64,000 bases of DNA from a virus (IMGVR_UViG_3300020043_005956:2241-66240), one strand, 5' to 3'. Shown: positions 1 through 64,000, counted from the first letter of the stretch. A program made the numbers and translations. Notes: generated by a model not told the origin, from the letters alone.

Positions 1-90
1 TCCCTTCAAAGGATTTTATCGCTTCGGCAATTGGCTGCCTATTAGACGAAATTTGACCATTAATTACTTTGGTCGGGAAGGAGATTTTCA

Positions 91-303
91 TTACTCAATT
101 ACATTTTGGTTGAAAACAACATAACTTCGGTCAAGTTCAGGATTGCCTCGTTCATTTACTAAACAGGCTTCAAGTTCTAACTTAATATCATCAATGCTGA
201 CTGGTTCAACTTTTCTGATATAGAAGGTCTCTTCGTCGCCTTGGTTCACAAGGTCGTAAAAAATCTCTACTTGAAACGTGGCTAATGTTTTTAGGCTTTC
301 CAT
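91..303 (-). CDS. hypothetical phage protein
   Basis: ORF track; co-oriented and coupled with 303..614. Confidence 0.6.
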   Translation of the reverse strand: MESLKTLATFQVEIFYDLVNQGDEETFYIRKVEPVSIDDIKLELEACLVNERGNPELDRSYVVFNQNVIE

Positions 304-614
304 TACTTCTCCCTCCCATCATAAAGTACAACATTGATATGCTCTTTTTCACCATCCCCAAGTTCAGCATCAACAGCTTCTTGCAGTTCTTTGATAAAAT
401 CGTTGGGCTTGGCTAATTCAAAGCCTGTTATTTCGTGGCTTGCTGCGTAGCTTGCGCCTGTAATATCATCGATGTAGCCTTCTTGGGTTGAAACTGATAC
501 CTCCAAATCGACAATAATCGAAATGGTAATAGTGTCGTCCTTACGTTGTGGTGTTCGGCCAAATGTGGCCTGACTTGCTGCGGCAATTGCAGCCTTTAAA
601 TTTTCTGATTTCAT
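303..614 (-). CDS. hypothetical phage protein, first gene after a promoter and GTCAATAACAA leader
   Basis: ORF track; upstream minus strand reads TATTTTCG-CAGA-GTCAATAACAA-TTTTTAAGCG-ATG. Confidence 0.7.
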   Translation of the reverse strand: MKSENLKAAIAAASQATFGRTPQRKDDTITISIIVDLEVSVSTQEGYIDDITGASYAASHEITGFELAKPNDFIKELQEAVDAELGDGEKEHINVVLYDGREK

Positions 615-691
615 CGCTTAAAAATTGTTATTGACTCTGCGAAAATAGTAATTATTTTGATTGTAGTACAAAATAGTTTAATTATTTTCAA

Positions 692-734
692 TTATTTTCA
701 TTCAAAATTAGCCTTCCATCAAGGGTAAACATTG
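692..734. repeat. 43-bp direct repeat, copy 1 (copy 2 at 1880..1922)
   Basis: ttattttcattcaaaattagccttccatcaagggtaaacattg vs ttattctcatttaaaattagccttccatcgagggtaaacattg, 3 mismatches. Confidence 0.9.
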
Positions 735-736
735 CG

Positions 737-916
737 TTAATCTGAAACCAACAACTCAATAGAAATGTTTGATAAATCTACCCCACACCTTTCATAAATT
801 GCCATTTTCATATCCCATTCAAGGTCTTTTAACTCATTTGCCTTTTCGTTTTCGTTTTTCCAATCTGTGTTCCATTTTTCAACTTCTGATAATTCAATTT
901 TTGCTACAATTTTCAT
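737..916 (-). CDS. small hypothetical protein (59 aa, MKIVAKIELSEVEKW...)
   Basis: translated by hand; A-rich start context; co-oriented with neighbours. Confidence 0.6.
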   Translation of the reverse strand: MKIVAKIELSEVEKWNTDWKNENEKANELKDLEWDMKMAIYERCGVDLSNISIELLVSD

Positions 917-942
917 TTTTTTTGTATATTTTTAAAATATTA

Positions 943-1362
943 CTATCTGCTTTCCATATCGAAAATCAACTTTACCTCTATTGACTTCATCAGTTCTTTT
1001 ATCGCCCCTTCTTTTGTTCCAGATTCGGCAACCATACCTTCTACTCCAACAAGTTCTGCCGTCCAAGAATGAAATTTACCATACGCCGTATCGGTTTTAA
1101 TTTCTTGATATTTAATATCTAATTTTGGAAATGCTTTGTTTGTTTTTGGCACGTGCTGACTTAATTTTTCCACTACCAACTCAAGGGTAGTAGGTGGCAA
1201 TCTTAAGGCATTAACGATACACCAATTTGCAATTTCTGAATTTTGATTAGGCAATAAAATTGTTCTGCAAATGGACACGATTTCGGAAAGTTGCGTTTCG
1301 GTCAAATTAAGGCCGTACTCAAATTCCATGTGTTTAAAAAGTGTTTGATTTTCTGATGCCAT
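943..1362 (-). CDS. hypothetical protein, C-terminus weakly HicB-N-like
   Basis: ORF track; WTAELVGVEGMVAESGTKEGAIKEL segment. Confidence 0.55.
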   Translation of the reverse strand: MASENQTLFKHMEFEYGLNLTETQLSEIVSICRTILLPNQNSEIANWCIVNALRLPPTTLELVVEKLSQHVPKTNKAFPKLDIKYQEIKTDTAYGKFHSWTAELVGVEGMVAESGTKEGAIKELMKSIEVKLIFDMESR

Positions 1363-1366
1363 TTTT

Positions 1367-1546
1367 TTATTTTTTACTTGTTAAATGATAATTTCCGCAA
1401 TACGGACATTTGTAAACTCTTTTAGGTTTTTTAGTAGCCATTCTGCGCTGACTTTTGCCGTACGCTCTGCCTTTTTTTGAAAAGCTATTAACTACCTTTT
1501 GCGCTTGTTCAAATGTATCAAATGAAGTTTTTCCGCAATTAGACAT
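1367..1546 (-). CDS. small zinc-finger protein (59 aa)
   Basis: translated by hand: MSNCGK...RVYKCPYCGNYHLTSKK, a common phage CxxC/H motif. Confidence 0.7.
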   Translation of the reverse strand: MSNCGKTSFDTFEQAQKVVNSFSKKGRAYGKSQRRMATKKPKRVYKCPYCGNYHLTSKK

Positions 1547-1889
1547 TATCTACCTCCTTTGCCTGGGTTCGTATTTCATCAAGGCTTCTCAATATAGAAT
1601 CTACTCTATCATTTGGGAACTCCTCTCTAATTACCGAAAGCAGTAATTTTACTTCTTCGCATTTCACATAAAAATCAAATGCCAATCTTTGGTTTTCCGT
1701 AGGGTTTTGAATTTCCTTGAATCGTCGAATATTTAGGTCGATTTCGTGGATTCGAATAAGGGCTGCAACCTTTGGAATAAGTTTCGATTTATCAAAGTAT
1801 GGTTCGTTTTCAATTGCTTCAATTATCTTGGTCGCAATGAAAATAGGCGATTGGGTTTTTATATCTCGTTTAGCCATTGTTATTCTCAT
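1539..1889 (-). CDS. hypothetical protein
   Basis: ORF track; start may be the second Met. Confidence 0.6.
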   Translation of the reverse strand: MRITMAKRDIKTQSPIFIATKIIEAIENEPYFDKSKLIPKVAALIRIHEIDLNIRRFKEIQNPTENQRLAFDFYVKCEEVKLLLSVIREEFPNDRVDSILRSLDEIRTQAKEVDNV

Positions 1890-2361
1890 TTAAAATTAGC
1901 CTTCCATCGAGGGTAAACATTGGGTTGCATTCTTCCCAAATATTACACCTATGCCATCTCGCCGACTTCATTACAACCTTAACAGGGTTTACCATTTTTG
2001 CAACCTTTTCTAAGTCCTTAATCGCTTGTTTGCAGTCCCTTTCAAAATACGGACGAACTGCTAAACCTCGGTCCTTCATTGTGGATTGATTTTCCTGTGT
2101 TCCGTTCCAAAGTTGTTCAAGCTGTCTAATGCGTTCCAATCGCTCGGAAACGATGAAGGTATGGAAATGGTCAATGAAAATGTACTCGAAGCCTATATCG
2201 AGCGCAATGCACAAATTAATGAACTTAAAGCCGAGGGTTCGGTTTGCCAAATTGAAAACTCGTTCAACTCGTTTGGTCGTGGTCGGTTTTTTGTTTAAAA
2301 GCCTGTTTGCTTCTTCGGGTTTGTAAAGGAAAAGGCGGTCAGGGTAGGTGTCGGATAGCAT
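1870..2361 (-). CDS. hypothetical protein
   Basis: ORF track; its 3' end is duplicated at 688..732. Confidence 0.65.
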   Translation of the reverse strand: MLSDTYPDRLFLYKPEEANRLLNKKPTTTKRVERVFNLANRTLGFKFINLCIALDIGFEYIFIDHFHTFIVSERLERIRQLEQLWNGTQENQSTMKDRGLAVRPYFERDCKQAIKDLEKVAKMVNPVKVVMKSARWHRCNIWEECNPMFTLDGRLILNENNNG

Positions 2362-2373
2362 AGTTTCTGTTTT

Positions 2374-2517
2374 TTAGTGGTTATTTCCCAAATATTCCCA
2401 AACCTTAACTAAGGATGGCCAGGCTGCGTTGACAATCAAACCTGCAACGTAAACAATTGCCATCCAAGATACGGCAAGTAATAGGAATCGGCAAATGCCG
2501 TGGGTTCGGGCTTTCAT
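2374..2517 (-). CDS. small membrane peptide (47 aa)
   Basis: translated by hand: MKARTHGICRFLLLAVSWMAIVYVAGLIV...; ATGA overlap with upstream ORF. Confidence 0.55.
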   Translation of the reverse strand: MKARTHGICRFLLLAVSWMAIVYVAGLIVNAAWPSLVKVWEYLGNNH

Positions 2518-2615
2518 GCGAAACAAAAATTAATGGTTGATATTATGGCCAATAAGCCAATAGAAAAGATAATTGCGGCAGCAAGTAGTAGCCTTTTAAG
2601 AAGGTTAGGTTTCAT
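2514..2615 (-). CDS. small membrane peptide (33 aa), first gene after promoter
   Basis: MKPNLLKRLLLAAAIIFSIGLLAIISTINFCFA; upstream TACATTTG-CAAT-GTCAATAACAAC. Confidence 0.6.
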   Translation of the reverse strand: MKPNLLKRLLLAAAIIFSIGLLAIISTINFCFA

Positions 2616-2654
2616 TGTTTTAAGTTGTTATTGACATTGCAAATGTAGTAATTT

Positions 2655-2879
2655 CTAAATATCATCAATATCTTTTCGGATAAAACTTTCGGGATTGCGG
2701 TAAAAATACCCAGCCCTAACGACCACCTCTCTCATTTTGGTTTCGGATAAGATTCCCGAAGCATAACGATTTCGGATGTTATTTCCCCATTGGCTGCTCA
2801 TCCCGCATCTGCGGTAAAAGTATTTAAAGTTTAAGGTGTAGCAGAAAGCCTGCTCTAAACTCATTGTTTCTGTTCTCAT
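2655..2879 (-). CDS. hypothetical protein, possibly DNA-binding
   Basis: ORF track. Confidence 0.55.
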   Translation of the reverse strand: MRTETMSLEQAFCYTLNFKYFYRRCGMSSQWGNNIRNRYASGILSETKMREVVVRAGYFYRNPESFIRKDIDDI

Positions 2880-2898
2880 TGTTGTTACATTGTTGTGA

Positions 2899-3591
2899 TT
2901 AAAGTAAATTTTCTTGTTTGTAATAGTTTATTAGATACCACACATTTTGAGGTGTAAACTCCTTCCCATCGGTTGTTATGTACCCGCTTCGTTTGTAGCC
3001 TAAGCGATTAAGGTTGTAGCTAATTTCCTTCAGAAGATAGTCAGGGTTGGCAGCAATATACATTTTGATATACTCGTATATCTGAACTTTGTTGTTATCT
3101 TCCCACACAGCTCTTTTCCTTGCTATTCCTCCATTAACTGCGGCTTCATAGCTTAGGTTTTCAGGTTTTCCAAGTTTCACTCCATTGGCTTTCTTAACCT
3201 GCAATGCAGCCTTTGTTCTTTTGCTTATCAGTTCCCTTTCGTGTTGCGCCATCGTTGCGAAGATGCCAAGGGTTAAGGTGTTGAGGTCGGGCAAATCTAA
3301 GCAAACAAAGTTAACTGATTCTTTCAAGGTAAACAAAAAAGACACATTTCTACTTAGTCTGTCTAACTTAGCTATGAGCAAAGTTGCTTCTTTTTGTTTA
3401 CATTCCTTTATAGCTATTTCAAGTTGAGGTCGCTTGTCCTTCTTACCCGATTCAATTTCTGTAAACTCCTGCAATATACGGCCATTATTTTTGGCGTATA
3501 AGTTAACAGCTTGCTTTTGTGCTTCCAAACCTAAGCCTGATTCACCTTGTCGCTTTGTTGATACTCGGTAGTATGCAATGTAAGTTTTCAT
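2899..3591 (-). CDS. serine recombinase (resolvase/invertase family)
   Basis: YIAYYRVSTKRQ catalytic motif, ESGKKDKRPQL and AKLDRLSR motifs. Confidence 0.95.
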   Translation of the reverse strand: MKTYIAYYRVSTKRQGESGLGLEAQKQAVNLYAKNNGRILQEFTEIESGKKDKRPQLEIAIKECKQKEATLLIAKLDRLSRNVSFLFTLKESVNFVCLDLPDLNTLTLGIFATMAQHERELISKRTKAALQVKKANGVKLGKPENLSYEAAVNGGIARKRAVWEDNNKVQIYEYIKMYIAANPDYLLKEISYNLNRLGYKRSGYITTDGKEFTPQNVWYLINYYKQENLL

Positions 3592-3593
3592 AT

Positions 3594-3830
3594 TTAATTT
3601 AGCGTAAAGGATTCCAAGGTTAAGATTTCAAGTTTGGCGAATTGCAACTGCCAATACATTTTTCTGACGGCTTTATAATATTCCCAAAATTGTTCCTGTT
3701 CCCTTTTCGGCAACTTGAATAATTCCCCTGAATTTATGAAGTTTCTACATTCCGCTTTTTGGGCGGAAAGTTCGGCAATGGCTTCATCGTTTGAAGTCAA
3801 ACGACTGATGGTGTCGGTGTGGTAGTACAT
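3594..3830 (-). CDS. hypothetical protein (probable start MYYHTD)
   Basis: ORF track 3594..3917; internal ATG has AACCAACAAACA context. Confidence 0.55.
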   Translation of the reverse strand: MYYHTDTISRLTSNDEAIAELSAQKAECRNFINSGELFKLPKREQEQFWEYYKAVRKMYWQLQFAKLEILTLESFTLN

Positions 3831-3861
3831 TGTTTGTTGGTTGGTTTTAAAGATTAATGTT

Positions 3862-4095
3862 TTAGGGCAATTCAAAGAATGGATAGTCATTATCATCAAA
3901 GTCATTCTCAAAAGCAATCAATCCCTTTTTGCTAAGGTATTTCCTTTCGCCTCCGCTATGCCGAAAGTACATTGTATTTTCTTCGTCCAATTTCTCGAAC
4001 TTCAATAGGGTTGCAAAAGGTAGTGTTGGGTTTGTGTCGCTGTATATTTTACCAGCAACAAGTTCTTTTGGGTGGTTGATTTTTTTGTAGGTCAT
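3862..4095 (-). CDS. hypothetical protein
   Basis: ORF track. Confidence 0.6.
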   Translation of the reverse strand: MTYKKINHPKELVAGKIYSDTNPTLPFATLLKFEKLDEENTMYFRHSGGERKYLSKKGLIAFENDFDDNDYPFFELP

Positions 4096-4117
4096 TTTGG
4101 TTGGTTTTTTTCATTGG

Positions 4118-4363
4118 TTAACTAAAAGATACAATGCTATTACCTTTAACCCTGCCTACTGGCTTATCTGTTAAATAGATAGACGATTTTGACAAGTTGT
4201 TTTCATTCGCATCTTCTACTTCTTCCCAATCGTGAGAATATCCATTTGTCTTACAAACTCTTAATCGTAAATTATTTTCGGAAATAAATTCACAAAGCTG
4301 CTCTAAGGTCATTTTTGAAATCGTTCCTTTGTAAAAGACTGATTTTGTTTTTTGGTTGTTCAT
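4118..4363 (-). CDS. hypothetical protein
   Basis: ORF track. Confidence 0.6.
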   Translation of the reverse strand: MNNQKTKSVFYKGTISKMTLEQLCEFISENNLRLRVCKTNGYSHDWEEVEDANENNLSKSSIYLTDKPVGRVKGNSIVSFS

Positions 4364-4408
4364 TTTTTTTTAGTTTTTAAAGTTAGTTTTTTACCTGATT
4401 AATATTTT

Positions 4409-4609
4409 CTATCCTTTCGGGTTTGTTGTTACATTATTTACATTGTTATTGCCCCATTCAACGATTTCAGACAATGGTGTGGACTGGGAAAAGTTTTCCT
4501 CTTTGAAGGGAAATTTGAAACCTTCTTTCCAAAGTTCAGCAGTTCGGTTGTAGGCTGTTCCGTTTTGGACTATGAGGTAATAATTGTTTTTAATTTTAAT
4601 TTTTAACAT
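4409..4609 (-). CDS. hypothetical protein
   Basis: ORF track. Confidence 0.55.
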   Translation of the reverse strand: MLKIKIKNNYYLIVQNGTAYNRTAELWKEGFKFPFKEENFSQSTPLSEIVEWGNNNVNNVTTNPKG

Positions 4610-4827
4610 TTTTCTTGTTGGATTTTTATAATTAATTCGTTTTTGTATGATGCTATGTCGAAATAAAGTTTATTATCAAAACAATATCTTAACAAAGCTT
4701 GAATGTCAAGGTCGTTTAGCGTTGTAAGATATACGGACAAATAATCATCCGTATATTGATAGTTTATTGTTTTATCTCTTTTTCGCCTTGTAAAAATATC
4801 TTTGATAGGTTCTTTGTGTCTTCTCAT
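4603..4827 (-). CDS. hypothetical protein
   Basis: ORF track. Confidence 0.55.
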   Translation of the reverse strand: MRRHKEPIKDIFTRRKRDKTINYQYTDDYLSVYLTTLNDLDIQALLRYCFDNKLYFDIASYKNELIIKIQQEKC

Positions 4828-4833
4828 TGGTTG

Positions 4834-5076
4834 TTACATTGTTTTTAATGGTTGTAAGTCTATTGGTTGCCCATCAAGGCCGTAATCGCAAGTCCAACCT
4901 ATTTGTTCCAAGGCTTCAACGAGGTCGGCGCAACCTTGATAGTCGCTGTCGCCTTGCATAACTTCCGCCCAGCTTGCATCGGGGTCGTTTATTAAATCTT
5001 TTACCTGCCTAAGGTCGTTCTGTTGCGCTTCGGGCAACGTGTCGAAGTCTGCTAAAATTTCAAAATAGTTTTGCAT
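4834..5076 (-). CDS. conserved small phage protein
   Basis: YQGCADLVEALEQIGWTCDYGLDGQP resembles a motif I recall from Bacteroidota phage proteins. Confidence 0.7.
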   Translation of the reverse strand: MQNYFEILADFDTLPEAQQNDLRQVKDLINDPDASWAEVMQGDSDYQGCADLVEALEQIGWTCDYGLDGQPIDLQPLKTM

Positions 5077-5100
5077 TGTTTTTTTATTTTTTTTGGTTGG

Positions 5101-5301
5101 TTATAATGATAAATTTGACAAATTGTAAATCTCGTTATTCTGCTCATTCTTAACTTGGTAATCCACAACGGCAATGGGCGAGAATCCCGATTTGGACAAT
5201 TTGTTAAAATGGAATTGCTTTACCTCGTCTGCACTCATTGAAGATTTACTCCAGCCTGTTTGAGTATTGGTAATTGTGTAGGTGGTTGGTTGGTTGTTCA
5301 T
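5101..5301 (-). CDS. hypothetical protein
   Basis: ORF track. Confidence 0.55.
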   Translation of the reverse strand: MNNQPTTYTITNTQTGWSKSSMSADEVKQFHFNKLSKSGFSPIAVVDYQVKNEQNNEIYNLSNLSL

Positions 5302-5332
5302 TTTTTTCTATTTTTATTTGGTTGGTTTGTTG

Positions 5333-5551
5333 TTACATTGTTTTTTGCGAAAGGCCAAAATTGACCTTTATGATGTTTCTAAAAATTGCTTCTTGCTGAC
5401 TGCTTATTTTCATTGCCTTACCTTCTGCCCTGTATTTGCTGTTGACCTTACCTTTATATTCAATTTTGAAGGTAGGTTTGTAGGTCAAATAAAATAGGCG
5501 GGAATCGTCGGTAATTATTGTTGTGGCTTGGGGGTGGTTGAAAGCTTGCAT
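5333..5551 (-). CDS. hypothetical protein
   Basis: ORF track. Confidence 0.55.
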   Translation of the reverse strand: MQAFNHPQATTIITDDSRLFYLTYKPTFKIEYKGKVNSKYRAEGKAMKISSQQEAIFRNIIKVNFGLSQKTM

Positions 5552-5577
5552 TTTTTGCGCTGTGTTGAATGATTTTT

Positions 5578-5606
5578 TAAAAAGCGGGGCAAAGTGTCAC
5601 CCCGCT
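5578..5606 (-). terminator. putative intrinsic terminator
   Basis: AGCGGGG/CCCCGCT stem followed by a short T run on the minus strand, downstream of 5635..6012. Confidence 0.55.
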
Positions 5607-5634
5607 AAATTGAGGTGGTTTAAAGTTAAGGGAA

Positions 5635-6012
5635 TTAATATTCTTGTGGTAACATTATTGTTTTGTCTACGTTCCATATTGTTGCAACGTCGTGCGGGAA
5701 ATCTGAAAAGGGTATTTTTTGAGTGACTAAAATATTGTCGTTTCCGTCTGTTGCTGTTACATTGAACTTACTACCTTTTACTCTTTCAAGTGTCCAAACC
5801 TGAAAGGGTTCGGCGGCTACCTTTGCGCTAATTTGATAGCTTAAAATAACATCTAAAAACCAGAAGGATTTATTCTCTTCGCAAAGGTCTTTAACTCCAT
5901 CGGTGCAAACGTGTTCAAAATTACATTTGAAAAATTGGTTTGCGCCGTTTTTACCCAAATAGGCGTTGTTTGCGTTGCTGCTTGTTGTTTGTGTTTTGGT
6001 GGTTGGTTCCAT
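5635..6012 (-). CDS. DUF6876-like protein
   Basis: TDGVK...WFLDVILSYQ...FQVWTL...TDGNDN...QKIPFSDFP pattern. Confidence 0.75.
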   Translation of the reverse strand: MEPTTKTQTTSSNANNAYLGKNGANQFFKCNFEHVCTDGVKDLCEENKSFWFLDVILSYQISAKVAAEPFQVWTLERVKGSKFNVTATDGNDNILVTQKIPFSDFPHDVATIWNVDKTIMLPQEY

Positions 6013-6023
6013 TGTTTCAAATT

Positions 6024-6860
6024 TTAGTTGTTATTTATTAGGTGGTTAAGTTTATACGCTGCGTATATTGTTTTAGTGTAGCTTATTCCGTTGGCTTTAT
6101 CATAGTAAACGGAGGGAATGTAAATTTTACCATCAACTTCGCCTACCTTGTCCGCTGTTGGGTCGGTTCTGTATGCGCCCGCCCCGGTTCGTCCGTTTAT
6201 TTCAGAAGATAGGCCGCAAAGTGCAAAACGTAAAAATAAAGGGGTGCAAAACAAGGTAGCAAATAACTGAAGATTTACAGGCTCTTCGTAGTTTTTAATT
6301 GTGACGTTCAAAAATAAATTTCCATTGTTCTTGCTTGGTTTCGCATTGTACGCACCCACGTTTATTTTCGTGCGTGTGCCGTTCCTTTCCAAGTTATCAA
6401 TAAAGTTTAAAATGTATTGAAACTTTTTAAAAAAATCGCTTTCCTCTACTTTATGGCTTGCGGTTATATCAACGAAAATTTCTTTTTGCCCTACATTAGG
6501 CGTTTCGGTTTCAAAATACCATTGTTCGGGCTGTTCGTTAATTACTGCGTTTATATCAAAAAACATCCCTTCCGTTTGCAGGGTGTAAACTTTGGCGGCG
6601 GTTTCTGTGTTTACTATGTTTAGTTCTTTGACCTTCTTTAAATACTTTTCCAATACTTCATTATCGCCGTTTGTTATTGCGCTTATCGCTTTGTCAACGT
6701 TTTTAAAACCTGCCCATTCGGAAAAGTATGTAAGGTCGTGGTTTTGGCTTACCTGGTTTAACTTAGCCCTAAAATCTTCTAAATTGCCGTTAAAATAAAC
6801 GTCTGGGCGGCGCTCTGTTGGCTGTGCTGCGGTTGCTGTGGTTGTTTTTTTCCTTCTCAT
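6024..6860 (-). CDS. VWA-like partner of MoxR/CobS AAA ATPase
   Basis: IFVDITASH degenerate MIDAS-like strand; directly downstream of the AAA gene. Confidence 0.6.
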   Translation of the reverse strand: MRRKKTTTATAAQPTERRPDVYFNGNLEDFRAKLNQVSQNHDLTYFSEWAGFKNVDKAISAITNGDNEVLEKYLKKVKELNIVNTETAAKVYTLQTEGMFFDINAVINEQPEQWYFETETPNVGQKEIFVDITASHKVEESDFFKKFQYILNFIDNLERNGTRTKINVGAYNAKPSKNNGNLFLNVTIKNYEEPVNLQLFATLFCTPLFLRFALCGLSSEINGRTGAGAYRTDPTADKVGEVDGKIYIPSVYYDKANGISYTKTIYAAYKLNHLINNN

Positions 6861-6863
6861 GGC

Positions 6864-7994
6864 TTATAAGGTGTTAAGTATTTGTTTTGCTTTGTCTTGT
6901 AAATTTGGCGAAATTTGGTCTAAAATTGCTTCCTGTATTGCTTCTGATTTGGACAAATTAAACACGTTCAAACATTTTTCAAGCAAGGCGGTTTTTCGCA
7001 TGCTTAATACTACGCGTTCACCTTTCATACCTTTTCGTAAATTCTGAACAATTGGCGCGGCTGTTGGAAATAGTTCCGTTTCTAATTCTTCATCATAATC
7101 AATAAAAATTTGTTTAAACCTGTCCAAAGTTGCGGCGTCTAACGGATTGCGGCCAATATATTCAGCGCTTGCACCCGTGCCAAAAGTATTAGCAGAAGCT
7201 AAAAAAACAAAATTGGGGTTTTTAGCTACAACTTTATCAGGAAAGGCACAAACACCATTAGCTAAGGCGCTATTAAGAACACTTAACACGTTGGGGTTGC
7301 CATTGTCGATTTCGTCCATTAAAAACACACCTCCGTTTTCGTAGGCTGTGCGAAAGTGTGTACTAATATACGTGCCTGTGGCTGTCGTATATCCTAGCAA
7401 TTCGCTTTTGGTCGTTTGGCCGCAAACTGATAAGGGGTAAAAGTCTAAACCAACTGCAATGGCTGCGTTTTCGGCGGCTTGTGTTTTACCTGTTCCCGCT
7501 GGGCCGTATAAATACAAGTGTGTGCGGGTTTCAATGTAACGCAAAATTTTAGAAAATTCTTTGTGTTGCCTGCCTTTTACCTTGGTTTCTGTTTGGTTAA
7601 TTATTACCTTAGTTTCTGCCGTATACGGTTTGGCGTGTTTCTGTATAAGTTCTATTACCTTACTTTCGTCCAATTCTACATTTTGCGGCTTAACGTGCGG
7701 GGCAATTGCTGCGGCAATGATAGCCTCTAAACTTTGTTGCGGTGCTTGGGTTGGCCTGCAACTTTCCGTTTTGGCTCTCTTTATGGCTCTTTCGAGGGCA
7801 ATTTTTGCGCTCTGCGTTGCTGGTTTTTCAAGTTCGAATAGTTCTAAAATCTCCTCCCAAGTATCGCAGTAATTAAGTTCGTTTTGGATGCAATATTCTG
7901 GAGCTGTCAAGCTGCCTATCTCGGTAAGGTAGGCAAATGATTTTAAAAATAGTTCGTTGCCTGTTGCGGTTGGAAATAAAGTTTGGTTTTTCAT
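6864..7994 (-). CDS. MoxR/CbbQ/CobS-like AAA+ ATPase
   Basis: Walker A GPAGTGKT, Walker B FLMDEID, sensor ASANTFG, LDAATLDRF. Confidence 0.92.
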   Translation of the reverse strand: MKNQTLFPTATGNELFLKSFAYLTEIGSLTAPEYCIQNELNYCDTWEEILELFELEKPATQSAKIALERAIKRAKTESCRPTQAPQQSLEAIIAAAIAPHVKPQNVELDESKVIELIQKHAKPYTAETKVIINQTETKVKGRQHKEFSKILRYIETRTHLYLYGPAGTGKTQAAENAAIAVGLDFYPLSVCGQTTKSELLGYTTATGTYISTHFRTAYENGGVFLMDEIDNGNPNVLSVLNSALANGVCAFPDKVVAKNPNFVFLASANTFGTGASAEYIGRNPLDAATLDRFKQIFIDYDEELETELFPTAAPIVQNLRKGMKGERVVLSMRKTALLEKCLNVFNLSKSEAIQEAILDQISPNLQDKAKQILNTL

Positions 7995-8043
7995 TGCTTA
8001 AAGTTTAAAGTTTAAAAATTGGTTGGTTGGTTGGTTGGTTGGT

Positions 8044-8211
8044 TTATTTTTTAAAGGTCAAATTTTCAATAAAAAGAACGATGCTTAAAACAATGCTTAA
8101 CAAGGTGAAAAAGGCAAACAATTGATATTCCTTAGAAAAGGCTGAAAAGCCCACAAGGAATAAGCAAAGAAATAAGCTAATTAATAGGGGTGTGTTTGGT
8201 TGGTTGTTCAT
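8044..8211 (-). CDS. small two-helix membrane protein (55 aa)
   Basis: translated by hand: MNNQPNTPLLISLFLCLFLVGFSAFSKEYQLFAFFTLLSIVLSIVLF... Confidence 0.55.
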   Translation of the reverse strand: MNNQPNTPLLISLFLCLFLVGFSAFSKEYQLFAFFTLLSIVLSIVLFIENLTFKK

Positions 8212-8281
8212 TGTTTTGTTTTTTGGTTGGTTAAAAAAATTTATTGCAGTTTGTAGGATGCTGCGCCCCTTGGTTTATTTT

Positions 8282-8548
8282 TCAAACTTCATATTGTTCG
8301 CATTGTGCTTTAAATAATTCTCTGCAAACAACCGAAGATTTACCTCTAAAAGATATTACTTCAATGATAAATCCATCTTTGTAATAAATACCTGATGGAA
8401 CATCTTTACGCTCTTTGTATGGCATTTCCATTAATGAAATGAATGCAATATCGTGATGAGATAACAAATGCTTTTTAACACATTTAAATTGAGAAAAATC
8501 AATGCTTTTAAATTTCTCTTTACTGATGTTGACTATTCGCTTTTCCAT
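8282..8548 (-). CDS. hypothetical protein, first gene of the leftward early operon
   Basis: ORF track; preceded by GTCAATAACAA leader and a near-consensus promoter. Confidence 0.65.
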   Translation of the reverse strand: MEKRIVNISKEKFKSIDFSQFKCVKKHLLSHHDIAFISLMEMPYKERKDVPSGIYYKDGFIIEVISFRGKSSVVCRELFKAQCEQYEV

Positions 8549-8665
8549 TGTTTTTTATTGTTATTGACAGGACAAAGTAACGGCAAAAAACAATACAAAA
8601 TACAACAGCAAGTAAATATTTTTGTAACTGCTTGAAAATCAATGAGAAAAAGTTACATAAAAGTT

Positions 8666-9142
8666 TTATTTCTTAGCTTTTTTCAGTGGTTTTTTGCCCA
8701 ATTTCCGACGGTTTTCTTCTTGTTGGTCAACCAAGAATGGGAAAGTTGTACGAAAGTCTAAAGTAAACATATCGCAGAATTCGAGGGAGGGAAGGTAAAT
8801 TAAAAAGGTTGTGTATACTTTAACAAATGTATGCAATGGGATTGCATTTAAGTAAATATTGTATTGCCTGGTAAATAGTCCGTTACTAATTTGAGCAATG
8901 CAAGCAAATTGTTTTTTAGTCAATCCGCTGCATTCTTGGACGTAGTGCAAATTGGCTCTAAATTTAGTTATAAAGGAAGTAATTGTAGGGATAAAGTACT
9001 TTTCATTACTTTGGAGGGACAAGGTGCCTAACGCTTTAAAATGGGCTTTAGCTTCATCGTTGGGTAACTTGGAAGAGTGGTTTTCATACTTTCTTTCTCT
9101 CCTTTTCTCCCTGTTCTCTCTTGTATAATTAGCCAAGTACAT
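8666..9142 (-). CDS. putative HTH DNA-binding protein
   Basis: SGLTKKQFACIAQISNGLF resembles an XRE-type HTH. Confidence 0.5.
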   Translation of the reverse strand: MYLANYTRENREKRRERKYENHSSKLPNDEAKAHFKALGTLSLQSNEKYFIPTITSFITKFRANLHYVQECSGLTKKQFACIAQISNGLFTRQYNIYLNAIPLHTFVKVYTTFLIYLPSLEFCDMFTLDFRTTFPFLVDQQEENRRKLGKKPLKKAKK

Positions 9143-9472
9143 TTGAAGATTTACCTTTTCCTCCCCATCAATTTACCTTTCAACCCTTTCCACAACCTTG
9201 AACGTTCGTTTAAGGTTATGAAAATTGGTGGTTTTGGTAATTGATTGGAGCATTTTGTTAGTTAATAATTTATTTGAATTGCCGCAAAGATAAAGCAATT
9301 TTTCAAATATACAACATCACCCTTGTCGTATATTGGTTGCCCCTTGCTTCCCTTGCCTTCCCTTGCTTGGTTGTGGTTTGGGTTTGACCTTGAAAAAAAA
9401 AGTAAGGCAGGGGGGTTGATGGCAGGGGGGTGCTTTTTTTGTCTGCTTGGTTTGGCTGAACGTGGGGGTAAA

Positions 9473-9700
9473 CCCCTCTTTCATTGAGGAACGCCTTTTT
9501 TATTGAACCTTATCATCTTTCTTTTTTTCTTGTCATTTTACTTCAACCAGCCTCTTTCAATGTACCTTACCCTCTTTCATTGAGGGATACCCTCTTTCAT
9601 TGAGGAACAACCCCTCTTTCTTTCTACCTGATAAAATTCTTCAACCCCTCTTTCTTTGCGCTAAACCAATTTTACTTCAACCCTTCTTTCTTTGAGGGAT
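9473..9700. repeat. cluster of CCCTCTTTCATTGAGG hairpin repeats in a non-coding strand-switch region
   Basis: full copies near 9474, 9570 and 9590; partial copies near 9550, 9611, 9645 and 9680. Confidence 0.85.
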
Positions 9701-9979
9701 GCCTTCTTTGACCTTTCCTTTCTCCCTTGTCAATTTTCCTTCAACCTTTAGCTTTCCCTTCAACAGCTTCTTTCTTTTGGATGATAAGAAAGGTTAGATT
9801 GATTGAATGGTAAGAAACACTTCAACAACAGCTTTGGTTTGAATGTTATGGATGTTTTGGATGTTTTGAATGTAAGTCAAGGTTAAAAAAAGTATATCAA
9901 AAAAAATAATACTTGGATAATAAACTAATAGAAGCGATTTTGCTTTGCCTACTCTAACAAGGATTTTATGTATAACTTC

Positions 9980-10039
9980 GGTACTATTAGTGGTATTATC
10001 GGTACTATTAGTGGTACTTTTGGTACTATTAGGAGTACT
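9980..10039. repeat. three 21-bp-period iteron-like repeats (GGTACTATTAG...)
   Basis: units start at 9980, 10001 and 10022. Confidence 0.85.
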
Positions 10040-10090
10040 GACAGGATAAAAAAAAGTTATTATAAATGTAAATTGATAAAATATTAGTAC

Positions 10091-10098
10091 TATATTTG
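10091..10098 (+). promoter_or_regulatory. Bacteroidota sigma-A -7 element
   Basis: TATATTTG matches TAnnTTTG, upstream of 10121. Confidence 0.7.
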
Positions 10099-10120
10099 CG
10101 GACTGAAAGTAATTTAATAA

Positions 10121-10597
10121 ATGAAAGAGAGGCACGTAAAAACAACTGAAACTGTTACCAATAATTTCTCAGAAGAAACTGGGGAATTGAAGGGAAGCCA
10201 TAAAGAAACAAAGAGCTATTCGATATTCGTGGAGGATAGCGAAAGCTTTGCTTATGTGTTTTCTTCGATTATAGGGGCATTAAAGAACTTGAATGGTAAT
10301 GATGTACTTCTTTTGACTTATTGTTCGTTAAACGCAGAATTTAACACCAACAGGATTACGATTAACAAGCCCATCTGTGACGAAATTTATGAGAAGCTTG
10401 GCGTTCCATATCAGTCGGTTAAGAACTCGCTTGGAAAAATGACCAAGATTGGTATCTTTCAAAGGTTGGGTTCGGGAAGTTATTTGATTAATCCCCATTA
10501 CTATTGGAGGGGTAAAAGGAATGAGAGAGGTAAAGTTGCCAAAGAGTTTAGTATATCAGTAAAAATCAAACCAAATAATAATTTTGAAAATGAGTAA
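10121..10597 (+). CDS. RepL-like replication/winged-HTH protein
   Basis: HTH followed by GSYLINPHYYWRG, typical of the RepL family. Confidence 0.7.
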   Translation: MKERHVKTTETVTNNFSEETGELKGSHKETKSYSIFVEDSESFAYVFSSIIGALKNLNGNDVLLLTYCSLNAEFNTNRITINKPICDEIYEKLGVPYQSVKNSLGKMTKIGIFQRLGSGSYLINPHYYWRGKRNERGKVAKEFSISVKIKPNNNFENE

Positions 10598-10820
10598 AGC
10601 AAAAAATAGATACTTTATTGTATCAGGAGGCGGCCTTGACAACATCGGCCGTGTTGGGATTTGGGCGTATGGGACTGTCAAAAACGATGGTAGGTTTCCG
10701 TCGTTAAAAGATTGCCTTATTGAGGCAGAAAATACGGTGTATGACATGACCGAATTATCAATCCTCTCCATTTCCGAACTATCCGAAACTGATTACAAAC
10801 AATTTTACGGGGAGGAATAA
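10590..10820 (+). CDS. hypothetical protein
   Basis: ORF track 10584..10820. Confidence 0.55.
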   Translation: MSKAKNRYFIVSGGGLDNIGRVGIWAYGTVKNDGRFPSLKDCLIEAENTVYDMTELSILSISELSETDYKQFYGEE

Positions 10821-10822
10821 CC

Positions 10823-11029
10823 ATGACCTACCAAAAATGTCCAATCTGCGATGGAAGCGGTATGATTCCCGAACCCTATGCTGTAACAACAAGCTTCCAC
10901 GTCAAATGCCCCACCTGCAAAGGTGCAAGAATTATCAGTTCAATGACAGGCTTGCCTCCTGAAATGGTTGTCAAGGAGGTTGAGGAAAGGGAAAGGGAAA
11001 GAGAGAAAAGACAGAAAACAATTTACTAA
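10823..11029 (+). CDS. DnaJ-type zinc-finger small protein
   Basis: CPICDGSG and CPTCKGA motifs. Confidence 0.75.
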   Translation: MTYQKCPICDGSGMIPEPYAVTTSFHVKCPTCKGARIISSMTGLPPEMVVKEVEEREREREKRQKTIY

Positions 11030-11048
11030 ACCATAACCACCAATCAAA

Positions 11049-11402
11049 ATGAAAATAATCATTGAAAGAAACGAAAAAGAACGTCTATTAAGCATCAGCC
11101 TTGAAATAGATTTATTTGCCAGCAAAGAAGAAAAAAGAAAGATACTTGAACTTGCTTTGGGGTTAGAGGCTGCACAGGTAAGCTGTCCTTTGGTTAAAAA
11201 GACAGAAGAAAATCCTATTGAACCAAAACCTTTATACGAAGTTGGCGATATGATTATTTACGAAATTGATGGAAAACGGGATACTGCTGTTATTGTTTCA
11301 ATTGGTCTTAGCCCTCATCTTTATTTTAATATTGCCAAAAGTTTAAAATCTACTCCAATTGCAAGAATTGAATTTAATCAAATAATCAACAAAATACCCT
11401 AA
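11049..11402 (+). CDS. hypothetical protein with C-terminal SH3-like segment; paralogue of 11414..11809
   Basis: MKIIIERNE vs MKLIIERNQ; LELALGLE vs LELALELD; YEVGD vs YQVGD. Confidence 0.7.
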   Translation: MKIIIERNEKERLLSISLEIDLFASKEEKRKILELALGLEAAQVSCPLVKKTEENPIEPKPLYEVGDMIIYEIDGKRDTAVIVSIGLSPHLYFNIAKSLKSTPIARIEFNQIINKIP

Positions 11403-11413
11403 CCACCAACAAA

Positions 11414-11809
11414 ATGAAACTAATCATTGAAAGAAATCAAAACGAACGCCAAAGCGCAAATGTGACTATTGACACCAAGGGATTAATTTACCCCTACGCC
11501 ATCAGGGAAGCCTTAGAACTTGCCCTTGAACTTGATGGACACACTAAACAAGATATTGCAGAGGTGTTTAATCAAGGAATGGATGCAAAGTGTGAGCCGA
11601 GTAAGCTTGTTGAGGGCATGCCCTTTGATTATTCCAGCGATTACCAAGTTGGTGATGGTGTCGTAGTAGTTGTTGACGGAAAAGAAAGGGAAGGAACGAT
11701 ATTGTTAAAGCGAGTTGTAGAAGGAGTTAGGCTTTACGACATTAAGGGGGAAGATTTTATTGGCTGCTTCCCCGAACAAAGTATTCTTTTAAAATTTAAA
11801 CGCCCCTAA
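11414..11809 (+). CDS. hypothetical protein, paralogue of 11049..11402
   Basis: shared motifs as above. Confidence 0.7.
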   Translation: MKLIIERNQNERQSANVTIDTKGLIYPYAIREALELALELDGHTKQDIAEVFNQGMDAKCEPSKLVEGMPFDYSSDYQVGDGVVVVVDGKEREGTILLKRVVEGVRLYDIKGEDFIGCFPEQSILLKFKRP

Positions 11810-11814
11810 CCACC

Positions 11815-12000
11815 ATGCAACACTTAATCAAATCAGAACTACGCCGAAGGAAGGAACAACGCCACCTTGACTATTATGGCAAATGGGTTGAACGAGCAAT
11901 GGCAATGACTGCACGAAACAAACCTCGCCCCATCCTCCAAGATGAAATTGAGTATCCCGAAGCTGAAACATTTTGCTTTGAACTGAAAAATAGGAAGTAA
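11815..12000 (+). CDS. hypothetical protein
   Basis: ORF track; TAACCACC-ATG context like neighbours. Confidence 0.55.
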   Translation: MQHLIKSELRRRKEQRHLDYYGKWVERAMAMTARNKPRPILQDEIEYPEAETFCFELKNRK

Positions 12001-12125
12001 CCCCCTAAAAACACCGAAGGCCACCTTTTACAGCAGCCTTTGATGAAAACTTTAAACTATGAAAAAAAGTGAATCAAAACCAACCACGGAAAATTCACGA
12101 GGCAAAGGTAAATAAACTTTTTTAA

Positions 12126-12386
12126 ATGAGAAACTTCCTTATTGTAATTTTATTTCTGTTGTGTGTAGTCCAGGCAAATGAGATTGACAAGCTTGAACAG
12201 ATTGACGAGGTTCACATTATGGAGGCTTGTTACCCCGAAATTGACACAATGGTTGGGCGTGATTGCGTTAAAATTGTTTTTGGAAGGATTGCCAAGCAAA
12301 TTTATGACGACACGCTTAAAACGAACAGAATTTACATAGAAAAAGCAACTTTTAAATATTACTCCAATGACCCTCACCGCAATTGA
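12126..12386 (+). CDS. hypothetical protein with signal/anchor peptide
   Basis: MRNFLIVILFLLCVVQA. Confidence 0.55.
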   Translation: MRNFLIVILFLLCVVQANEIDKLEQIDEVHIMEACYPEIDTMVGRDCVKIVFGRIAKQIYDDTLKTNRIYIEKATFKYYSNDPHRN

Positions 12387-12582
12387 CCAACTTGCCCTTG
12401 ACCTTGTTTCGGAAGGGCTAATAAAGCATTACGATTTTGTTCACCTTGTCAAAAAAGCTAAGGAAATCGAAAAGCAGCAAATCATTGAAGCGAGAAGCAC
12501 CGCACCTTTGTTGCTTAAACCGATGAAGGAGGACTACAAGGTTGAAGCGGAACATTATTACAATAAGAAGTTTAAGAAATAG
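12367..12582 (+). CDS. conserved small Bacteroidota-phage protein
   Basis: AKEIEKQQIIEA...AEHYYNKKF pattern. Confidence 0.7.
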   Translation: MTLTAIDQLALDLVSEGLIKHYDFVHLVKKAKEIEKQQIIEARSTAPLLLKPMKEDYKVEAEHYYNKKFKK

Positions 12583-12613
12583 TTTGGTAGTTTCAAAAAC
12601 ATATCTATATTTG
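12583..12613 (+). promoter_or_regulatory. sigma-A promoter of the tRNA operon
   Basis: TTTG (12583-12586), 19-nt spacer, TATATTTG (12606-12613). Confidence 0.85.
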
Positions 12614-12621
12614 CACCCACA

Positions 12622-12690
12622 ATGAAACAATTTCAGCACATACATTTTACTCAACCGATATTTAGTTGGCTGGGGCTGTATTGTGCTTAA
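12622..12690 (+). CDS. attenuator leader peptide MKQFQHIHFTQPIFSWLGLYCA
   Basis: 22-codon ORF between the promoter and a terminator; codons match the downstream tRNAs. Confidence 0.8.
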   Translation: MKQFQHIHFTQPIFSWLGLYCA

Positions 12691-12709
12691 ACGATAAAAT
12701 TAAACGCAT

Positions 12710-12746
12710 AAAGCCCCGTTCAGAAATGTTCGGGGTTTTTTGTTTT
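12710..12746 (+). terminator. attenuator terminator upstream of tRNAs
   Basis: AAAGCCCCG/CGGGGTTTT stem followed by a long T tract. Confidence 0.85.
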
Positions 12747-12822
12747 TGGGAAATGGAGGAGTCAGGCCGTCCTCGCCTCCCTTGGAAGGAGGAGTTCGCA
12801 AGTTCGAATCTTGCTTTCCCGA
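12747..12822 (+). tRNA. tRNA-Pro(TGG)
   Basis: cloverleaf folded by hand; CCTCC-CT-TGG-AA-GGAGG; TTCGAAT T-loop. Confidence 0.9.
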
Positions 12823-12827
12823 CTTAT

Positions 12828-12898
12828 TGCCCTTTCGTCTAACGGCAGGACAATTCCCTTTGAAGGAATTTATCGTAGTTCGAATCTACGAGGGGCAA
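12828..12898 (+). tRNA. tRNA-Gln(TTG)
   Basis: TGCCCTT/AGGGGCA acceptor; ATTCC-CT-TTG-AA-GGAAT. Confidence 0.92.
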
Positions 12899-12908
12899 CT
12901 GATAACAT

Positions 12909-12980
12909 GGTGAAATTACGTTAATGGTAAACGGATTGCTTGTGATGCAATTATTATCAGTTCGAATCTGATATTTCACA
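12909..12980 (+). tRNA. tRNA-His(GTG)
   Basis: G-1 plus GTGAAAT/ATTTCAC acceptor; ATTGC-TT-GTG-AT-GCAAT. Confidence 0.88.
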
Positions 12981-12984
12981 CTTT

Positions 12985-13055
12985 GCTGACCTAACTCAAT
13001 GGTAGAGTGCTGGCCTGAAAAACCAGTAGTAAAGGTTCGACTCCTTTGGTTAGCG
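12985..13055 (+). tRNA. tRNA-Phe(GAA)
   Basis: GCTGACC/GGTTAGC acceptor; CTGGC-CT-GAA-AA-ACCAG. Confidence 0.88.
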
Positions 13056-13061
13056 CTAAAT

Positions 13062-13135
13062 TGACCCTTGGCTCGGTTGGTTAGGGCGGCGCACTCATAA
13101 TGCGAAGGTCGTTGGTTCGATTCCAACAGGGTCAA
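13062..13135 (+). tRNA. tRNA(CAT), probably Ile2 (lysidine) or elongator Met
   Basis: TGACCCT/AGGGTCA acceptor; CGCA-CT-CAT-AA-TGCG; lacks the initiator GGG/CCC stem. Confidence 0.88.
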
Positions 13136-13164
13136 CTTTTTTTTGGTAGTTTAATTTTTTGGTG

Positions 13165-13296
13165 TAATTTTGCCTTCAAGTTCACTCTTGGCGGAGCGCA
13201 CTAAAAAGACATTTTTTATTCCTCGGGCATAGCCCAAAGAATTCGACCCACTTGAAGTTCCCCTCCGCCAAGAGAACAAGTGGGCTTTTCTTTTTA
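13165..13296 (+). promoter_or_regulatory. promoter plus structured leader with competing pairings and a terminator-like stem
   Basis: TAATTTTG at 13165; CTCTTGGCGGAG/CTCCGCCAAGAG; CCCACTTG/CAAGTGGG followed by T tract. Confidence 0.75.
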
Positions 13297-14064
13297 ATGC
13301 CAAACCACAAAAGAGATAGGGAGTATGTAAGGTTTCAAGCTAAACTTAGCGATGAGGGCTTGCTTTCTTTGTGGTGCAACTTCGATACATTAAAAAGGCA
13401 TTGCGAAGTAATTAACGGAAAATGGGCAGACCTTGATGGAGGTTTTGTTCGTACAAAAGACCTCGAAATTCACGCTAAAAGGTTAAAGGTAAGGAAAGAT
13501 ACCCTTCGCAAGAAATTAAGCCAAATGGTGAAAGAAGGATGGGCAATAAAGAAGCGTACAGGCGTTCAATTAGTTTCTTGGAAAAAGGTTGCGGCTAAAT
13601 ATGGTTTCAACCTTAAACAGAGAATGATTTTAGGCCACAACAAAAAGACGTTTAGGCAAAATGCCACTTATGCTTACATAAGAAGTTCAATAAATCAAAA
13701 AGTTCACCGAAGATTTCAAGAACTTAACAGAAAGGAAATGATTGTTAAAAAGGAGCTTATCAGAGAAACCAAGCTCGCTTTGATTAACAACCCCAGCGAT
13801 GATTACAACTTTGCTCCTTCTGTTAGAGAGATTGCAAAGAACATCGGATTAAAGTCAGCAAGAAGCGTTTCAACAATTAATCAGAACCTTGAAGCAAGGG
13901 GATTGATTGAAATGGAGAAAAGGAATACGTTTGCTTGTATGACCGAGGACTATCCAATCTTCATCAAAGGACAACCCGAATTTGAAGGACATTGTTTCCG
14001 TTCAAAGAACGATAAAGGGCTTGTTGTAATGAGAAGATTGAAGCAATTTATTTTTTTAAAATAG
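13297..14064 (+). CDS. basic protein with two HTH-like segments (replication/regulation)
   Basis: ORF track 13252..14064, ATG at 13297; KDTLRKKLSQMVKEGW and PSVREIAKNIGLKSARSV. Confidence 0.7.
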   Translation: MPNHKRDREYVRFQAKLSDEGLLSLWCNFDTLKRHCEVINGKWADLDGGFVRTKDLEIHAKRLKVRKDTLRKKLSQMVKEGWAIKKRTGVQLVSWKKVAAKYGFNLKQRMILGHNKKTFRQNATYAYIRSSINQKVHRRFQELNRKEMIVKKELIRETKLALINNPSDDYNFAPSVREIAKNIGLKSARSVSTINQNLEARGLIEMEKRNTFACMTEDYPIFIKGQPEFEGHCFRSKNDKGLVVMRRLKQFIFLK

Positions 14065-14265
14065 GACTTTGGCAAAAAAATGCACATATTGAAAGAAACC
14101 CAATACCTTTAGACCATTTGGCATTAAGACAACAGCAAGGAGTATTTGACCCCCTGAACAAAGATAAAAACCCGATTTCACCCGCAAAAAATTATAAAAA
14201 ACAACCCAAAATAAATTTGTTTGTTTCATAAAACTTCATAACTTTGCGTAAAGGATTTAACTTTT

Positions 14266-14433
14266 ATGCCCAAACTCCGCAAAACGATAAACATTGACAA
14301 GGAAACAGCCGACAAGGTTGAGCAGTTGTCTGTCAAGCAGAAAAGGTCGTTCAGCCAAATGAGCGATATTTTGTTGAACAAAGGGATTGAAGTAACTGAA
14401 AAGGGAAAGTTATGCCACGCTACGCCAAAGTAA
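14266..14433 (+). CDS. ribbon-helix-helix regulator (55 aa)
   Basis: translated by hand: MPKLRKTINIDKETADKVEQLSVKQKRSFSQMSDILL; TAACTTTG promoter upstream. Confidence 0.7.
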   Translation: MPKLRKTINIDKETADKVEQLSVKQKRSFSQMSDILLNKGIEVTEKGKLCHATPK

Positions 14434-14552
14434 TCGCAACAGGAATCATTGGAAGGATTGGGGATATGGATGAAAACTTTGTAGGCTTGTGGATTGAAGG
14501 AAAAAGTCGGTTGCAAGTGTACCTAATTGGGGAGGTTGAATTAATTGATTAA
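14412..14552 (+). CDS. small hypothetical protein (46 aa)
   Basis: translated by hand: MPRYAKVIATGIIGRIGD... Confidence 0.45.
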   Translation: MPRYAKVIATGIIGRIGDMDENFVGLWIEGKSRLQVYLIGEVELID

Positions 14553-14556
14553 AGCT

Positions 14557-14784
14557 ATGAACATAACTATCAAAGCCGATTCCGAAGATATAAGGATTTA
14601 CGTTGATAAATTGCTTCATTTGAGGTTTCCAAGGGATAAAAACATAATTGTGCATAGTTGGATTGAAGGGCATAGCAAAGCTTTCTACATTAGCCTCGAT
14701 GTCAATGGAAGGAAGGAAGTTGTTATTTATGACAGCAAGGAAATGTGGGAGAAGGTGTTGAAAGTATTAGATTGTGAATTGTAA
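14557..14784 (+). CDS. hypothetical protein
   Basis: ORF track 14545..14784. Confidence 0.6.
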   Translation: MNITIKADSEDIRIYVDKLLHLRFPRDKNIIVHSWIEGHSKAFYISLDVNGRKEVVIYDSKEMWEKVLKVLDCEL

Positions 14785-14796
14785 AAAAATTAAAAA

Positions 14797-14991
14797 ATGA
14801 AAAATCAATCACTCCCCACCTTTGAAACATTCGTTGAAGATAACTTCATCAGAATCCATTTCGACCTTTACCAATCCATTGACACGAAAATTTACTATAC
14901 CTACGAACAGGTTGAGGCAAGGTACGCCAACTTGAAGTTTCAAGAAAGGGCAAAGAAATTAAATTTAAATCAAGAGGAAAAAGAACAATGA
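14797..14991 (+). CDS. hypothetical protein
   Basis: ORF track. Confidence 0.55.
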   Translation: MKNQSLPTFETFVEDNFIRIHFDLYQSIDTKIYYTYEQVEARYANLKFQERAKKLNLNQEEKEQ

Positions 14992-15422
14992 AAATATTAG
15001 CACTTGACATAGCCACCAACACAGGGTGGAAAACAGAAACCGCCAGCGGGGTGTGGAACTTAAAACCTGCAAGGGGTGAAAGCGAAGGAATGAGGGTTGT
15101 AAGGTTTAAATCCAAGGTGAGGGAACTTATCGAAATGGAATCAATCACCCTTGTCAGTTATGAACGCCCTGCTGGAATGCACAAAGCCTCCATTATGGTT
15201 GCATCAGAAATGGTTGGGGTGTTGAAAGACCTTTGCATTGAAAAAGGGATTGAACTTGCCTGTTATTCAGCAACAGAAATCAAAAAGTTTGCAACGGATA
15301 AAGGGAATGCCAACAAGGAACAAATGATTGAAGCGGCAAAGAATCTTGGGTTTAATCCAAAAGATGATAATGAGGCTGATGCCATATGGCTTTACCTTTT
15401 AACTAAAAAAGATGTTAACTAA
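14988..15422 (+). CDS. RuvC-like Holliday junction resolvase
   Basis: ILALDIATNTGW, YERP, KGNANKEQMI and DDNEADAI motifs. Confidence 0.88.
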   Translation: MKILALDIATNTGWKTETASGVWNLKPARGESEGMRVVRFKSKVRELIEMESITLVSYERPAGMHKASIMVASEMVGVLKDLCIEKGIELACYSATEIKKFATDKGNANKEQMIEAAKNLGFNPKDDNEADAIWLYLLTKKDVN

Positions 15423-15423
15423 T

Positions 15424-15681
15424 TTAGCAGCCCCACCTTTTTCTTGCGGCCTTGCCTCGTTCGCCTGTCCAACCCTTAGACCTTGCACAGAAACTTTTTT
15501 TTCTTGCAGCGTCCTTTTCGGTTTTTGGATTTGGAGCAGGTGGTTTAAGGTTAGAACCGTTCTTGGCGTTATAAGCTCGGCGACCTTTTTCAGTCATACC
15601 AGCTCCTTGAGAAACGGGTAAGTAGTTTTTATTTTTGCCCTTTGTGGTTTTAGGAATTGGTTTGTCGTGTTTGTTTGCCAT
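15424..15681 (-). CDS. small basic phage protein (DUF6321-like)
   Basis: GMTEKGRRAYN...GSNLKPP...RKKSFCARS...ARKRWGC; own TAATTTTG promoter. Confidence 0.75.
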   Translation of the reverse strand: MANKHDKPIPKTTKGKNKNYLPVSQGAGMTEKGRRAYNAKNGSNLKPPAPNPKTEKDAARKKSFCARSKGWTGERGKAARKRWGC

Positions 15682-15716
15682 AAGACAAAATTACAAAAAA
15701 ATAATTATCTTTGCCT

Positions 15717-16085
15717 ATGCAATATTTTGGAATCATACTTATAGCAGTAGCTATATTAATTTTTATTTACTCCATACTTGAACTAAGGAGAAGTCGTATA
15801 TTAGAACGTGAAGACTTGGAGGATGGGGATTTGTCTCAAAATGCAAGTAGTATTATTGGTGAAGTTGCCGAAAAGCCGTTTGACCTTGTTACCTTTCGTG
15901 GTGAAACAATAAAAATGGGAATATACGAAGCTTGGTATTTTAATAATGTACTGAAAGACAGAAAAGCAAGAAGCAAGGCTTGGGCTTTAGCCAAAAAAGG
16001 AAAGTACCCCTTTCCTGAAATATTGGAAATGGAGAAAGATTGGAGAGCAACGAAGGATAATCCTATTGAAGTAACTCTACCCTAA
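15717..16085 (+). CDS. membrane-anchored hypothetical protein
   Basis: N-terminal hydrophobic helix; TATCTTTG upstream. Confidence 0.65.
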   Translation: MQYFGIILIAVAILIFIYSILELRRSRILEREDLEDGDLSQNASSIIGEVAEKPFDLVTFRGETIKMGIYEAWYFNNVLKDRKARSKAWALAKKGKYPFPEILEMEKDWRATKDNPIEVTLP

Positions 16086-16347
16086 ATGCTCTATTAATGG
16101 AAATTTCATTTCCTTCGATTCCTTTTGAATCAGGCAGAAACAAAACCTTTACGTTGTCTCCCTTTTTGATTCTTTCAAGGATATTAAATATGCCTTCTTT
16201 CGCTTCAAAGAACGGAAAGAAAGATTTTCCATTTTTCTCGTTTACGACTTCTAACTTGAAGCAAGTTTTTTTAAAAGGCTCTCCTTCTCTTGTTGTTAAG
16301 TGTCTATGTGACAGACTTACGAATTTTCCTGTAATTGATGATGACAT
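16063..16347 (-). CDS. OB-fold ssDNA-binding protein (DUF3127-like)
   Basis: ITGKFV...GEPFKKTCFKLE...IKKGDNVKVLF pattern. Confidence 0.6.
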   Translation of the reverse strand: MSSSITGKFVSLSHRHLTTREGEPFKKTCFKLEVVNEKNGKSFFPFFEAKEGIFNILERIKKGDNVKVLFLPDSKGIEGNEISINRAFRVELLQ

Positions 16348-16374
16348 TTCAAATAAATAAAGCACAAAAATAGT

Positions 16375-16761
16375 ATGGAAGACGAATATTTTGACTATAT
16401 CCCTGAAATTCCTAAACTTCTTACTGACCAAGAGTTTGAAGAAGCGGAAAAAGATTCGATAAGAAAGCCTTATGTGGCAAAGTTATTAAAGTTATTTAGG
16501 CACGTTAAGGAAAGGCCAGAATTAAAGGTAAAGGCAATGCTAAATTCAAGCCTTGATAGCATCTATACGATGACTTCTGATGGCGGGTTAAGTGTTGTTA
16601 AGGATGGTGATGTGAACCCACTTTTAAAAGCAAATTTGCTTATTGCAGAAAAGTCTGCTTCAATAATGAAAGGAATTAACGAAACGAAAAAATTAACAGG
16701 AGAACCTAATCAAGAAAGTGAAGGAGTAAAAGAATCAAAATTTAAACCTAAGTTGGGATAA
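16375..16761 (+). CDS. hypothetical protein, possible terminase small subunit
   Basis: position directly upstream of the large terminase. Confidence 0.5.
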   Translation: MEDEYFDYIPEIPKLLTDQEFEEAEKDSIRKPYVAKLLKLFRHVKERPELKVKAMLNSSLDSIYTMTSDGGLSVVKDGDVNPLLKANLLIAEKSASIMKGINETKKLTGEPNQESEGVKESKFKPKLG

Positions 16762-16778
16762 ATTAGTAATTTTGCGAA

Positions 16779-18734
16779 ATGGGTTTAATTAAAAACAATC
16801 AATACTTTAAGTCTTTACCGAAAGACGTTGCTGACGTATTGGAAAAATTCGACCCCAAAAAACCTATTTTTCAATTTACAACTATACCTACTTTTCGGAC
16901 AAATCTTGAAAAGGAAAAGTATTGGGCAACAGAATTTGAAAGGTGGAATGTTGGATATGGTGGACTTCCTGCAACCTTGTACTTTATGGCAACTCAAGGG
17001 ATGCTTAAAAATCGTATAACAGGTGGGTTAGAACGTCCCGTTTGTCGTGATGTTGATTTGTACCTTCACACAAGACTTGAGATTGCAAAGAAACAAAAAC
17101 GTAGTGCGGGAATATTAAAAGGTAGAGGTGTTGGACTATCAACCTTGTTTGGCATATTGGCTAATCATACTATGCTTATAAAGCCTGGTAGTAATATCAA
17201 TATGACCTCAAAAGACCAACCAACCTTAGCTAAGATTTTTTCCGACAAATTGATTGTTTGCTACGAGAATCTTCATAAGGATATACGACCCGAAGAAAAG
17301 AACAGAAACGAAACCAAACAAACCTCTTACCTTGCTGTAAAAAGCGAATATGTTAATCAGTTTGGTGAAACAAAAGAAGGGGTGAGTACAATCTTTGCAA
17401 GGGAAACTTCTGATAGCGATAAAAGTGCTTCTTCTTTTTCGGGTAGTGGTGCTGCATTAGGTTTATATGACGAGCTTCCTTTGCATAGAAGGAAAAACAA
17501 GCTTTTAAACTCGTCTATTGAGTGTTACAGAAATCCAAGGACAAAAGAACTTGATGGATTTTTGATTTGGGGAGGAACGGTGGAGGATACTTTAACAAAC
17601 GATGACTTGATGGAGTTCAAGAAAACTGTTGAAAAGTCTGACACTTGGAAAAGCGATATAATCTTTCTTGACTGTCTTTGGGGTTTTCAAAAAACAAGCA
17701 CCGATTATACGGGATGGACTGATTGGGAGAACGGGCAAATATGGTATGAAAAGGAAATCGAAAGTATGATTTCTAAGTCTGACGATGAAGCCATACGTTC
17801 TTTTAAGAAAAACAACCCAAGAAGTATTAATGATATTTTTGAACTTGCTCAAGGCGGATATTGGGAGGACGATGTTGCTTCAATAGCCAAGCAGCACTAC
17901 GATGAATTGATTTCAATTCCCGAAGCCAAGATGCCTCTTGTAACAGGAAACATATTTAGAAACGGAAGAAAATCTACCTTTATGCCAAGCGCAAAAGGTT
18001 TTTGTGAAGTTATTGAACAACCAAAAAGTGGGGTAAAATATTTTATCGGCGTGGATGGTGCTGCTTCGCAAGAAAACACAACCAATAGTTCTGAAAAGGA
18101 TAGGTCTAAGGTGTCGGCAACGGTGATGAAAATATACGAAAGCCCCGAAGGGTTGAATTTTGCTCCTGTTTGCCAATATACAGAACTTCCAAAACAAATG
18201 GAAAAGTGTTACGAGGTATTAACCGCTCTTGCCACTTGGTATAACGCTAAAGTGCATATTGAATCCAACCAAGGACAAGCAACAGGAATTGTAACGTATT
18301 TTATAAACCAAAATCTTGAAGATTATTTATTTGCCCTTCAAGCGGAGGTTGGAACACATATATTAAAGAAGAAAGCAATATACGGTCAATATAGAACGGA
18401 GCAAATATTGTCTAAGCAAATTGACCTTGGAAATATTTATCTAAGAAAACATTGTAAGGATATTTTTATCCCTTCATTGATGTATGAAATAGCTTTTGCA
18501 AATCATACAGACAACTTTGATAGGCTAAGTAGCTTTTTAACGGTTCTTGCTATTGCTTGGCCTTTAATAAACAAGCCTATTCAAAAAGAAAATAAAATTC
18601 AGCAATTCATAGAACACCCTGTAATGGTAAGGAATCAAGACGGAAGTTGGGGGTGGGGTATGAAAAGGCAATATCTTGTAAATCCACACGAACACACAAA
18701 TAATCTTTTACCCGACACATACTCAAGACAATGA
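16779..18734 (+). CDS. terminase large subunit
   Basis: LKGRGVGLS Walker A variant, LYDE Walker B, WGGT coupling motif, YFIGVD nuclease motif, HIESNQG. Confidence 0.92.
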   Translation: MGLIKNNQYFKSLPKDVADVLEKFDPKKPIFQFTTIPTFRTNLEKEKYWATEFERWNVGYGGLPATLYFMATQGMLKNRITGGLERPVCRDVDLYLHTRLEIAKKQKRSAGILKGRGVGLSTLFGILANHTMLIKPGSNINMTSKDQPTLAKIFSDKLIVCYENLHKDIRPEEKNRNETKQTSYLAVKSEYVNQFGETKEGVSTIFARETSDSDKSASSFSGSGAALGLYDELPLHRRKNKLLNSSIECYRNPRTKELDGFLIWGGTVEDTLTNDDLMEFKKTVEKSDTWKSDIIFLDCLWGFQKTSTDYTGWTDWENGQIWYEKEIESMISKSDDEAIRSFKKNNPRSINDIFELAQGGYWEDDVASIAKQHYDELISIPEAKMPLVTGNIFRNGRKSTFMPSAKGFCEVIEQPKSGVKYFIGVDGAASQENTTNSSEKDRSKVSATVMKIYESPEGLNFAPVCQYTELPKQMEKCYEVLTALATWYNAKVHIESNQGQATGIVTYFINQNLEDYLFALQAEVGTHILKKKAIYGQYRTEQILSKQIDLGNIYLRKHCKDIFIPSLMYEIAFANHTDNFDRLSSFLTVLAIAWPLINKPIQKENKIQQFIEHPVMVRNQDGSWGWGMKRQYLVNPHEHTNNLLPDTYSRQ

Positions 18735-20953
18735 TTTCATTAAACATGATTGAACCCCAGGTTTTTCGTCCTGACCCTTGGATTAGCAAAAACGAAATCG
18801 ACAAACAAATGGTTGAAGTCGATGAGGACAAAAGGCAGATTACTTGGTTTAGTCAAAACCTTAGATTTTTCTTATACAACTATTACAACCGACCTGCTGG
18901 AAGTTGGTCTATTGACGACCCAATGGAGAACCTGCGGATTGTTTCAAGGGGTGTTGAGTTTAGTAGGTACTTGTTTGGAAAGCAAAACAATCTTTTCTAC
19001 AAGCAGTTTACAACGGATATGGATAACAACAATCTTCAAGTTCGTTGGGAGGCAGGAAAGGAAATTTCAAACATTTACAGGCATCATTTAGGTTTGTTTG
19101 AAAAACAACTTGGAAACAAGAAGATAACTGCATTAACTTTAAGTAGAGATGTTGTTGTTGAAAGGAAAGCGTTTATTGAGGCGGCAATGCTTCAAGGTAG
19201 CGAAGAGTTTATGCAAGTTCTTGGTCAAATTGATGGAATGAGCTTAAATCCACTTGGAACAAAAGAGAACCCTAAAACTCCGCAAAAAGCTGCGGAAATG
19301 GCTATGAAGAAGTGGAAAGACAAGGCGGCTGACAATGCAGTTAAATTGGGGTACGCCTTGCAAGAGGGGCAGTTTATGGATATGATTATGAAGGCTTGTT
19401 TTGCTGACAAGTATGCCGCAAACTTTACAGGCGTTAGTATCCTTGCAAAAAATGGAAAGCCCGAAATTCAGCATCATCCCTTTTACAATTTGTTTTGGGA
19501 GAAAGCGACAAACGACCCCTTCAATAGAAAAATGAAAGCTGCTGGGTATATCGAGCAATTAACTGCCCAAGAAATATTAACAAGGTGGAGTGTAAACGAG
19601 CAAACGGCACAAGAAATAAAAGATGCGTATATGAACATAACGCCAAACGCCAACTATTATAATTGGCCTTTATTTTCTTGGTATGGCCCTGCGACAACAA
19701 GCAGAGCAGGAACGATAAGCGTTGTTACTTGTTTTTGGATTGGGCCAAGACACTTAAACAAAAAGAAAATAAATGACAAGTATGGCAACGTAAATTACGT
19801 TAAGCCAAGAAAGAACGAAAAGTCTGAACTTGTAACAAACGATTTATACTATTGTGTTTTTGCTGGTGATAGATGGATTTTGGAAGAAGGTCTTGCAAAT
19901 AATGTTGTTCGTTCTTGGGACAACAAGAGCAACCCTGAAATGCCCATCAAGATTTTTGATGGATTCAATATAATGGGCGATGGCACGTCTATGGTTGGTC
20001 TTATGAATCAAATCCAAGATATGCTTGACTTCCTTCGGTTCAAGATTAAATCCATTATGGCAAGGGATAAGGGTGTTGTATATTTGATGGATGGAAGCAA
20101 ATTGAACAGCCTTACTGATAATCCGAAAAGGCTTATCAATGACTTTAGTGCTTTTGGTTTTAGCGTATACAATGGTGCATCAGGCGAGTATGGGGACGTT
20201 CAGTTTGGTGATGGTGAACTAATAAAGCCGCTTGACTTTAGGCTTGATAGCGCAGCAATAAACGTATACACCAACCAATATGCTTTCTTCCTTAATCAAA
20301 TGGAGAAGATTGCATCATTAAGCGGCGTTGCTATGGGGCAACAAACAACCTACGTTTCGGAGAAGGTGAGAAAAGCCTCAATGGAAGCTGCATATACAGG
20401 ACTGCTTTCCGAGTTTACCAACTTTACAAGGTACGAAGAAGAGATTTTGCAATACGCAGTAAACTTGTATATTTTGCTTTTAAAAGGCAAGAAAGAAAAC
20501 ATTGTTATTGGCAAGGAAGGTATTGATGTGCTTGATGTTGATGGAGAATGGACGTTGCAAGATGTTTTGATATACCTCAAAACAGACGATGTTATTGATG
20601 AAGAAAGAAAACTAAGCCTTGATGGAAAACTTCTTGCTTACTTACAAAATAGTGGAAACCCAAATAGCGCAGAAGCGTTCTTGACTTCAATTAAAATGAT
20701 GAAGGCGGAAACGTATCAAGAGGCGGAAGATATTTTAGAGGACTATATCGAGAAAGCTAAAAAAGCCCTTGACGAAGCAAATGCACAAGCACAAGCAATG
20801 AAACTTGCAGAAATGCAAAACTATCAAAACGCTGTTGACAAGCAAGAGTCGGGAGCAACGGCAAGAAAGGAAATGGAGGTTAACTCTAAAATGGCAGTTG
20901 AAGCAGCAAATCTTGAAGCAAAAGAACAAGAAATGCAGCAACCTTCGGCTTAA
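18731..20953 (+). CDS. portal protein
   Basis: 740 aa directly after terminase; helical, Gln/Ala-rich C-terminus; crAss-like gene order. Confidence 0.85.
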   Translation: MISLNMIEPQVFRPDPWISKNEIDKQMVEVDEDKRQITWFSQNLRFFLYNYYNRPAGSWSIDDPMENLRIVSRGVEFSRYLFGKQNNLFYKQFTTDMDNNNLQVRWEAGKEISNIYRHHLGLFEKQLGNKKITALTLSRDVVVERKAFIEAAMLQGSEEFMQVLGQIDGMSLNPLGTKENPKTPQKAAEMAMKKWKDKAADNAVKLGYALQEGQFMDMIMKACFADKYAANFTGVSILAKNGKPEIQHHPFYNLFWEKATNDPFNRKMKAAGYIEQLTAQEILTRWSVNEQTAQEIKDAYMNITPNANYYNWPLFSWYGPATTSRAGTISVVTCFWIGPRHLNKKKINDKYGNVNYVKPRKNEKSELVTNDLYYCVFAGDRWILEEGLANNVVRSWDNKSNPEMPIKIFDGFNIMGDGTSMVGLMNQIQDMLDFLRFKIKSIMARDKGVVYLMDGSKLNSLTDNPKRLINDFSAFGFSVYNGASGEYGDVQFGDGELIKPLDFRLDSAAINVYTNQYAFFLNQMEKIASLSGVAMGQQTTYVSEKVRKASMEAAYTGLLSEFTNFTRYEEEILQYAVNLYILLLKGKKENIVIGKEGIDVLDVDGEWTLQDVLIYLKTDDVIDEERKLSLDGKLLAYLQNSGNPNSAEAFLTSIKMMKAETYQEAEDILEDYIEKAKKALDEANAQAQAMKLAEMQNYQNAVDKQESGATARKEMEVNSKMAVEAANLEAKEQEMQQPSA

Positions 20954-21108
20954 ATTTTATACCTTTCTCTAAGGATTTGATTTATAAGTTCAGTTGGGCT
21001 TATATCTCTTTCTTGGCATTCTTGACGAAATTTTCTTAGTAAATTAGGACGAGGGGTAATTCTCAACAAAGAGGATTGCCCCTTTCTGCTTGTTGCAATT
21101 TTTTCCAT
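20950..21108 (-). CDS. ribbon-helix-helix regulator (52 aa), antisense within the head module
   Basis: LRITPRPNLLRKFRQECQERDISPTELINQIL; TATATTTG 4 nt upstream of ATG. Confidence 0.7.
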   Translation of the reverse strand: MEKIATSRKGQSSLLRITPRPNLLRKFRQECQERDISPTELINQILRERYKI

Positions 21109-21201
21109 TAGGCAAATATAGGCAATTAAACCGATATACATAACTTTCTTAATGTATAAGCCAAGGTATTTTTGTGGTTGATTTATAAAAACGAAAGCAA
21201 A

Positions 21202-22314
21202 ATGGAAAACAGCAACGAAATGGACTGGACACAAAACCCAGCATTGACGCAAGCAATTGAAAGCAAAACCGTTCAACAAACAGAAGCTCCGAAAGGGGAT
21301 TTGATGGAAGAAAAGGTTGAAACGATTGAAAGTGAAACAAAAGTCGAAAAACCTGTTGAACAAGCGAATCCTCAAGGGGAGCAAGAGCAGCAAATTGAAG
21401 TTAATAAGGCTGCTGAATCAAAGGATGATATTTTTGATGTTGATGATTCGGAAGTTTTTTCTCAAATCATTACCGACCCAAGTAAGGAGAAAGAAGTACA
21501 AGAAAACAAAATCAACCCAGAGGTTGAAAAGAAAATAAAGTTCCTTGAAGATTTAGAATCAGACCCAATTGCCAAATTGGTTATTGAAGCAAGATTAAGA
21601 GGCGAAGATGTTTATGAGGCTTTAGAGAAAGTAAAACCAATCAATGTAGAAAAACTTTCTATTGATGATTTGAAGAAAGAATACTTTAAAGAAGCGGAAA
21701 AAACATTAAAACAAATTGGACTTGATGAAGACGAGGTGAGGGATGAAATGGAAAGGGAGATGGACAAGTTCAATGATATGACAAGGCTTGAACAAGCTCA
21801 AAAGCTTGGCGATATAAAGCAGAAAATGATGGCGGAAAATGCTAAACGCTTGGAAGAAGCAGGCAACAATCCGTTTAAACAAGCAGCAGCCAAGTTAAGT
21901 GAGATAAGAAAGCAAAATATAGAAAACGCACAGGCAGAATGGGGGCAAATGAAAAAAGACCTTGTTGGTAAGTCGATGTATGGTTTGGAATTAACCCAAG
22001 AACGTATCGGCATGGTTGAAAAATTCATTCAACACCCAAACTACCCTCCCGTTTTAAACTCTGATGGCTCTATCAATATGCAAAAAACCTTCCTTTTGTA
22101 CGGGCCTTATGCACTTCGGAATGATGTGTCAAAGGCAATAGCGGCAAAAGCAAAAGGTGAAGGCAAAGATGAAGTTTACAGAGAGGTGACACGCCCTGAC
22201 GATTACACCACAAGGCGACCAAATTCACCAGCGTTGAACGGCAATACTGACCGCAAGACGGCATTAGCAAACACAATCGCAGAGGCGTTCGGTGGTGGCC
22301 TCGACAAATTTTAA
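21202..22314 (+). CDS. capsid scaffolding-like protein
   Basis: acidic coiled-coil between portal and capsid genes. Confidence 0.7.
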   Translation: MENSNEMDWTQNPALTQAIESKTVQQTEAPKGDLMEEKVETIESETKVEKPVEQANPQGEQEQQIEVNKAAESKDDIFDVDDSEVFSQIITDPSKEKEVQENKINPEVEKKIKFLEDLESDPIAKLVIEARLRGEDVYEALEKVKPINVEKLSIDDLKKEYFKEAEKTLKQIGLDEDEVRDEMEREMDKFNDMTRLEQAQKLGDIKQKMMAENAKRLEEAGNNPFKQAAAKLSEIRKQNIENAQAEWGQMKKDLVGKSMYGLELTQERIGMVEKFIQHPNYPPVLNSDGSINMQKTFLLYGPYALRNDVSKAIAAKAKGEGKDEVYREVTRPDDYTTRRPNSPALNGNTDRKTALANTIAEAFGGGLDKF

Positions 22315-22336
22315 CAACAATTTTTAATCAAAAAAA

Positions 22337-23722
22337 ATGGCACAAGCTTTAACCCCCAACACAAACCTGATTGCGAACGGTTTGACGCTTCCATCCTTGG
22401 ATAGCATGAAACTCGCCGCAGACATTTCAGGTCAATATTGCGAATTTATGAAAGTAATTTGGATGCTCAACTATGACCGTCCAATGGAAGAAATGAGTAT
22501 TTCCACAGTTGATGGTAAACGTACAACTACAATTCTTCCTGACACAATCCGTACTGCTACCTTGGCTGCAAATGCAATTCCTCTTGGTGGTGGACAATTT
22601 CAAGTAACCTTTACAGACCCTAACTACTCTTTGTTCCGTGTTGACGACATCATCCGTGATACCTACGCCAACAAATCGGCTCGTGTGGTTAGCTTTGTAC
22701 CAGGTTCGGCTATCATTACTGCTGCTGATGCAACAGGTATTAACGTAGCTTCTCAATTCCTTGCAGGACGCAACGTAACTTGTTTAGATGGTGTTCAATC
22801 TCCAAACCTTTACAGTTCTTCTCCTGATGGAATCTACAACGACCCAAGCCAACAATTCAACTACGCTAACATCGTTCGTGAAGGAGCGCAAATTAGCCGC
22901 CGTAATGGAGTTGATTCCACAATGGTTCAATTCAAAGGTAAAGGTTGGTACTTTGCTTATGAGCAACAAATGGTACAACGTATCTTCCGTGGTCTTTCTT
23001 TCCGTTTCTTGTTTGGTGACCGTTTCTCTGATGGTACTCGTAACTACAATGGCGGATTGGATTGGTTAATTCCAAACCGTGGTGGTTCAGTTTTCTCTTT
23101 ACCAACTGCACCTACCTTGGCTGACATCAACGATTGGATTCAAAAAATCATCATTTCAAACGCTACTCCAACTTTGGATATTTGGTGCTTCTGCGGAACT
23201 CGCTTTATGTTGAACTTCCAACAACTTGCTACTGCAAACACCCAATATATCACCAACCTTGGCCCTCGTGCGGAACTTAACGGTAAATCATTGGTTAACT
23301 ACAACGTAATGACTTATAGCATTATGGGTGTAAACGTAACCTTTATGCGTCTACCTGTTCTTGACTACGCTAAAGCGTTCCCTGATGTATCAGTAAACGG
23401 TGGTTTGAAATCTTCTTGGACTGCTTATATGTTAAACCTTGCACCAATCCCAGGTGTGGGTGGTGGAATGTTGCCAGCTCTTGAGTTCTTCTACTTTGGC
23501 GCACAACCTGTATTCTATGGTTATGTTGCAGGAACAATCAAAGATTGGAACGGAGTAGCGGGTGGCTCAATGGGTTCAGTAAACGCCCTTGCAGGTGACG
23601 TGAATCTTGCCTCTTACCTAAGCGCAACTGATAAAGACGGTATCTCTGCCTATATCGGTGCTGACGTGGGAATTGACGCTCGTGACACTAAGGCAATGAT
23701 TAAATTCTACATTAGCGCATAA
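22337..23722 (+). CDS. major capsid protein
   Basis: 461 aa, strongly biased codon usage, FLFGDR...GGLDWLI motif, position after scaffold. Confidence 0.85.
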   Translation: MAQALTPNTNLIANGLTLPSLDSMKLAADISGQYCEFMKVIWMLNYDRPMEEMSISTVDGKRTTTILPDTIRTATLAANAIPLGGGQFQVTFTDPNYSLFRVDDIIRDTYANKSARVVSFVPGSAIITAADATGINVASQFLAGRNVTCLDGVQSPNLYSSSPDGIYNDPSQQFNYANIVREGAQISRRNGVDSTMVQFKGKGWYFAYEQQMVQRIFRGLSFRFLFGDRFSDGTRNYNGGLDWLIPNRGGSVFSLPTAPTLADINDWIQKIIISNATPTLDIWCFCGTRFMLNFQQLATANTQYITNLGPRAELNGKSLVNYNVMTYSIMGVNVTFMRLPVLDYAKAFPDVSVNGGLKSSWTAYMLNLAPIPGVGGGMLPALEFFYFGAQPVFYGYVAGTIKDWNGVAGGSMGSVNALAGDVNLASYLSATDKDGISAYIGADVGIDARDTKAMIKFYISA

Positions 23723-23738
23723 TTAAGTAAACACATTT

Positions 23739-23758
23739 GGGGGCTTATACGCCCCCTT
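23739..23758 (+). terminator. hairpin after capsid gene (weak terminator or stabiliser)
   Basis: GGGGGC/GCCCCC stem, short T tail. Confidence 0.5.
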
Positions 23759-23780
23759 AATAAAAAAATCAAACAAAAAA

Positions 23781-24854
23781 ATGACACCTCCAATAGTAAA
23801 CATTCTTAACACCGTAACAGGTGCGGCTGATGCCACAATTACAGGTGGAAAAGTTGCTTTTCCAAACGTATCAGGTTTTCCTGTAATTGACTACTTGAAA
23901 ATCAAGGATTCAGTTTTCAATCAATCAACTGTTTATACACCAGTAACTCCTGTTGTATTTGCCGCAGGATGCAAACGTGCCTTGCAAGAACAATCAGCAA
24001 GTTTCGACATCACCTTTACTGCTGCTAACAACCAAACTTATGCTTTTACCATTGAGCAAGTTGTAAACGAAAAGTTGCAAGTTATTCCTTTTTCATACAC
24101 CTCTGATTCAACAGGTTCTGCTGCTGAAATCGCAAGTGCTTTTGTAAGTGCAATCAACGCTGCAACTTCCTTGCGTGTAACTGCATCAGGAACAGGCTCT
24201 CCTATAACTGTTGTTGCTCAACCAATCGTAAATGGTGGAACTGCCAACTTTACAATCATTCCACAAGGTAACGTAGCTGTTGACTTGACAAAAAACGCTG
24301 CTTTATCGGCAGGTGGCGGAAGCGCAATTAGCGGTATTACCAATGCTACGCCAAGAGTTGTAAGTGCTACTGCTCACGGCTTGAAAAATGGACAAACAAT
24401 CGTATTGAGAGGTTGTGCAGGTGCAGGAACTATTCCTACTTCTGTAAACGGGATTGCTTTCCAAGTTCAAGTGGTTAATGCAAACTCTTTTAGCCTTGTA
24501 GGTTCAACAAATGCTGGTGCTGTTACAGTTGCCGCAGTTGAGGTTTATTTTCCTGGTCAAGAGCCTTTGGGTCAATATGATGACGTGTTAAAAAGCCTTG
24601 TTGCCGCAGGAAGCACAAACTTGCCAACTGTTGGTCAGCAATATGCTCAAGTTAACCTTGTGTACAACACAGACGATACATCTTTGTTGAACACTCAAAG
24701 GGAAGACTACAACCAAGCAATTCTTTGGGTTAACCAAGGTTCTTCTACTACCGTATCTGCTGCTCCTGACGCAAACTACTTGCTTCTTGAAACGCAGGTT
24801 GCTACTATCTTGGGTGGTGGCGGAAGTGCTTACCTTGCTGTTCCAACTCCTTAA
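23781..24854 (+). CDS. auxiliary capsid/decoration protein with FCCH-like beta domain
   Basis: Ala/Thr/Gly-rich; ISGITNATPRVVSATAHGLKNGQ motif; follows the capsid gene. Confidence 0.7.
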   Translation: MTPPIVNILNTVTGAADATITGGKVAFPNVSGFPVIDYLKIKDSVFNQSTVYTPVTPVVFAAGCKRALQEQSASFDITFTAANNQTYAFTIEQVVNEKLQVIPFSYTSDSTGSAAEIASAFVSAINAATSLRVTASGTGSPITVVAQPIVNGGTANFTIIPQGNVAVDLTKNAALSAGGGSAISGITNATPRVVSATAHGLKNGQTIVLRGCAGAGTIPTSVNGIAFQVQVVNANSFSLVGSTNAGAVTVAAVEVYFPGQEPLGQYDDVLKSLVAAGSTNLPTVGQQYAQVNLVYNTDDTSLLNTQREDYNQAILWVNQGSSTTVSAAPDANYLLLETQVATILGGGGSAYLAVPTP

Positions 24855-24881
24855 TTTGTCTTAGCAAACTGAAAGCCTTAT

Positions 24882-24908
24882 GGGGGCTATTAACTTAGCC
24901 CCCTTTTT
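24882..24908 (+). terminator. intrinsic terminator
   Basis: GGGGGCTA/TAGCCCCC plus TTTTT. Confidence 0.8.
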
Positions 24909-24932
24909 ATTAATCAAAAAAAAGAAAGCAAA

Positions 24933-26081
24933 ATGAAAAACAAAGTATTACCAGCAGGCACTTACATCGTTGAGGCCAACTCTTCTGAACTTACAGAAGG
25001 AACACACGTTATCCCAGGCGTATACAGGGATGGAACAAAAACCGTATATCTTCTTACTGATTTTGGAATTTCAAACGAATCTCCCGAAATAGGTTCAGGC
25101 AAAACCAAATGGAACTTGGAACTAAAAAGGGGTTATGAATCAAATCCTTTTGAAATTACCATTACCGATATGGATGATGACAATGAGCGTTCTAAAAAGG
25201 AATCGTTTATTTTAGCTTTGCGTAGGCATAGCCATTGCAACAATTCCGAAAACTCAAACTACAAATTTCTTACTCCATCGTTTAAGGTAATCAACAAGGC
25301 TGATAAAATCAATGAGCGTGTTGGAATTATCAAAGGCAAAGGAAGTGTATACAACTACATTAGCGACCTTACTTTTGAAGAATTGCGTGACCTTGAATTT
25401 GCGGAAGGCGGAAATGCTATTGGAAAAACATACGATGACCTTTTTGTGAAATGGGCTGATTTTGACACAAGCCCTGCAATGATTGACCCTGAAAACTTTA
25501 TGAGGAAACAAAAAGGAAGCGACAGGGCTATCGAGGTTATTGTAAATAAAGCAATCAGGCTTCTTATTGTTGAACAAAGGGATGGTTACTATTATATTAG
25601 CGGTGAACTGATTGGTAAATCGGTTGCTGATGTAATTAACTATTGCAAAGAAAACACCGAGAAGTACGAAAAGCATATTCTACCAATGGTGAGAAAGTCG
25701 GATGTTCTTTTGGAAACTCCTGAAAAATCTGCAAGAATTGTTGCCAATCCAAACGAAGAAGCAAAACAAGAGCAAGCAAAAAGGGATGAATTACGCAAGA
25801 TTTGTTTTCAAAAAGGAATCCATTACAACCACACTTGGACTTCTTCTAAGTTAGAGGCTTTGATTCAGGAATATGACAATGCTCCTGAGAATAGCACTTT
25901 AAGAAAAGAGGCTAAGATTATGGCTAAGGAAAACGAAAAGGTTGGCGAAAAAGTAAGGATGAAAACTGTTGTTGCCTATTTAAAAACCTACAATGTTCCC
26001 CACGTTGAGGGCGACACGTTGGAGAATTTAGAAAAGGCAATGAAAAATCATCAGCTTGAAAAAGCCGCCGCAGCACTTTAA
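24933..26081 (+). CDS. conserved virion-module protein (crAss-like head cluster)
   Basis: VNKAIRLLIVEQRDGYYYISGELIGKSVADVINY motif; position. Confidence 0.7.
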   Translation: MKNKVLPAGTYIVEANSSELTEGTHVIPGVYRDGTKTVYLLTDFGISNESPEIGSGKTKWNLELKRGYESNPFEITITDMDDDNERSKKESFILALRRHSHCNNSENSNYKFLTPSFKVINKADKINERVGIIKGKGSVYNYISDLTFEELRDLEFAEGGNAIGKTYDDLFVKWADFDTSPAMIDPENFMRKQKGSDRAIEVIVNKAIRLLIVEQRDGYYYISGELIGKSVADVINYCKENTEKYEKHILPMVRKSDVLLETPEKSARIVANPNEEAKQEQAKRDELRKICFQKGIHYNHTWTSSKLEALIQEYDNAPENSTLRKEAKIMAKENEKVGEKVRMKTVVAYLKTYNVPHVEGDTLENLEKAMKNHQLEKAAAAL

Positions 26082-26105
26082 TATACACCCTCAACCCCTA
26101 TGTAT

Positions 26106-26137
26106 AAGCCGCTTTTAATCAAGGCGGCTTTCTTTTT
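26106..26137 (+). terminator. intrinsic terminator
   Basis: AAGCCGCTTT/AAGGCGGCTT plus T tract. Confidence 0.85.
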
Positions 26138-26200
26138 GCCTAAAAACATCCACAACTTTAATTTAAGTGTAAAATAAGCTATATTTTTGCGTATACAACC

Positions 26201-27097
26201 ATGACAGGCTTAGAACTAAAACGCATATTTGGCCTTCAAGTCGACAAGGACTACACAGGCTATTGGGATAACACCAAACTCAATGCAATCTTTGCAAGAG
26301 CCTTGATTAATGCGATGGAGAAGATTTATCGTAATTTGTCTGAACAAGGCGAATACGATGAATTAAGGGGCTTTATTAAAGTTAACAGAACCTTTACCCC
26401 CGCAGCGTTTAATATTCTGTATACGGACATAACCGCTACTGCTACACCAAACATACAGGACTACTACCACTTGTTGCACGTTAGCGCACAATTCAACGAG
26501 CCGCTTTATAATGTAAATGTTGTTTCAGCAACCAACGCAAGTCCAATAGTTGTAACCTTTAGTGGTCAAAACAATATACGGACAGGAGATAAGTTGTTTT
26601 TTAGTGGCGCTGTTGGCAATACTAACCTTAATGGTTTAAGGTATCCGAAAAAGGTAAAGAACAATGTGTTTGCTTTATACTTGGACGAGAACTTTCAAAC
26701 CCCAACCACAGGAAACGGAGCGTACACAACATTGAGCGCAAGCGTAGCGAGGTATTGGTATGAGGCTTGTCAAAGGTATTTTTCTGACAGAAAGAACACC
26801 CAGTTTGGTTCACCATCGGCAAGCAATCCAAAGTTTGAACAACAAAATGGAACGGCTTTAACGCCAACTATGATGTTGTTTCATCCGTTAAGTTTGCAAT
26901 GCAACCAAGTTAGCGTAGATTATATTTCTCAACCTCCACAAGTTATTGACGTTGCTGACAATGTAATTGACCTTGAAAGGTGGTACGACAAAACAATGCT
27001 TTACCTTGTTGTTGAACAAGCCTCTTTATTGGCTGCACAACAAATAAGGGATGGTGAACTTTATCAATCTACGGCTGCTCAAATAGTACAACAATGA
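26201..27097 (+). CDS. tail ring/head-tail connector protein with FCCH-like insertion
   Basis: position; VVSATNASPIVVTFSG motif; YISQP near C-terminus. Confidence 0.65.
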   Translation: MTGLELKRIFGLQVDKDYTGYWDNTKLNAIFARALINAMEKIYRNLSEQGEYDELRGFIKVNRTFTPAAFNILYTDITATATPNIQDYYHLLHVSAQFNEPLYNVNVVSATNASPIVVTFSGQNNIRTGDKLFFSGAVGNTNLNGLRYPKKVKNNVFALYLDENFQTPTTGNGAYTTLSASVARYWYEACQRYFSDRKNTQFGSPSASNPKFEQQNGTALTPTMMLFHPLSLQCNQVSVDYISQPPQVIDVADNVIDLERWYDKTMLYLVVEQASLLAAQQIRDGELYQSTAAQIVQQ

Positions 27098-27729
27098 CAG
27101 GAAACGAAGTATACGAAAGATTTGTAAGGCTTGCATCTGCTGGTATTCAAACGGACGAAAGTCGTTGGGATGAGCCTTATGTTCAAAACCTTGTTGACAC
27201 TTGTAGGGCAACTGCTATACAAACGATTTATGTAAAGACTAAAATCATTCACCCCAATTGGGTTCAAGAATTGAATTTAGAATTTAGCGAAGATTTGCAA
27301 GAGGATAATTGTTTTCAACGATTTGAGTGTCCGATGTTTGTTTCTCTTGATGGAAGCACTCAAGGGTTGATGTTTGCAGGAAGCCAAAGAAACAATTGCA
27401 CAATCCCTGTTGTTCGTACAAGAGCAGAACTTGGGATTTATCAAAATAATAGAGTTACAGCAAACAGAATGATGGGGTTGTATGTTTACCCTTACCTCGA
27501 TATTTACCAAAAGGGCATAATGCTTGAACAAGTAAGAGTTAGTGGCGTATTTCAATATCCATTTCAACTTCCTACATACAACAAAATGATTGACGAATAT
27601 CCTGTTACAACGGATGTTCTTGAAATAATGGAAGAAATTTGGGTAAATAAACTTAAAGTTATTATGGCAACGCCACTTGACGTTTTGCCTGATACAAAAG
27701 AAACCCCAGCAACACTACCTAAACAATGA
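27094..27729 (+). CDS. tail ring protein
   Basis: VRVSGVFQYP...DEYPV motif typical of crAss-like ring proteins; overlapping start/stop coupling. Confidence 0.65.
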   Translation: MTGNEVYERFVRLASAGIQTDESRWDEPYVQNLVDTCRATAIQTIYVKTKIIHPNWVQELNLEFSEDLQEDNCFQRFECPMFVSLDGSTQGLMFAGSQRNNCTIPVVRTRAELGIYQNNRVTANRMMGLYVYPYLDIYQKGIMLEQVRVSGVFQYPFQLPTYNKMIDEYPVTTDVLEIMEEIWVNKLKVIMATPLDVLPDTKETPATLPKQ

Positions 27730-28442
27730 GCGAAATTCACGGAACATACGCAAAGGTTAGTATGGATGAGGTAATCCAACAAGCTAAATCTGAACTTGAT
27801 ATTGAGAACACAACCCAATGGGATTTGTTTTTGCAAGTTGAGGGAGAGGAAGCTGTTAGAAATCTTAATTGCCAATCGCTTGTTTACAAAAAGCAAGAAT
27901 GTATTGATATTTGCGAGGGGCAAACTCCGTTGCCTTGCGGTTTTTATAAGTTTTTAGGATTAAGGTACTACGACCAAAGGTTGGGTAATTGCCAAAAAGT
28001 TATTTATGCAGACACAATGTTTTTAAATGCAGAGGGTTGCAACAATTGGCCCTTCCCTGCGGGGGAAACAAGTTGGTTTACCAAAAATTGGTTTACCGCA
28101 ATGCAGATAGTAAACGGAAAGATGAGTTTTGTTAATGGACACGGTTTTGACAAAGCTGTTATTGCTTACCTTGGCTTTAATGTGGACGAGAATGGACACC
28201 TTATAATATACGAACACTACGTTAGGGCTGTTAAGGCGTATATGAAATATCGTTTTATGATGAAAAAGCCGCAGAACTATGTTCGTATGCAAATTGACGA
28301 TGCTATGGCAGAATGGAAGGCGCAAAAAAGATTTGTTAAAGGGGAGGACAATGCCTTTAATGCTGATTTATACAGAAGGGAGATTATGGCAGCAATGACC
28401 GCTTTAATTGTTTCACCGACAATACCAACTTGGACTTATTAA
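27726..28442 (+). CDS. tail ring/tubular protein
   Basis: AYLGFNVDENGHLII...AVKAYM motif; position. Confidence 0.65.
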   Translation: MSEIHGTYAKVSMDEVIQQAKSELDIENTTQWDLFLQVEGEEAVRNLNCQSLVYKKQECIDICEGQTPLPCGFYKFLGLRYYDQRLGNCQKVIYADTMFLNAEGCNNWPFPAGETSWFTKNWFTAMQIVNGKMSFVNGHGFDKAVIAYLGFNVDENGHLIIYEHYVRAVKAYMKYRFMMKKPQNYVRMQIDDAMAEWKAQKRFVKGEDNAFNADLYRREIMAAMTALIVSPTIPTWTY

Positions 28443-28443
28443 G

Positions 28444-31400
28444 ATGCCTGAACAATCAGTTGTACCTATTGGAAATTTAAACCTTGATGTTGATATAGCA
28501 AGGATTAAGGATGGCGATTATTCAAACGCTTTGGATATTACTTTCATAACAGACGAAGGTGGGTCAAGTGTTAGTGCTGAAAACCAATATGGAAACAAGT
28601 TTTCCTTTAAGTTAGGAAGTGTTGTTCCGCAGGTAAAGAAGTTTGTGATAAATATGCCCTCAAGCACGATTCCAAACGATATTCATTCTGCAACAGTATT
28701 TAGAAGCAACGGACTGCCTTGGTTTAGTTTTAATTTTTATTATCTTCCAACCCAAGCGCAAACTATATTAGATTTTGAAAGCGAATTTATATCTGAAATA
28801 AACGTAGCAGCTTCTTCGCCTCCATTCCCTTTTCAATCGTCTTTAAACGGTGGAGTTTATTCTATTTGGCTTGCACAGGACGGTCTTGATTGGAATATCC
28901 TTATTGATGGAGTTCCGCAAACAATTATTCAAGAGCCTGTTGGTAAACCTGGAATATTTAAGCCAATTGGAAGTTCGTATATTGACAACGACCTATTTGT
29001 TTGGTCTTGTGTAACTGATGATGAACCTTTGAAAGTTGACGTTGTAAATAGTCAGCAATTAGGGCAAATGATTGTCGTGAACACAGTTCCTTTTGCTAAT
29101 CCATATATCGGTTTACAACACGTTTATATTAGCGGAACAAACAATGGAATGGACGGAGCTTGGCTTGCTCAAAATAGCGTTGGTAGTCCTTTTTCATTCT
29201 TGCTTATTGGAAGCCAATGGACGGTCAATTCAAGCGGTGGAACAATACTTATAGGAACAGAGGCGATAGGAGAGCTTGGAGTTGCTCAATATACGGAAGG
29301 AACAGATTCGTATACATACACAAGACTTGCAAGGTCAAGGAAATTTAACTTTGTTTCAAAGCATCAAATTGACGCTCGTCCAACCGAAAGGAACATAAGA
29401 AGTACAAATTTCTATTGGACTGACAATTATAACCAACAAAGGTGTATGTACTATAAAGGTGCATACATTCAAGATGGTTTTATTTCTTATTTAAACCCTT
29501 TAGGGCTATACGAGTATCAAACATTTAATGAAGAAATACGTTCGCAAGTAATTGCTAATTTTAAGGTTCAATTTGTTTCGCAAGATTCAATAGGTGGAGC
29601 AGTAAAGGCAGGAAACCATAGGTACGTTGTAAGGGCAAGGAGTAGCGGAAGAAATAAAACTGAAATATCATTACCATCAGGACTTATAAACGTATACGCT
29701 CAACCAAATAACAATTTGGCTTTAGGGGCAGAAGTAGGAACTGCAACTTCAAAAATAAATAATTTAAGAATAACCAATATACCTCCTGGGATATTTGAAC
29801 AAATTGAACTTATAGACATTCTTTATAGTTCAAGTGTTGGACTTATTAGTGCTACTGTTGTAAATATTTATGATTTAAACCCAAACACAATAGAGTTGAA
29901 TGTTAGCCATACGGGCAATGAAACGGGTCAGTTTGGTGTTGATTTGGCTGAAATTGAATATATAACAGAGATTTATAAAACCGTAAAAAGCAACCAAGTG
30001 ATTGACAACAGAATGGTCAATACAAATGTTACTTTATACGAAGAGCTTGACTTGTCGGAGTTTTTTAAAACTTGGAAACATAGTATTGTAAGAAAACCAA
30101 TACAAGATAGTGGAAACTTTTTTGCAGAAGGAGATTTGTTTTACAACAATCCAAGCGTTCTTCTTACGGCCAAAGTTGGTAAAAATAATTTAAAATATGG
30201 AGAATATCAAGACCCAATTAATGTAAATCAGAATATGAGCCTTATGTTGAATGAAACATATAGGTTTATGGCAGTTTGTAAAAGAAAAGATAATGGTCAG
30301 CTTACTTCTGCCTTTTGGATTGATGACATTTGTATTAATAGTAGGGCTGCAAACGAAAATGTATTAGGCCAAGCGATTACAACAAATAGAAGGGTTGGGA
30401 CTGTGCCTGATGAATCGTTAATATACGGTCAGCCTACGCCGAATATTGGCCAAACCCATAGGCTTGGAGGACAAGACACCTATTCTTTAGCCCCCTTACC
30501 TCCGCCTGATGTTTCTATTTTGTATGATAATGGAACCATATTCGTTCAGCAAGGTCACAACTTGACAACAGGAGATACGGTATATGTATATGGGCTTGGA
30601 GGGGCTGGGGCTGTTGCTAATGGAGTTGATACTGGAGCTTTTTTTCAAGTTACCGTTATTAATAGTTTGGCATTTTCTTTGAATGGATGGGTTTATGGTG
30701 GTGCTATTTATGGCGATGGTTTAACTTTAAGTTATTGGAGTACATCAATAAATACTCCTATATGGGGAGGTTTCACTCTTTTTACTTATGGCGTAGAGTT
30801 TAGCGGATTTAATTTAAGTTATAAAATAAACGGATTGCCCATATTTGATTTAATTGATGAAATATACATATTTAGAGCAGATTGTATACCCGAAATATTA
30901 TTTACGGGAGTCATGGTTCCGTTGTCTTATGGCGCAATAAATGTAGGAGGTGATAATTTTGGAGCAAATCCTTCAAATCAAATTTCGGACTTTATAGATT
31001 CAGTTGGTAGTCACGCAATTAACTTTGGTGGAAATTATTACAGAGATTATAGCCAATATGCGGCAAATATAAGGTATCAAGCCCAAGTTGCTTTTTATAG
31101 CGCAGACCACGATATGTCAGGAAATAATGCTGGTCTATTTTTAAATAGTGATATCGTACTTAACTACGGGCCTCTTGCATTTTGCAGAAGTTCTCATGGT
31201 CTCACACAAATTGAGGGTCTTGGAAAACAAGCTTTTGCCACAACAGTTATGGAGTTAGGTTTTTTTATGAAAAACACTCCTCCGATTGTTGTTCAAAACA
31301 TGACAGGCGGTGCTTTTGTTGAAGAAGGCGGCATCTATACAAATCCGCAAAACTTTGCAAACTATGTAAAAACGCAATATGGAAGTACATCAACACATAC

Positions 31401-33300
31401 TAACTATTACAATCTTGCTGCTTCTTGGTATTTAGATTTAAATCAATCTATATGGAATTGGAATACAGACCCAATTCAACAAGGGTTTATTGATACAATA
31501 TGTTATGGACAATATTATAGACCAAAAGCTTATAACCCAAGCAACCCAGAATCTAATAAATACGGAAGGTTTGACCAAACTATAAGTTATTTTACGGGTG
31601 TAACTGTTGATTTAAAATCAACAGCCGTAGCCCCATATTTAGGTTCACTTATGCCAACGGGATTAATTCAAGTTTACAATGGCGATGTTTATAATCAGAA
31701 ACATTTTCATAAAATAAGGATTCCAACAAGTGGAACAACAGGAGCATCTGACAAGTGGGTTGCTGGTGGTGGTGCTATAATTTATTATGGTCAAAATAGG
31801 AATAATTCAAGAATGGTTAGCCAAGTCAATACAAATGGCGACCCTCAATTTCCTATAACAAATTATGGCGGATGGCTTGGCCCTGAAAAAAACGCAAGGC
31901 CTGCGTATAGTGCTACTTATAATTTTTGGTCTAAATTAAAAAGCAAAAAAAGCTACTCAATTGATGTTCGTGATTATGCAGCCCCATCCCGAACTGTTTA
32001 CTCCGCTTTAAAACCTCAAGACGGAACGTATGATGGTTATAGGGACTTTCAGCCGCTTGATTTTCTTGATGTTCCTATGACCGATGGAGAAATAACCCAT
32101 CACGAAAAGGTAAATGGCGAGTTGTTTATACAGCAAGTTAAGAAGTGGCTTAAATACTTCTTCAACACAAGGGGTGAACTTCAAGTTACAGGCAATTCAA
32201 CTTCAATTGCAATTGGCGATGGAAGCGTTCTTGCTCGTCCACCAATCGAACTTTCCGCCTATGGTTCAAGAAACAAATGGTCTTTTATAAAAGGCAAAAG
32301 CGTTGGAGGGCAAGAAGTTGTTTACATATTTGATTTGACCTCAAAAGCTATCATCAGATACGCTGGGGATGGCACAAGGAACATTTCTCTTGAAAACAAT
32401 ATTGACAGCTTTATACGCAATAATACACGCTTTTTGGATGGTGTTGATACTCCCGCTTGGAAGTATGGTATTGCAGGGGTTTGGAATGAAAAAAGAAAGG
32501 TTGCCATTTGGACTGCAAGGGCTATTAACCCAACAAAACCTATTTGGTTTGTAACATTGCCTTATCAGGTAGGGGATATAGTTTGGTTTGGTGACAACAA
32601 TACAGATGCAGGATGGGAACAGTTGCCTGCTTTTTTTGAATGTATACAAGCAAACAATGGTTCTTTATCCAACAAGCCATTAAGTGGTGCTGATTGGCAA
32701 GACTATTGGGTTCAGTTACCTTTGTCCGACAATAGGGTTTATAATGTTTGGACGTTAGAATTTAACGAACTAAAGAATGGATTTAGTACCTTTGGCACTC
32801 CAAAACCTAAAATCTATATGCCATTTAGAAATACAGTTCTTACGGGCGACCCAAGGGTTAGTTTATCTAATCAGTATGAACAAGATATTTACGAGCAAGA
32901 CAATGGTGAAAAAGGCGTTTGGTATGATTACAGAACGGGTGAGGGGCTTTATGCCGATGGTTTTATAGAGCTTGTTTTTAATTCACAAACGCAGGATATT
33001 AAACATTATTTAGCCCTTCGTGTAAATAGTTTGATAAAACCTTTTAAATTTGAACTTTTTACGAAAAAGAATCAAACTTTCATGTTGGCTTCGGATGTTG
33101 AAGAAAGGGAGGATTTGTTCTTTACTGCTGTAAAAAATGACTCTAATACGCCGCCGTATATTGGTCAAAACGACCAAGATACTTCTGCTATTTTTGGTCA
33201 ATATGTAAAAATTAAAATGTACTTTGAAAAAAGAACAAGGCAATATTTAACTGATTTGATGGTAAGGTTTAAATTTAGTCCAAGAAACTCAAATAAGTAA
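28444..33300 (+). CDS. tail muzzle/stabilisation protein (P22 gp10-like, crAss-type)
   Basis: GNLNLDVD...GDYSNALDI N-terminus, YWTDNYN motif, LNETYRF; about 1620 aa. Confidence 0.8.
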   Translation: MPEQSVVPIGNLNLDVDIARIKDGDYSNALDITFITDEGGSSVSAENQYGNKFSFKLGSVVPQVKKFVINMPSSTIPNDIHSATVFRSNGLPWFSFNFYYLPTQAQTILDFESEFISEINVAASSPPFPFQSSLNGGVYSIWLAQDGLDWNILIDGVPQTIIQEPVGKPGIFKPIGSSYIDNDLFVWSCVTDDEPLKVDVVNSQQLGQMIVVNTVPFANPYIGLQHVYISGTNNGMDGAWLAQNSVGSPFSFLLIGSQWTVNSSGGTILIGTEAIGELGVAQYTEGTDSYTYTRLARSRKFNFVSKHQIDARPTERNIRSTNFYWTDNYNQQRCMYYKGAYIQDGFISYLNPLGLYEYQTFNEEIRSQVIANFKVQFVSQDSIGGAVKAGNHRYVVRARSSGRNKTEISLPSGLINVYAQPNNNLALGAEVGTATSKINNLRITNIPPGIFEQIELIDILYSSSVGLISATVVNIYDLNPNTIELNVSHTGNETGQFGVDLAEIEYITEIYKTVKSNQVIDNRMVNTNVTLYEELDLSEFFKTWKHSIVRKPIQDSGNFFAEGDLFYNNPSVLLTAKVGKNNLKYGEYQDPINVNQNMSLMLNETYRFMAVCKRKDNGQLTSAFWIDDICINSRAANENVLGQAITTNRRVGTVPDESLIYGQPTPNIGQTHRLGGQDTYSLAPLPPPDVSILYDNGTIFVQQGHNLTTGDTVYVYGLGGAGAVANGVDTGAFFQVTVINSLAFSLNGWVYGGAIYGDGLTLSYWSTSINTPIWGGFTLFTYGVEFSGFNLSYKINGLPIFDLIDEIYIFRADCIPEILFTGVMVPLSYGAINVGGDNFGANPSNQISDFIDSVGSHAINFGGNYYRDYSQYAANIRYQAQVAFYSADHDMSGNNAGLFLNSDIVLNYGPLAFCRSSHGLTQIEGLGKQAFATTVMELGFFMKNTPPIVVQNMTGGAFVEEGGIYTNPQNFANYVKTQYGSTSTHTNYYNLAASWYLDLNQSIWNWNTDPIQQGFIDTICYGQYYRPKAYNPSNPESNKYGRFDQTISYFTGVTVDLKSTAVAPYLGSLMPTGLIQVYNGDVYNQKHFHKIRIPTSGTTGASDKWVAGGGAIIYYGQNRNNSRMVSQVNTNGDPQFPITNYGGWLGPEKNARPAYSATYNFWSKLKSKKSYSIDVRDYAAPSRTVYSALKPQDGTYDGYRDFQPLDFLDVPMTDGEITHHEKVNGELFIQQVKKWLKYFFNTRGELQVTGNSTSIAIGDGSVLARPPIELSAYGSRNKWSFIKGKSVGGQEVVYIFDLTSKAIIRYAGDGTRNISLENNIDSFIRNNTRFLDGVDTPAWKYGIAGVWNEKRKVAIWTARAINPTKPIWFVTLPYQVGDIVWFGDNNTDAGWEQLPAFFECIQANNGSLSNKPLSGADWQDYWVQLPLSDNRVYNVWTLEFNELKNGFSTFGTPKPKIYMPFRNTVLTGDPRVSLSNQYEQDIYEQDNGEKGVWYDYRTGEGLYADGFIELVFNSQTQDIKHYLALRVNSLIKPFKFELFTKKNQTFMLASDVEEREDLFFTAVKNDSNTPPYIGQNDQDTSAIFGQYVKIKMYFEKRTRQYLTDLMVRFKFSPRNSNK

Positions 33301-33304
33301 AACA

Positions 33305-33943
33305 ATGATTTCACAGATTATAGGAGGTGCTTTTCAATTAGATACAGCAAAAAAAGCTATGAAGGCTTTGGAGGCTCAAGGCGTTAGTCCTTTATCTTCT
33401 GAATATTTAAAGATGCAAGGAATTGCAGAAGAGATGGCTAATCAAGGCTTTACAGGCCCCGAAATTGAGGCTTATATGAATCAACAATTAACTGCCTCAA
33501 ATGCCGCCTTTAATGCTCAACGCAATATGGCGGGAGGGAATCTTGCCCAAGCGATGGGTGCGACCCAAGCATTGCAAATGCAACAAGCGAATGCGGCAAT
33601 GGCGGCCAAAAGTGCGGATTTAAAGCGTTCAAATGTTCAAACATTATTTAATGTTTATCAAACTCTTCAAGGTCAGAAAAATTTAAACCAAGACAGATTT
33701 GATAGGCAAATGGGCGCATTGCAAAATCAATACAATAAAGGATTGGAAGGTATTGTTGGCGGCATAGGAAGTGTTGAGAATTTAGCAATAGCTGGTTTGA
33801 CGGGTGGCGCAGGTGGAATGTTAAGTTCTGTTGTTGGTGGCGTTGGTAAAGGTTTGCTTGGTGGTAATAAACAAAAAGTTCCAGGCACTATGGAATTTGA
33901 TTATAATCCAAACAAGGTAAATGACGAATTTAATTTTGGCTAA
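33305..33943 (+). CDS. internal virion/ejection protein
   Basis: Gly/Ala/Gln-rich, follows the muzzle gene. Confidence 0.65.
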   Translation: MISQIIGGAFQLDTAKKAMKALEAQGVSPLSSEYLKMQGIAEEMANQGFTGPEIEAYMNQQLTASNAAFNAQRNMAGGNLAQAMGATQALQMQQANAAMAAKSADLKRSNVQTLFNVYQTLQGQKNLNQDRFDRQMGALQNQYNKGLEGIVGGIGSVENLAIAGLTGGAGGMLSSVVGGVGKGLLGGNKQKVPGTMEFDYNPNKVNDEFNFG

Positions 33944-33946
33944 AAA

Positions 33947-35497
33947 ATGGCATACATAGTTTCACCATACGCAGGAGCAGCAGAATTTCCAAGCGACAAT
34001 CTACCAGCGCAGCTTTTATCACAAGGTTTGCAAGCTGGCTACGCTCGCCGTATGAAAGAAATGGAGAACAAGATGAAGTTGCAGGAAGAGGGGAAAAAGG
34101 CTTTTGATGAAGCGTATAAATACGCAAAGCTTGATTTAAGCAAGGTTGACCCAGTTTACCACGATGAGTTAAAGAGTTTATCGGATAATTTGGGTAAAAA
34201 TATGGTTGCTGCTTATCAAGACAACCCAAGAGCGTTTTCAAACAATACCGCCATTGCAGAAGATATTCGAAGGTTAAACACGCTTAAAACCGAGTATGAA
34301 GCTCTAAGTTCTGATATACAAAAGGCGGATGACGCTCAAAGGCAACTTAAACAAAAAGGAGACTTTGATATTACCCCTACTGAAAATAGAAAAATACTTG
34401 ATGCTTTGCGAGTTGAAAAAGACCCTGCTAAAAGGAAGGAATTATTTGAAGCATTTAAAGGTGGGTATAGAGGCGGCGAATTAGATGCAGTAACGCTTAA
34501 AGTTGCACCTTATAGGCTTAATGATTGGGCTCAAGAGGTTGAAAACTTGCAAAGGCAAGTTAACTTAAGGGAAGAGCCTTATCCACAAAAGGAATTTGTT
34601 ATTAAAACAGTAACAAATAACCCCAAGAAGCTAAAAGATATTGCAGATGAAATTGGCGTTGACGCTTCAACACCCGAAGGAATGGCGCAAGTTGAAAAAG
34701 CACTTGCATCTTATTTGACGGAAAACAAAAAACCTGCTCCGCAAGGTGGGGGTTATGGATTAGGTTATGCTTCTTCCATAACAAATCCAACACCTGGCAG
34801 AGTGGATTTTGGTATGACTACGGAAAAACAAGGGGGAGGAACAATGACGGCACAATCTTCTGTTACCTCGCCCGCTCAAATTACTTTTTCTACTGCAATG
34901 CCAACAACGCTTGTTCAACCATCAGTTTCATATGGTCTTGAAAATGGTAAAACATTAAATACCGATGCTGATTTTAAGGATAACAAGCTACTTGAGGTTG
35001 CTTTGAGTAAAGTTGCTTTATTGCCTGTATATAAAAAGGGCGTTACAAGGAAAGGCGGGGTTGACGTTTCGGGAGAAATTGTTGACGACTTGAATCTTAA
35101 TGATGAAAGATTAAATGGCAAATATGAGTATAAGGTTTTTGCAATAGGCCAAGGAACGAAGGAAGTTAGTGCAGGTAGCAGAGGCAAGGAATTGATAACA
35201 AAAGATTTGTATATCCCAATAAATCAAGTAAAAGACGCAGTTTGGGATAAACTTGCCCAATCAGAAAAGGAAAGCGTTATGAAGAACATTTTTGATATGA
35301 AGGAATTGGCGAGAGATTATAATTCTAAATTAACTCCACCTTCAAGTAGCGGAAAGCCTGCTGCTGAAAAGCCGAAGGGTGAGGCAAATAAAAACGTAGG
35401 AAAAATAATTGTTTTAGTAAACGGCAAACAAGTTCAAATACCAGAAGACCAATGGGAAAACCTTAGAAAAAAATATCCAAATGCAACAAGACAATAA
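33947..35497 (+). CDS. internal virion/ejection protein
   Basis: helical N-terminus; position before giant cargo genes. Confidence 0.65.
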   Translation: MAYIVSPYAGAAEFPSDNLPAQLLSQGLQAGYARRMKEMENKMKLQEEGKKAFDEAYKYAKLDLSKVDPVYHDELKSLSDNLGKNMVAAYQDNPRAFSNNTAIAEDIRRLNTLKTEYEALSSDIQKADDAQRQLKQKGDFDITPTENRKILDALRVEKDPAKRKELFEAFKGGYRGGELDAVTLKVAPYRLNDWAQEVENLQRQVNLREEPYPQKEFVIKTVTNNPKKLKDIADEIGVDASTPEGMAQVEKALASYLTENKKPAPQGGGYGLGYASSITNPTPGRVDFGMTTEKQGGGTMTAQSSVTSPAQITFSTAMPTTLVQPSVSYGLENGKTLNTDADFKDNKLLEVALSKVALLPVYKKGVTRKGGVDVSGEIVDDLNLNDERLNGKYEYKVFAIGQGTKEVSAGSRGKELITKDLYIPINQVKDAVWDKLAQSEKESVMKNIFDMKELARDYNSKLTPPSSSGKPAAEKPKGEANKNVGKIIVLVNGKQVQIPEDQWENLRKKYPNATRQ

Positions 35498-38400
35498 AGA
35501 TGATTTTTCAGAATTTGGAGGAGTTGTAATTGGCGACGCCCCAAAAAGTGATGATTTTTCAGAATTTGGAGGAGTTGTTATTGGCGACGCCCCTCAAAAA
35601 AAAAATTCTGTTTCAACCACTTCACCGATTGGTGGCAAAGTTGGGGCATCCGCAATCCCTTCTACTGGAAATGAAGTTGCTGGTTTGCTTGGTGTCAAAC
35701 CGATTAAGCCAACTCAATACGCTACTCCTACCCCATTGGTTGAAAAGGCAAAAACGATTGTCGAGCCTGTTGGAAAAAATTATGGACTAAGACCCGATGG
35801 CACAAAAAAAGATGTAGGTTATTTCGGTGAACTAAAAACAAAAAGCGGCAATTCTGTTACTGAATATTCGTTTGGAACTTCGGATGTCAACGGAAAAGAA
35901 ATGGACATTCCAAGTCTTGTTCCAACATTAACTCCGCAAGAGAAGCAATATGTCTTAGACAGGGCAGAAAAAGACGAACCACTTGGGCGTGATGCAATTG
36001 GTAATTCGATTTATAAAAAAGCCGTTGACCATGCAAAGCAAAGGCTGAAGGAAGGAAAAAGCCCGTTTTATAGTTCGGAGGAAGCAAAAAAAGTTTCTAC
36101 GGGTGATGAAGTTGCCAACTTATTAGGCGTAAGAACTGCACCTAAAACTTTAGGCGAACTCGGCCAAACAACCTTGCCATTAGCAAAAGACCAAAAAGGT
36201 TCTGCGCAGCGTGTTACTGCTCTGTACGAGCAAAAAGCTAAAAAAACCGACGATTTTATTCAAGAAAAGAAAAAGCTGAATGAACTTGAGGCGAAATTAA
36301 ATCAAGCCAAAAAGGACTCAGAAGAATACAATGTGATTGTTGAAGATTTCAACAAAGCCGTCGAAAGCCACAATAAAAAACTTGCCGAAAGAGAAATTCT
36401 TGCCAATGAAATAAAGGCCGCCGAAATGGGGTACAGGGAAAAGTATGGAGAAGGCAATAGGCTTGGATATTTTTATAATTCTTTCTTGAAAGGAATTGGC
36501 GGGATGAGTTCGGGCGTTGCTGATGCTTTTTTTAACGTTGCAAGAAATATTCCTGGCGTTGTTGCACCTTCAATGGAAGGGGAAGATATAACCGAGTTTA
36601 GGAAACAAATAGAACCATCCATAAGGGAAGGATTGAAAGAAAAAGTTGGGGTGGGAATTGTTCCAGAAAAAGAAAAGAAGTACAATGATGAATTTTGGAC
36701 TTCTGCGATTGGTGGGTTAACGGCTTCTGTTCCTGCAATGATAGCCCCATACGGAAGCGGACTAATTGCTCAAGCCTACGATGCAGGGCTTGAATCAATT
36801 AACTCTATTGAAGAAGGTCAAAAGCTACCCGAAACGACGAAAACAATATTTGCATCAAGTGTTGGATTGGCGCAAGGGATGCTTGAAAAGTATGGACTTG
36901 ATAAGATTTTCGGCAAACAATCGGCGGCTGTTTCAAAAAAACTTGCTGCTGATGTTATTCAGAAAGCATTAGCAAGTGGTGAAAAGACAATAACTAAAGA
37001 ATCGTTTGAGGCTGCTTTAAAGCAAAGCGTGTCGGGGCTAAAAGACAAAATAGTAAAAGCGGGAGGAAAAATTGGAGAGGCTGTTGCAGTAGAATTTAGC
37101 ACAGGGGCGGCGCAGGAGGCGTCAACAATTGCGGCTGAAAGATTATTGAATGCAAGTCAAGGAAAGGATGTTTTCGAGCCAACGTCTTGGGGAGAAACGA
37201 CAGGAAGGATTTTGTATGCAGGTTCACAAGAAGCTGTTGGGGGAGGGCTACTTGGTGCTGCTTCTGCTCCATTTAGCAAGACCAGAAATTACATAGCTGA
37301 AAAAGTTGCAGATGCGAAAACGCAAGAGGATTATCAGGCGTTAAGAAAAGAGTTTACTGAAAACGTAAGCCCTGAACAGGCAGATGCTGCAAACAAAATT
37401 ATTGACTATTACGCCAATGTGAACTCAAAAATACCTGACAATGTACCTAACAGAAAAGAGGTGATTGAAAAGGTTGTTGAAAGGGACGATATAAAAGAAG
37501 AGATTGCAAGGAAACAGCAAGAGTTGGAGCAAGTTGACGAGGCTTTTCGGCCTAAGATACAAGAGGAAATTGACGCATTAAACGGAAGGGTTGCGGAGTT
37601 AAATGAAGAAATTGCCAATCCTGTCATAGCCCAAGAAGCTGTTGTAGAAGAACAACCATCCCAACCAATCATCACGAAAAACACCACTCCAACAGACGAA
37701 AAGTATGGAACTATTGATAGGGGTGACGGCAAAGGTGTTATAGACTTAACAAGGGCTGAATACGAAGCGGAGATTGCAAAGCAGCAACCCGCCCAAGCCT
37801 TTGAGGAAATTCCAGAAATTTCTGAAGAAAAAAAATCTTTAGAAAGCGAGATTTTATCAGAAGAAGAATTTATAAATAAAACAAAAAATAACAGAAATTT
37901 TTTCAGAAAGATATTGGATAAAATTGGAGGTGTTAGTTATGATAAATATTTAAAGAATGCAAAAGAAAAATTGGCTTTATTAGAAAAAAACCCTTTAGCT
38001 TATTTTGAAAAAGAATTAAATGCTGAAATTGAATGGGGTAAAAAAGACCCAAGTGATATTAATGAAGGACTTATAGAATACTACAAGGGTGCTATCGAAA
38101 AATTAAAAAATCAACAACAAAAACAGCCTACCGCCGAAGAAGTTGTTGTTGACGAATCCCCCGCTTTTGAAACTGACCAAACTGAGGCGGCACAACCGAT
38201 TGAATTAAGTGTTGGGGAAGAAGCCATAACGCCCCAAGAAGAGCAACCTACTCAACAAGGCGAAGAAAACGTAAATCCTGCCTTAAACGACGTTGAGAGT
38301 AAGGCTAAAGCGTTGGAGCTTAAAAATGAAGGTAAAGCTGATACTCCAACAAAAGAAAATGTTACAGAAAGGCTTAGTATTAATAATCCATTTTATAAAA

Positions 38401-41084
38401 AAGTAGAAGACGCTTTAGTTAAATTAGGATTAATAGAGAAATATAACGCTCAAACCAAGACAGGAGATGTGGTTGGTGGGTATGTTCAGGAAACTTCTGA
38501 TGGAGGTTTTAGTGCAGGGAAAATGCTTTTTAGCAAAAATGGTGAAATAAGTTATTTAGATGGTAATGGGAATAAAGTTTCTTTTGATAAAAACGGTAAT
38601 GTAATATCTGAAAACACTAAACAAGTTGCACAACAAGCTAAAAAAACAGAAATTGAAGCAACTAAATTAAGTATTACATCTCTTGAAAAAACAAGAGATA
38701 GCGAAGCGTTTAAATACAAAGAAGCAACGGAAACAGATATATTAGGCAATAAGAAAAAGGTAAAAAGATTAAAAACACCACAAGAGCTAAAAGAAAGTAC
38801 AGACAAAATAAATAATGCTATTGATAAAGCCAAAGCAAGGCTTGTTGAATTGGAAAATTCAGAATCCCCTGTTGAGAGTACAGCTAAGGCGTTGGAAAAA
38901 GAATTTAATAAAGGAAGTGTTTGGTTGCCAAGTGTAGAAATGAATGTGGGAGATAATCCAGCAAAAAAAATCTCCGAAGCCTACCACGCCGATAAAGCCG
39001 CAGAAAAGGAAACCGAATTAACAAAAGCAGTTGAAAAATTATTAACCACAAATACAAACCAAAATGAACAAAAAACCAAAATTGGGGAGCGGGGAACGCT
39101 TCAAGAAAATGACCAACAAGTTGGAGAAGGAGGGCAAGTCCAAGGAATCAGCGAAGAAAATCGCCGCATCAGCGGGGATGAAAGCCTACGGCAAAGCCAA
39201 GATGCAGAAGATGGCACAGGCGGGCAAGAAGAAAATGTAACGGAACAAGGGGGTGTAACAGCCCCCGTTACCGAAGAAAAGATTGAAGCAACTGCCACCC
39301 AAGCTAACATTAAACCAAAGAACCTTCGTGACTTATACAACGTCAATAGAACGCTTTTTGGGCAAAATAAAGTAAGGTCACTTGCCAATGCGGTTATTAT
39401 GGACAAGATGATTGGCGCAATGGCAAAACGTGCAGGGGTTATCAAAGCAGAAATGTATGAAAGGTTGGAGTTTAGGAAGGCGAGCGAAGAAGAGTTGCCA
39501 CAAGGTGTTAAAATGCAAGTTGACGCTTGGCACGGCAGCCCATATCAATTTGACAAATTCACAACCGAAAAGATAGGCACGGGCGAAGGCGCACAAGCTT
39601 TTGGGTGGGGATTGTATTTTACGGATTTGGAGAGTATCGCAAGAGGATATGCGCAAAACCTTGCAACTTTAAATATAAAAACAACAACTCAACAAATTTC
39701 AGATGCAGTAAAAAAGTTTAACATAAAAAACGGTTTGCCAAGTAATTATAACTATTCAATACTTGCAGATGTTTTAGTGTCAAACAATATGAATATTGAC
39801 AAAGCAATTGATTTTTACAATAAAAGCATACAAAAAAGAACAGAAGATTATAATAATCCTGAAAACAAATTCAGGGCTGGATATTTGTTGGAGTCAATAA
39901 AAGACGAGCAATCTGAATTAAAAACTTTAATTGGACTAAAGGAAAACAATACTTCTATTAAGCCTCCAGAAAGGTTGCTATACAAGGTTTCACTTCATAA
40001 TGGAAAGAAACCAAGCGAATATACTTGGTTAGAGTGGGATAAGCCTTTAACAAAAGAGCAAAGAAATATAATTATAAAAGCTATTGAAGATAAAGACTTT
40101 AAAACAAGGACTGCTTATGGAAACCCTTTAGAAGTTGTTGACACTTTAGGTACAACTGGCAAACAAGTTTACGAATCACTTGCTTTTGAATTTGGTCAAA
40201 AACAAGCTTCGTTACTTCTTTTAGAAAATGGAATTGATGGCGTTAAATATCCAGCCGAAAGCATAGCAAGAGCCGCAACATCTGACACGGCAAGAGGTTT
40301 TAACTATGTAGTATTCGATGAAAACGCAGTAAGTATAGAAGAAGTAATTAAGTTCCAAAAAGACGCTAACAAAGCAAGGGGCGCAGCTATGGTGAATATA
40401 GATGGAACTGCCATCATCTACGCTATAACCGACCCTAACGTATCAACTCCTTTACACGAACTTGCTCACGTTTTTGAACACTACCTTAAAGACTACGAAA
40501 GGGAAACAATCATTCGTAACGCAAAAACAAATGGGTGGACAACCGAAACAAGTGAATATTTTGCAAGGGGCTTTGAAAAATATCTTGCCGATGGAGTTGC
40601 CCCAAGTGCGGAAATGAAACGTATATTTGAGCGTTTCAAAGAATGGCTTACCGAAATTTACAATGGAGTAACGGGAAGCGAAATAAACATACCTCTCAAC
40701 GATGAAATGCGTGCCATATACGCAAAAATGTTGGGCGAAGAAGAAGTTGCTAAAACACAACCAAATGAAACAAAAACAGAACAAGAAAAGCCCTTGCTGG
40801 AAGGGGTACGAAATGGTGGGAATGAAGCCCAAGTCGGGCAAGAAAGTGCCGAACTGCGTGCCGAAGCCAAAAACCAAGAAGAAGTAAAAGCAACCATTGC
40901 AGATGCCGTAGCGAAGTTTTATGCTATTGAAGGCAAAGGTTCTCAAAAGCGTGAGGCAGCAAAAGCGTATAGGCAAACTTTAGAAAAAATGCCAACGGTA
41001 AAAAACATTTTTGACAATATAAAGCCTATATTTGCACAACTTGAAAGAGAAGGAATTATAACAAAATCTAAAGAATGTCCATAA
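35481..41084 (+). CDS. giant polyvalent cargo protein with ART-PolyVal-like and HExxH segments
   Basis: AWHGSPYQFDKF...GEGAQAFGWGLYFT...GIDGVKY...NYVVFD; TPLHELAHVF. Confidence 0.8.
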   Translation: MQQDNKDDFSEFGGVVIGDAPKSDDFSEFGGVVIGDAPQKKNSVSTTSPIGGKVGASAIPSTGNEVAGLLGVKPIKPTQYATPTPLVEKAKTIVEPVGKNYGLRPDGTKKDVGYFGELKTKSGNSVTEYSFGTSDVNGKEMDIPSLVPTLTPQEKQYVLDRAEKDEPLGRDAIGNSIYKKAVDHAKQRLKEGKSPFYSSEEAKKVSTGDEVANLLGVRTAPKTLGELGQTTLPLAKDQKGSAQRVTALYEQKAKKTDDFIQEKKKLNELEAKLNQAKKDSEEYNVIVEDFNKAVESHNKKLAEREILANEIKAAEMGYREKYGEGNRLGYFYNSFLKGIGGMSSGVADAFFNVARNIPGVVAPSMEGEDITEFRKQIEPSIREGLKEKVGVGIVPEKEKKYNDEFWTSAIGGLTASVPAMIAPYGSGLIAQAYDAGLESINSIEEGQKLPETTKTIFASSVGLAQGMLEKYGLDKIFGKQSAAVSKKLAADVIQKALASGEKTITKESFEAALKQSVSGLKDKIVKAGGKIGEAVAVEFSTGAAQEASTIAAERLLNASQGKDVFEPTSWGETTGRILYAGSQEAVGGGLLGAASAPFSKTRNYIAEKVADAKTQEDYQALRKEFTENVSPEQADAANKIIDYYANVNSKIPDNVPNRKEVIEKVVERDDIKEEIARKQQELEQVDEAFRPKIQEEIDALNGRVAELNEEIANPVIAQEAVVEEQPSQPIITKNTTPTDEKYGTIDRGDGKGVIDLTRAEYEAEIAKQQPAQAFEEIPEISEEKKSLESEILSEEEFINKTKNNRNFFRKILDKIGGVSYDKYLKNAKEKLALLEKNPLAYFEKELNAEIEWGKKDPSDINEGLIEYYKGAIEKLKNQQQKQPTAEEVVVDESPAFETDQTEAAQPIELSVGEEAITPQEEQPTQQGEENVNPALNDVESKAKALELKNEGKADTPTKENVTERLSINNPFYKKVEDALVKLGLIEKYNAQTKTGDVVGGYVQETSDGGFSAGKMLFSKNGEISYLDGNGNKVSFDKNGNVISENTKQVAQQAKKTEIEATKLSITSLEKTRDSEAFKYKEATETDILGNKKKVKRLKTPQELKESTDKINNAIDKAKARLVELENSESPVESTAKALEKEFNKGSVWLPSVEMNVGDNPAKKISEAYHADKAAEKETELTKAVEKLLTTNTNQNEQKTKIGERGTLQENDQQVGEGGQVQGISEENRRISGDESLRQSQDAEDGTGGQEENVTEQGGVTAPVTEEKIEATATQANIKPKNLRDLYNVNRTLFGQNKVRSLANAVIMDKMIGAMAKRAGVIKAEMYERLEFRKASEEELPQGVKMQVDAWHGSPYQFDKFTTEKIGTGEGAQAFGWGLYFTDLESIARGYAQNLATLNIKTTTQQISDAVKKFNIKNGLPSNYNYSILADVLVSNNMNIDKAIDFYNKSIQKRTEDYNNPENKFRAGYLLESIKDEQSELKTLIGLKENNTSIKPPERLLYKVSLHNGKKPSEYTWLEWDKPLTKEQRNIIIKAIEDKDFKTRTAYGNPLEVVDTLGTTGKQVYESLAFEFGQKQASLLLLENGIDGVKYPAESIARAATSDTARGFNYVVFDENAVSIEEVIKFQKDANKARGAAMVNIDGTAIIYAITDPNVSTPLHELAHVFEHYLKDYERETIIRNAKTNGWTTETSEYFARGFEKYLADGVAPSAEMKRIFERFKEWLTEIYNGVTGSEINIPLNDEMRAIYAKMLGEEEVAKTQPNETKTEQEKPLLEGVRNGGNEAQVGQESAELRAEAKNQEEVKATIADAVAKFYAIEGKGSQKREAAKAYRQTLEKMPTVKNIFDNIKPIFAQLEREGIITKSKECP
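35500..35592 (+). repeat. 51-bp tandem duplication encoding DDFSEFGGVVIGDAP twice
   Basis: gatgatttttcagaatttggaggagttgtnattggcgacgcccc twice. Confidence 0.9.
39064..39240 (+). CDS. overprinted small basic protein (58 aa, +1 frame)
   Basis: MNKKPKLGSGERFKK...AKKIAASAGMKAYGKAKMQKMAQAGKKKM; A/C-rich start context. Confidence 0.7.
   Translation: MNKKPKLGSGERFKKMTNKLEKEGKSKESAKKIAASAGMKAYGKAKMQKMAQAGKKKM
40765..40887 (+). CDS. overprinted small basic protein (40 aa, +1 frame)
   Basis: MKQKQNKKSPCWKGYEMVGMKPKSGKKVPNCVPKPKTKKK. Confidence 0.72.
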   Translation: MKQKQNKKSPCWKGYEMVGMKPKSGKKVPNCVPKPKTKKK

Positions 41085-41611
41085 TGATACTCGATTCTCC
41101 AATGATGGTTATGCCTGAGTTTCCAAAAAAACTTGACGCAAAGATTGTTAGCCTATTAATGCCACGTTTAAATGACGAGTACAAGGCTTTCTACTTCTAC
41201 CGAGCCGCTTCAAATTACTGCAAAGGTGTAGGTTACGAAAAAGCCGCAGAGTTCTTTGCAGCCGAATCTCTTGACGAACTTTCCCACGCAAAGGGTATTG
41301 AAACGTACCTTGTTGATTGGAACATTGACGTTAATTTGCCTATCGTTGAAACCCCACAAATTGTTTTTAGTGGACTATTTGAGGTTCTTGTAAAGGCTTA
41401 TGAACTTGAGTACAACCTTTGGAAAGAGTACAACGACACTTCTGATGAGATTTTTGGCAAAGGGGATATTGCCACGTTTAACTTCCTTAGAACATATACG
41501 GATATACAAACCAAGTCTGTTGCTGAATACAGCGACAAGCTAAATATGCTTCAAGGGGTTAATGTGATGAGCAAGTTTGAACTTCTTACTTTAGAGAAAA
41601 AATTATTCTAA
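41075..41611 (+). CDS. ferritin-like protein
   Basis: LNDEYKA...FFAAESLDELSHA...AYELE...ATFNFL...Q..SVAEY ferroxidase-type four-helix pattern. Confidence 0.85.
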   Translation: MSIMILDSPMMVMPEFPKKLDAKIVSLLMPRLNDEYKAFYFYRAASNYCKGVGYEKAAEFFAAESLDELSHAKGIETYLVDWNIDVNLPIVETPQIVFSGLFEVLVKAYELEYNLWKEYNDTSDEIFGKGDIATFNFLRTYTDIQTKSVAEYSDKLNMLQGVNVMSKFELLTLEKKLF

Positions 41612-41612
41612 T

Positions 41613-44600
41613 ATGGCTTGCGAGGTTAAATACCAAGGGCAGACACTTTCTTTTGAAGAGTTTGCCGAAAAGTTGCATAATGGACTTTTGGACGAATTTA
41701 TTGCCCAAGGTGTTGTTAAGAATGTACCAACCATAAAATCAATTCAAGATGCCGTACAAAAGCAAAGCGCAGAGGGCGTTCTTTCACGCCAACAAGGAAA
41801 AGTTGGAGAAGCAGGGGGTGAACGTCAAGGAATGGGACAAGGCAAGCAAGGGCAAGAAGCTGCCAAGCCGAGCAAAGAAGAAATAACTTCCGCAGAAGCA
41901 ACGGTTGCTCTTGATGAAGAAACCGAACTATTGCTTGAAGGACTTGCCGCAGAAAGGAGAAGGGCGGGCAAATATACAGTTGACGGAGTAACATATACAA
42001 GAAACGAAAAAGGACAAGGTATTGTTTCGGAGAAAGGTGGGTATATTAGGTTTACAAGCGAACCTGGCGGTGGTGGCGTTGTCGTTCCTTTTAGATACAA
42101 ACTTGCTGAAGCAAAAAGAGTTCAGCCTTCACACGAAGGAGGTTTGAGAAATCCAAATTTCTTTATACCCGAAGGTCAACCAAAAAATAGAAACGACCAA
42201 GCAAGTTTGCAAGCAGAAGATGATTTTGCAAACAACCCAAGGTTTGATGAGCTTGGAGAAGATTCAGGGGCGTATAAAGGTGCGCCTGTTGCAAATGAAA
42301 GGGATGAGATTATTCAAGGGAACAGCAGGGGTGCTGGAATTAAAAAAGGATATGCTATTGGCAATAAAAAGTACAAGCAAGACTTAGCTGCAAATGCAGA
42401 GAAATTTGGATTTACCAAAGAACAAGTTGAAAGTATGGAAAACCCAATGCTTGTTCGTGAGGTTATTGCAACTGATGAAAAAGCTATTGAACTTGGAAAC
42501 TACGATGTAAAAGACCTTGAAACCGCAGGAAAAAGAAGGATTGACCCTTCTGCTCTTGTTCGTAGGCTTCCTTCAAAAGTTAAAGCGAGCCTTGCTAAAG
42601 TTATTTCAGCAGGGGAAACGATTAAAGAATCTATTAAAGAAAATGCGGATGAGATTTATCAACTTATACGTCCGTATATCAATACAAGTATTGCCAACAC
42701 TATAATCACAAATGGCAAATTAAATTCTGTTGGTATTGAGGACGTTGAGGGCTTATTTACGCAGTTCTTGTTTCAGAATGGCGACCCAAACCTTCCTCAA
42801 ATGTTTGAAGGTTTGTCTAATACACAACGTGAGGGCATTAAAAAGGCTTTACCATACTTGCTAAGTGCAGGAGCAGGCAAAAGTATCATACCCGATGTTC
42901 AAGAAGCGATAATTGCTTTGCATTATTTTAGGTCAAGCGGTGAACAAAGTTTTGCTGCGTGGGCTAATCAAATTGACATTAATACAGGTCAATCCAAAAA
43001 GGATATGTTTAGCCCTTTGGCTTTGAAACTTGCCGAAAATTTCAACAAGGCAACAAGTCAAAACGAAATTGCAGGTATTCCGCAAAAAGGTGGAGAGGCG
43101 AGCAGTTTTGCTAAGTATAGCCAATTAACGCAAGGAACGGAAGGCGGGTTATTTGAAGAAGCCCAAGAGGGTATGTCAAGGCAAGATGCGGTAAAGGAAG
43201 CGTTTGGAGTTGAATATACGCCAAGAAAAGGATATACAAGTGCTGCTAAGTTTGAGGAAAGTGAAGCTAAAAGAAAGGAAATAGAGAAAGAAAAGGCTGA
43301 AAAGGAAAAGGCTAAACAAACAAAGAAGGAGATAAAAGAAAAGCTTAAAACAGCTCAAGAAGCATTAAACAGAACAAAAGAGCAACTTTCTGAAATTGAA
43401 AGACTGAAACAAAGTGCTGCTTCAAATTTAGAAAAAATACTTTCAAAAATTGGTGGAATACAAAATATAACACCACAAGAAAGAACAAAGCTTGTTGAGG
43501 ATTTAAAAAATATTATAAAGGATTTAACAGCCTTAACTTATTTAGAAATAAAAAATCTACTTGCTCCGATTTTAACAAGAAAGGGTTTCTCTGAACTTGA
43601 AGCAGAGGATATAATAAATGAAGCAGCAAGTGATTTCATTTCAGAAGAAGATGCTTATATTGGTTTAACAAACGAATACGATAAAGCACAAAGGGCGGCA
43701 AGGGGATTAGACCCAATAGCAAAAGCCGCAAGGCAAACAAACCAAGTGGTTTGGGATAGAACAGTTGAGCGCATACAAAATGGAAATATTGTATTAAGGG
43801 ATAAGACCAACACAGGGCTTATTTCAAAATTAGCCACAGGAGAAATAGAAGCAATTAGCCCTGAAATACAAGCCGCTATTTTATATGATAGGATATATCT
43901 TCAAAATGCTAAAGAGGCGTATGTAAAAAAACTTGCCGAGCAAGGTGCTGTTATAACAAACGAGGAAAGGTTAAATATATTAGCTCAATTAGCTGAAATT
44001 GATGCACATATTCAAGAAAACGAATTAGCCAATGCGAATGTTGGAAGAACCTGGGGAAGAACAGGCGTATTTAGGCAGGTTTTAGCGGCAAGAGATTATA
44101 CATTAAAAGGTGTAATTTCAAGAGCGAAGGCAATGAATGGAGGTGCATCGTTAAGCACAGAGCAAGAAGCGAAGCTTGTTAAGTTAACCGAGCAATTTGC
44201 TGAACTGCAAAAGGATTTAGACAAAATTCAAAAGGCTTTTGATGAGCAATTAAAAATAGAAAAAGAGATAGCTCGGAAAGAAGGATATAACAAAGCAAAA
44301 ATGGAGGTTTCTTCTGTTCCTTCTTCTTCTACTATAAAGGAAAAGTCAAAAGAACTTGCCAATAAGCTTAGGGCTGCAAAAATTACAAGTTCTACATACA
44401 CCTTTAGTTCTGTTGTTCCAATACCTCCAACGGTTGTAAACGTGGGTATAGAGGCTGCGGCAAAGTCTATTGAAACTGTTGGTACTGTTGCTGATGCAAT
44501 AGCAAAGGGTATTGAAGCTATAAAAAATGAGGCATCAGGTTGGTATAAAAACTTGACACCACAAGAAAAGCAAAGGTTCGATAATTGGTTTGGAGGATTT

Positions 44601-47600
44601 GTAAACGAAAAACTTGCAGAGCCAAAACAAGAAAAGAGGGGGGCGAAATCTACTGATGAACTTCTTGTTGACCTTGCTGTAAAAGCGGATGGAGTATTAA
44701 CTGACGAAAGCTGGGAGCTTGAGCCGTTGTTAAAAAATATTCTCAAGCAAGAGGTTATCAATGGGGCGGAAACACTTGATGAAGTTGCTGAAAAGGTTTT
44801 TGATTTTCTTTCCAATTCAGTTCCTAATCTTGATATTGAAGATATAAAAGACTTGATGAGTGGTTATGGTAGTTTTAAAGAACTTAGCAAAGACCCGCTT
44901 GTTGAAAAGATAAGAAAGCTAAGAAACCTTGGAAGGCTAAATGGTAGGTTGAGGGATGTCAAGGAAAGGATGAAATTGCCAAAAAGAACAGGAAGGGAAA
45001 TTGCAAAATTAGATACCGAAGCTCGTGCAATAAACAAGGAAATTGGCAGACTGATAAAGGAGTTGGGTTTGGCATCAGAACCAACAGAAGAAGAAAAGAT
45101 AAACAAATGGAAGAGCCAAAGGGATGCTGTTGTTCAAAGGTTAAAAAACAAAATAGAGGACTTAAATAGACAAAAAGAACAAAAGCAACGAGATGCCAAA
45201 GTTAAAAAAAGTCAAATAACGGACGATGTAATAAAAGACCTTCAAGACCAAATTGAATCGCTTGAAAACACATTGAGCAATATACCAGAGGTTAAGATAA
45301 GTGATGCAGAGAAGAAAGTTGAAAGCAAAATTGTTGACTTAGAAAATAAAATTACCGAGGCCAAAAGAAAGATAAGAGAAAACGATTTAAGTATAAAATC
45401 TTTTGAAAAGGTTACAAGCCCTGAAATAGAAAGTTTGCAAAATGAGTTGTCTGACTTAAATTCAACTCTTGCCAAAATGAGGGAGGAAAATAAAACCTCT
45501 GTTGAGAAATTAGCAGAAGCTCAAAAAAGACTTGACTTATTAGCAAAGGCGGAAATAAAAAGGCTTGAAGAAATTAGAAACAAATTAATTTTAGAAGGAC
45601 TTACTGACGAGGAAGTTAAAGTTTCAACGACACAAAAACTTGGCGAATTATTTGGAATAGCTAAAACCAAAAAAGCCAGTTTAGCGCAAAGGGGCGATGC
45701 GCTACAAGCAACTATTGACCAACTAAAAAGGGATATAAACGATTTAATACCATCGGAAGCGAAAGAGCAAGCTTTAATTGATAAAGCAATAAAAAGAAGA
45801 GAAGCGGTTTTAAAAGCATTAGAAGAAAAGCTTGCGAAGGGTAATTTTGAAAAAAGAAAAACAAGAATTATACCTTACACAAAAGAACTTGCAGAGGTCA
45901 ATGCGAAGATTGAAGAAACAAAACAAAAGATAGATTTTGAAATTGAAAAAATAAGACTTGCAAATAGGACATTTTGGACAAGATTGGCTGAAAATCTTTT
46001 TGATGTTTTAAGTTTGCCAAAATCATTGGTAGCAAGTATTGACTTGTCAGCCCCGCTTAGGCAAGGTATCGTTTATGCTTATACAAAGCCTGGAACATTT
46101 TTAAAAGCATTTTTCGAAATGCACAAGTTTGCCTTTAATAAATCCGCTTATGAAAATTGGCAAAAATCTGTAAAGGCAGACCCAAGATATGTTGAGTTCA
46201 CAAAACAGTACGGGTTGTATATGGCAGAAGAGAGTGGCAAGATGAGCGCAAAAGAAGAAATGTTTGTTTCTAAATTTGTAGGTGCTATTAAAAAAATACC
46301 TGTATACGGTCAACTTTTGGCAGGAACAGAAAGGGCGTATATTGGTTTTTTAAATAAACTACGTTGGGACGTTTTCAACTCCTATGTAGATATGGTTAAT
46401 GATATGCCATTAACTGTTGAAGAAAGACAGCAAGAGTTAAAAGAGCTTGCTAAACTTGTAAACAATACAACGGGCAGAGGCTCTTTAGGGGTGCTTTCGG
46501 GAGCTAAAAAACCGTTAAATGTTTTATTTTTCTCTCCAAGTCTTGTTGCTTCAAGGTTTCATCCGTTTACTGCTGCCGCAAGGATGTTATTTCCTGGCGA
46601 CAAACCAATGCCTCGTGTGGCAAGAAACCAAACTATTGAAACCTATGCTAAATTCTTTGGTGGATTAGCCTTAACTATGTTTTTGATTAAATTTGGACTT
46701 GGGGATGATGATGATAAAGATGTTGAGTTTGAACCAATAAGTTCGGACTTTTGGAAAATAAGGCTTGAGGATATTAGGACTGATTTAACGGGCGGCTATA
46801 TTCAACCTTTTGTTGTATTGGCTAAAATTTTTGGTGGTTCAAAAAATGCAAACACAGGCGAGGTAAAGAAATTTGGTGATGAAGGCTATGGGGCAACGAC
46901 AAGAATGGATTTGCTTGAAACTTTTTTTGCAAATAAATTAAACCCTACCGCCTCTTTGTTTTATAAAGAATACTTAGTAGGTGTGGAGGGCAAGAAAAGG
47001 GATAGAAACAAGCTGTATGAGTATATGTTTGGCGAAATACCTAACAACGACCTTAATATAGGAGAAACTGCATTCAACCTTACAACTCCGTTATATTTAA
47101 GAGATATGGCAGAGATAATAAATGAAGAATCAAAATATGCTCCAATAGTAGTTCCTCTCGCTTTATATGGTTCGGGAATAAATAAATTTGGAGGAAAGAC
47201 TATGCTTACTCCAAATACAAAAGAATACATAAAAGCAAAGACCTATTCTATTGTTCCTGCAAGAACAAGCACGGATAAGAAAATTGATTTTTATATTTTC
47301 AAAAAAGATGGAAGTGTTATAAATACAGAAAAGAATGAGTTTTTAAATAACCAAAGTTTAGAGAAATATAACAGCTACGCCAATGAGAATTACAAAAAAA
47401 TGGTTTTAAATTTAAACGATAAGTTTATGCAAAGTTTAAATGAAAGCCAAAGGGCGGAGGTGATGAAAACGGTTAAACAAGAGGCTGATAAAATTGCAGA
47501 GATTCAGATAAATATGGACATGCAAAAGACTGTTGTTTTGCCGAGCGAGGCGGCTAAAATGAAAAAGGATTTTGAAAAAGAAATTCAATTTTTTTATAAT

Positions 47601-47870
47601 GATTTAAAAAAGTATCAAAATCCAAATGAAGAAAACAGGGCTTACGATTTTGTTAAATTTAAAGAATCAATAAAAGGGCAAGGGGAGGCAATGGAAAAAT
47701 ACTTATTTAAACCCAAGAATATTTCTTCTGGGCAGTTTGATAAAATAAATCAAAAAGTTGGATTTGTTTATAAGAACAAAAAAGAGCTTGCCGAAGCGTA
47801 TATTGAAGCATTAAAGTCAACCAATAAAACAAAGCAGCAAAGGGAACTTATAAAAGCAGTTGAAGATTAA
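41613..47870 (+). CDS. giant polyvalent cargo protein with DdrB-like ParB domain and long coiled coil
   Basis: RYKLAEA...QPSH...QPKNRND...GAPVAN...IIQGNSR; SIDLSAPLRQG in the C-terminal part. Confidence 0.78.
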   Translation: MACEVKYQGQTLSFEEFAEKLHNGLLDEFIAQGVVKNVPTIKSIQDAVQKQSAEGVLSRQQGKVGEAGGERQGMGQGKQGQEAAKPSKEEITSAEATVALDEETELLLEGLAAERRRAGKYTVDGVTYTRNEKGQGIVSEKGGYIRFTSEPGGGGVVVPFRYKLAEAKRVQPSHEGGLRNPNFFIPEGQPKNRNDQASLQAEDDFANNPRFDELGEDSGAYKGAPVANERDEIIQGNSRGAGIKKGYAIGNKKYKQDLAANAEKFGFTKEQVESMENPMLVREVIATDEKAIELGNYDVKDLETAGKRRIDPSALVRRLPSKVKASLAKVISAGETIKESIKENADEIYQLIRPYINTSIANTIITNGKLNSVGIEDVEGLFTQFLFQNGDPNLPQMFEGLSNTQREGIKKALPYLLSAGAGKSIIPDVQEAIIALHYFRSSGEQSFAAWANQIDINTGQSKKDMFSPLALKLAENFNKATSQNEIAGIPQKGGEASSFAKYSQLTQGTEGGLFEEAQEGMSRQDAVKEAFGVEYTPRKGYTSAAKFEESEAKRKEIEKEKAEKEKAKQTKKEIKEKLKTAQEALNRTKEQLSEIERLKQSAASNLEKILSKIGGIQNITPQERTKLVEDLKNIIKDLTALTYLEIKNLLAPILTRKGFSELEAEDIINEAASDFISEEDAYIGLTNEYDKAQRAARGLDPIAKAARQTNQVVWDRTVERIQNGNIVLRDKTNTGLISKLATGEIEAISPEIQAAILYDRIYLQNAKEAYVKKLAEQGAVITNEERLNILAQLAEIDAHIQENELANANVGRTWGRTGVFRQVLAARDYTLKGVISRAKAMNGGASLSTEQEAKLVKLTEQFAELQKDLDKIQKAFDEQLKIEKEIARKEGYNKAKMEVSSVPSSSTIKEKSKELANKLRAAKITSSTYTFSSVVPIPPTVVNVGIEAAAKSIETVGTVADAIAKGIEAIKNEASGWYKNLTPQEKQRFDNWFGGFVNEKLAEPKQEKRGAKSTDELLVDLAVKADGVLTDESWELEPLLKNILKQEVINGAETLDEVAEKVFDFLSNSVPNLDIEDIKDLMSGYGSFKELSKDPLVEKIRKLRNLGRLNGRLRDVKERMKLPKRTGREIAKLDTEARAINKEIGRLIKELGLASEPTEEEKINKWKSQRDAVVQRLKNKIEDLNRQKEQKQRDAKVKKSQITDDVIKDLQDQIESLENTLSNIPEVKISDAEKKVESKIVDLENKITEAKRKIRENDLSIKSFEKVTSPEIESLQNELSDLNSTLAKMREENKTSVEKLAEAQKRLDLLAKAEIKRLEEIRNKLILEGLTDEEVKVSTTQKLGELFGIAKTKKASLAQRGDALQATIDQLKRDINDLIPSEAKEQALIDKAIKRREAVLKALEEKLAKGNFEKRKTRIIPYTKELAEVNAKIEETKQKIDFEIEKIRLANRTFWTRLAENLFDVLSLPKSLVASIDLSAPLRQGIVYAYTKPGTFLKAFFEMHKFAFNKSAYENWQKSVKADPRYVEFTKQYGLYMAEESGKMSAKEEMFVSKFVGAIKKIPVYGQLLAGTERAYIGFLNKLRWDVFNSYVDMVNDMPLTVEERQQELKELAKLVNNTTGRGSLGVLSGAKKPLNVLFFSPSLVASRFHPFTAAARMLFPGDKPMPRVARNQTIETYAKFFGGLALTMFLIKFGLGDDDDKDVEFEPISSDFWKIRLEDIRTDLTGGYIQPFVVLAKIFGGSKNANTGEVKKFGDEGYGATTRMDLLETFFANKLNPTASLFYKEYLVGVEGKKRDRNKLYEYMFGEIPNNDLNIGETAFNLTTPLYLRDMAEIINEESKYAPIVVPLALYGSGINKFGGKTMLTPNTKEYIKAKTYSIVPARTSTDKKIDFYIFKKDGSVINTEKNEFLNNQSLEKYNSYANENYKKMVLNLNDKFMQSLNESQRAEVMKTVKQEADKIAEIQINMDMQKTVVLPSEAAKMKKDFEKEIQFFYNDLKKYQNPNEENRAYDFVKFKESIKGQGEAMEKYLFKPKNISSGQFDKINQKVGFVYKNKKELAEAYIEALKSTNKTKQQRELIKAVED
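41749..41886 (+). CDS. overprinted small basic protein (45 aa, +1 frame)
   Basis: MPYKSKAQRAFFHANKEKLEKQGVNVKEWDKASKGKKLPSRAKKK. Confidence 0.72.
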   Translation: MPYKSKAQRAFFHANKEKLEKQGVNVKEWDKASKGKKLPSRAKKK

Positions 47871-48034
47871 ATCAACCCCGCCTTTCTCTTGTACTTCAAT
47901 ATTCTTTCATCATCAGTTGTTTGGCAAAAATCTTGTGTTCTGTAAACCCCGCCAAGAAGTTCAATATCTTTCTGTTTGATATAAACCCTAACTGCAACTT
48001 TCTTTAGTTCAGGTGGTAGCTTTTTTCTTGGCAT
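47867..48034 (-). CDS. small DNA-binding protein (AT-hook/RHH-like), antisense
   Basis: MPRKKLPPELKKVAVRVYIKQKDI; TATATTTG 4 nt upstream. Confidence 0.65.
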   Translation of the reverse strand: MPRKKLPPELKKVAVRVYIKQKDIELLGGVYRTQDFCQTTDDERILKYKRKAGLI

Positions 48035-48132
48035 AATGCAAATATACACAATTTCAACAAGTTAAGTCAATAAAAGCGACACGAAATCAAATGCAATTAT
48101 TGTCAATGTTATAATAGTATAATTTTGTGTCC

Positions 48133-48705
48133 ATGCCAACACCATCAGCACCATCAAGTGTACTTATACCTTCGATTAAGGTTTGCATGAATAACAATTG
48201 TGCGAAGGTTGAAATCTACGACACAACCTGCCCTTATTCTAACAGCAATTTAAACGGATGGGGTTTGCCGAATGTGGCAATTACAAGTATTGTTTCTGCT
48301 ACGTTGGACATCAGCGTTTACAATCCTGTTACGGAAACTTTCTCTATTGAAACTTCGGGGATTGACGTTTCTTCTGTTCTTCCTAACATTAGCAATATTC
48401 CATACATAGCCACTATTGGGAAGTCTGATATTTATTACCTTGTTGTAACATATACAACTGATACGGGTGATGTATATACTGCCGAATATTACTATGTTAA
48501 CCTATGCGATTACTACTGCTGCTACGAAAAGAAAGCTGCGGCAAGTTGTGGTTGTCAAGGCGGAACAATAGAACTTTTCAACATTTGGACGCTTCTTCAA
48601 TCAATTGAAGCAACGACTTGTTGCGGGGTGAATATTGCTGCCATATTGGATATGATTAAAAAGTTAAAGAAATATTGTTCTGACTGCGACTGCGGTTGTA
48701 AATAA
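48133..48705 (+). CDS. virion protein with Cys-rich C-terminus (fibre hub-like)
   Basis: IYDTTCPY...NGWG motif; ends CSDCDCGCK. Confidence 0.7.
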   Translation: MPTPSAPSSVLIPSIKVCMNNNCAKVEIYDTTCPYSNSNLNGWGLPNVAITSIVSATLDISVYNPVTETFSIETSGIDVSSVLPNISNIPYIATIGKSDIYYLVVTYTTDTGDVYTAEYYYVNLCDYYCCYEKKAAASCGCQGGTIELFNIWTLLQSIEATTCCGVNIAAILDMIKKLKKYCSDCDCGCK

Positions 48706-48715
48706 ACTTACCAAA

Positions 48716-49492
48716 ATGTGTAACTGCAAATCAAATAATTGCACTTGTTGCAACGGAATATTAAGAGGCCCACAAGGCCCTGCTGGCGTACAAGGGCCAC
48801 AAGGTGTTGCTGGAACAAATGGAACGAACGGGACAAATGGCACGAATGGAACGAACGGGACAAATGGTCAAGACGGTGTTGCCGTTATTGATAGTTTGAG
48901 TTATACCGAAAACCAACAAACGAATGTTTCAGGCGGATATGTTGATTCGGGTTTTGAAAATATATTTGCTCCAGGCACTATTTCTAATATACAAATAAGA
49001 ACGGGTTCTGTTAACGACCTTTGGTTTAGAAACGAAGATGATGCTATTCAATTTCAAATGGTATTATCAAACACCAACACAGGCGGAAGGATTATGCAAG
49101 CTGTTGGGGTTGCCTTTAACGACCAAGGAAATTTAGGAGGTGCTGTTTACGCTGCTCCTTTTCAAGGTTTTACAAAGGGTAATTCAGAGCCAAGTTCTAA
49201 TATTCTTTTGCATATTGAAGGAACAATAACTCGCATAACAAATACAACATTTAGAAGCCATTCTAAGTATTTTATAACTCAACCAAATATTGCCTCTGTT
49301 CCTTTTACAGGTTTTTCTACTGGCGTATTTGAAGACCCCGCAGGAAGGCTTTCTGAATCTGTTTTTGACATAACTTATTCAACTGATTTTGATAACGTGA
49401 ACGGTTTATATTTAATTCCGTTTATACAAAATCAATATGCCAACGATTGGGGGTTAATTTTCTTTACTGCTTGGGGTCTTAAAAAAGTATAA
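48716..49492 (+). CDS. collagen-like fibre protein
   Basis: GPQGPAGVQGPQG followed by GTN repeats; Cys-rich N-terminus. Confidence 0.8.
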   Translation: MCNCKSNNCTCCNGILRGPQGPAGVQGPQGVAGTNGTNGTNGTNGTNGTNGQDGVAVIDSLSYTENQQTNVSGGYVDSGFENIFAPGTISNIQIRTGSVNDLWFRNEDDAIQFQMVLSNTNTGGRIMQAVGVAFNDQGNLGGAVYAAPFQGFTKGNSEPSSNILLHIEGTITRITNTTFRSHSKYFITQPNIASVPFTGFSTGVFEDPAGRLSESVFDITYSTDFDNVNGLYLIPFIQNQYANDWGLIFFTAWGLKKV

Positions 49493-49494
49493 CA

Positions 49495-50418
49495 ATGCCA
49501 AAAATAATTAACACACAGATATTTACGGTTAACGCAGCAGGCGCAACATTTACCATAAATGATTATGATACATTTGGTGAATATGTTATTTCGGGTGCTG
49601 CTGCCCTTGTAGCAAACAACAGCGTCATATTTGGTGGAACTCCGCTTTTGAATATGAACGTAAAAGTTCGCTACGAAGCGACTTGCACCAATGCAGGAGG
49701 AACTGTAACCATTTTGGGAACTGTTCTTAACAATACCCAAATGGGTCAACCTTGCTTTGCTGATTGCAATTACAATGGGGCTTCTTGGGATGTTCAAGTG
49801 TATGCTGATGCCTCTTCAACAGGATGGATTGTAAGCACCGATTTTAGCCCAGGTTCTGTTAACACGGCAGCTATTGCCAACAATGCAGTAACTCACGCTA
49901 AATATCAAACCATTGCTGACCAAACCTTTTTAGGTAACGTATCAGGTGGTGTTGCAAGTCCCTCCGCTTTAACCGTTGCTCAAATGCAAACGGCTCTTGG
50001 TGTAAATAGTGGGTATGCTACTGTTTATTATGCAAGTATAACAATACCAACGGCAAGTGTTTTGACTTTAAATACAACTCCGTTGACGATTGTGGCTGCC
50101 CCAGGTGCAGGGTTGGCTATACAAGTTGTTTCTGCAACCGCAAGTATGACCTACAACACAACCGCTTATGCTACAAATGGAAAATTAAACATACTTTCTT
50201 TAGGTTCTGTAATTAGCCAAGCAAATTTAACTGCGAATGGTTTTTTGTTTGGAACAGTAACAAGAAATGTATCTTTTAATCTTACTTCTCCTTCTACAAT
50301 TACAGACACTCAAATTGGGGTAAACACACCATTGCTTGTTCAGGTTGATACAGCAGACCCAACGGCAGGGGATAGTGATATAATAGTAACCGTACTTTAT
50401 CGTATATTGCCAATATAA
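49495..50418 (+). CDS. tail fibre/structural protein
   Basis: IANNAVTHAK repeat-type motif; Thr/Ala-rich. Confidence 0.7.
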   Translation: MPKIINTQIFTVNAAGATFTINDYDTFGEYVISGAAALVANNSVIFGGTPLLNMNVKVRYEATCTNAGGTVTILGTVLNNTQMGQPCFADCNYNGASWDVQVYADASSTGWIVSTDFSPGSVNTAAIANNAVTHAKYQTIADQTFLGNVSGGVASPSALTVAQMQTALGVNSGYATVYYASITIPTASVLTLNTTPLTIVAAPGAGLAIQVVSATASMTYNTTAYATNGKLNILSLGSVISQANLTANGFLFGTVTRNVSFNLTSPSTITDTQIGVNTPLLVQVDTADPTAGDSDIIVTVLYRILPI

Positions 50419-52151
50419 TGTTAACAGCAGCCGACATAAAAAGACAGTCTACCTTAGCTTGGTGTTGCCTTGGTAAAAGAATGGGCGATTCTTTAGTTAT
50501 GGAAAAACAAGGTCAAAAGTGTGAAGGAAATATGAGGGAGATTGGCTACGGCTTTCTTTATGTAAATGCAGTAAAGGGTTATGTTCCCGAAAATGATGTT
50601 GTAACGGCTTATTCAAGTGGTTGCCAAATGAATTTTGAAGGCAATCAGTTTATAGTGAACAGCTATTTTGATGCAGCGACAAATACATTTTACGAAATGT
50701 ATGATAGTGCAAATGCTGATGTTGTAGGAAGTTGGCTTTATTTTGACGCAACACAATTAAATCAAAAGTTTGCAGATGGCGCAACAATTTCTTTATCATA
50801 CACATACGACCCTGTTACAGGTGTTTTAAGCATAGATGGCGGTGCTGATATCTTTCAAGTTACTTATGATAAGTTTTTTGAAAACATATACCTTACCCAT
50901 GCGAGCGGCAGGGTTTTGACATTAGGGTTTTATGGAGAAAAAACATTAAATGGCTGTTCGGAAGTTGTTGTTCTTGCCGACAAACCTTGTCTTGGGCCAA
51001 CCGAGGTTCAGTCAATTTTAAACAAGGCAAGCAAGAATTGCGACTGCAACTGCGAGGATTATGTTAACTCTGAACCAACAAGCAAAAGAGGCGAATCGCT
51101 TTATTTAAGTGATGCTGAATTTAATTGCATTGATGGGGTTGTTTATATGACAATAAACTTTTCATATTCAGGCTCTCCATTACCTAATTCTTTTGGAATT
51201 TATGTAAACGGGAATATTGTGTATACATTTTCAGACACAGGGTTAAGTAGCGGAAGTTTTGTTACAACTGTTACAAGCCCAGAAATTGCGGCATTGGCTC
51301 AAAACGCCACTTATGATATAACAATTTACGACAACTACGGAACAACTTCTTCTTGGGCTTCAAACACAATTGAATCAATTCCATTGAACACTTGCGTTGC
51401 TCCCGAAGTTTGTTGTACTGTTTGCGACCTTAGTAATGGGCAGTTTTTTGTTTCGGCAATGAACATAAATGGAGATGACTACAATTTATTGAATCCTCCA
51501 CCTGCTCCATTTAACGCATATATGGGAACGTATATAACCTTCGATGGAAGCAATGGCTACACTTGGTCGCCTATAACATCCGATGATAGCTATACTTATA
51601 GCTTCGATTGCGAATCAAATGTTGCTGTTATGGATACTCCTGCGCTTAGAGAGTTGTTTTATTTAACAATAGATTTCAATTGTGCTGCAACAAGTGCAAC
51701 GGGTTATGCAATAATTGAAGATTCAGAAGGAACGCCATTGCCTGTAATATTCACATTAGAAGTGTCAGAAGAATTTACGAAAGATTGTAGCGGGGAATGT
51801 TGCAATATAGAAACATTGAATGGTTACACTTTAGATTCTATTGGCAAGTTTTACTATACAGGCCCAGATAGCGGTTCTTACATAGCCCTGCCTGCTGTTG
51901 GGGAGGATGTAATAAAGTTTGTTTTCATCAGCGAATCGTCTGTTGAGGTTTACACTAACGATGTGTTAACGGGAACTTACAACTATACTTATACGCCATC
52001 AAGCGGATTGTTGTATATCGAATCTCCGCCTGATGATTCCAATGGTTATCTTCAATTAACTTGCGATTGCGGCTTGTTTATTTACACGGTGTTTATTCCT
52101 GATGGTGATGGGTCGTATACAATAGTGAATTATTACTTTCAATCAATATAA
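50418..52151 (+). CDS. acidic Cys-rich beta-rich structural protein
   Basis: repeated YTY..SGLL beta units and many Cys pairs. Confidence 0.65.
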   Translation: MLTAADIKRQSTLAWCCLGKRMGDSLVMEKQGQKCEGNMREIGYGFLYVNAVKGYVPENDVVTAYSSGCQMNFEGNQFIVNSYFDAATNTFYEMYDSANADVVGSWLYFDATQLNQKFADGATISLSYTYDPVTGVLSIDGGADIFQVTYDKFFENIYLTHASGRVLTLGFYGEKTLNGCSEVVVLADKPCLGPTEVQSILNKASKNCDCNCEDYVNSEPTSKRGESLYLSDAEFNCIDGVVYMTINFSYSGSPLPNSFGIYVNGNIVYTFSDTGLSSGSFVTTVTSPEIAALAQNATYDITIYDNYGTTSSWASNTIESIPLNTCVAPEVCCTVCDLSNGQFFVSAMNINGDDYNLLNPPPAPFNAYMGTYITFDGSNGYTWSPITSDDSYTYSFDCESNVAVMDTPALRELFYLTIDFNCAATSATGYAIIEDSEGTPLPVIFTLEVSEEFTKDCSGECCNIETLNGYTLDSIGKFYYTGPDSGSYIALPAVGEDVIKFVFISESSVEVYTNDVLTGTYNYTYTPSSGLLYIESPPDDSNGYLQLTCDCGLFIYTVFIPDGDGSYTIVNYYFQSI

Positions 52152-52154
52152 GCG

Positions 52155-53594
52155 ATGACAAGACAAGAAGAAATAGTTAAGGGGTTTAATGAAAGTTGGA
52201 GTCAATTCGGTATAAACGTATCGAGCAATGTTTCTAACCCTATAAACGGAATTACAGTAAACAATCCGAATGGAGGAAGGGCTGTTGCTTTAAATTTCAT
52301 TGACGGAGTTAATGCAACAAAACTAACTGCTGCTCAAATTGCTGCGTTGCCAAATCCACAAGCGGGTCAAATTGTATATCAAACCGATGGTGTTACAGGT
52401 GTTTATGTTTACGATGGTGCTTCTTGGACTAAAGTAGGAGGCTTGTCTTCTGTAAATGGAACAACCAATCGCATCACGGTAACGGGGGGAGACACGATTG
52501 ACATTGCTTCAACTTATGTTGGACAAACTTCAATCACAACACTTGGAACAATCACCACAGGAACTTGGACAGGAATCATTGGTCAAGCGACAATGACACT
52601 TGGTTCTGATGCAACAGGCGATATTTATTACAGAAATTCGGGTGGAAACTTAACAAGGCTTGGAATCGGTTCTGCGGGTCAAGTTCTTGGAGTTAGTGCA
52701 GGTATTCCTGCTTGGCAAGCTGCGGGTTCAGGGATTACAGTAGGCACAACAACCATAACATCAGGCACATCAGGCCGCATTGCATTTAACAATAGCGGCG
52801 TGTACGGAGAATCTTCAAACCTTTTTTGGGATAATTCAAACAGCAGTTTAGGACTGAAAACCAGCACGCCAACTTCGGGGCTGCAAATAGCAGGTACAAC
52901 AGTTGTAAGTGGTTCAACATTTTCAAATTGGGCAGGATGGGACGTAAATATCTCAAGCGGAACAAGTTTAACAAGCGGTTCTAAAACGGCTTTATTGTTT
53001 GGAAGGAAAAGCGATACAAACGGCGATACTTATATCCAAACAGCAACAACAGGGGTTGATTACGGAAGATTATTTTTGCAATATTTTTCAGTTCCAAGTG
53101 CTTTGCCAACTCTTAAAGGTATTGTAATTATTGGAGATGGTTCAGATGCTTCTAATGCTGCAAAACTAAATGTAACAAATGGCCCTATTTTAACGCCTCC
53201 TGTTTTAGCAGGAAACCCAAACACAGGGGGAAGCACTTATGCAAGTGGAATGTGCTATGCGCTAATCAATCCAACTTATCCAAGCGGTATCGGCTTGGAT
53301 GGAAGTTATAGTATGTGGTTTCAAAGTGCGCCGACAATAGGCACGGGGTTTAAATGGTATCAATCCACAACCCAAATAATGACCTTAACCTCTTCTGGAA
53401 ACTTAGGCATAGGGGTAACATCGCCAACTGCAAGGGTTAATATAGGCGCAGGAGTTGCGACATCAGGAGGCGCACCACTAAAACTAACCGCAGGAACAAA
53501 CTTAACTACTCCCGAAAGTGGAGCATTTGAATTTGATGGAACTAATCTTTACTTTACCGTTGGAGGAGTTAGAAAAACAGTAACTTTAGTATAA
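52155..53594 (+). CDS. tail fibre protein
   Basis: GQIVYQTDG, GDIYYRNSGG, SGNLGIG and GAFEFDGTNLYFT motifs. Confidence 0.8.
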   Translation: MTRQEEIVKGFNESWSQFGINVSSNVSNPINGITVNNPNGGRAVALNFIDGVNATKLTAAQIAALPNPQAGQIVYQTDGVTGVYVYDGASWTKVGGLSSVNGTTNRITVTGGDTIDIASTYVGQTSITTLGTITTGTWTGIIGQATMTLGSDATGDIYYRNSGGNLTRLGIGSAGQVLGVSAGIPAWQAAGSGITVGTTTITSGTSGRIAFNNSGVYGESSNLFWDNSNSSLGLKTSTPTSGLQIAGTTVVSGSTFSNWAGWDVNISSGTSLTSGSKTALLFGRKSDTNGDTYIQTATTGVDYGRLFLQYFSVPSALPTLKGIVIIGDGSDASNAAKLNVTNGPILTPPVLAGNPNTGGSTYASGMCYALINPTYPSGIGLDGSYSMWFQSAPTIGTGFKWYQSTTQIMTLTSSGNLGIGVTSPTARVNIGAGVATSGGAPLKLTAGTNLTTPESGAFEFDGTNLYFTVGGVRKTVTLV

Positions 53595-53614
53595 AAAATT
53601 AATAATAAATAAAA

Positions 53615-53863
53615 ATGCAAGTAGAATTTCTTAAAACAAATGCGTATAATTCGCCCAAAATTGACCTTGTAACAGGCGTAACAACACAGGCAGTTACTAT
53701 TGTTAGTCAATTTGTTGGAAACCCACACCCTGACAAGTTTCTTCAAACCGATTATCAAGTGTTTGAACTTGACAATAGCTTGTCTATTGAACAAGCTTTG
53801 GCTCAACTTGATGTTCAAGCGGCTCAATGGGTGAACGACACTTACAACACACCTCAACCTTAA
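53615..53863 (+). CDS. small protein, possible fibre chaperone
   Basis: position after fibre gene. Confidence 0.55.
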   Translation: MQVEFLKTNAYNSPKIDLVTGVTTQAVTIVSQFVGNPHPDKFLQTDYQVFELDNSLSIEQALAQLDVQAAQWVNDTYNTPQP

Positions 53864-53885
53864 TCATAAATAAACAAGAAAGCAA

Positions 53886-54071
53886 ATGGAAAACAATCAA
53901 GAAAGCAAAGTTGCACAATTTGACATAAATGATTTTGTGGCAAAGAAAGAGCAAGAGTGTACCGAAAAAATAAATGAAGTCCTAAAAGAATACAACTGCC
54001 GTATAAAATCGGAGTTTGTTATTTCCGAATCAGGAATTTCTCCAATTCTTAAAATAGTTTTCATAAAATGA
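53886..54071 (+). CDS. small hypothetical protein
   Basis: ECTEKINEVLKEYNC motif. Confidence 0.6.
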   Translation: MENNQESKVAQFDINDFVAKKEQECTEKINEVLKEYNCRIKSEFVISESGISPILKIVFIK

Positions 54072-54829
54072 CAAGGCAAGAAGAAATATTAAAAGGGATA
54101 AATGATTCTTGGTTTAACTTAGGCGTTAATGCAACCTCGAACACATCTTTACTTGTAAATGGGATTACCGCAAATAATCCAGTTCACGGAAGAAGCGTTG
54201 TACTAAATTTCTCCGAAGGATTGAATGTACCAAAGTTTACCCTTGCTCAAGTTTCTTCTTTTAAAAATGTAACCGATGGGCAACTTGCGTATATCACCGA
54301 TGCTACCCCTGCTGGAATTTATGTTTACATAGGTTCGTCTTGGGTTTTAAGCCAAGCGCAATCAAATCCTTTCGGAAACTTTTTGGACACGACAACACAA
54401 ACAGTTGCTATTGATGCCATTGCCGCAATGAAGTTTAATACAACTGTTGAATCTTCAAGTGTAAGCATAGTTAATGACAATTTAGGCTATCCAACACAAA
54501 TAACATTTGCAACGCCTGGTGTTTACAATATACAATTTTCAGCGCAGTTGTATAGGACAAGTGGAGGCAGTTCAAAAGACCTTGTTATTTGGCTTAGAAA
54601 AGGCGGAGTAGATGTTCCACAAAGCTCAACAAAAGTAACCCTTCAAGCAGGGGCTAATTACCTTGTAGCTTCTTGGAACTTTTTGCAAAGCATTTCTACC
54701 GCAGGCGAATATTATCAAATTATGTGGACGCAAAACGATAATATAGAACTATTATACGAAGCGGCTAATTTAACCATTCCTTATCCTTCAATTCCGTCCA
54801 TAATATTAACCGTTAACAAAGTTAACTAA
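54068..54829 (+). CDS. second fibre protein with C1q/TNF-like head
   Basis: N-terminus paralogous to 52155; PGVYNIQFSAQL...IWLRKGG...SWNF. Confidence 0.78.
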   Translation: MTRQEEILKGINDSWFNLGVNATSNTSLLVNGITANNPVHGRSVVLNFSEGLNVPKFTLAQVSSFKNVTDGQLAYITDATPAGIYVYIGSSWVLSQAQSNPFGNFLDTTTQTVAIDAIAAMKFNTTVESSSVSIVNDNLGYPTQITFATPGVYNIQFSAQLYRTSGGSSKDLVIWLRKGGVDVPQSSTKVTLQAGANYLVASWNFLQSISTAGEYYQIMWTQNDNIELLYEAANLTIPYPSIPSIILTVNKVN

Positions 54830-54831
54830 AA

Positions 54832-55005
54832 GTGAACATTGAATCAATATGCTACGTTACTCTGACAATAGCGGCCATTCTTGCAACTGCAAACAATTAC
54901 ATTCTGTTTCGGGCAAGGGTAAAAAAAATAAGGCAATCAAGACAAATATTAAAAAAGCTTCAAACCCAAAAAAACAAAAAAAATAAAGAAAATGTCCCAC
55001 TTTGA
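54832..55005 (+). CDS. small membrane protein (GTG start)
   Basis: translated by hand: hydrophobic helix followed by a basic tail. Confidence 0.4.
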   Translation: MNIESICYVTLTIAAILATANNYILFRARVKKIRQSRQILKKLQTQKNKKNKENVPL

Positions 55006-55210
55006 CCCTACTGATTTTTCATCCGAAGACAAGTTGATGTATTTTCCACTTATCGTTAGTGTTGTTTTGAATGTTTTTCACATTCTTCAAACGCCAGAGT
55101 TTTATCAATCTCTTTTATATGTAATTCAATTTGCTTCTGCGGCAATAAGCTTGTTTTTTGGCTTAAAAAAATTGGTTAATTATATTATATTTCTTTTTAA
55201 GAAAAAATAA
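54992..55210 (+). CDS. holin-like membrane protein
   Basis: two hydrophobic helices and a basic C-terminus, in the lysis region. Confidence 0.55.
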   Translation: MSHFDPTDFSSEDKLMYFPLIVSVVLNVFHILQTPEFYQSLLYVIQFASAAISLFFGLKKLVNYIIFLFKKK

Positions 55211-55212
55211 AA

Positions 55213-55488
55213 ATGACAACTTTTAAATTAAAGAACTTTACCAAAAACAACACTCCAAGGTGGGCTGCTCAAATTGGAAATTCAGCACTTATAATAGGTG
55301 CTTTTTTTGCTTCTGCTGCCGCAACTGCAACTGCTATTGAGAGTTATTTTGAAGTTGTTCCTGCAAGCCTTATTGATATATTAGCTTACTCAAAATTAAT
55401 AGGTGCTGTTGGTGGTTTGTTTTGTGGTTTTGTAAAAACTATTTCTAAGCTGTTTGGTATTCCATTAAAAGATTTAGATTTGCAATGA
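55213..55488 (+). CDS. holin-like membrane protein
   Basis: TPRWAAQIGN motif and two hydrophobic helices. Confidence 0.6.
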   Translation: MTTFKLKNFTKNNTPRWAAQIGNSALIIGAFFASAAATATAIESYFEVVPASLIDILAYSKLIGAVGGLFCGFVKTISKLFGIPLKDLDLQ

Positions 55489-55691
55489 AAGCAGAGGTTG
55501 ACAAATACGAAGAGTCAAGGGAGTTTCCTTGGGAGATTGTGTTGAGCCAAGCCGTTCCTTTTATTGTGGAACTTTTTTCAAGAAGAAGGGCTTTAAAGAA
55601 ACGCATTGAAGACCTTGAAAACCTTATAAAGGTGCAGCAGTATCAAATAACAGAATTAAAGGAGCTGATAGAAAATAAAAAGCGAGATTGA
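55485..55691 (+). CDS. small coiled-coil lysis-region protein
   Basis: ORF track. Confidence 0.55.
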   Translation: MKAEVDKYEESREFPWEIVLSQAVPFIVELFSRRRALKKRIEDLENLIKVQQYQITELKELIENKKRD

Positions 55692-55704
55692 TTACTTTTG
55701 TTGC

Positions 55705-56112
55705 ATGAATAAAGCAACGATAACAAGAACGTATAAAAAGGACGTTACATTGGGCGAAATGAGCCTATCAAATTCCAAGGGTGAAACATTATCACTTAAA
55801 ACGATTGAACTGCCTTGGAAAGAAAATAAAAGCAGAATTTCTTGCATTCCAAAGGGAACTTATTCAGTAACATTCACCCCTTCGCCAAGGCTAAAAAAGA
55901 AAACTTATAGGGTTGTGAATGTGAAAGGTCGGGATGGGATTTTATTTCACCCAGCGAATTTTTCAAGTCAACTAAAGGGTTGCATTGCTCCTTGCTTAAA
56001 TCACGCCGATATTAATAATGACGGAGTTATTGATGGAACTTCAAGCAGAAATGCAACGGAAGCTTTAGAGAAATTCTTCCAAACAGAAAGTTTTGAGTTG
56101 ACTATTGAATAA
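55705..56112 (+). CDS. DUF5675-like protein (candidate lysin)
   Basis: TIELPWKEN...SCIPKGTY...RDGILFHPAN...GCIAP. Confidence 0.85.
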   Translation: MNKATITRTYKKDVTLGEMSLSNSKGETLSLKTIELPWKENKSRISCIPKGTYSVTFTPSPRLKKKTYRVVNVKGRDGILFHPANFSSQLKGCIAPCLNHADINNDGVIDGTSSRNATEALEKFFQTESFELTIE

Positions 56113-56118
56113 GTTTTT

Positions 56119-56218
56119 TAACTTTGCACAAAGTATAAACCTGTCGGTTGTTATTGACGTATCCACTTAGACAGGCTGCCCCTGAAGTTTCTTTGATTAC
56201 TTTGGGGGTTTCTTTTTT
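56119..56218 (+). ncRNA. candidate small RNA with own promoter and terminator
   Basis: TAACTTTG at 56119-56126; CCTGTC/GACAGG stem; 11-bp terminator stem plus T tract; no ATG-initiated ORF. Confidence 0.6.
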
Positions 56219-56231
56219 GTGGAAGGGGTGG

Positions 56232-56261
56232 AAAAAACAAAAGCCACCGATTAAAGTGGCT
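56232..56261 (-). terminator. terminator of the leftward operon
   Basis: AGCCAC/GTGGCT stem followed by TTTGTTTTTT on the minus strand. Confidence 0.65.
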
Positions 56262-56301
56262 CCTGTCCTGTTTACCTAATTACCTGTGGCAAAGGTAGGG
56301 A

Positions 56302-56592
56302 TTATTTTACTTCAAATTTAACTTTCTTTCCATGTTCAAACATCGTGTTTTGCTTGAACCTACATTTGCCCGATTTTCCGTTGCAAGGTTGGTATGCAAA
56401 ACAGGCTTTTCCGCATCCATCGTGTTCGGATATCTCCTCTGCTGCCCTACACCAAAAATACTTGTCGTTCTTTTCGGGTACAGCCTCAAATAGTTCAATT
56501 TCGGTCAATCCTTGCTCTTTGGCATCGTTCAAATGATAGTCCAACGTGTAGCACATTTCCGAGTTTTCGGTAAGAAAGTAGTATTTAGGCAT
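56302..56592 (-). CDS. Cys-rich small protein
   Basis: FWC...CGKACFAYQPCNGKSGKCRF. Confidence 0.7.
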   Translation of the reverse strand: MPKYYFLTENSEMCYTLDYHLNDAKEQGLTEIELFEAVPEKNDKYFWCRAAEEISEHDGCGKACFAYQPCNGKSGKCRFKQNTMFEHGKKVKFEVK

Positions 56593-56656
56593 TGTTTATT
56601 TGTTTATGTTAGGTATGTGCCATAAAGTGGCTTATGTCTGGTAGTTAGCACCAATT

Positions 56657-56851
56657 TTAAGAAGTGCTACCATCAACAATTTCATCATTTAAAAACTTTT
56701 CTACGCTTTCTCTTCTTGGTGTTTTCAAAACTACGATTTGACTCCCATCGGTGTCGTGTAAATGAAGTAACACTTGTGCTTCAAATTGCATACCTACATC
56801 ACCATTTTTAGGTGAAATAGTTACTACTTTTAATTCGGTTTCTTGTATCAT
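56657..56851 (-). CDS. cassette-borne hypothetical protein
   Basis: fills cassette 1 almost exactly. Confidence 0.7.
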   Translation of the reverse strand: MIQETELKVVTISPKNGDVGMQFEAQVLLHLHDTDGSQIVVLKTPRRESVEKFLNDEIVDGSTS

Positions 56852-56985
56852 AAAAAACTGGTGCTAACATTGGTTTTACGCAAGTGGGGGTTAGCGTTTA
56901 ACCCATCTTACGTGCTTTTTATAATCTTTTGTGCAGGTTGAAAGTTTTGTGCTATTTAGCCCCACCTGCGTAAAGCCAAATCACG

Positions 56986-57192
56986 TTATAGGGCATTTTG
57001 AGAACCCAACAACTCAACTTTAATAATCCTGTCATCTTCCGAAAAATTAATCGGACTATCATTAAAGTTATCTGAAATGAACTTGTAAGCAGCCATAGGG
57101 TCGCAATTAAATTCATCATGAAATGTTTTTTCATCAATCATATCGGTGCAATCAAACTCCACCGTTACTTTAAAACCAATATTTTTTTCCAT
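56986..57192 (-). CDS. cassette-borne hypothetical protein
   Basis: fills cassette 2; stop codon lies within the GTTA core. Confidence 0.7.
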   Translation of the reverse strand: MEKNIGFKVTVEFDCTDMIDEKTFHDEFNCDPMAAYKFISDNFNDSPINFSEDDRIIKVELLGSQNAL

Positions 57193-57350
57193 TGTAATTA
57201 AATTAAAAACGCCCTATAACAAACAATAACCGCAAGTGGGGGCGATATACCACATTGAAGCTATTTTGCACCTAAGAAAGTTTATCGTCAAGTGAAAGGT
57301 TGGTACATTAAACCCCACCTGACGGTTATTGTCAGCCGTTATCGGTAATT

Positions 57351-57560
57351 TTAACGAGCCGCTATTTCAAGTTCACCACCATTTTGACTAACGAATGTTT
57401 CTTTACAATTTCTGCAACGATAGTATTTTAAGTTTCCATACCAATCTGTGTTCATATCTGAAATAAGTTTCAGCTTCTTTTCACAGTCAGGACATAAAAC
57501 TACCGATAACACATTATTTGCGTCAGTGGGGCTTTCGTTTTTTAAATTATTATTTTCCAT
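57351..57560 (-). CDS. cassette-borne zinc-ribbon protein
   Basis: CPDC...CRNC; N-terminus is read through the attC remnant. Confidence 0.7.
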   Translation of the reverse strand: MENNNLKNESPTDANNVLSVVLCPDCEKKLKLISDMNTDWYGNLKYYRCRNCKETFVSQNGGELEIAAR

Positions 57561-57570
57561 GTTTCAATTT

Positions 57571-57801
57571 TTACTTAATTTTAATCATCACCCTATCCCC
57601 GACCTGCCTTACAAACTGCCCTTTGATGGTAAGGACAGAATCTTTTCCAACTTTACCGAGGTTGTAACCGATTGGGATTTGATTGTTTATGATTGACTTT
57701 GGCTGCGAGTGGTTCTTGCTGCAAATCGTTGGCATTGATAGCCAAATAAACAATGCAACTGCAATGTAACTGACCAAAGCGAACTTAGCAAATGTTTCCA
57801 T
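57571..57801 (-). CDS. membrane-anchored hypothetical protein
   Basis: ORF track 57571..57819; probable start METFAK. Confidence 0.55.
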   Translation of the reverse strand: METFAKFALVSYIAVALFIWLSMPTICSKNHSQPKSIINNQIPIGYNLGKVGKDSVLTIKGQFVRQVGDRVMIKIK

Positions 57802-57802
57802 C

Positions 57803-58111
57803 CTACACCTCCTTTTCAATGATTAATTTCTCGATTTTCTTTACCATCATTTCTCTTATTGTTGGGTTTTCGTTTGCGATGGTTTTGAAGTTGCTGGAAA
57901 ATTGAAAATTGGTAAACTCGTTAAAAAAGTTAACATATTTTTCAATGGCTCTAAATCCAGCTTGAAGCATATCATTTTCTGTTTGCTCAATTGCAATTTC
58001 TGCATCAATACCTTCCAGCCTATCCCTTTCAATCTTCGCAACCTTCAATATCTGGTCATAGTGGCAAGGTTGGCAGCGTACTTGGATGCGTTTGGTTCTT
58101 GTTTGCTTCAT
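57803..58111 (-). CDS. hypothetical protein with RHH-like N-terminus
   Basis: RTKRIQVRC...YDQILKVAK. Confidence 0.55.
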   Translation of the reverse strand: MKQTRTKRIQVRCQPCHYDQILKVAKIERDRLEGIDAEIAIEQTENDMLQAGFRAIEKYVNFFNEFTNFQFSSNFKTIANENPTIREMMVKKIEKLIIEKEV

Positions 58112-58569
58112 GCTTTGTCCTCCTTCAAAGTTACTTGAACACCTTTAACCTCCGATGCAATGGTAAGTAGTTCGGATATGGTAAGTTGCTCGGTTCTAAT
58201 TGGTTTTGCGGTCGTGTGGATAGAAAATCCTGTCAATGCTGATGGATTTTTTGCAATAAAATAATCCTTTCCATCGTCATTGAATTTAGCAACAACGATT
58301 CTTTTGGTAAATATATCAGCATCCCATACTTTCACCTCCATCTCGCAAGGAAATTCAACATCTTCCTCAATGCCAAGTTCGGCTAAGGTTGGGATGTGGT
58401 CGAAGATTTTCCGTTCTTCCTCGGTAAAAGCAATTTTAGTATGAGGCCGCAGTGCAATCTCGTTTTCAATCACTTCATTTAATTCCCTTTTAAACGCTTC
58501 ATTTAGCTGTTTGGCGTTCTTATTAAATTGCCACCAATTAGACCATTTGGTAATAAATTGTTCTTTCAT
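58108..58569 (-). CDS. hypothetical protein
   Basis: ORF track. Confidence 0.6.
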   Translation of the reverse strand: MKEQFITKWSNWWQFNKNAKQLNEAFKRELNEVIENEIALRPHTKIAFTEEERKIFDHIPTLAELGIEEDVEFPCEMEVKVWDADIFTKRIVVAKFNDDGKDYFIAKNPSALTGFSIHTTAKPIRTEQLTISELLTIASEVKGVQVTLKEDKA

Positions 58570-58570
58570 T

Positions 58571-58786
58571 TTATTGTTTTTTGCTAAATAGTTTCGCTAT
58601 TTCATTCCCGTAAATTATCTCGTCTTTACGCTTCAAATTTACTTCTTTCCCAACACTTCGCCACCTCTCATTAATCCCGCCGCAATATTTCATTAATGGA
58701 GGGTTGAAAGTTCGTTTGAATAGTCTTAATTTGCCATCAATTATCTCGGTAATTTCAAGGCAGTCATGTAGTTTGTAGGCGGTCAT
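58571..58786 (-). CDS. hypothetical protein
   Basis: ORF track. Confidence 0.55.
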   Translation of the reverse strand: MTAYKLHDCLEITEIIDGKLRLFKRTFNPPLMKYCGGINERWRSVGKEVNLKRKDEIIYGNEIAKLFSKKQ

Positions 58787-58850
58787 TTTGTTTATTTAAA
58801 AGTTTTGGTTCGGTTGGATGTCGGAAAGGCGGTAAAGGTTGAATGGGGTA

Positions 58851-59159
58851 TTAATATCCCCACCTTCCAAAAGTGTTTGAAAATGGAATCCATTGGCTGC
58901 CTCCTTTTTTATTTCTGATTTGCAACCCTTTTTTTGGGTTTCTGTCCAAAACCACATAAGTTTCCCCTTTTCTAAAATATTTTGCAGGTTTTACATCTTT
59001 AACCACTTTTATGCTTTGGCCAATACTTACAAAAAGCAAATCTTTTTTATAATTATCATCTTCTATTTCAATTAAAGACAAGTCTAATTCGCATTGCGTC
59101 TTATAGTTTTTAATAGTTTCAATTGCACTTTGATACTCTTCGTAGGTTATTCTTTTCAT
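58851..59159 (-). CDS. hypothetical protein
   Basis: ORF track. Confidence 0.6.
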   Translation of the reverse strand: MKRITYEEYQSAIETIKNYKTQCELDLSLIEIEDDNYKKDLLFVSIGQSIKVVKDVKPAKYFRKGETYVVLDRNPKKGLQIRNKKGGSQWIPFSNTFGRWGY

Positions 59160-59179
59160 TTTGTTTGTTATTTGGATTA

Positions 59180-61069
59180 TTAAAAGTCAGGGTCGGGAAA
59201 AGTTTCTTCCCTTAATGCCCTTGGTGTCGAAATTGGATTGAACTCAATATTTGGCTTGATTAAAGAAGGTTTCGGTTCGTCAATCTCCAATGTACTCAAC
59301 TGCGTTCCTTGCTTTTTATGGTATTCGACAATTGGGTCAAATCCCTGGCTGTCAGAAAAACCGCACATACCCTTGTTCATTGTCAAAATATACGGAGAAT
59401 CGCTTGGTGTATATTTTCCACCCGTTTCGATTTCTTTAATCTTCCTAACGTGAAGTTCTGTTTGCATCCATTTTTCGGGGTCTTGAATTTCCCTATGAAT
59501 TGTAATAAAATCATCCGCTTTGTTGGCAAACTTTCCACCACCTTCGGTATCTGCTTTTCCCGGCGCTGTTTTTATTCTCATTGCTCCTGTAATTACATGG
59601 CAGTTTAAGTAAACACAGGTGTCGTTCTTTTTGGCAAATAGTTGCATTTCTGATGCAGCCTCGTAGTGGTACTCATGGGTGCTTAGTTTGCTATTATCTG
59701 AAAGGTCAATTTTAAGGCTATTGTAAGGGTCGGCCAAAACTCCATCAATTCCATATTTTTGCTTAACCTCCAAGGACATTGTTAAAATATCTTTGTAGTT
59801 GTAAATTTGCTCGTTGGCTATGATTTTAAAGTGTTTACCTATAAACTCGTAGGCAATTTTATATTGAGATTCAGTCATTCTCATTATACTGATTCCCCAA
59901 TAAAACTCCATTGCTTTTTTAAAGAAGTTTCCGCTTTTATTTTCGGAGGTATAAATAAGCCACTTCCAATCATGAAGCATTGCAGATACAACTGCAAAGT
60001 ACCAAATTGTCGTTGACTTACCTACGTTGTCAAACCCATTGAAAACGTTGAAGTTTCCACGCTTAAAACGGAAATGTTCGTCTAATGATGGAAAACCCGT
60101 TGTCAATCCCATTTCAAAAGTACCTGTCCTCCATTTTAGCAAGTATTCGTCAATTTCGTTTTTTGGCGCAAGAAAAGAAAGGCTTTCAATAAATTCCTGT
60201 GAAACAGAAGGCTTTATGGATTGAACGGCATTGTGCTTTGGTTCGTATTCCCTAACCTCAATTGGGTATTGCTTTCCGTATTCAATTCCATCTTTAATTG
60301 TTTTCTTTGCTCCTGAAAGGTCATCAATATCTTTTAGGCTTATTTCATACTCTAATATTCTGTATGCCTCGCTTTCTGTAATCAATCCTGCTGCAATATA
60401 CCCGCCAGCTAATTTTGATGCCCTAAGCAAAGTTTCGTGCTTTTCTCCATCAACGCTGTTGCGTATCATTTCGGCTGAAATGTTTATCTTGGAATAGTCG
60501 GTACGAACTGCATCGTGGATATTGTTAACTGATTTTCTTACTTCGTTTTCGTCCACAAATTCCGTAAACTCAACCGCTTCCTTGTTTATCCAAAGGTCGG
60601 CATCGCAACTTTCATAACAGATTCTTGAAATATTTTTACTTGTCGGGTCTGCCGTTGGGAATTTTTTAAGCAAAGCCAAATAATGGCCTTTGTGCTTTTC
60701 GGCATCTGCTGGAATTTTAACCAAGACTTTCACTCCGTTCCCGCTTGGACTAATAAAAGCCGAATAAATGAAGGGGTAAATTTTAAGATTATCCCTAAAA
60801 GTTGCAGGCTCGTTCAGTTTGTCAAAATCCATTATGGCAAACCCACTATGTTCGACAATTGACTTATCGTTTCTTGTTGTGAATTTTCCCGAAAAACAAA
60901 TGCAAGGAAGTGAGTTTTTCAATTTCTTTATTTCTACCTTGTCAGTAGATTGCCTCAGATTGTCGATTTTTTGCGATATGTGACACTTTTTTATCCTTTC
61001 CAACACAGAGTCCACCGAAAGGTAAAAGGGGCTGTCTGATGCAAAATTTTGAAATATTGTCGCTTTCAT
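59180..61069 (-). CDS. primase (BT4734/VirE-N-like) fused to DnaB-like helicase
   Basis: LPCICFSGKF, MDFDKL, FISPSGNGVK, RICYESCD; TGFPSLD, GFDNVGKS, LADPYN. Confidence 0.88.
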   Translation of the reverse strand: MKATIFQNFASDSPFYLSVDSVLERIKKCHISQKIDNLRQSTDKVEIKKLKNSLPCICFSGKFTTRNDKSIVEHSGFAIMDFDKLNEPATFRDNLKIYPFIYSAFISPSGNGVKVLVKIPADAEKHKGHYLALLKKFPTADPTSKNISRICYESCDADLWINKEAVEFTEFVDENEVRKSVNNIHDAVRTDYSKINISAEMIRNSVDGEKHETLLRASKLAGGYIAAGLITESEAYRILEYEISLKDIDDLSGAKKTIKDGIEYGKQYPIEVREYEPKHNAVQSIKPSVSQEFIESLSFLAPKNEIDEYLLKWRTGTFEMGLTTGFPSLDEHFRFKRGNFNVFNGFDNVGKSTTIWYFAVVSAMLHDWKWLIYTSENKSGNFFKKAMEFYWGISIMRMTESQYKIAYEFIGKHFKIIANEQIYNYKDILTMSLEVKQKYGIDGVLADPYNSLKIDLSDNSKLSTHEYHYEAASEMQLFAKKNDTCVYLNCHVITGAMRIKTAPGKADTEGGGKFANKADDFITIHREIQDPEKWMQTELHVRKIKEIETGGKYTPSDSPYILTMNKGMCGFSDSQGFDPIVEYHKKQGTQLSTLEIDEPKPSLIKPNIEFNPISTPRALREETFPDPDF

Positions 61070-61083
61070 GTTTTATTACTGTT

Positions 61084-61899
61084 TTACCAACCTCTCATTT
61101 CTTCAACGGTCATTGGTGGTTTTTTTGCTGGTTGTTGCGCTAAAGGAACTCTTTTTCCAAAATTCTTTACAAGCCAATTTATTGAGGTCAGATAAAGTGA
61201 TTTGTAGTTTTTGTTTTTAGCGTAGTTTTCAATTGCTCTGTAAACTTGAACAATCTCATCTTGAGTGTAACCAGCTTCAATTAACTTTTGATTTTCTGTA
61301 ACTGAAATTTTCAAGTGAGCAAAGGCATGGTAAATTTCTTCCTTTCCCTTTTCCCCTTGCATTCCCTTTTCCTTATCCTTATCTTCATTTGCATTTACAA
61401 TTGCTAAATGCTTAAGCATAGCTTCAAGCATAGCTTCAAGGGTTGCTTGTGTAATTTCTGTTTCATTTTGTATTATTTCCAAGGTTTGTTCCTGACTTAA
61501 ACCGAAAAAACAATTTTTTAACCTTTGGTAGTCTTTTGAATTTAAAAAGCCTTTTGCCTTTTTCCAAAATTGACCAATAGTACCATTAACTGATTGTTTT
61601 TCAGAGAATTGTTTCCTGTCCTCAACAACCTTTGCCAAGGCTTCGTTATACCAACCCTTATCGCATAGCTTAAACTTAGCTTCAAGCACAGCTTCAAGAA
61701 TAGCTTGTGTTGAGCCACTACAATACATAATGATTCTTTTCAAGTCAGTAGGAATAAAATCGTGCTGGTGTTGGTAAATAAGAAGGTCAATAAAAATTCC
61801 ACGCTCTTCGGGAAGCAATGTTCTTGTTCCTTCGTAGAAATCTTTGGAGTAGAATAAAAAAGCTGGGTCACGCATGGTAGTTGGGGTAATTTGGTTCAA
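61084..61899 (-). CDS. DUF1376/YdaU-like replication initiator
   Basis: DPAFLFYSKDF...EERGIFIDLLIYQHQ; start may be MRDPAF. Confidence 0.8.
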   Translation of the reverse strand: MNQITPTTMRDPAFLFYSKDFYEGTRTLLPEERGIFIDLLIYQHQHDFIPTDLKRIIMYCSGSTQAILEAVLEAKFKLCDKGWYNEALAKVVEDRKQFSEKQSVNGTIGQFWKKAKGFLNSKDYQRLKNCFFGLSQEQTLEIIQNETEITQATLEAMLEAMLKHLAIVNANEDKDKEKGMQGEKGKEEIYHAFAHLKISVTENQKLIEAGYTQDEIVQVYRAIENYAKNKNYKSLYLTSINWLVKNFGKRVPLAQQPAKKPPMTVEEMRGW

Positions 61900-62401
61900 A
61901 TGTTAATTCCTTTGAAAGTCCTTCATGTATAGGGTTGTGTTTTCCTTGGCTAATAAAATTTATACCATCATAGTCATAAATGTATTTATAGAGTTTTATG
62001 TTTTTAAAAAGAGATGGTAAAAAATAAAAAGAATTATTTTCGTCCACACTATCTCCAATCATTCTGTAACGGATTGCGTAATCTAAATTTGGGTGAAACT
62101 TGCTTAAATAAGACTTAACCCCTCTTCCATATTTTAATATTTGAACAAAAGTTTCAAAGCTAATTTTACCTTGCTTTAGTTCAAAAATATCAATAAGAAG
62201 ATAAGGTATTCTTTTAACAGACCTATCTTCTTGTATTGTGTCAACATAAACTTTGTTTACTGTTATTAGGTCGGCTACGCCATAAATACCTAATCTTACC
62301 TGTCTTAGTTTTGCTCCTTCGATGTCTAATCCTCTTTGCTGTAATAGGGGGGTTGGGGTGGAGAAAATAATGTCTTCAAGATTTTTTTCTGAAAATTTCA
62401 T
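61868..62401 (-). CDS. PD-(D/E)XK nuclease-like protein
   Basis: SEKNLED...RQVRL...GVADL...IFELK...QILKY. Confidence 0.7.
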   Translation of the reverse strand: MKFSEKNLEDIIFSTPTPLLQQRGLDIEGAKLRQVRLGIYGVADLITVNKVYVDTIQEDRSVKRIPYLLIDIFELKQGKISFETFVQILKYGRGVKSYLSKFHPNLDYAIRYRMIGDSVDENNSFYFLPSLFKNIKLYKYIYDYDGINFISQGKHNPIHEGLSKELTFEPNYPNYHA

Positions 62402-62548
62402 TTGGACGCAAAAATAAATCCCCCAAGTTCACGCAAAGGCTCACCCAAGGATTCTGTTGCGTCAACAGATTTTTTTTGGCAATGCGTGAAAAGGGGGAAG
62501 TGTGATTTGTAGTTATCATAATCCTTGTTTGTGAGCGAAGCAAAGATA
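62402..62548 (-). promoter_or_regulatory. promoter plus structured leader of the replication operon
   Basis: TATCTTTG; GCTCAC..AAGGATT/AATCCTT..GTGAGC; CCCC..TTCACGCA/TGCGTGAA..GGGG plus T tract. Confidence 0.65.
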
Positions 62549-62556
62549 CTAATTTT

Positions 62557-62739
62557 TCAAACCATCAATGAAATTTCTTTCATCAACCGATTTTCTTTTT
62601 CAACAGCTTTTTCAACTTCAACGATTGAGAGCTTTCCTTCAATGCGTGAAAGCCTTGAATCAACAACCTGCTGAAAGAGTTGAAAAGCTTTGTCGTTGAC
62701 TTTGATTTTGTCTGGGCAGATGGCGGCGTGGTTTTTCAT
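62557..62739 (-). CDS. hypothetical protein
   Basis: ORF track. Confidence 0.55.
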   Translation of the reverse strand: MKNHAAICPDKIKVNDKAFQLFQQVVDSRLSRIEGKLSIVEVEKAVEKENRLMKEISLMV

Positions 62740-62744
62740 TGGTT

Positions 62745-63161
62745 TTATTTAAAGGCAAGGTTTATTTTTTCTGAAAGAAGTTTCTCTGCGTCAAGGGTAT
62801 AAGATAATTCTTGCCAAAGCGGGACTTTGTGATTACTCCATTCTAAAAACTTGTATTCCATATATCTTTTTTTTGCTAATTCCAATCTTTCTTTTTGTTT
62901 TTTTGGCAATTTTGATTTACAGAAAAAAACTAATCTTAAATCAATTTTACGAATGCGTAAATCATCCTCAAAAACATTAAAATCAGCCCTTACTCCAATA
63001 AGTTCAAATTCTATGCCGTTTTCAAAAAAAGTTTTATTTTGGTATCTGTCAAAAGTTTCCCTTTCTACTTTTTCTTTTATTTTCTCAACAATAGCGTTTA
63101 CTGCCGAGGCTGCTTTAAATCTTTCTTGTTGAGCTTCAATTAAAAATTTCACTAATTCCAT
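62745..63161 (-). CDS. hypothetical protein
   Basis: ORF track. Confidence 0.6.
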   Translation of the reverse strand: MELVKFLIEAQQERFKAASAVNAIVEKIKEKVERETFDRYQNKTFFENGIEFELIGVRADFNVFEDDLRIRKIDLRLVFFCKSKLPKKQKERLELAKKRYMEYKFLEWSNHKVPLWQELSYTLDAEKLLSEKINLAFK

Positions 63162-63192
63162 TGGTTTAAAGTTTTTGGTTATTAATAATCGG

Positions 63193-63582
63193 TCATTGGT
63201 TCAATCCTTCAAAAATTAATTCTTTGCCACTTGTGAAGTAAAACACGTTATGGAGGTGATGGATTCCTGTTAATTCGATTCGGTGGACGTATTCAATCCA
63301 TTTTCCATTGACAAAGTTAATTTGCATCCCGTGTAGGTTGTATGAGTTTTCACGGATTTTGATTGCACCAACTTTGGTTAGTAGTTCCTCGGTGATGGGG
63401 ATGGGTTCGGCAAAATCTGAATATTCGGTCAGTCCATGAACTTCTGTTTCGCCTAAATAAACCCTTTGTCCAAACTTAATAATATTTGGTCTTGATTCGT
63501 TTTCAAAAAAATCAATTCGTATTATTTTACCACCTCGGTCTTTCACAAGGTTCCCAATCCTGAGTTCGTTTGCTTTTATCAT
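63193..63582 (-). CDS. conserved Bacteroidota-phage protein
   Basis: ANELRIGNLV...PIPITEELL...HHLHNVFYFTSGKEL pattern. Confidence 0.75.
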   Translation of the reverse strand: MIKANELRIGNLVKDRGGKIIRIDFFENESRPNIIKFGQRVYLGETEVHGLTEYSDFAEPIPITEELLTKVGAIKIRENSYNLHGMQINFVNGKWIEYVHRIELTGIHHLHNVFYFTSGKELIFEGLNQ

Positions 63583-63587
63583 TGGTT

Positions 63588-63626
63588 ATGTGGATAGTTA
63601 ATGTGGATAGTTAATGTGGATAGTTA
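63588..63626. repeat. perfect 13-bp tandem repeat x3
   Basis: ATGTGGATAGTTA at 63588, 63601 and 63614. Confidence 0.95.
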
Positions 63627-63836
63627 TTACTCAATCAATAAATTATATTCGGATAGGTACTCTCGTATCTTCTCCCTGCTATCTTGATAGGCAATATACA
63701 TATCTTCGGGCAGAGTCTCATATTTGAGTTTGCCTCTTAGATATTGGTCATATTCAAATATAGCCGCAGCATACTTACTGCCATTAATTGCTAATTGTGC
63801 TTCTTCGATTGTGTCGAACTCTAGGATTATCTTCAT
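63627..63836 (-). CDS. conserved small phage protein
   Basis: AINGSKY...EYDQYLRGKLKY pattern. Confidence 0.7.
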   Translation of the reverse strand: MKIILEFDTIEEAQLAINGSKYAAAIFEYDQYLRGKLKYETLPEDMYIAYQDSREKIREYLSEYNLLIE

Positions 63837-64000
63837 TTTAAATAAATTTAAGTGTTTCCTTTACACCCCATACACCCGAACATTCAACCTTACCTCACCA
63901 TTTGGCCGCTTCCTTCCATTGTCGGTAAGTTCGTCAAATACGGCGTATATGATGCCTTTGTCAAGGTCAAAGCAATTCGCCGAAAATTGTTCCACTTCCA

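Follow-up and report, generated by a model that had tools for sequence, protein, structure and literature searches.

How did three small genes, each enclosed by an inverted repeat of one and the same design and set apart by long palindromes, come to lie side by side in a phage genome? The window analysed here is the whole stretch of 64,000 nucleotides, bases 2241–66240 of a 66,240-bp virus record from IMG/VR whose direct terminal repeats measure 121 bp. Genes for a large terminase, a portal protein, a primosomal protein and a BT4734-type primase/helicase, together with five tRNA genes, mark the record as that of a phage of Bacteroidota, the primase/helicase being of a type typical of phages of this phylum. 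The segment from 56644 to 57545 is very probably a three-cassette, recombinase-less array belonging to an integron-like system by which Bacteroidota and their phages capture genes. Elsewhere in the window, the five tRNA genes follow each other on the plus strand at 12747–13135, and a rightward structural block contains very long ORFs at 28408–33300, 35481–41084 and 41613–47870 (1630, 1867 and 2085 aa). A 376-aa protein encoded on the minus strand at 6864–7994 has its match in PHROG 249 (E 1e-50), whose annotation is 'porphyrin biosynthesis'; secondary matches are of ATPase type, and the gene may be an auxiliary metabolic one.

Anatomy of the array

Transcription is leftward for the genes from 56.3 kb to the window end. 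The array is located between two conserved genes of the minus strand, a 96-aa gene downstream (56302–56592), which has 88% identity in the relative L260, and an 82-aa gene upstream (57571–57819), to which a 78-aa ORF at L259:7178–7414 is homologous. The plus-strand stretch from 56593 to 56643 forms the backbone junction left of the first cassette, which ends in ...GTCTGGTA just before GTTA and looks like an attI-type border. To the right of it lie three minus-strand ORFs, each bracketed by a 15–16-nt inverted repeat of the form GTTA-N6-ATTTT/AAAAC-N6-TAAC. The preliminary description had reported three units that each start with a core and end with its own inverse core, and all of these repeats were recovered where it had placed them: 56644–56658/56854–56868 around ORF1 (pair I9, 15 nt, 93%), 56985–56999/57206–57220 around ORF2 (I10, 15 nt, 93%) and 57338–57353/57495–57510 around ORF3 (I7, 16 nt, 94%). 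Each pair has a single mismatch, A.C on the plus strand and G.T on the minus strand, which falls at the same position in all three, as had been noticed before, and which is a trait of the whole family of sites described below. Only 10 GTT-started 13-mers in the 64-kb window have a reverse complement with at most one mismatch 40–1200 nt away. Because three of these 10 pairs are the cassette flanks, lie next to each other and alone have the GTTA...TAAC form, a chance origin of the flanking repeats is excluded.

An imperfect palindrome of ~116 nt separates adjacent units. The palindromes that had been described between the units are present at two places, 56870–56889/56960–56979 (I2, 90%) and 57223–57242/57313–57332 (I4, 80%), and to these a third site has to be added, which persists as a left-half remnant after unit 3. 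Both intergenic palindromes contain CGCAAGTGGGGG and CCCCACCTG and have the layout CGCAAGTGGGG...CCCCACCTG with 20-nt arms. Cassette A, read on the plus strand from 56644 to 56988, consists of the core GTTA, ORF1, an R'' box, the site attC1 and the next GTTA. ORF1 (56657–56851, minus strand, 64 aa) has neither a Pfam or PHROG match nor a usable Atlas match. The site attC1 occupies 56856–56997 on the plus strand and scores 134.9 bits (E 4.6e-30) with R1, the covariance model of the family. Its pieces are R'' (56856–56868), the L'' arm (56870–56889), a variable loop, the L' arm (56960–56979), a 5-nt spacer and R' (56985–56997). ORF2 (56986–57192, minus strand, 68 aa) has its stop codon within the GTTA core and likewise lacks a Pfam or PHROG match; its nearest Atlas cluster, 65 viral hypothetical proteins with a score of 0.96, is taken as a lead only. 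It is followed by attC2 (57208–57350, plus strand, 112.3 bits, E 1.1e-24), with R'' at 57208–57220, the L'' arm at 57223–57242, the L' arm with one bulged A at 57313–57332 and R' at 57338–57350.

ORF3 (57351–57560, minus strand) encodes a putative zinc-ribbon protein with a CxxC...CxxC pattern, the zinc-ribbon matches being weak and all under the cut-off. It may start at ATG 57560, giving 69 aa that read through the attC3 remnant, or at GTG 57512 within the R'' box, giving 53 aa. The remnant itself (57498–57545, plus strand, R1 33.3 bits) has an intact R'' (AACTACCGATAAC, 57498–57510) and a decayed L'' arm with CGTCAGTGGGGC at 57521–57532; the loop, L' and R' are gone. The right half of a weak R1 match that spans 57491–57641 is conserved coding sequence of the neighbouring 82-aa gene, and homology to a relative phage resumes at ~57570, so that this right part belongs to the gene and attC3 is a stump. 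A blastn search with the array region and attC1 as queries found nothing meaningful in 50,697 cultured-phage records, and the products of ORF1–3 have no homologue among the other 393 sampled cassette proteins.

The site family and the signature of its cassettes

A scan of IMG/VR with the pattern CAAGTGGGG-N55–85-CCCCACCTG found at least 119 loci. Among the 121 matches listed, 98 are 88–92 nt long, a peak that is far from the flat length distribution expected by chance. AAC and GTT flanks are present in 94 of the 118 listed matches with enough flank, and the 85 distinct sites among these were aligned with the two window sites to give the 87 sequences on which R1 is based. In this alignment AACA, CAAGTGGGG and CCCCACCTG are invariant and CGTT is near-invariant, and a 16-pair stem shows compensatory changes in 7 pairs, one of which is GC in 34 sites, CG in 25 and AU in 21. 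The order along the site is R'' (AAC-N7-AAC), an L'' arm ending in CAAGTGGGG, a ~70-nt loop, an L' arm starting with CCCCACCTG, a 5–6-nt spacer and R' (GTT-N7-ATT), and each cassette has one small gene and one such folded site of ~130 nt. The layout R''-L''...L'-R' with AAC and GTT termini is that of classical attC sites, whose core consensus is GTTRRRY/RYYYAAC. The family core, GTTAnnnGcaAtt/aaCngCnnnTAAC, retains GTT and the purine but not the RRY part, being GTTA followed by variable bases, and the R boxes reach 13 nt with a fixed A/C mismatch. This folded element with covarying stems bears out the earlier assignment of the locus to an integron-type cassette array.

At least 95 phage contigs in IMG/VR contain this site family, and attC1 is 92–97% identical over 114–117 nt to sites of seven other viral loci. 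All three window sites were matched by R1 on the plus strand; the other R1 matches in the window come from the opposite strand of the first two sites (27.1 and 24 bits) and from one further place (9.7 bits, E 3.7). Rfam at its gathering threshold returned only the five tRNAs from the window and no family for the sites. With two intact sites and one remnant in 0.8 kb and no integrase, the locus has the composition by which a CALIN is defined (at least two nearby attC sites, no integrase), the sites having been called by our own R1 model and not by the published attC model. In classical attC sites the recombinogenic bottom strand is marked by an unpaired central spacer and extrahelical bases. 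The sites of the present family have a long hairpin and an asymmetric spacer (1 nt versus 5–6 nt), show the A.C/G.T mismatches and may have a bulged A following CCCCACCTG. The long hairpin of attC1 forms on both strands (energies −22.4 for plus, −19.3 for minus), the energies of attC2 are −19.9 for plus and −22.2 for minus, and a strand preference sought from the fold energies of these two sites gave no consistently favoured strand.

The ends of the cassettes carry a second signature. For 58 cassettes from bacterial arrays and the window, the 13-nt start (GTT plus 10 nt) was compared with the 13 nt before the AAC of the next site. Complementarity extends to 12 of 13 positions in 37 cassettes and to 11 of 13 in a further 14, so that 51 of the 58 have one or the other. 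The mean is 11.4 of 13 between the start and end of a cassette versus 7.2 of 13 between the two flanks of one site. The first 13 nt of each cassette pair with the R'' of its own site, not with that of the adjacent site. In a separate search over 142 phage and 203 bacterial elements, the reverse complement of an element's own R' is present 60–1500 nt away in 49 and 85 of them, respectively, versus partners in 2 of 142 and 0 of 203 when the R' of another element is used as a control. The A at position 11 lies opposite a C in 167 of 183 phage cassettes and 242 of 266 bacterial cassettes. The earlier claim that the inverse core of a cassette is complementary to its own leading core, made for the three units of the window, thus holds for the family at large. 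Judged from the pairing pattern, this complementarity is the footprint expected of units that would have been cut and rejoined at the G|TT of a folded site.

The asymmetry of the site (spacers and loop sequence) allows its strand to be called, the reverse strand giving only 24–27 bits, and orientation was taken as the strand of the longest ORF relative to the model strand of the site. Since the nhmmer calls used for the elements are less sensitive than the covariance model, these tallies cover a subset of the sites. In 82 viral loci the ORF is opposite to the site strand in 171 of 180 cassettes, and in 156 of the 161 cassettes that are filled to at least 60% by the ORF; all three genes in the window are reversed in this way. 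For the bacterial arrays the ORF shares the model strand in 50 of the 52 cassettes fetched and, in the genome-collection loci, in 164 of 214; the 49 reversed 'bacterial' cassettes mostly derive from short contigs of MAGs and group with those of phages. The reversed gene direction, first remarked on in the window alone, is therefore general among the phages. The classical rule that a gene precedes its attC is followed neither in the window nor in the phage loci; as the phage gene is on the strand opposite to that of the bacterial arrays, the site that travels with it sits in front of the gene.

Movement of cassettes and their partner recombinases

Metagenome contigs provide insight into the unit that moves. 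A 1463-nt contig of run X5 is identical to window 56644–56988 (345 nt, 0 differences) and diverges on both sides. Run X10, from another study, shares the left junction and has three different continuations after 56988–56990, and a contig of run X1 keeps the backbone 56610–56647 and has a different sequence after GTTA. From these breakpoints it follows that the mobile unit is GTTA, ORF1, R'' and attC1 up to the next GTTA. Identity ends at 56644 and 56988–56990 for cassette A and at 56647 for the backbone, with a resolution limited to the shared GTTA, and these ends agree with exchange at the G|TT of the core. The site moving with ORF1 lies upstream of the gene start. Independently of this, when homologous phage cassettes from different contexts are compared, the model-right site is the better conserved one and travels with the gene in 10 of 11 pairs, and in all 20 homologous cassette pairs the model-right site is better conserved in 11 and the model-left in 3, two of these three exceptions being one duplicated bacterial cassette. 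In the array of L256, a 171-aa cassette is duplicated with 100% identity (10934–11517 and 14149–14732, model-oriented), and its left-hand site is the better conserved one (0.86 versus 0.58), against the general rule. In the sequencing runs, at most 0.20 of the sampled words of 56200–58200 were present, and no run with the whole phage locus was found.

A related phage shows another kind of change. In IMGVR_UViG_3300044626_000772, the one relative with the same flanking genes, these genes, with 72–88% identity, enclose two unrelated ORFs and no site. Homology breaks off just past the stop codon of the 82-aa gene and is found again from the ATG of the 96-aa gene onward; since these breakpoints are at gene borders and not at GTT, whole-module homologous recombination also shapes the locus. 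Another relative, L003, found via its primase, ends 1 kb short of the array. The 96-aa flanking gene is itself bracketed by a direct repeat, TAAAGTGGCT..., at 56252–56267 and 56623–56638, which is part of small GCCA/TGGC hairpins. In a contig of run X1 56269–56610 is missing and 16 other letters are found instead, so that the 96-aa gene is a separate presence/absence module.

Bacterial relatives of the array are large. Species-representative genomes, searched with a stricter pattern, have at least 120 loci, and those listed are almost all from Bacteroidota (Flavobacterium, Chitinophagales, Cytophagales, Pedobacter, Saprospiraceae and others). With R1, dense same-strand arrays are seen, 13 matches being located in one 7.5-kb contig of Flavobacterium limnosediminis, 82 in F. 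enshiense and 19 in Lacihabitans lacunae; among 228 loci there is none whose sites are divided between the strands. In the F. enshiense arrays (L253, L256, L257 and L258) roughly every second site is of a ~190-nt variant (R1 36–78 bits), which often alternates with a ~160-nt form.

The F. enshiense array begins 670 bp past a 356-aa tyrosine recombinase on the same strand, encoded at L253:3208–4278. Such 'long' recombinases, which have an extra N-terminal domain of ~85 aa and match PF00589 and PF13495, are located upstream of the arrays in eight bacterial loci and run in the same direction as the cassettes. The long recombinase scores 219 bits with NF040815 (XerA/integron integrase; cut-off 220) and 211 with the integron-integrase model TIGR02249 (cut-off 265). 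Overall, the partner recombinases reach 158–211 bits on TIGR02249 in a two-stretch match that skips roughly model positions 180–238, which we take to be where IntI has its extra segment. A 'short' recombinase of ~275 aa shows the same score pattern, is divergent from the site strand and directly adjoins the first cassette in the viral loci L028, L077, L097, L018 and L087 and in the MAG contig L152. The short recombinase of L077, encoded at 5738–6562, has an HNH gene and a large terminase gene as neighbours and is therefore phage-borne. The possibility that the short recombinases are part of an IS91-type element targeting the sites was considered and rejected, the neighbours being HNH and terminase genes in L077 and genes without a Pfam match in L028 and L018, with no transposase there. 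One array of L. lacunae (L254:10840–11751, L255:9459–10616) has two recombinases, a long one at its end and a short one in mid-array, divergent from the adjoining site.

Between the short recombinase and the first cassette of five phage-type loci there is an A/T-rich junction ...(G)TA|GTTA, 35–50 nt from the recombinase start. The left border of the window array, ...GTCTGGTA|GTTA, resembles these junctions and, on this likeness, looks like an attI-type insertion point. A search of the whole 66,240-bp record with PF00589 and TIGR02249 gave no match, extending to the entire phage the earlier remark that no tyrosine recombinase is in the window. The preliminary description had pointed to IntI, supplied as a host integron integrase, and advised a search for intI in the rest of the genome and in candidate hosts. 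None is in the phage record; Xer-like tyrosine recombinases are found beside the Bacteroidota arrays. The IntI assignment itself is not supported, as every partner recombinase found is under the integron-integrase cut-off and is matched without the IntI-specific segment; on these model matches the partners are classed as Xer/IntI-like recombinases that appear to lack that segment, not as canonical IntI. Nor need the enzyme be the host's, because the short recombinase sits in some phages themselves.

For a phage that encodes no recombinase we infer the following mechanism. A tyrosine recombinase supplied in trans would cut at the G|TT of the folded single-stranded site, and cassettes would be freed as circles and inserted at another site or at a GGTA|GTTA junction. 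Its source would be the chromosome of the host for the long form of the recombinase, or a phage that is related or co-infecting for the short form, and the inserted cassettes would be transcribed by the leftward operon of the phage.

Movement in the past is also what a more static reading of the locus supposes. The array could be a fossil, assembled elsewhere, brought in as a block by homologous recombination in the flanking genes and now immobile, a history compatible with integron-like sites. The 66-kb record without a tyrosine recombinase, the third site cut down to a half and the different two-gene module that L259 has between the same flanks, with breaks at gene borders, are in keeping with such a history. 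It is nevertheless the less likely course, though one that deserves weight, because attC1 and attC2 are intact and high-scoring, because cassette A recurs elsewhere with 100% identity over 345 nt, which points to recent exchange at the cores, and because the backbone junction carries another first cassette in run X1.

The repeats might alternatively have nothing to do with recombination. The hairpins would then be RNA processing, stability or termination signals of the leftward operon and the inverted repeats RNA stems. In favour of this, the sites are transcribed together with the phage genes, and in that sense RNA the conserved mismatches become G.U pairs. However, they read A.C in the sense RNA of the bacterial arrays, where they are conserved equally well (242/266); the sites are associated with tyrosine recombinases, identity breaks precisely at GTTA cores and Rfam recognizes no RNA family besides the tRNAs. 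Promoter-like and terminator-like signals show no enrichment over shuffled sequences (6 versus 4.4 ± 2.0 and 2 versus 1.3 ± 1.1) in a scan by sigma-70 rules, which fit Bacteroidota poorly, and inspection by eye of both strands of the site consensus for a Bacteroidota-type promoter motif found none. Together these points make a role in RNA quite improbable. More improbable still is an origin of the sites as miniature transposable elements or REP-like palindromes that a transposase has spread, with the ORFs merely lying between them. The elements are indeed numerous, palindromic and assembly-breaking, and many short Flavobacterium contigs end in them, but their variable flank parts pair across the ORF and not across the element, whose own flanks agree no better than the mean given above. 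All sites of a locus are on one strand, no transposase is found beside the arrays inspected, and the moving unit is a gene with its site.

Cargo and relation to known systems

The phage cassettes are shorter than the bacterial ones (median 340 bp and 90 aa versus 694 bp and 192 aa), and the two sets differ in what they encode. The 148 phage-type cassette proteins include 17 N6_N4_Mtase, 7 C5 DNA_methylase and 2 D12 methylase proteins, 2 with the Acb2/Tad1 hairpin domain, 1 Tad2-like protein and 1 HNH protein, while most have no family match. The 148 bacterial cassette proteins match 110 different families with no methyltransferase or anti-defence bias. By these family matches, the phage cargo is rich in predicted DNA methyltransferases and anti-defence proteins. 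Further matches among the bacterial cassettes are to SLATT_5, Mrr_cat and Beta-lactamase, and the 413-aa protein from the first large cassette past the F. enshiense recombinase (L253:5140–6381) weakly resembles PIN_12 (31.8 bits, cut-off 32). Clustering of 396 cassette proteins gave 313 clusters, 261 of them singletons, and none of the 313 mixes reversed phage-type with forward bacterial cassettes. The earlier suggestion that phages are a source of cassettes for bacteria accordingly finds no backing among these proteins. The cargo pool of the phages would serve counter-defence by orphan DNA methyltransferases and Acb2/Tad1-like and Tad2-like proteins, and ORF1–3 would be members of this pool without a known family.

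A wider proposal is put forward tentatively, as possible rather than probable. Bacteroidota phages may run a mirror-image integron of their own, made of a short Xer-like recombinase, an adjoining A/T-rich ...GTA|GTTA capture site and cassettes in which the folded site comes before the gene. Its cassettes would form a shared, fast-swapping counter-defence library of orphan methyltransferases, Acb2/Tad1-like and Tad2-like sponges and many small unknown proteins, which is kept apart from the host arrays despite one site family. Recombinase-less phages such as the present one would then be clients that borrow the enzyme in co-infection or from the host.

To our knowledge, integrons are regarded as bacterial devices that are nearly absent from Bacteroidota and are defined by IntI. 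Set against that picture, there appears to be a large unrecognised integron-like system in Bacteroidota with a simpler recombinase, whose sites are common in phages, there in a mirror-image layout that carries small genes, among which functions against restriction and defence are enriched. If true, this would provide a mechanism for the rapid turnover of phage counter-defence genes, and the site model would be a sequence handle with which hundreds of candidate anti-defence genes could be harvested from metagenomes, the ORF1–3 proteins being direct candidates.

The nearest precedent is in phages. Qi et al. 2023 (PMC9892861) describe 17 integrase-less attC clusters (CALINs) in virulent phages, with methyltransferase cargo, and phage attC sites that recombined with attI1 under IntI1. 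The attC-bounded cassette arrays, the missing integrase and the methyltransferase cargo are alike in both cases. As described there, the classical attC model served to call their sites and IntI1 to test them, whereas here there is one Bacteroidota site family tied to Xer-like recombinases that seem to lack the IntI segment, with genes systematically reversed and at least 95 phage contigs. The site family is set apart from the 17 CALINs by that description, and phages of theirs, for example Polaribacter phage P12002L, may hold it. For the same phylum, the parts consulted of the IntegronFinder 2.0 survey (PMC9024848) list nothing for Bacteroidetes beyond In0 elements and a single complete integron, that of Salinibacter ruber, and do not mention arrays such as those found here in Flavobacterium, Chitinophagales, Cytophagales and Pedobacter. 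A full-text literature search, the supplements of Qi et al. aside, returned nothing on these Flavobacterium arrays, the Xer-like partner or reversed phage cassettes. Integrase-less attC clusters in phages are thus already known, while no published account was found of this site family, of its recombinase or of the mirror-image layout.

Among integrons, there is a resemblance to sedentary chromosomal integrons such as the Vibrio superintegron, which has ~125-nt repeats with TAAC...GTTA ends, tens of cassettes and diverse cargo. The likeness includes the long homogeneous sites, the TAAC...GTTA ends, the large diverse arrays and the complementarity between the start of a cassette and its inverse core. 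The differences are that the recombinase here seems to be without the IntI-specific domain, that its bacterial form has the ~85-aa N-terminal extra and runs in the same direction as the cassettes, and that the R boxes here are 13 nt with a fixed mismatch. Archaeal integrons with XerA-like integrases are said to have been described by Ghaly et al. in 2022; they belong to another domain of life and are likened here by description, the best NCBIfam model for the present recombinases being NF040815, 'XerA/integron integrase'. Small accessory genes flanked by repeated sites also occur in the promoter-early stem-loop modules of the hyperplastic regions of T4-type phages and in the pdif modules of Acinetobacter plasmids, which use Xer recombinases and 28-bp double-stranded dif sites. 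The sites of the present family are neither promoters nor 28-bp dif sites, but 130-nt folded hairpins with cassette-specific R boxes.
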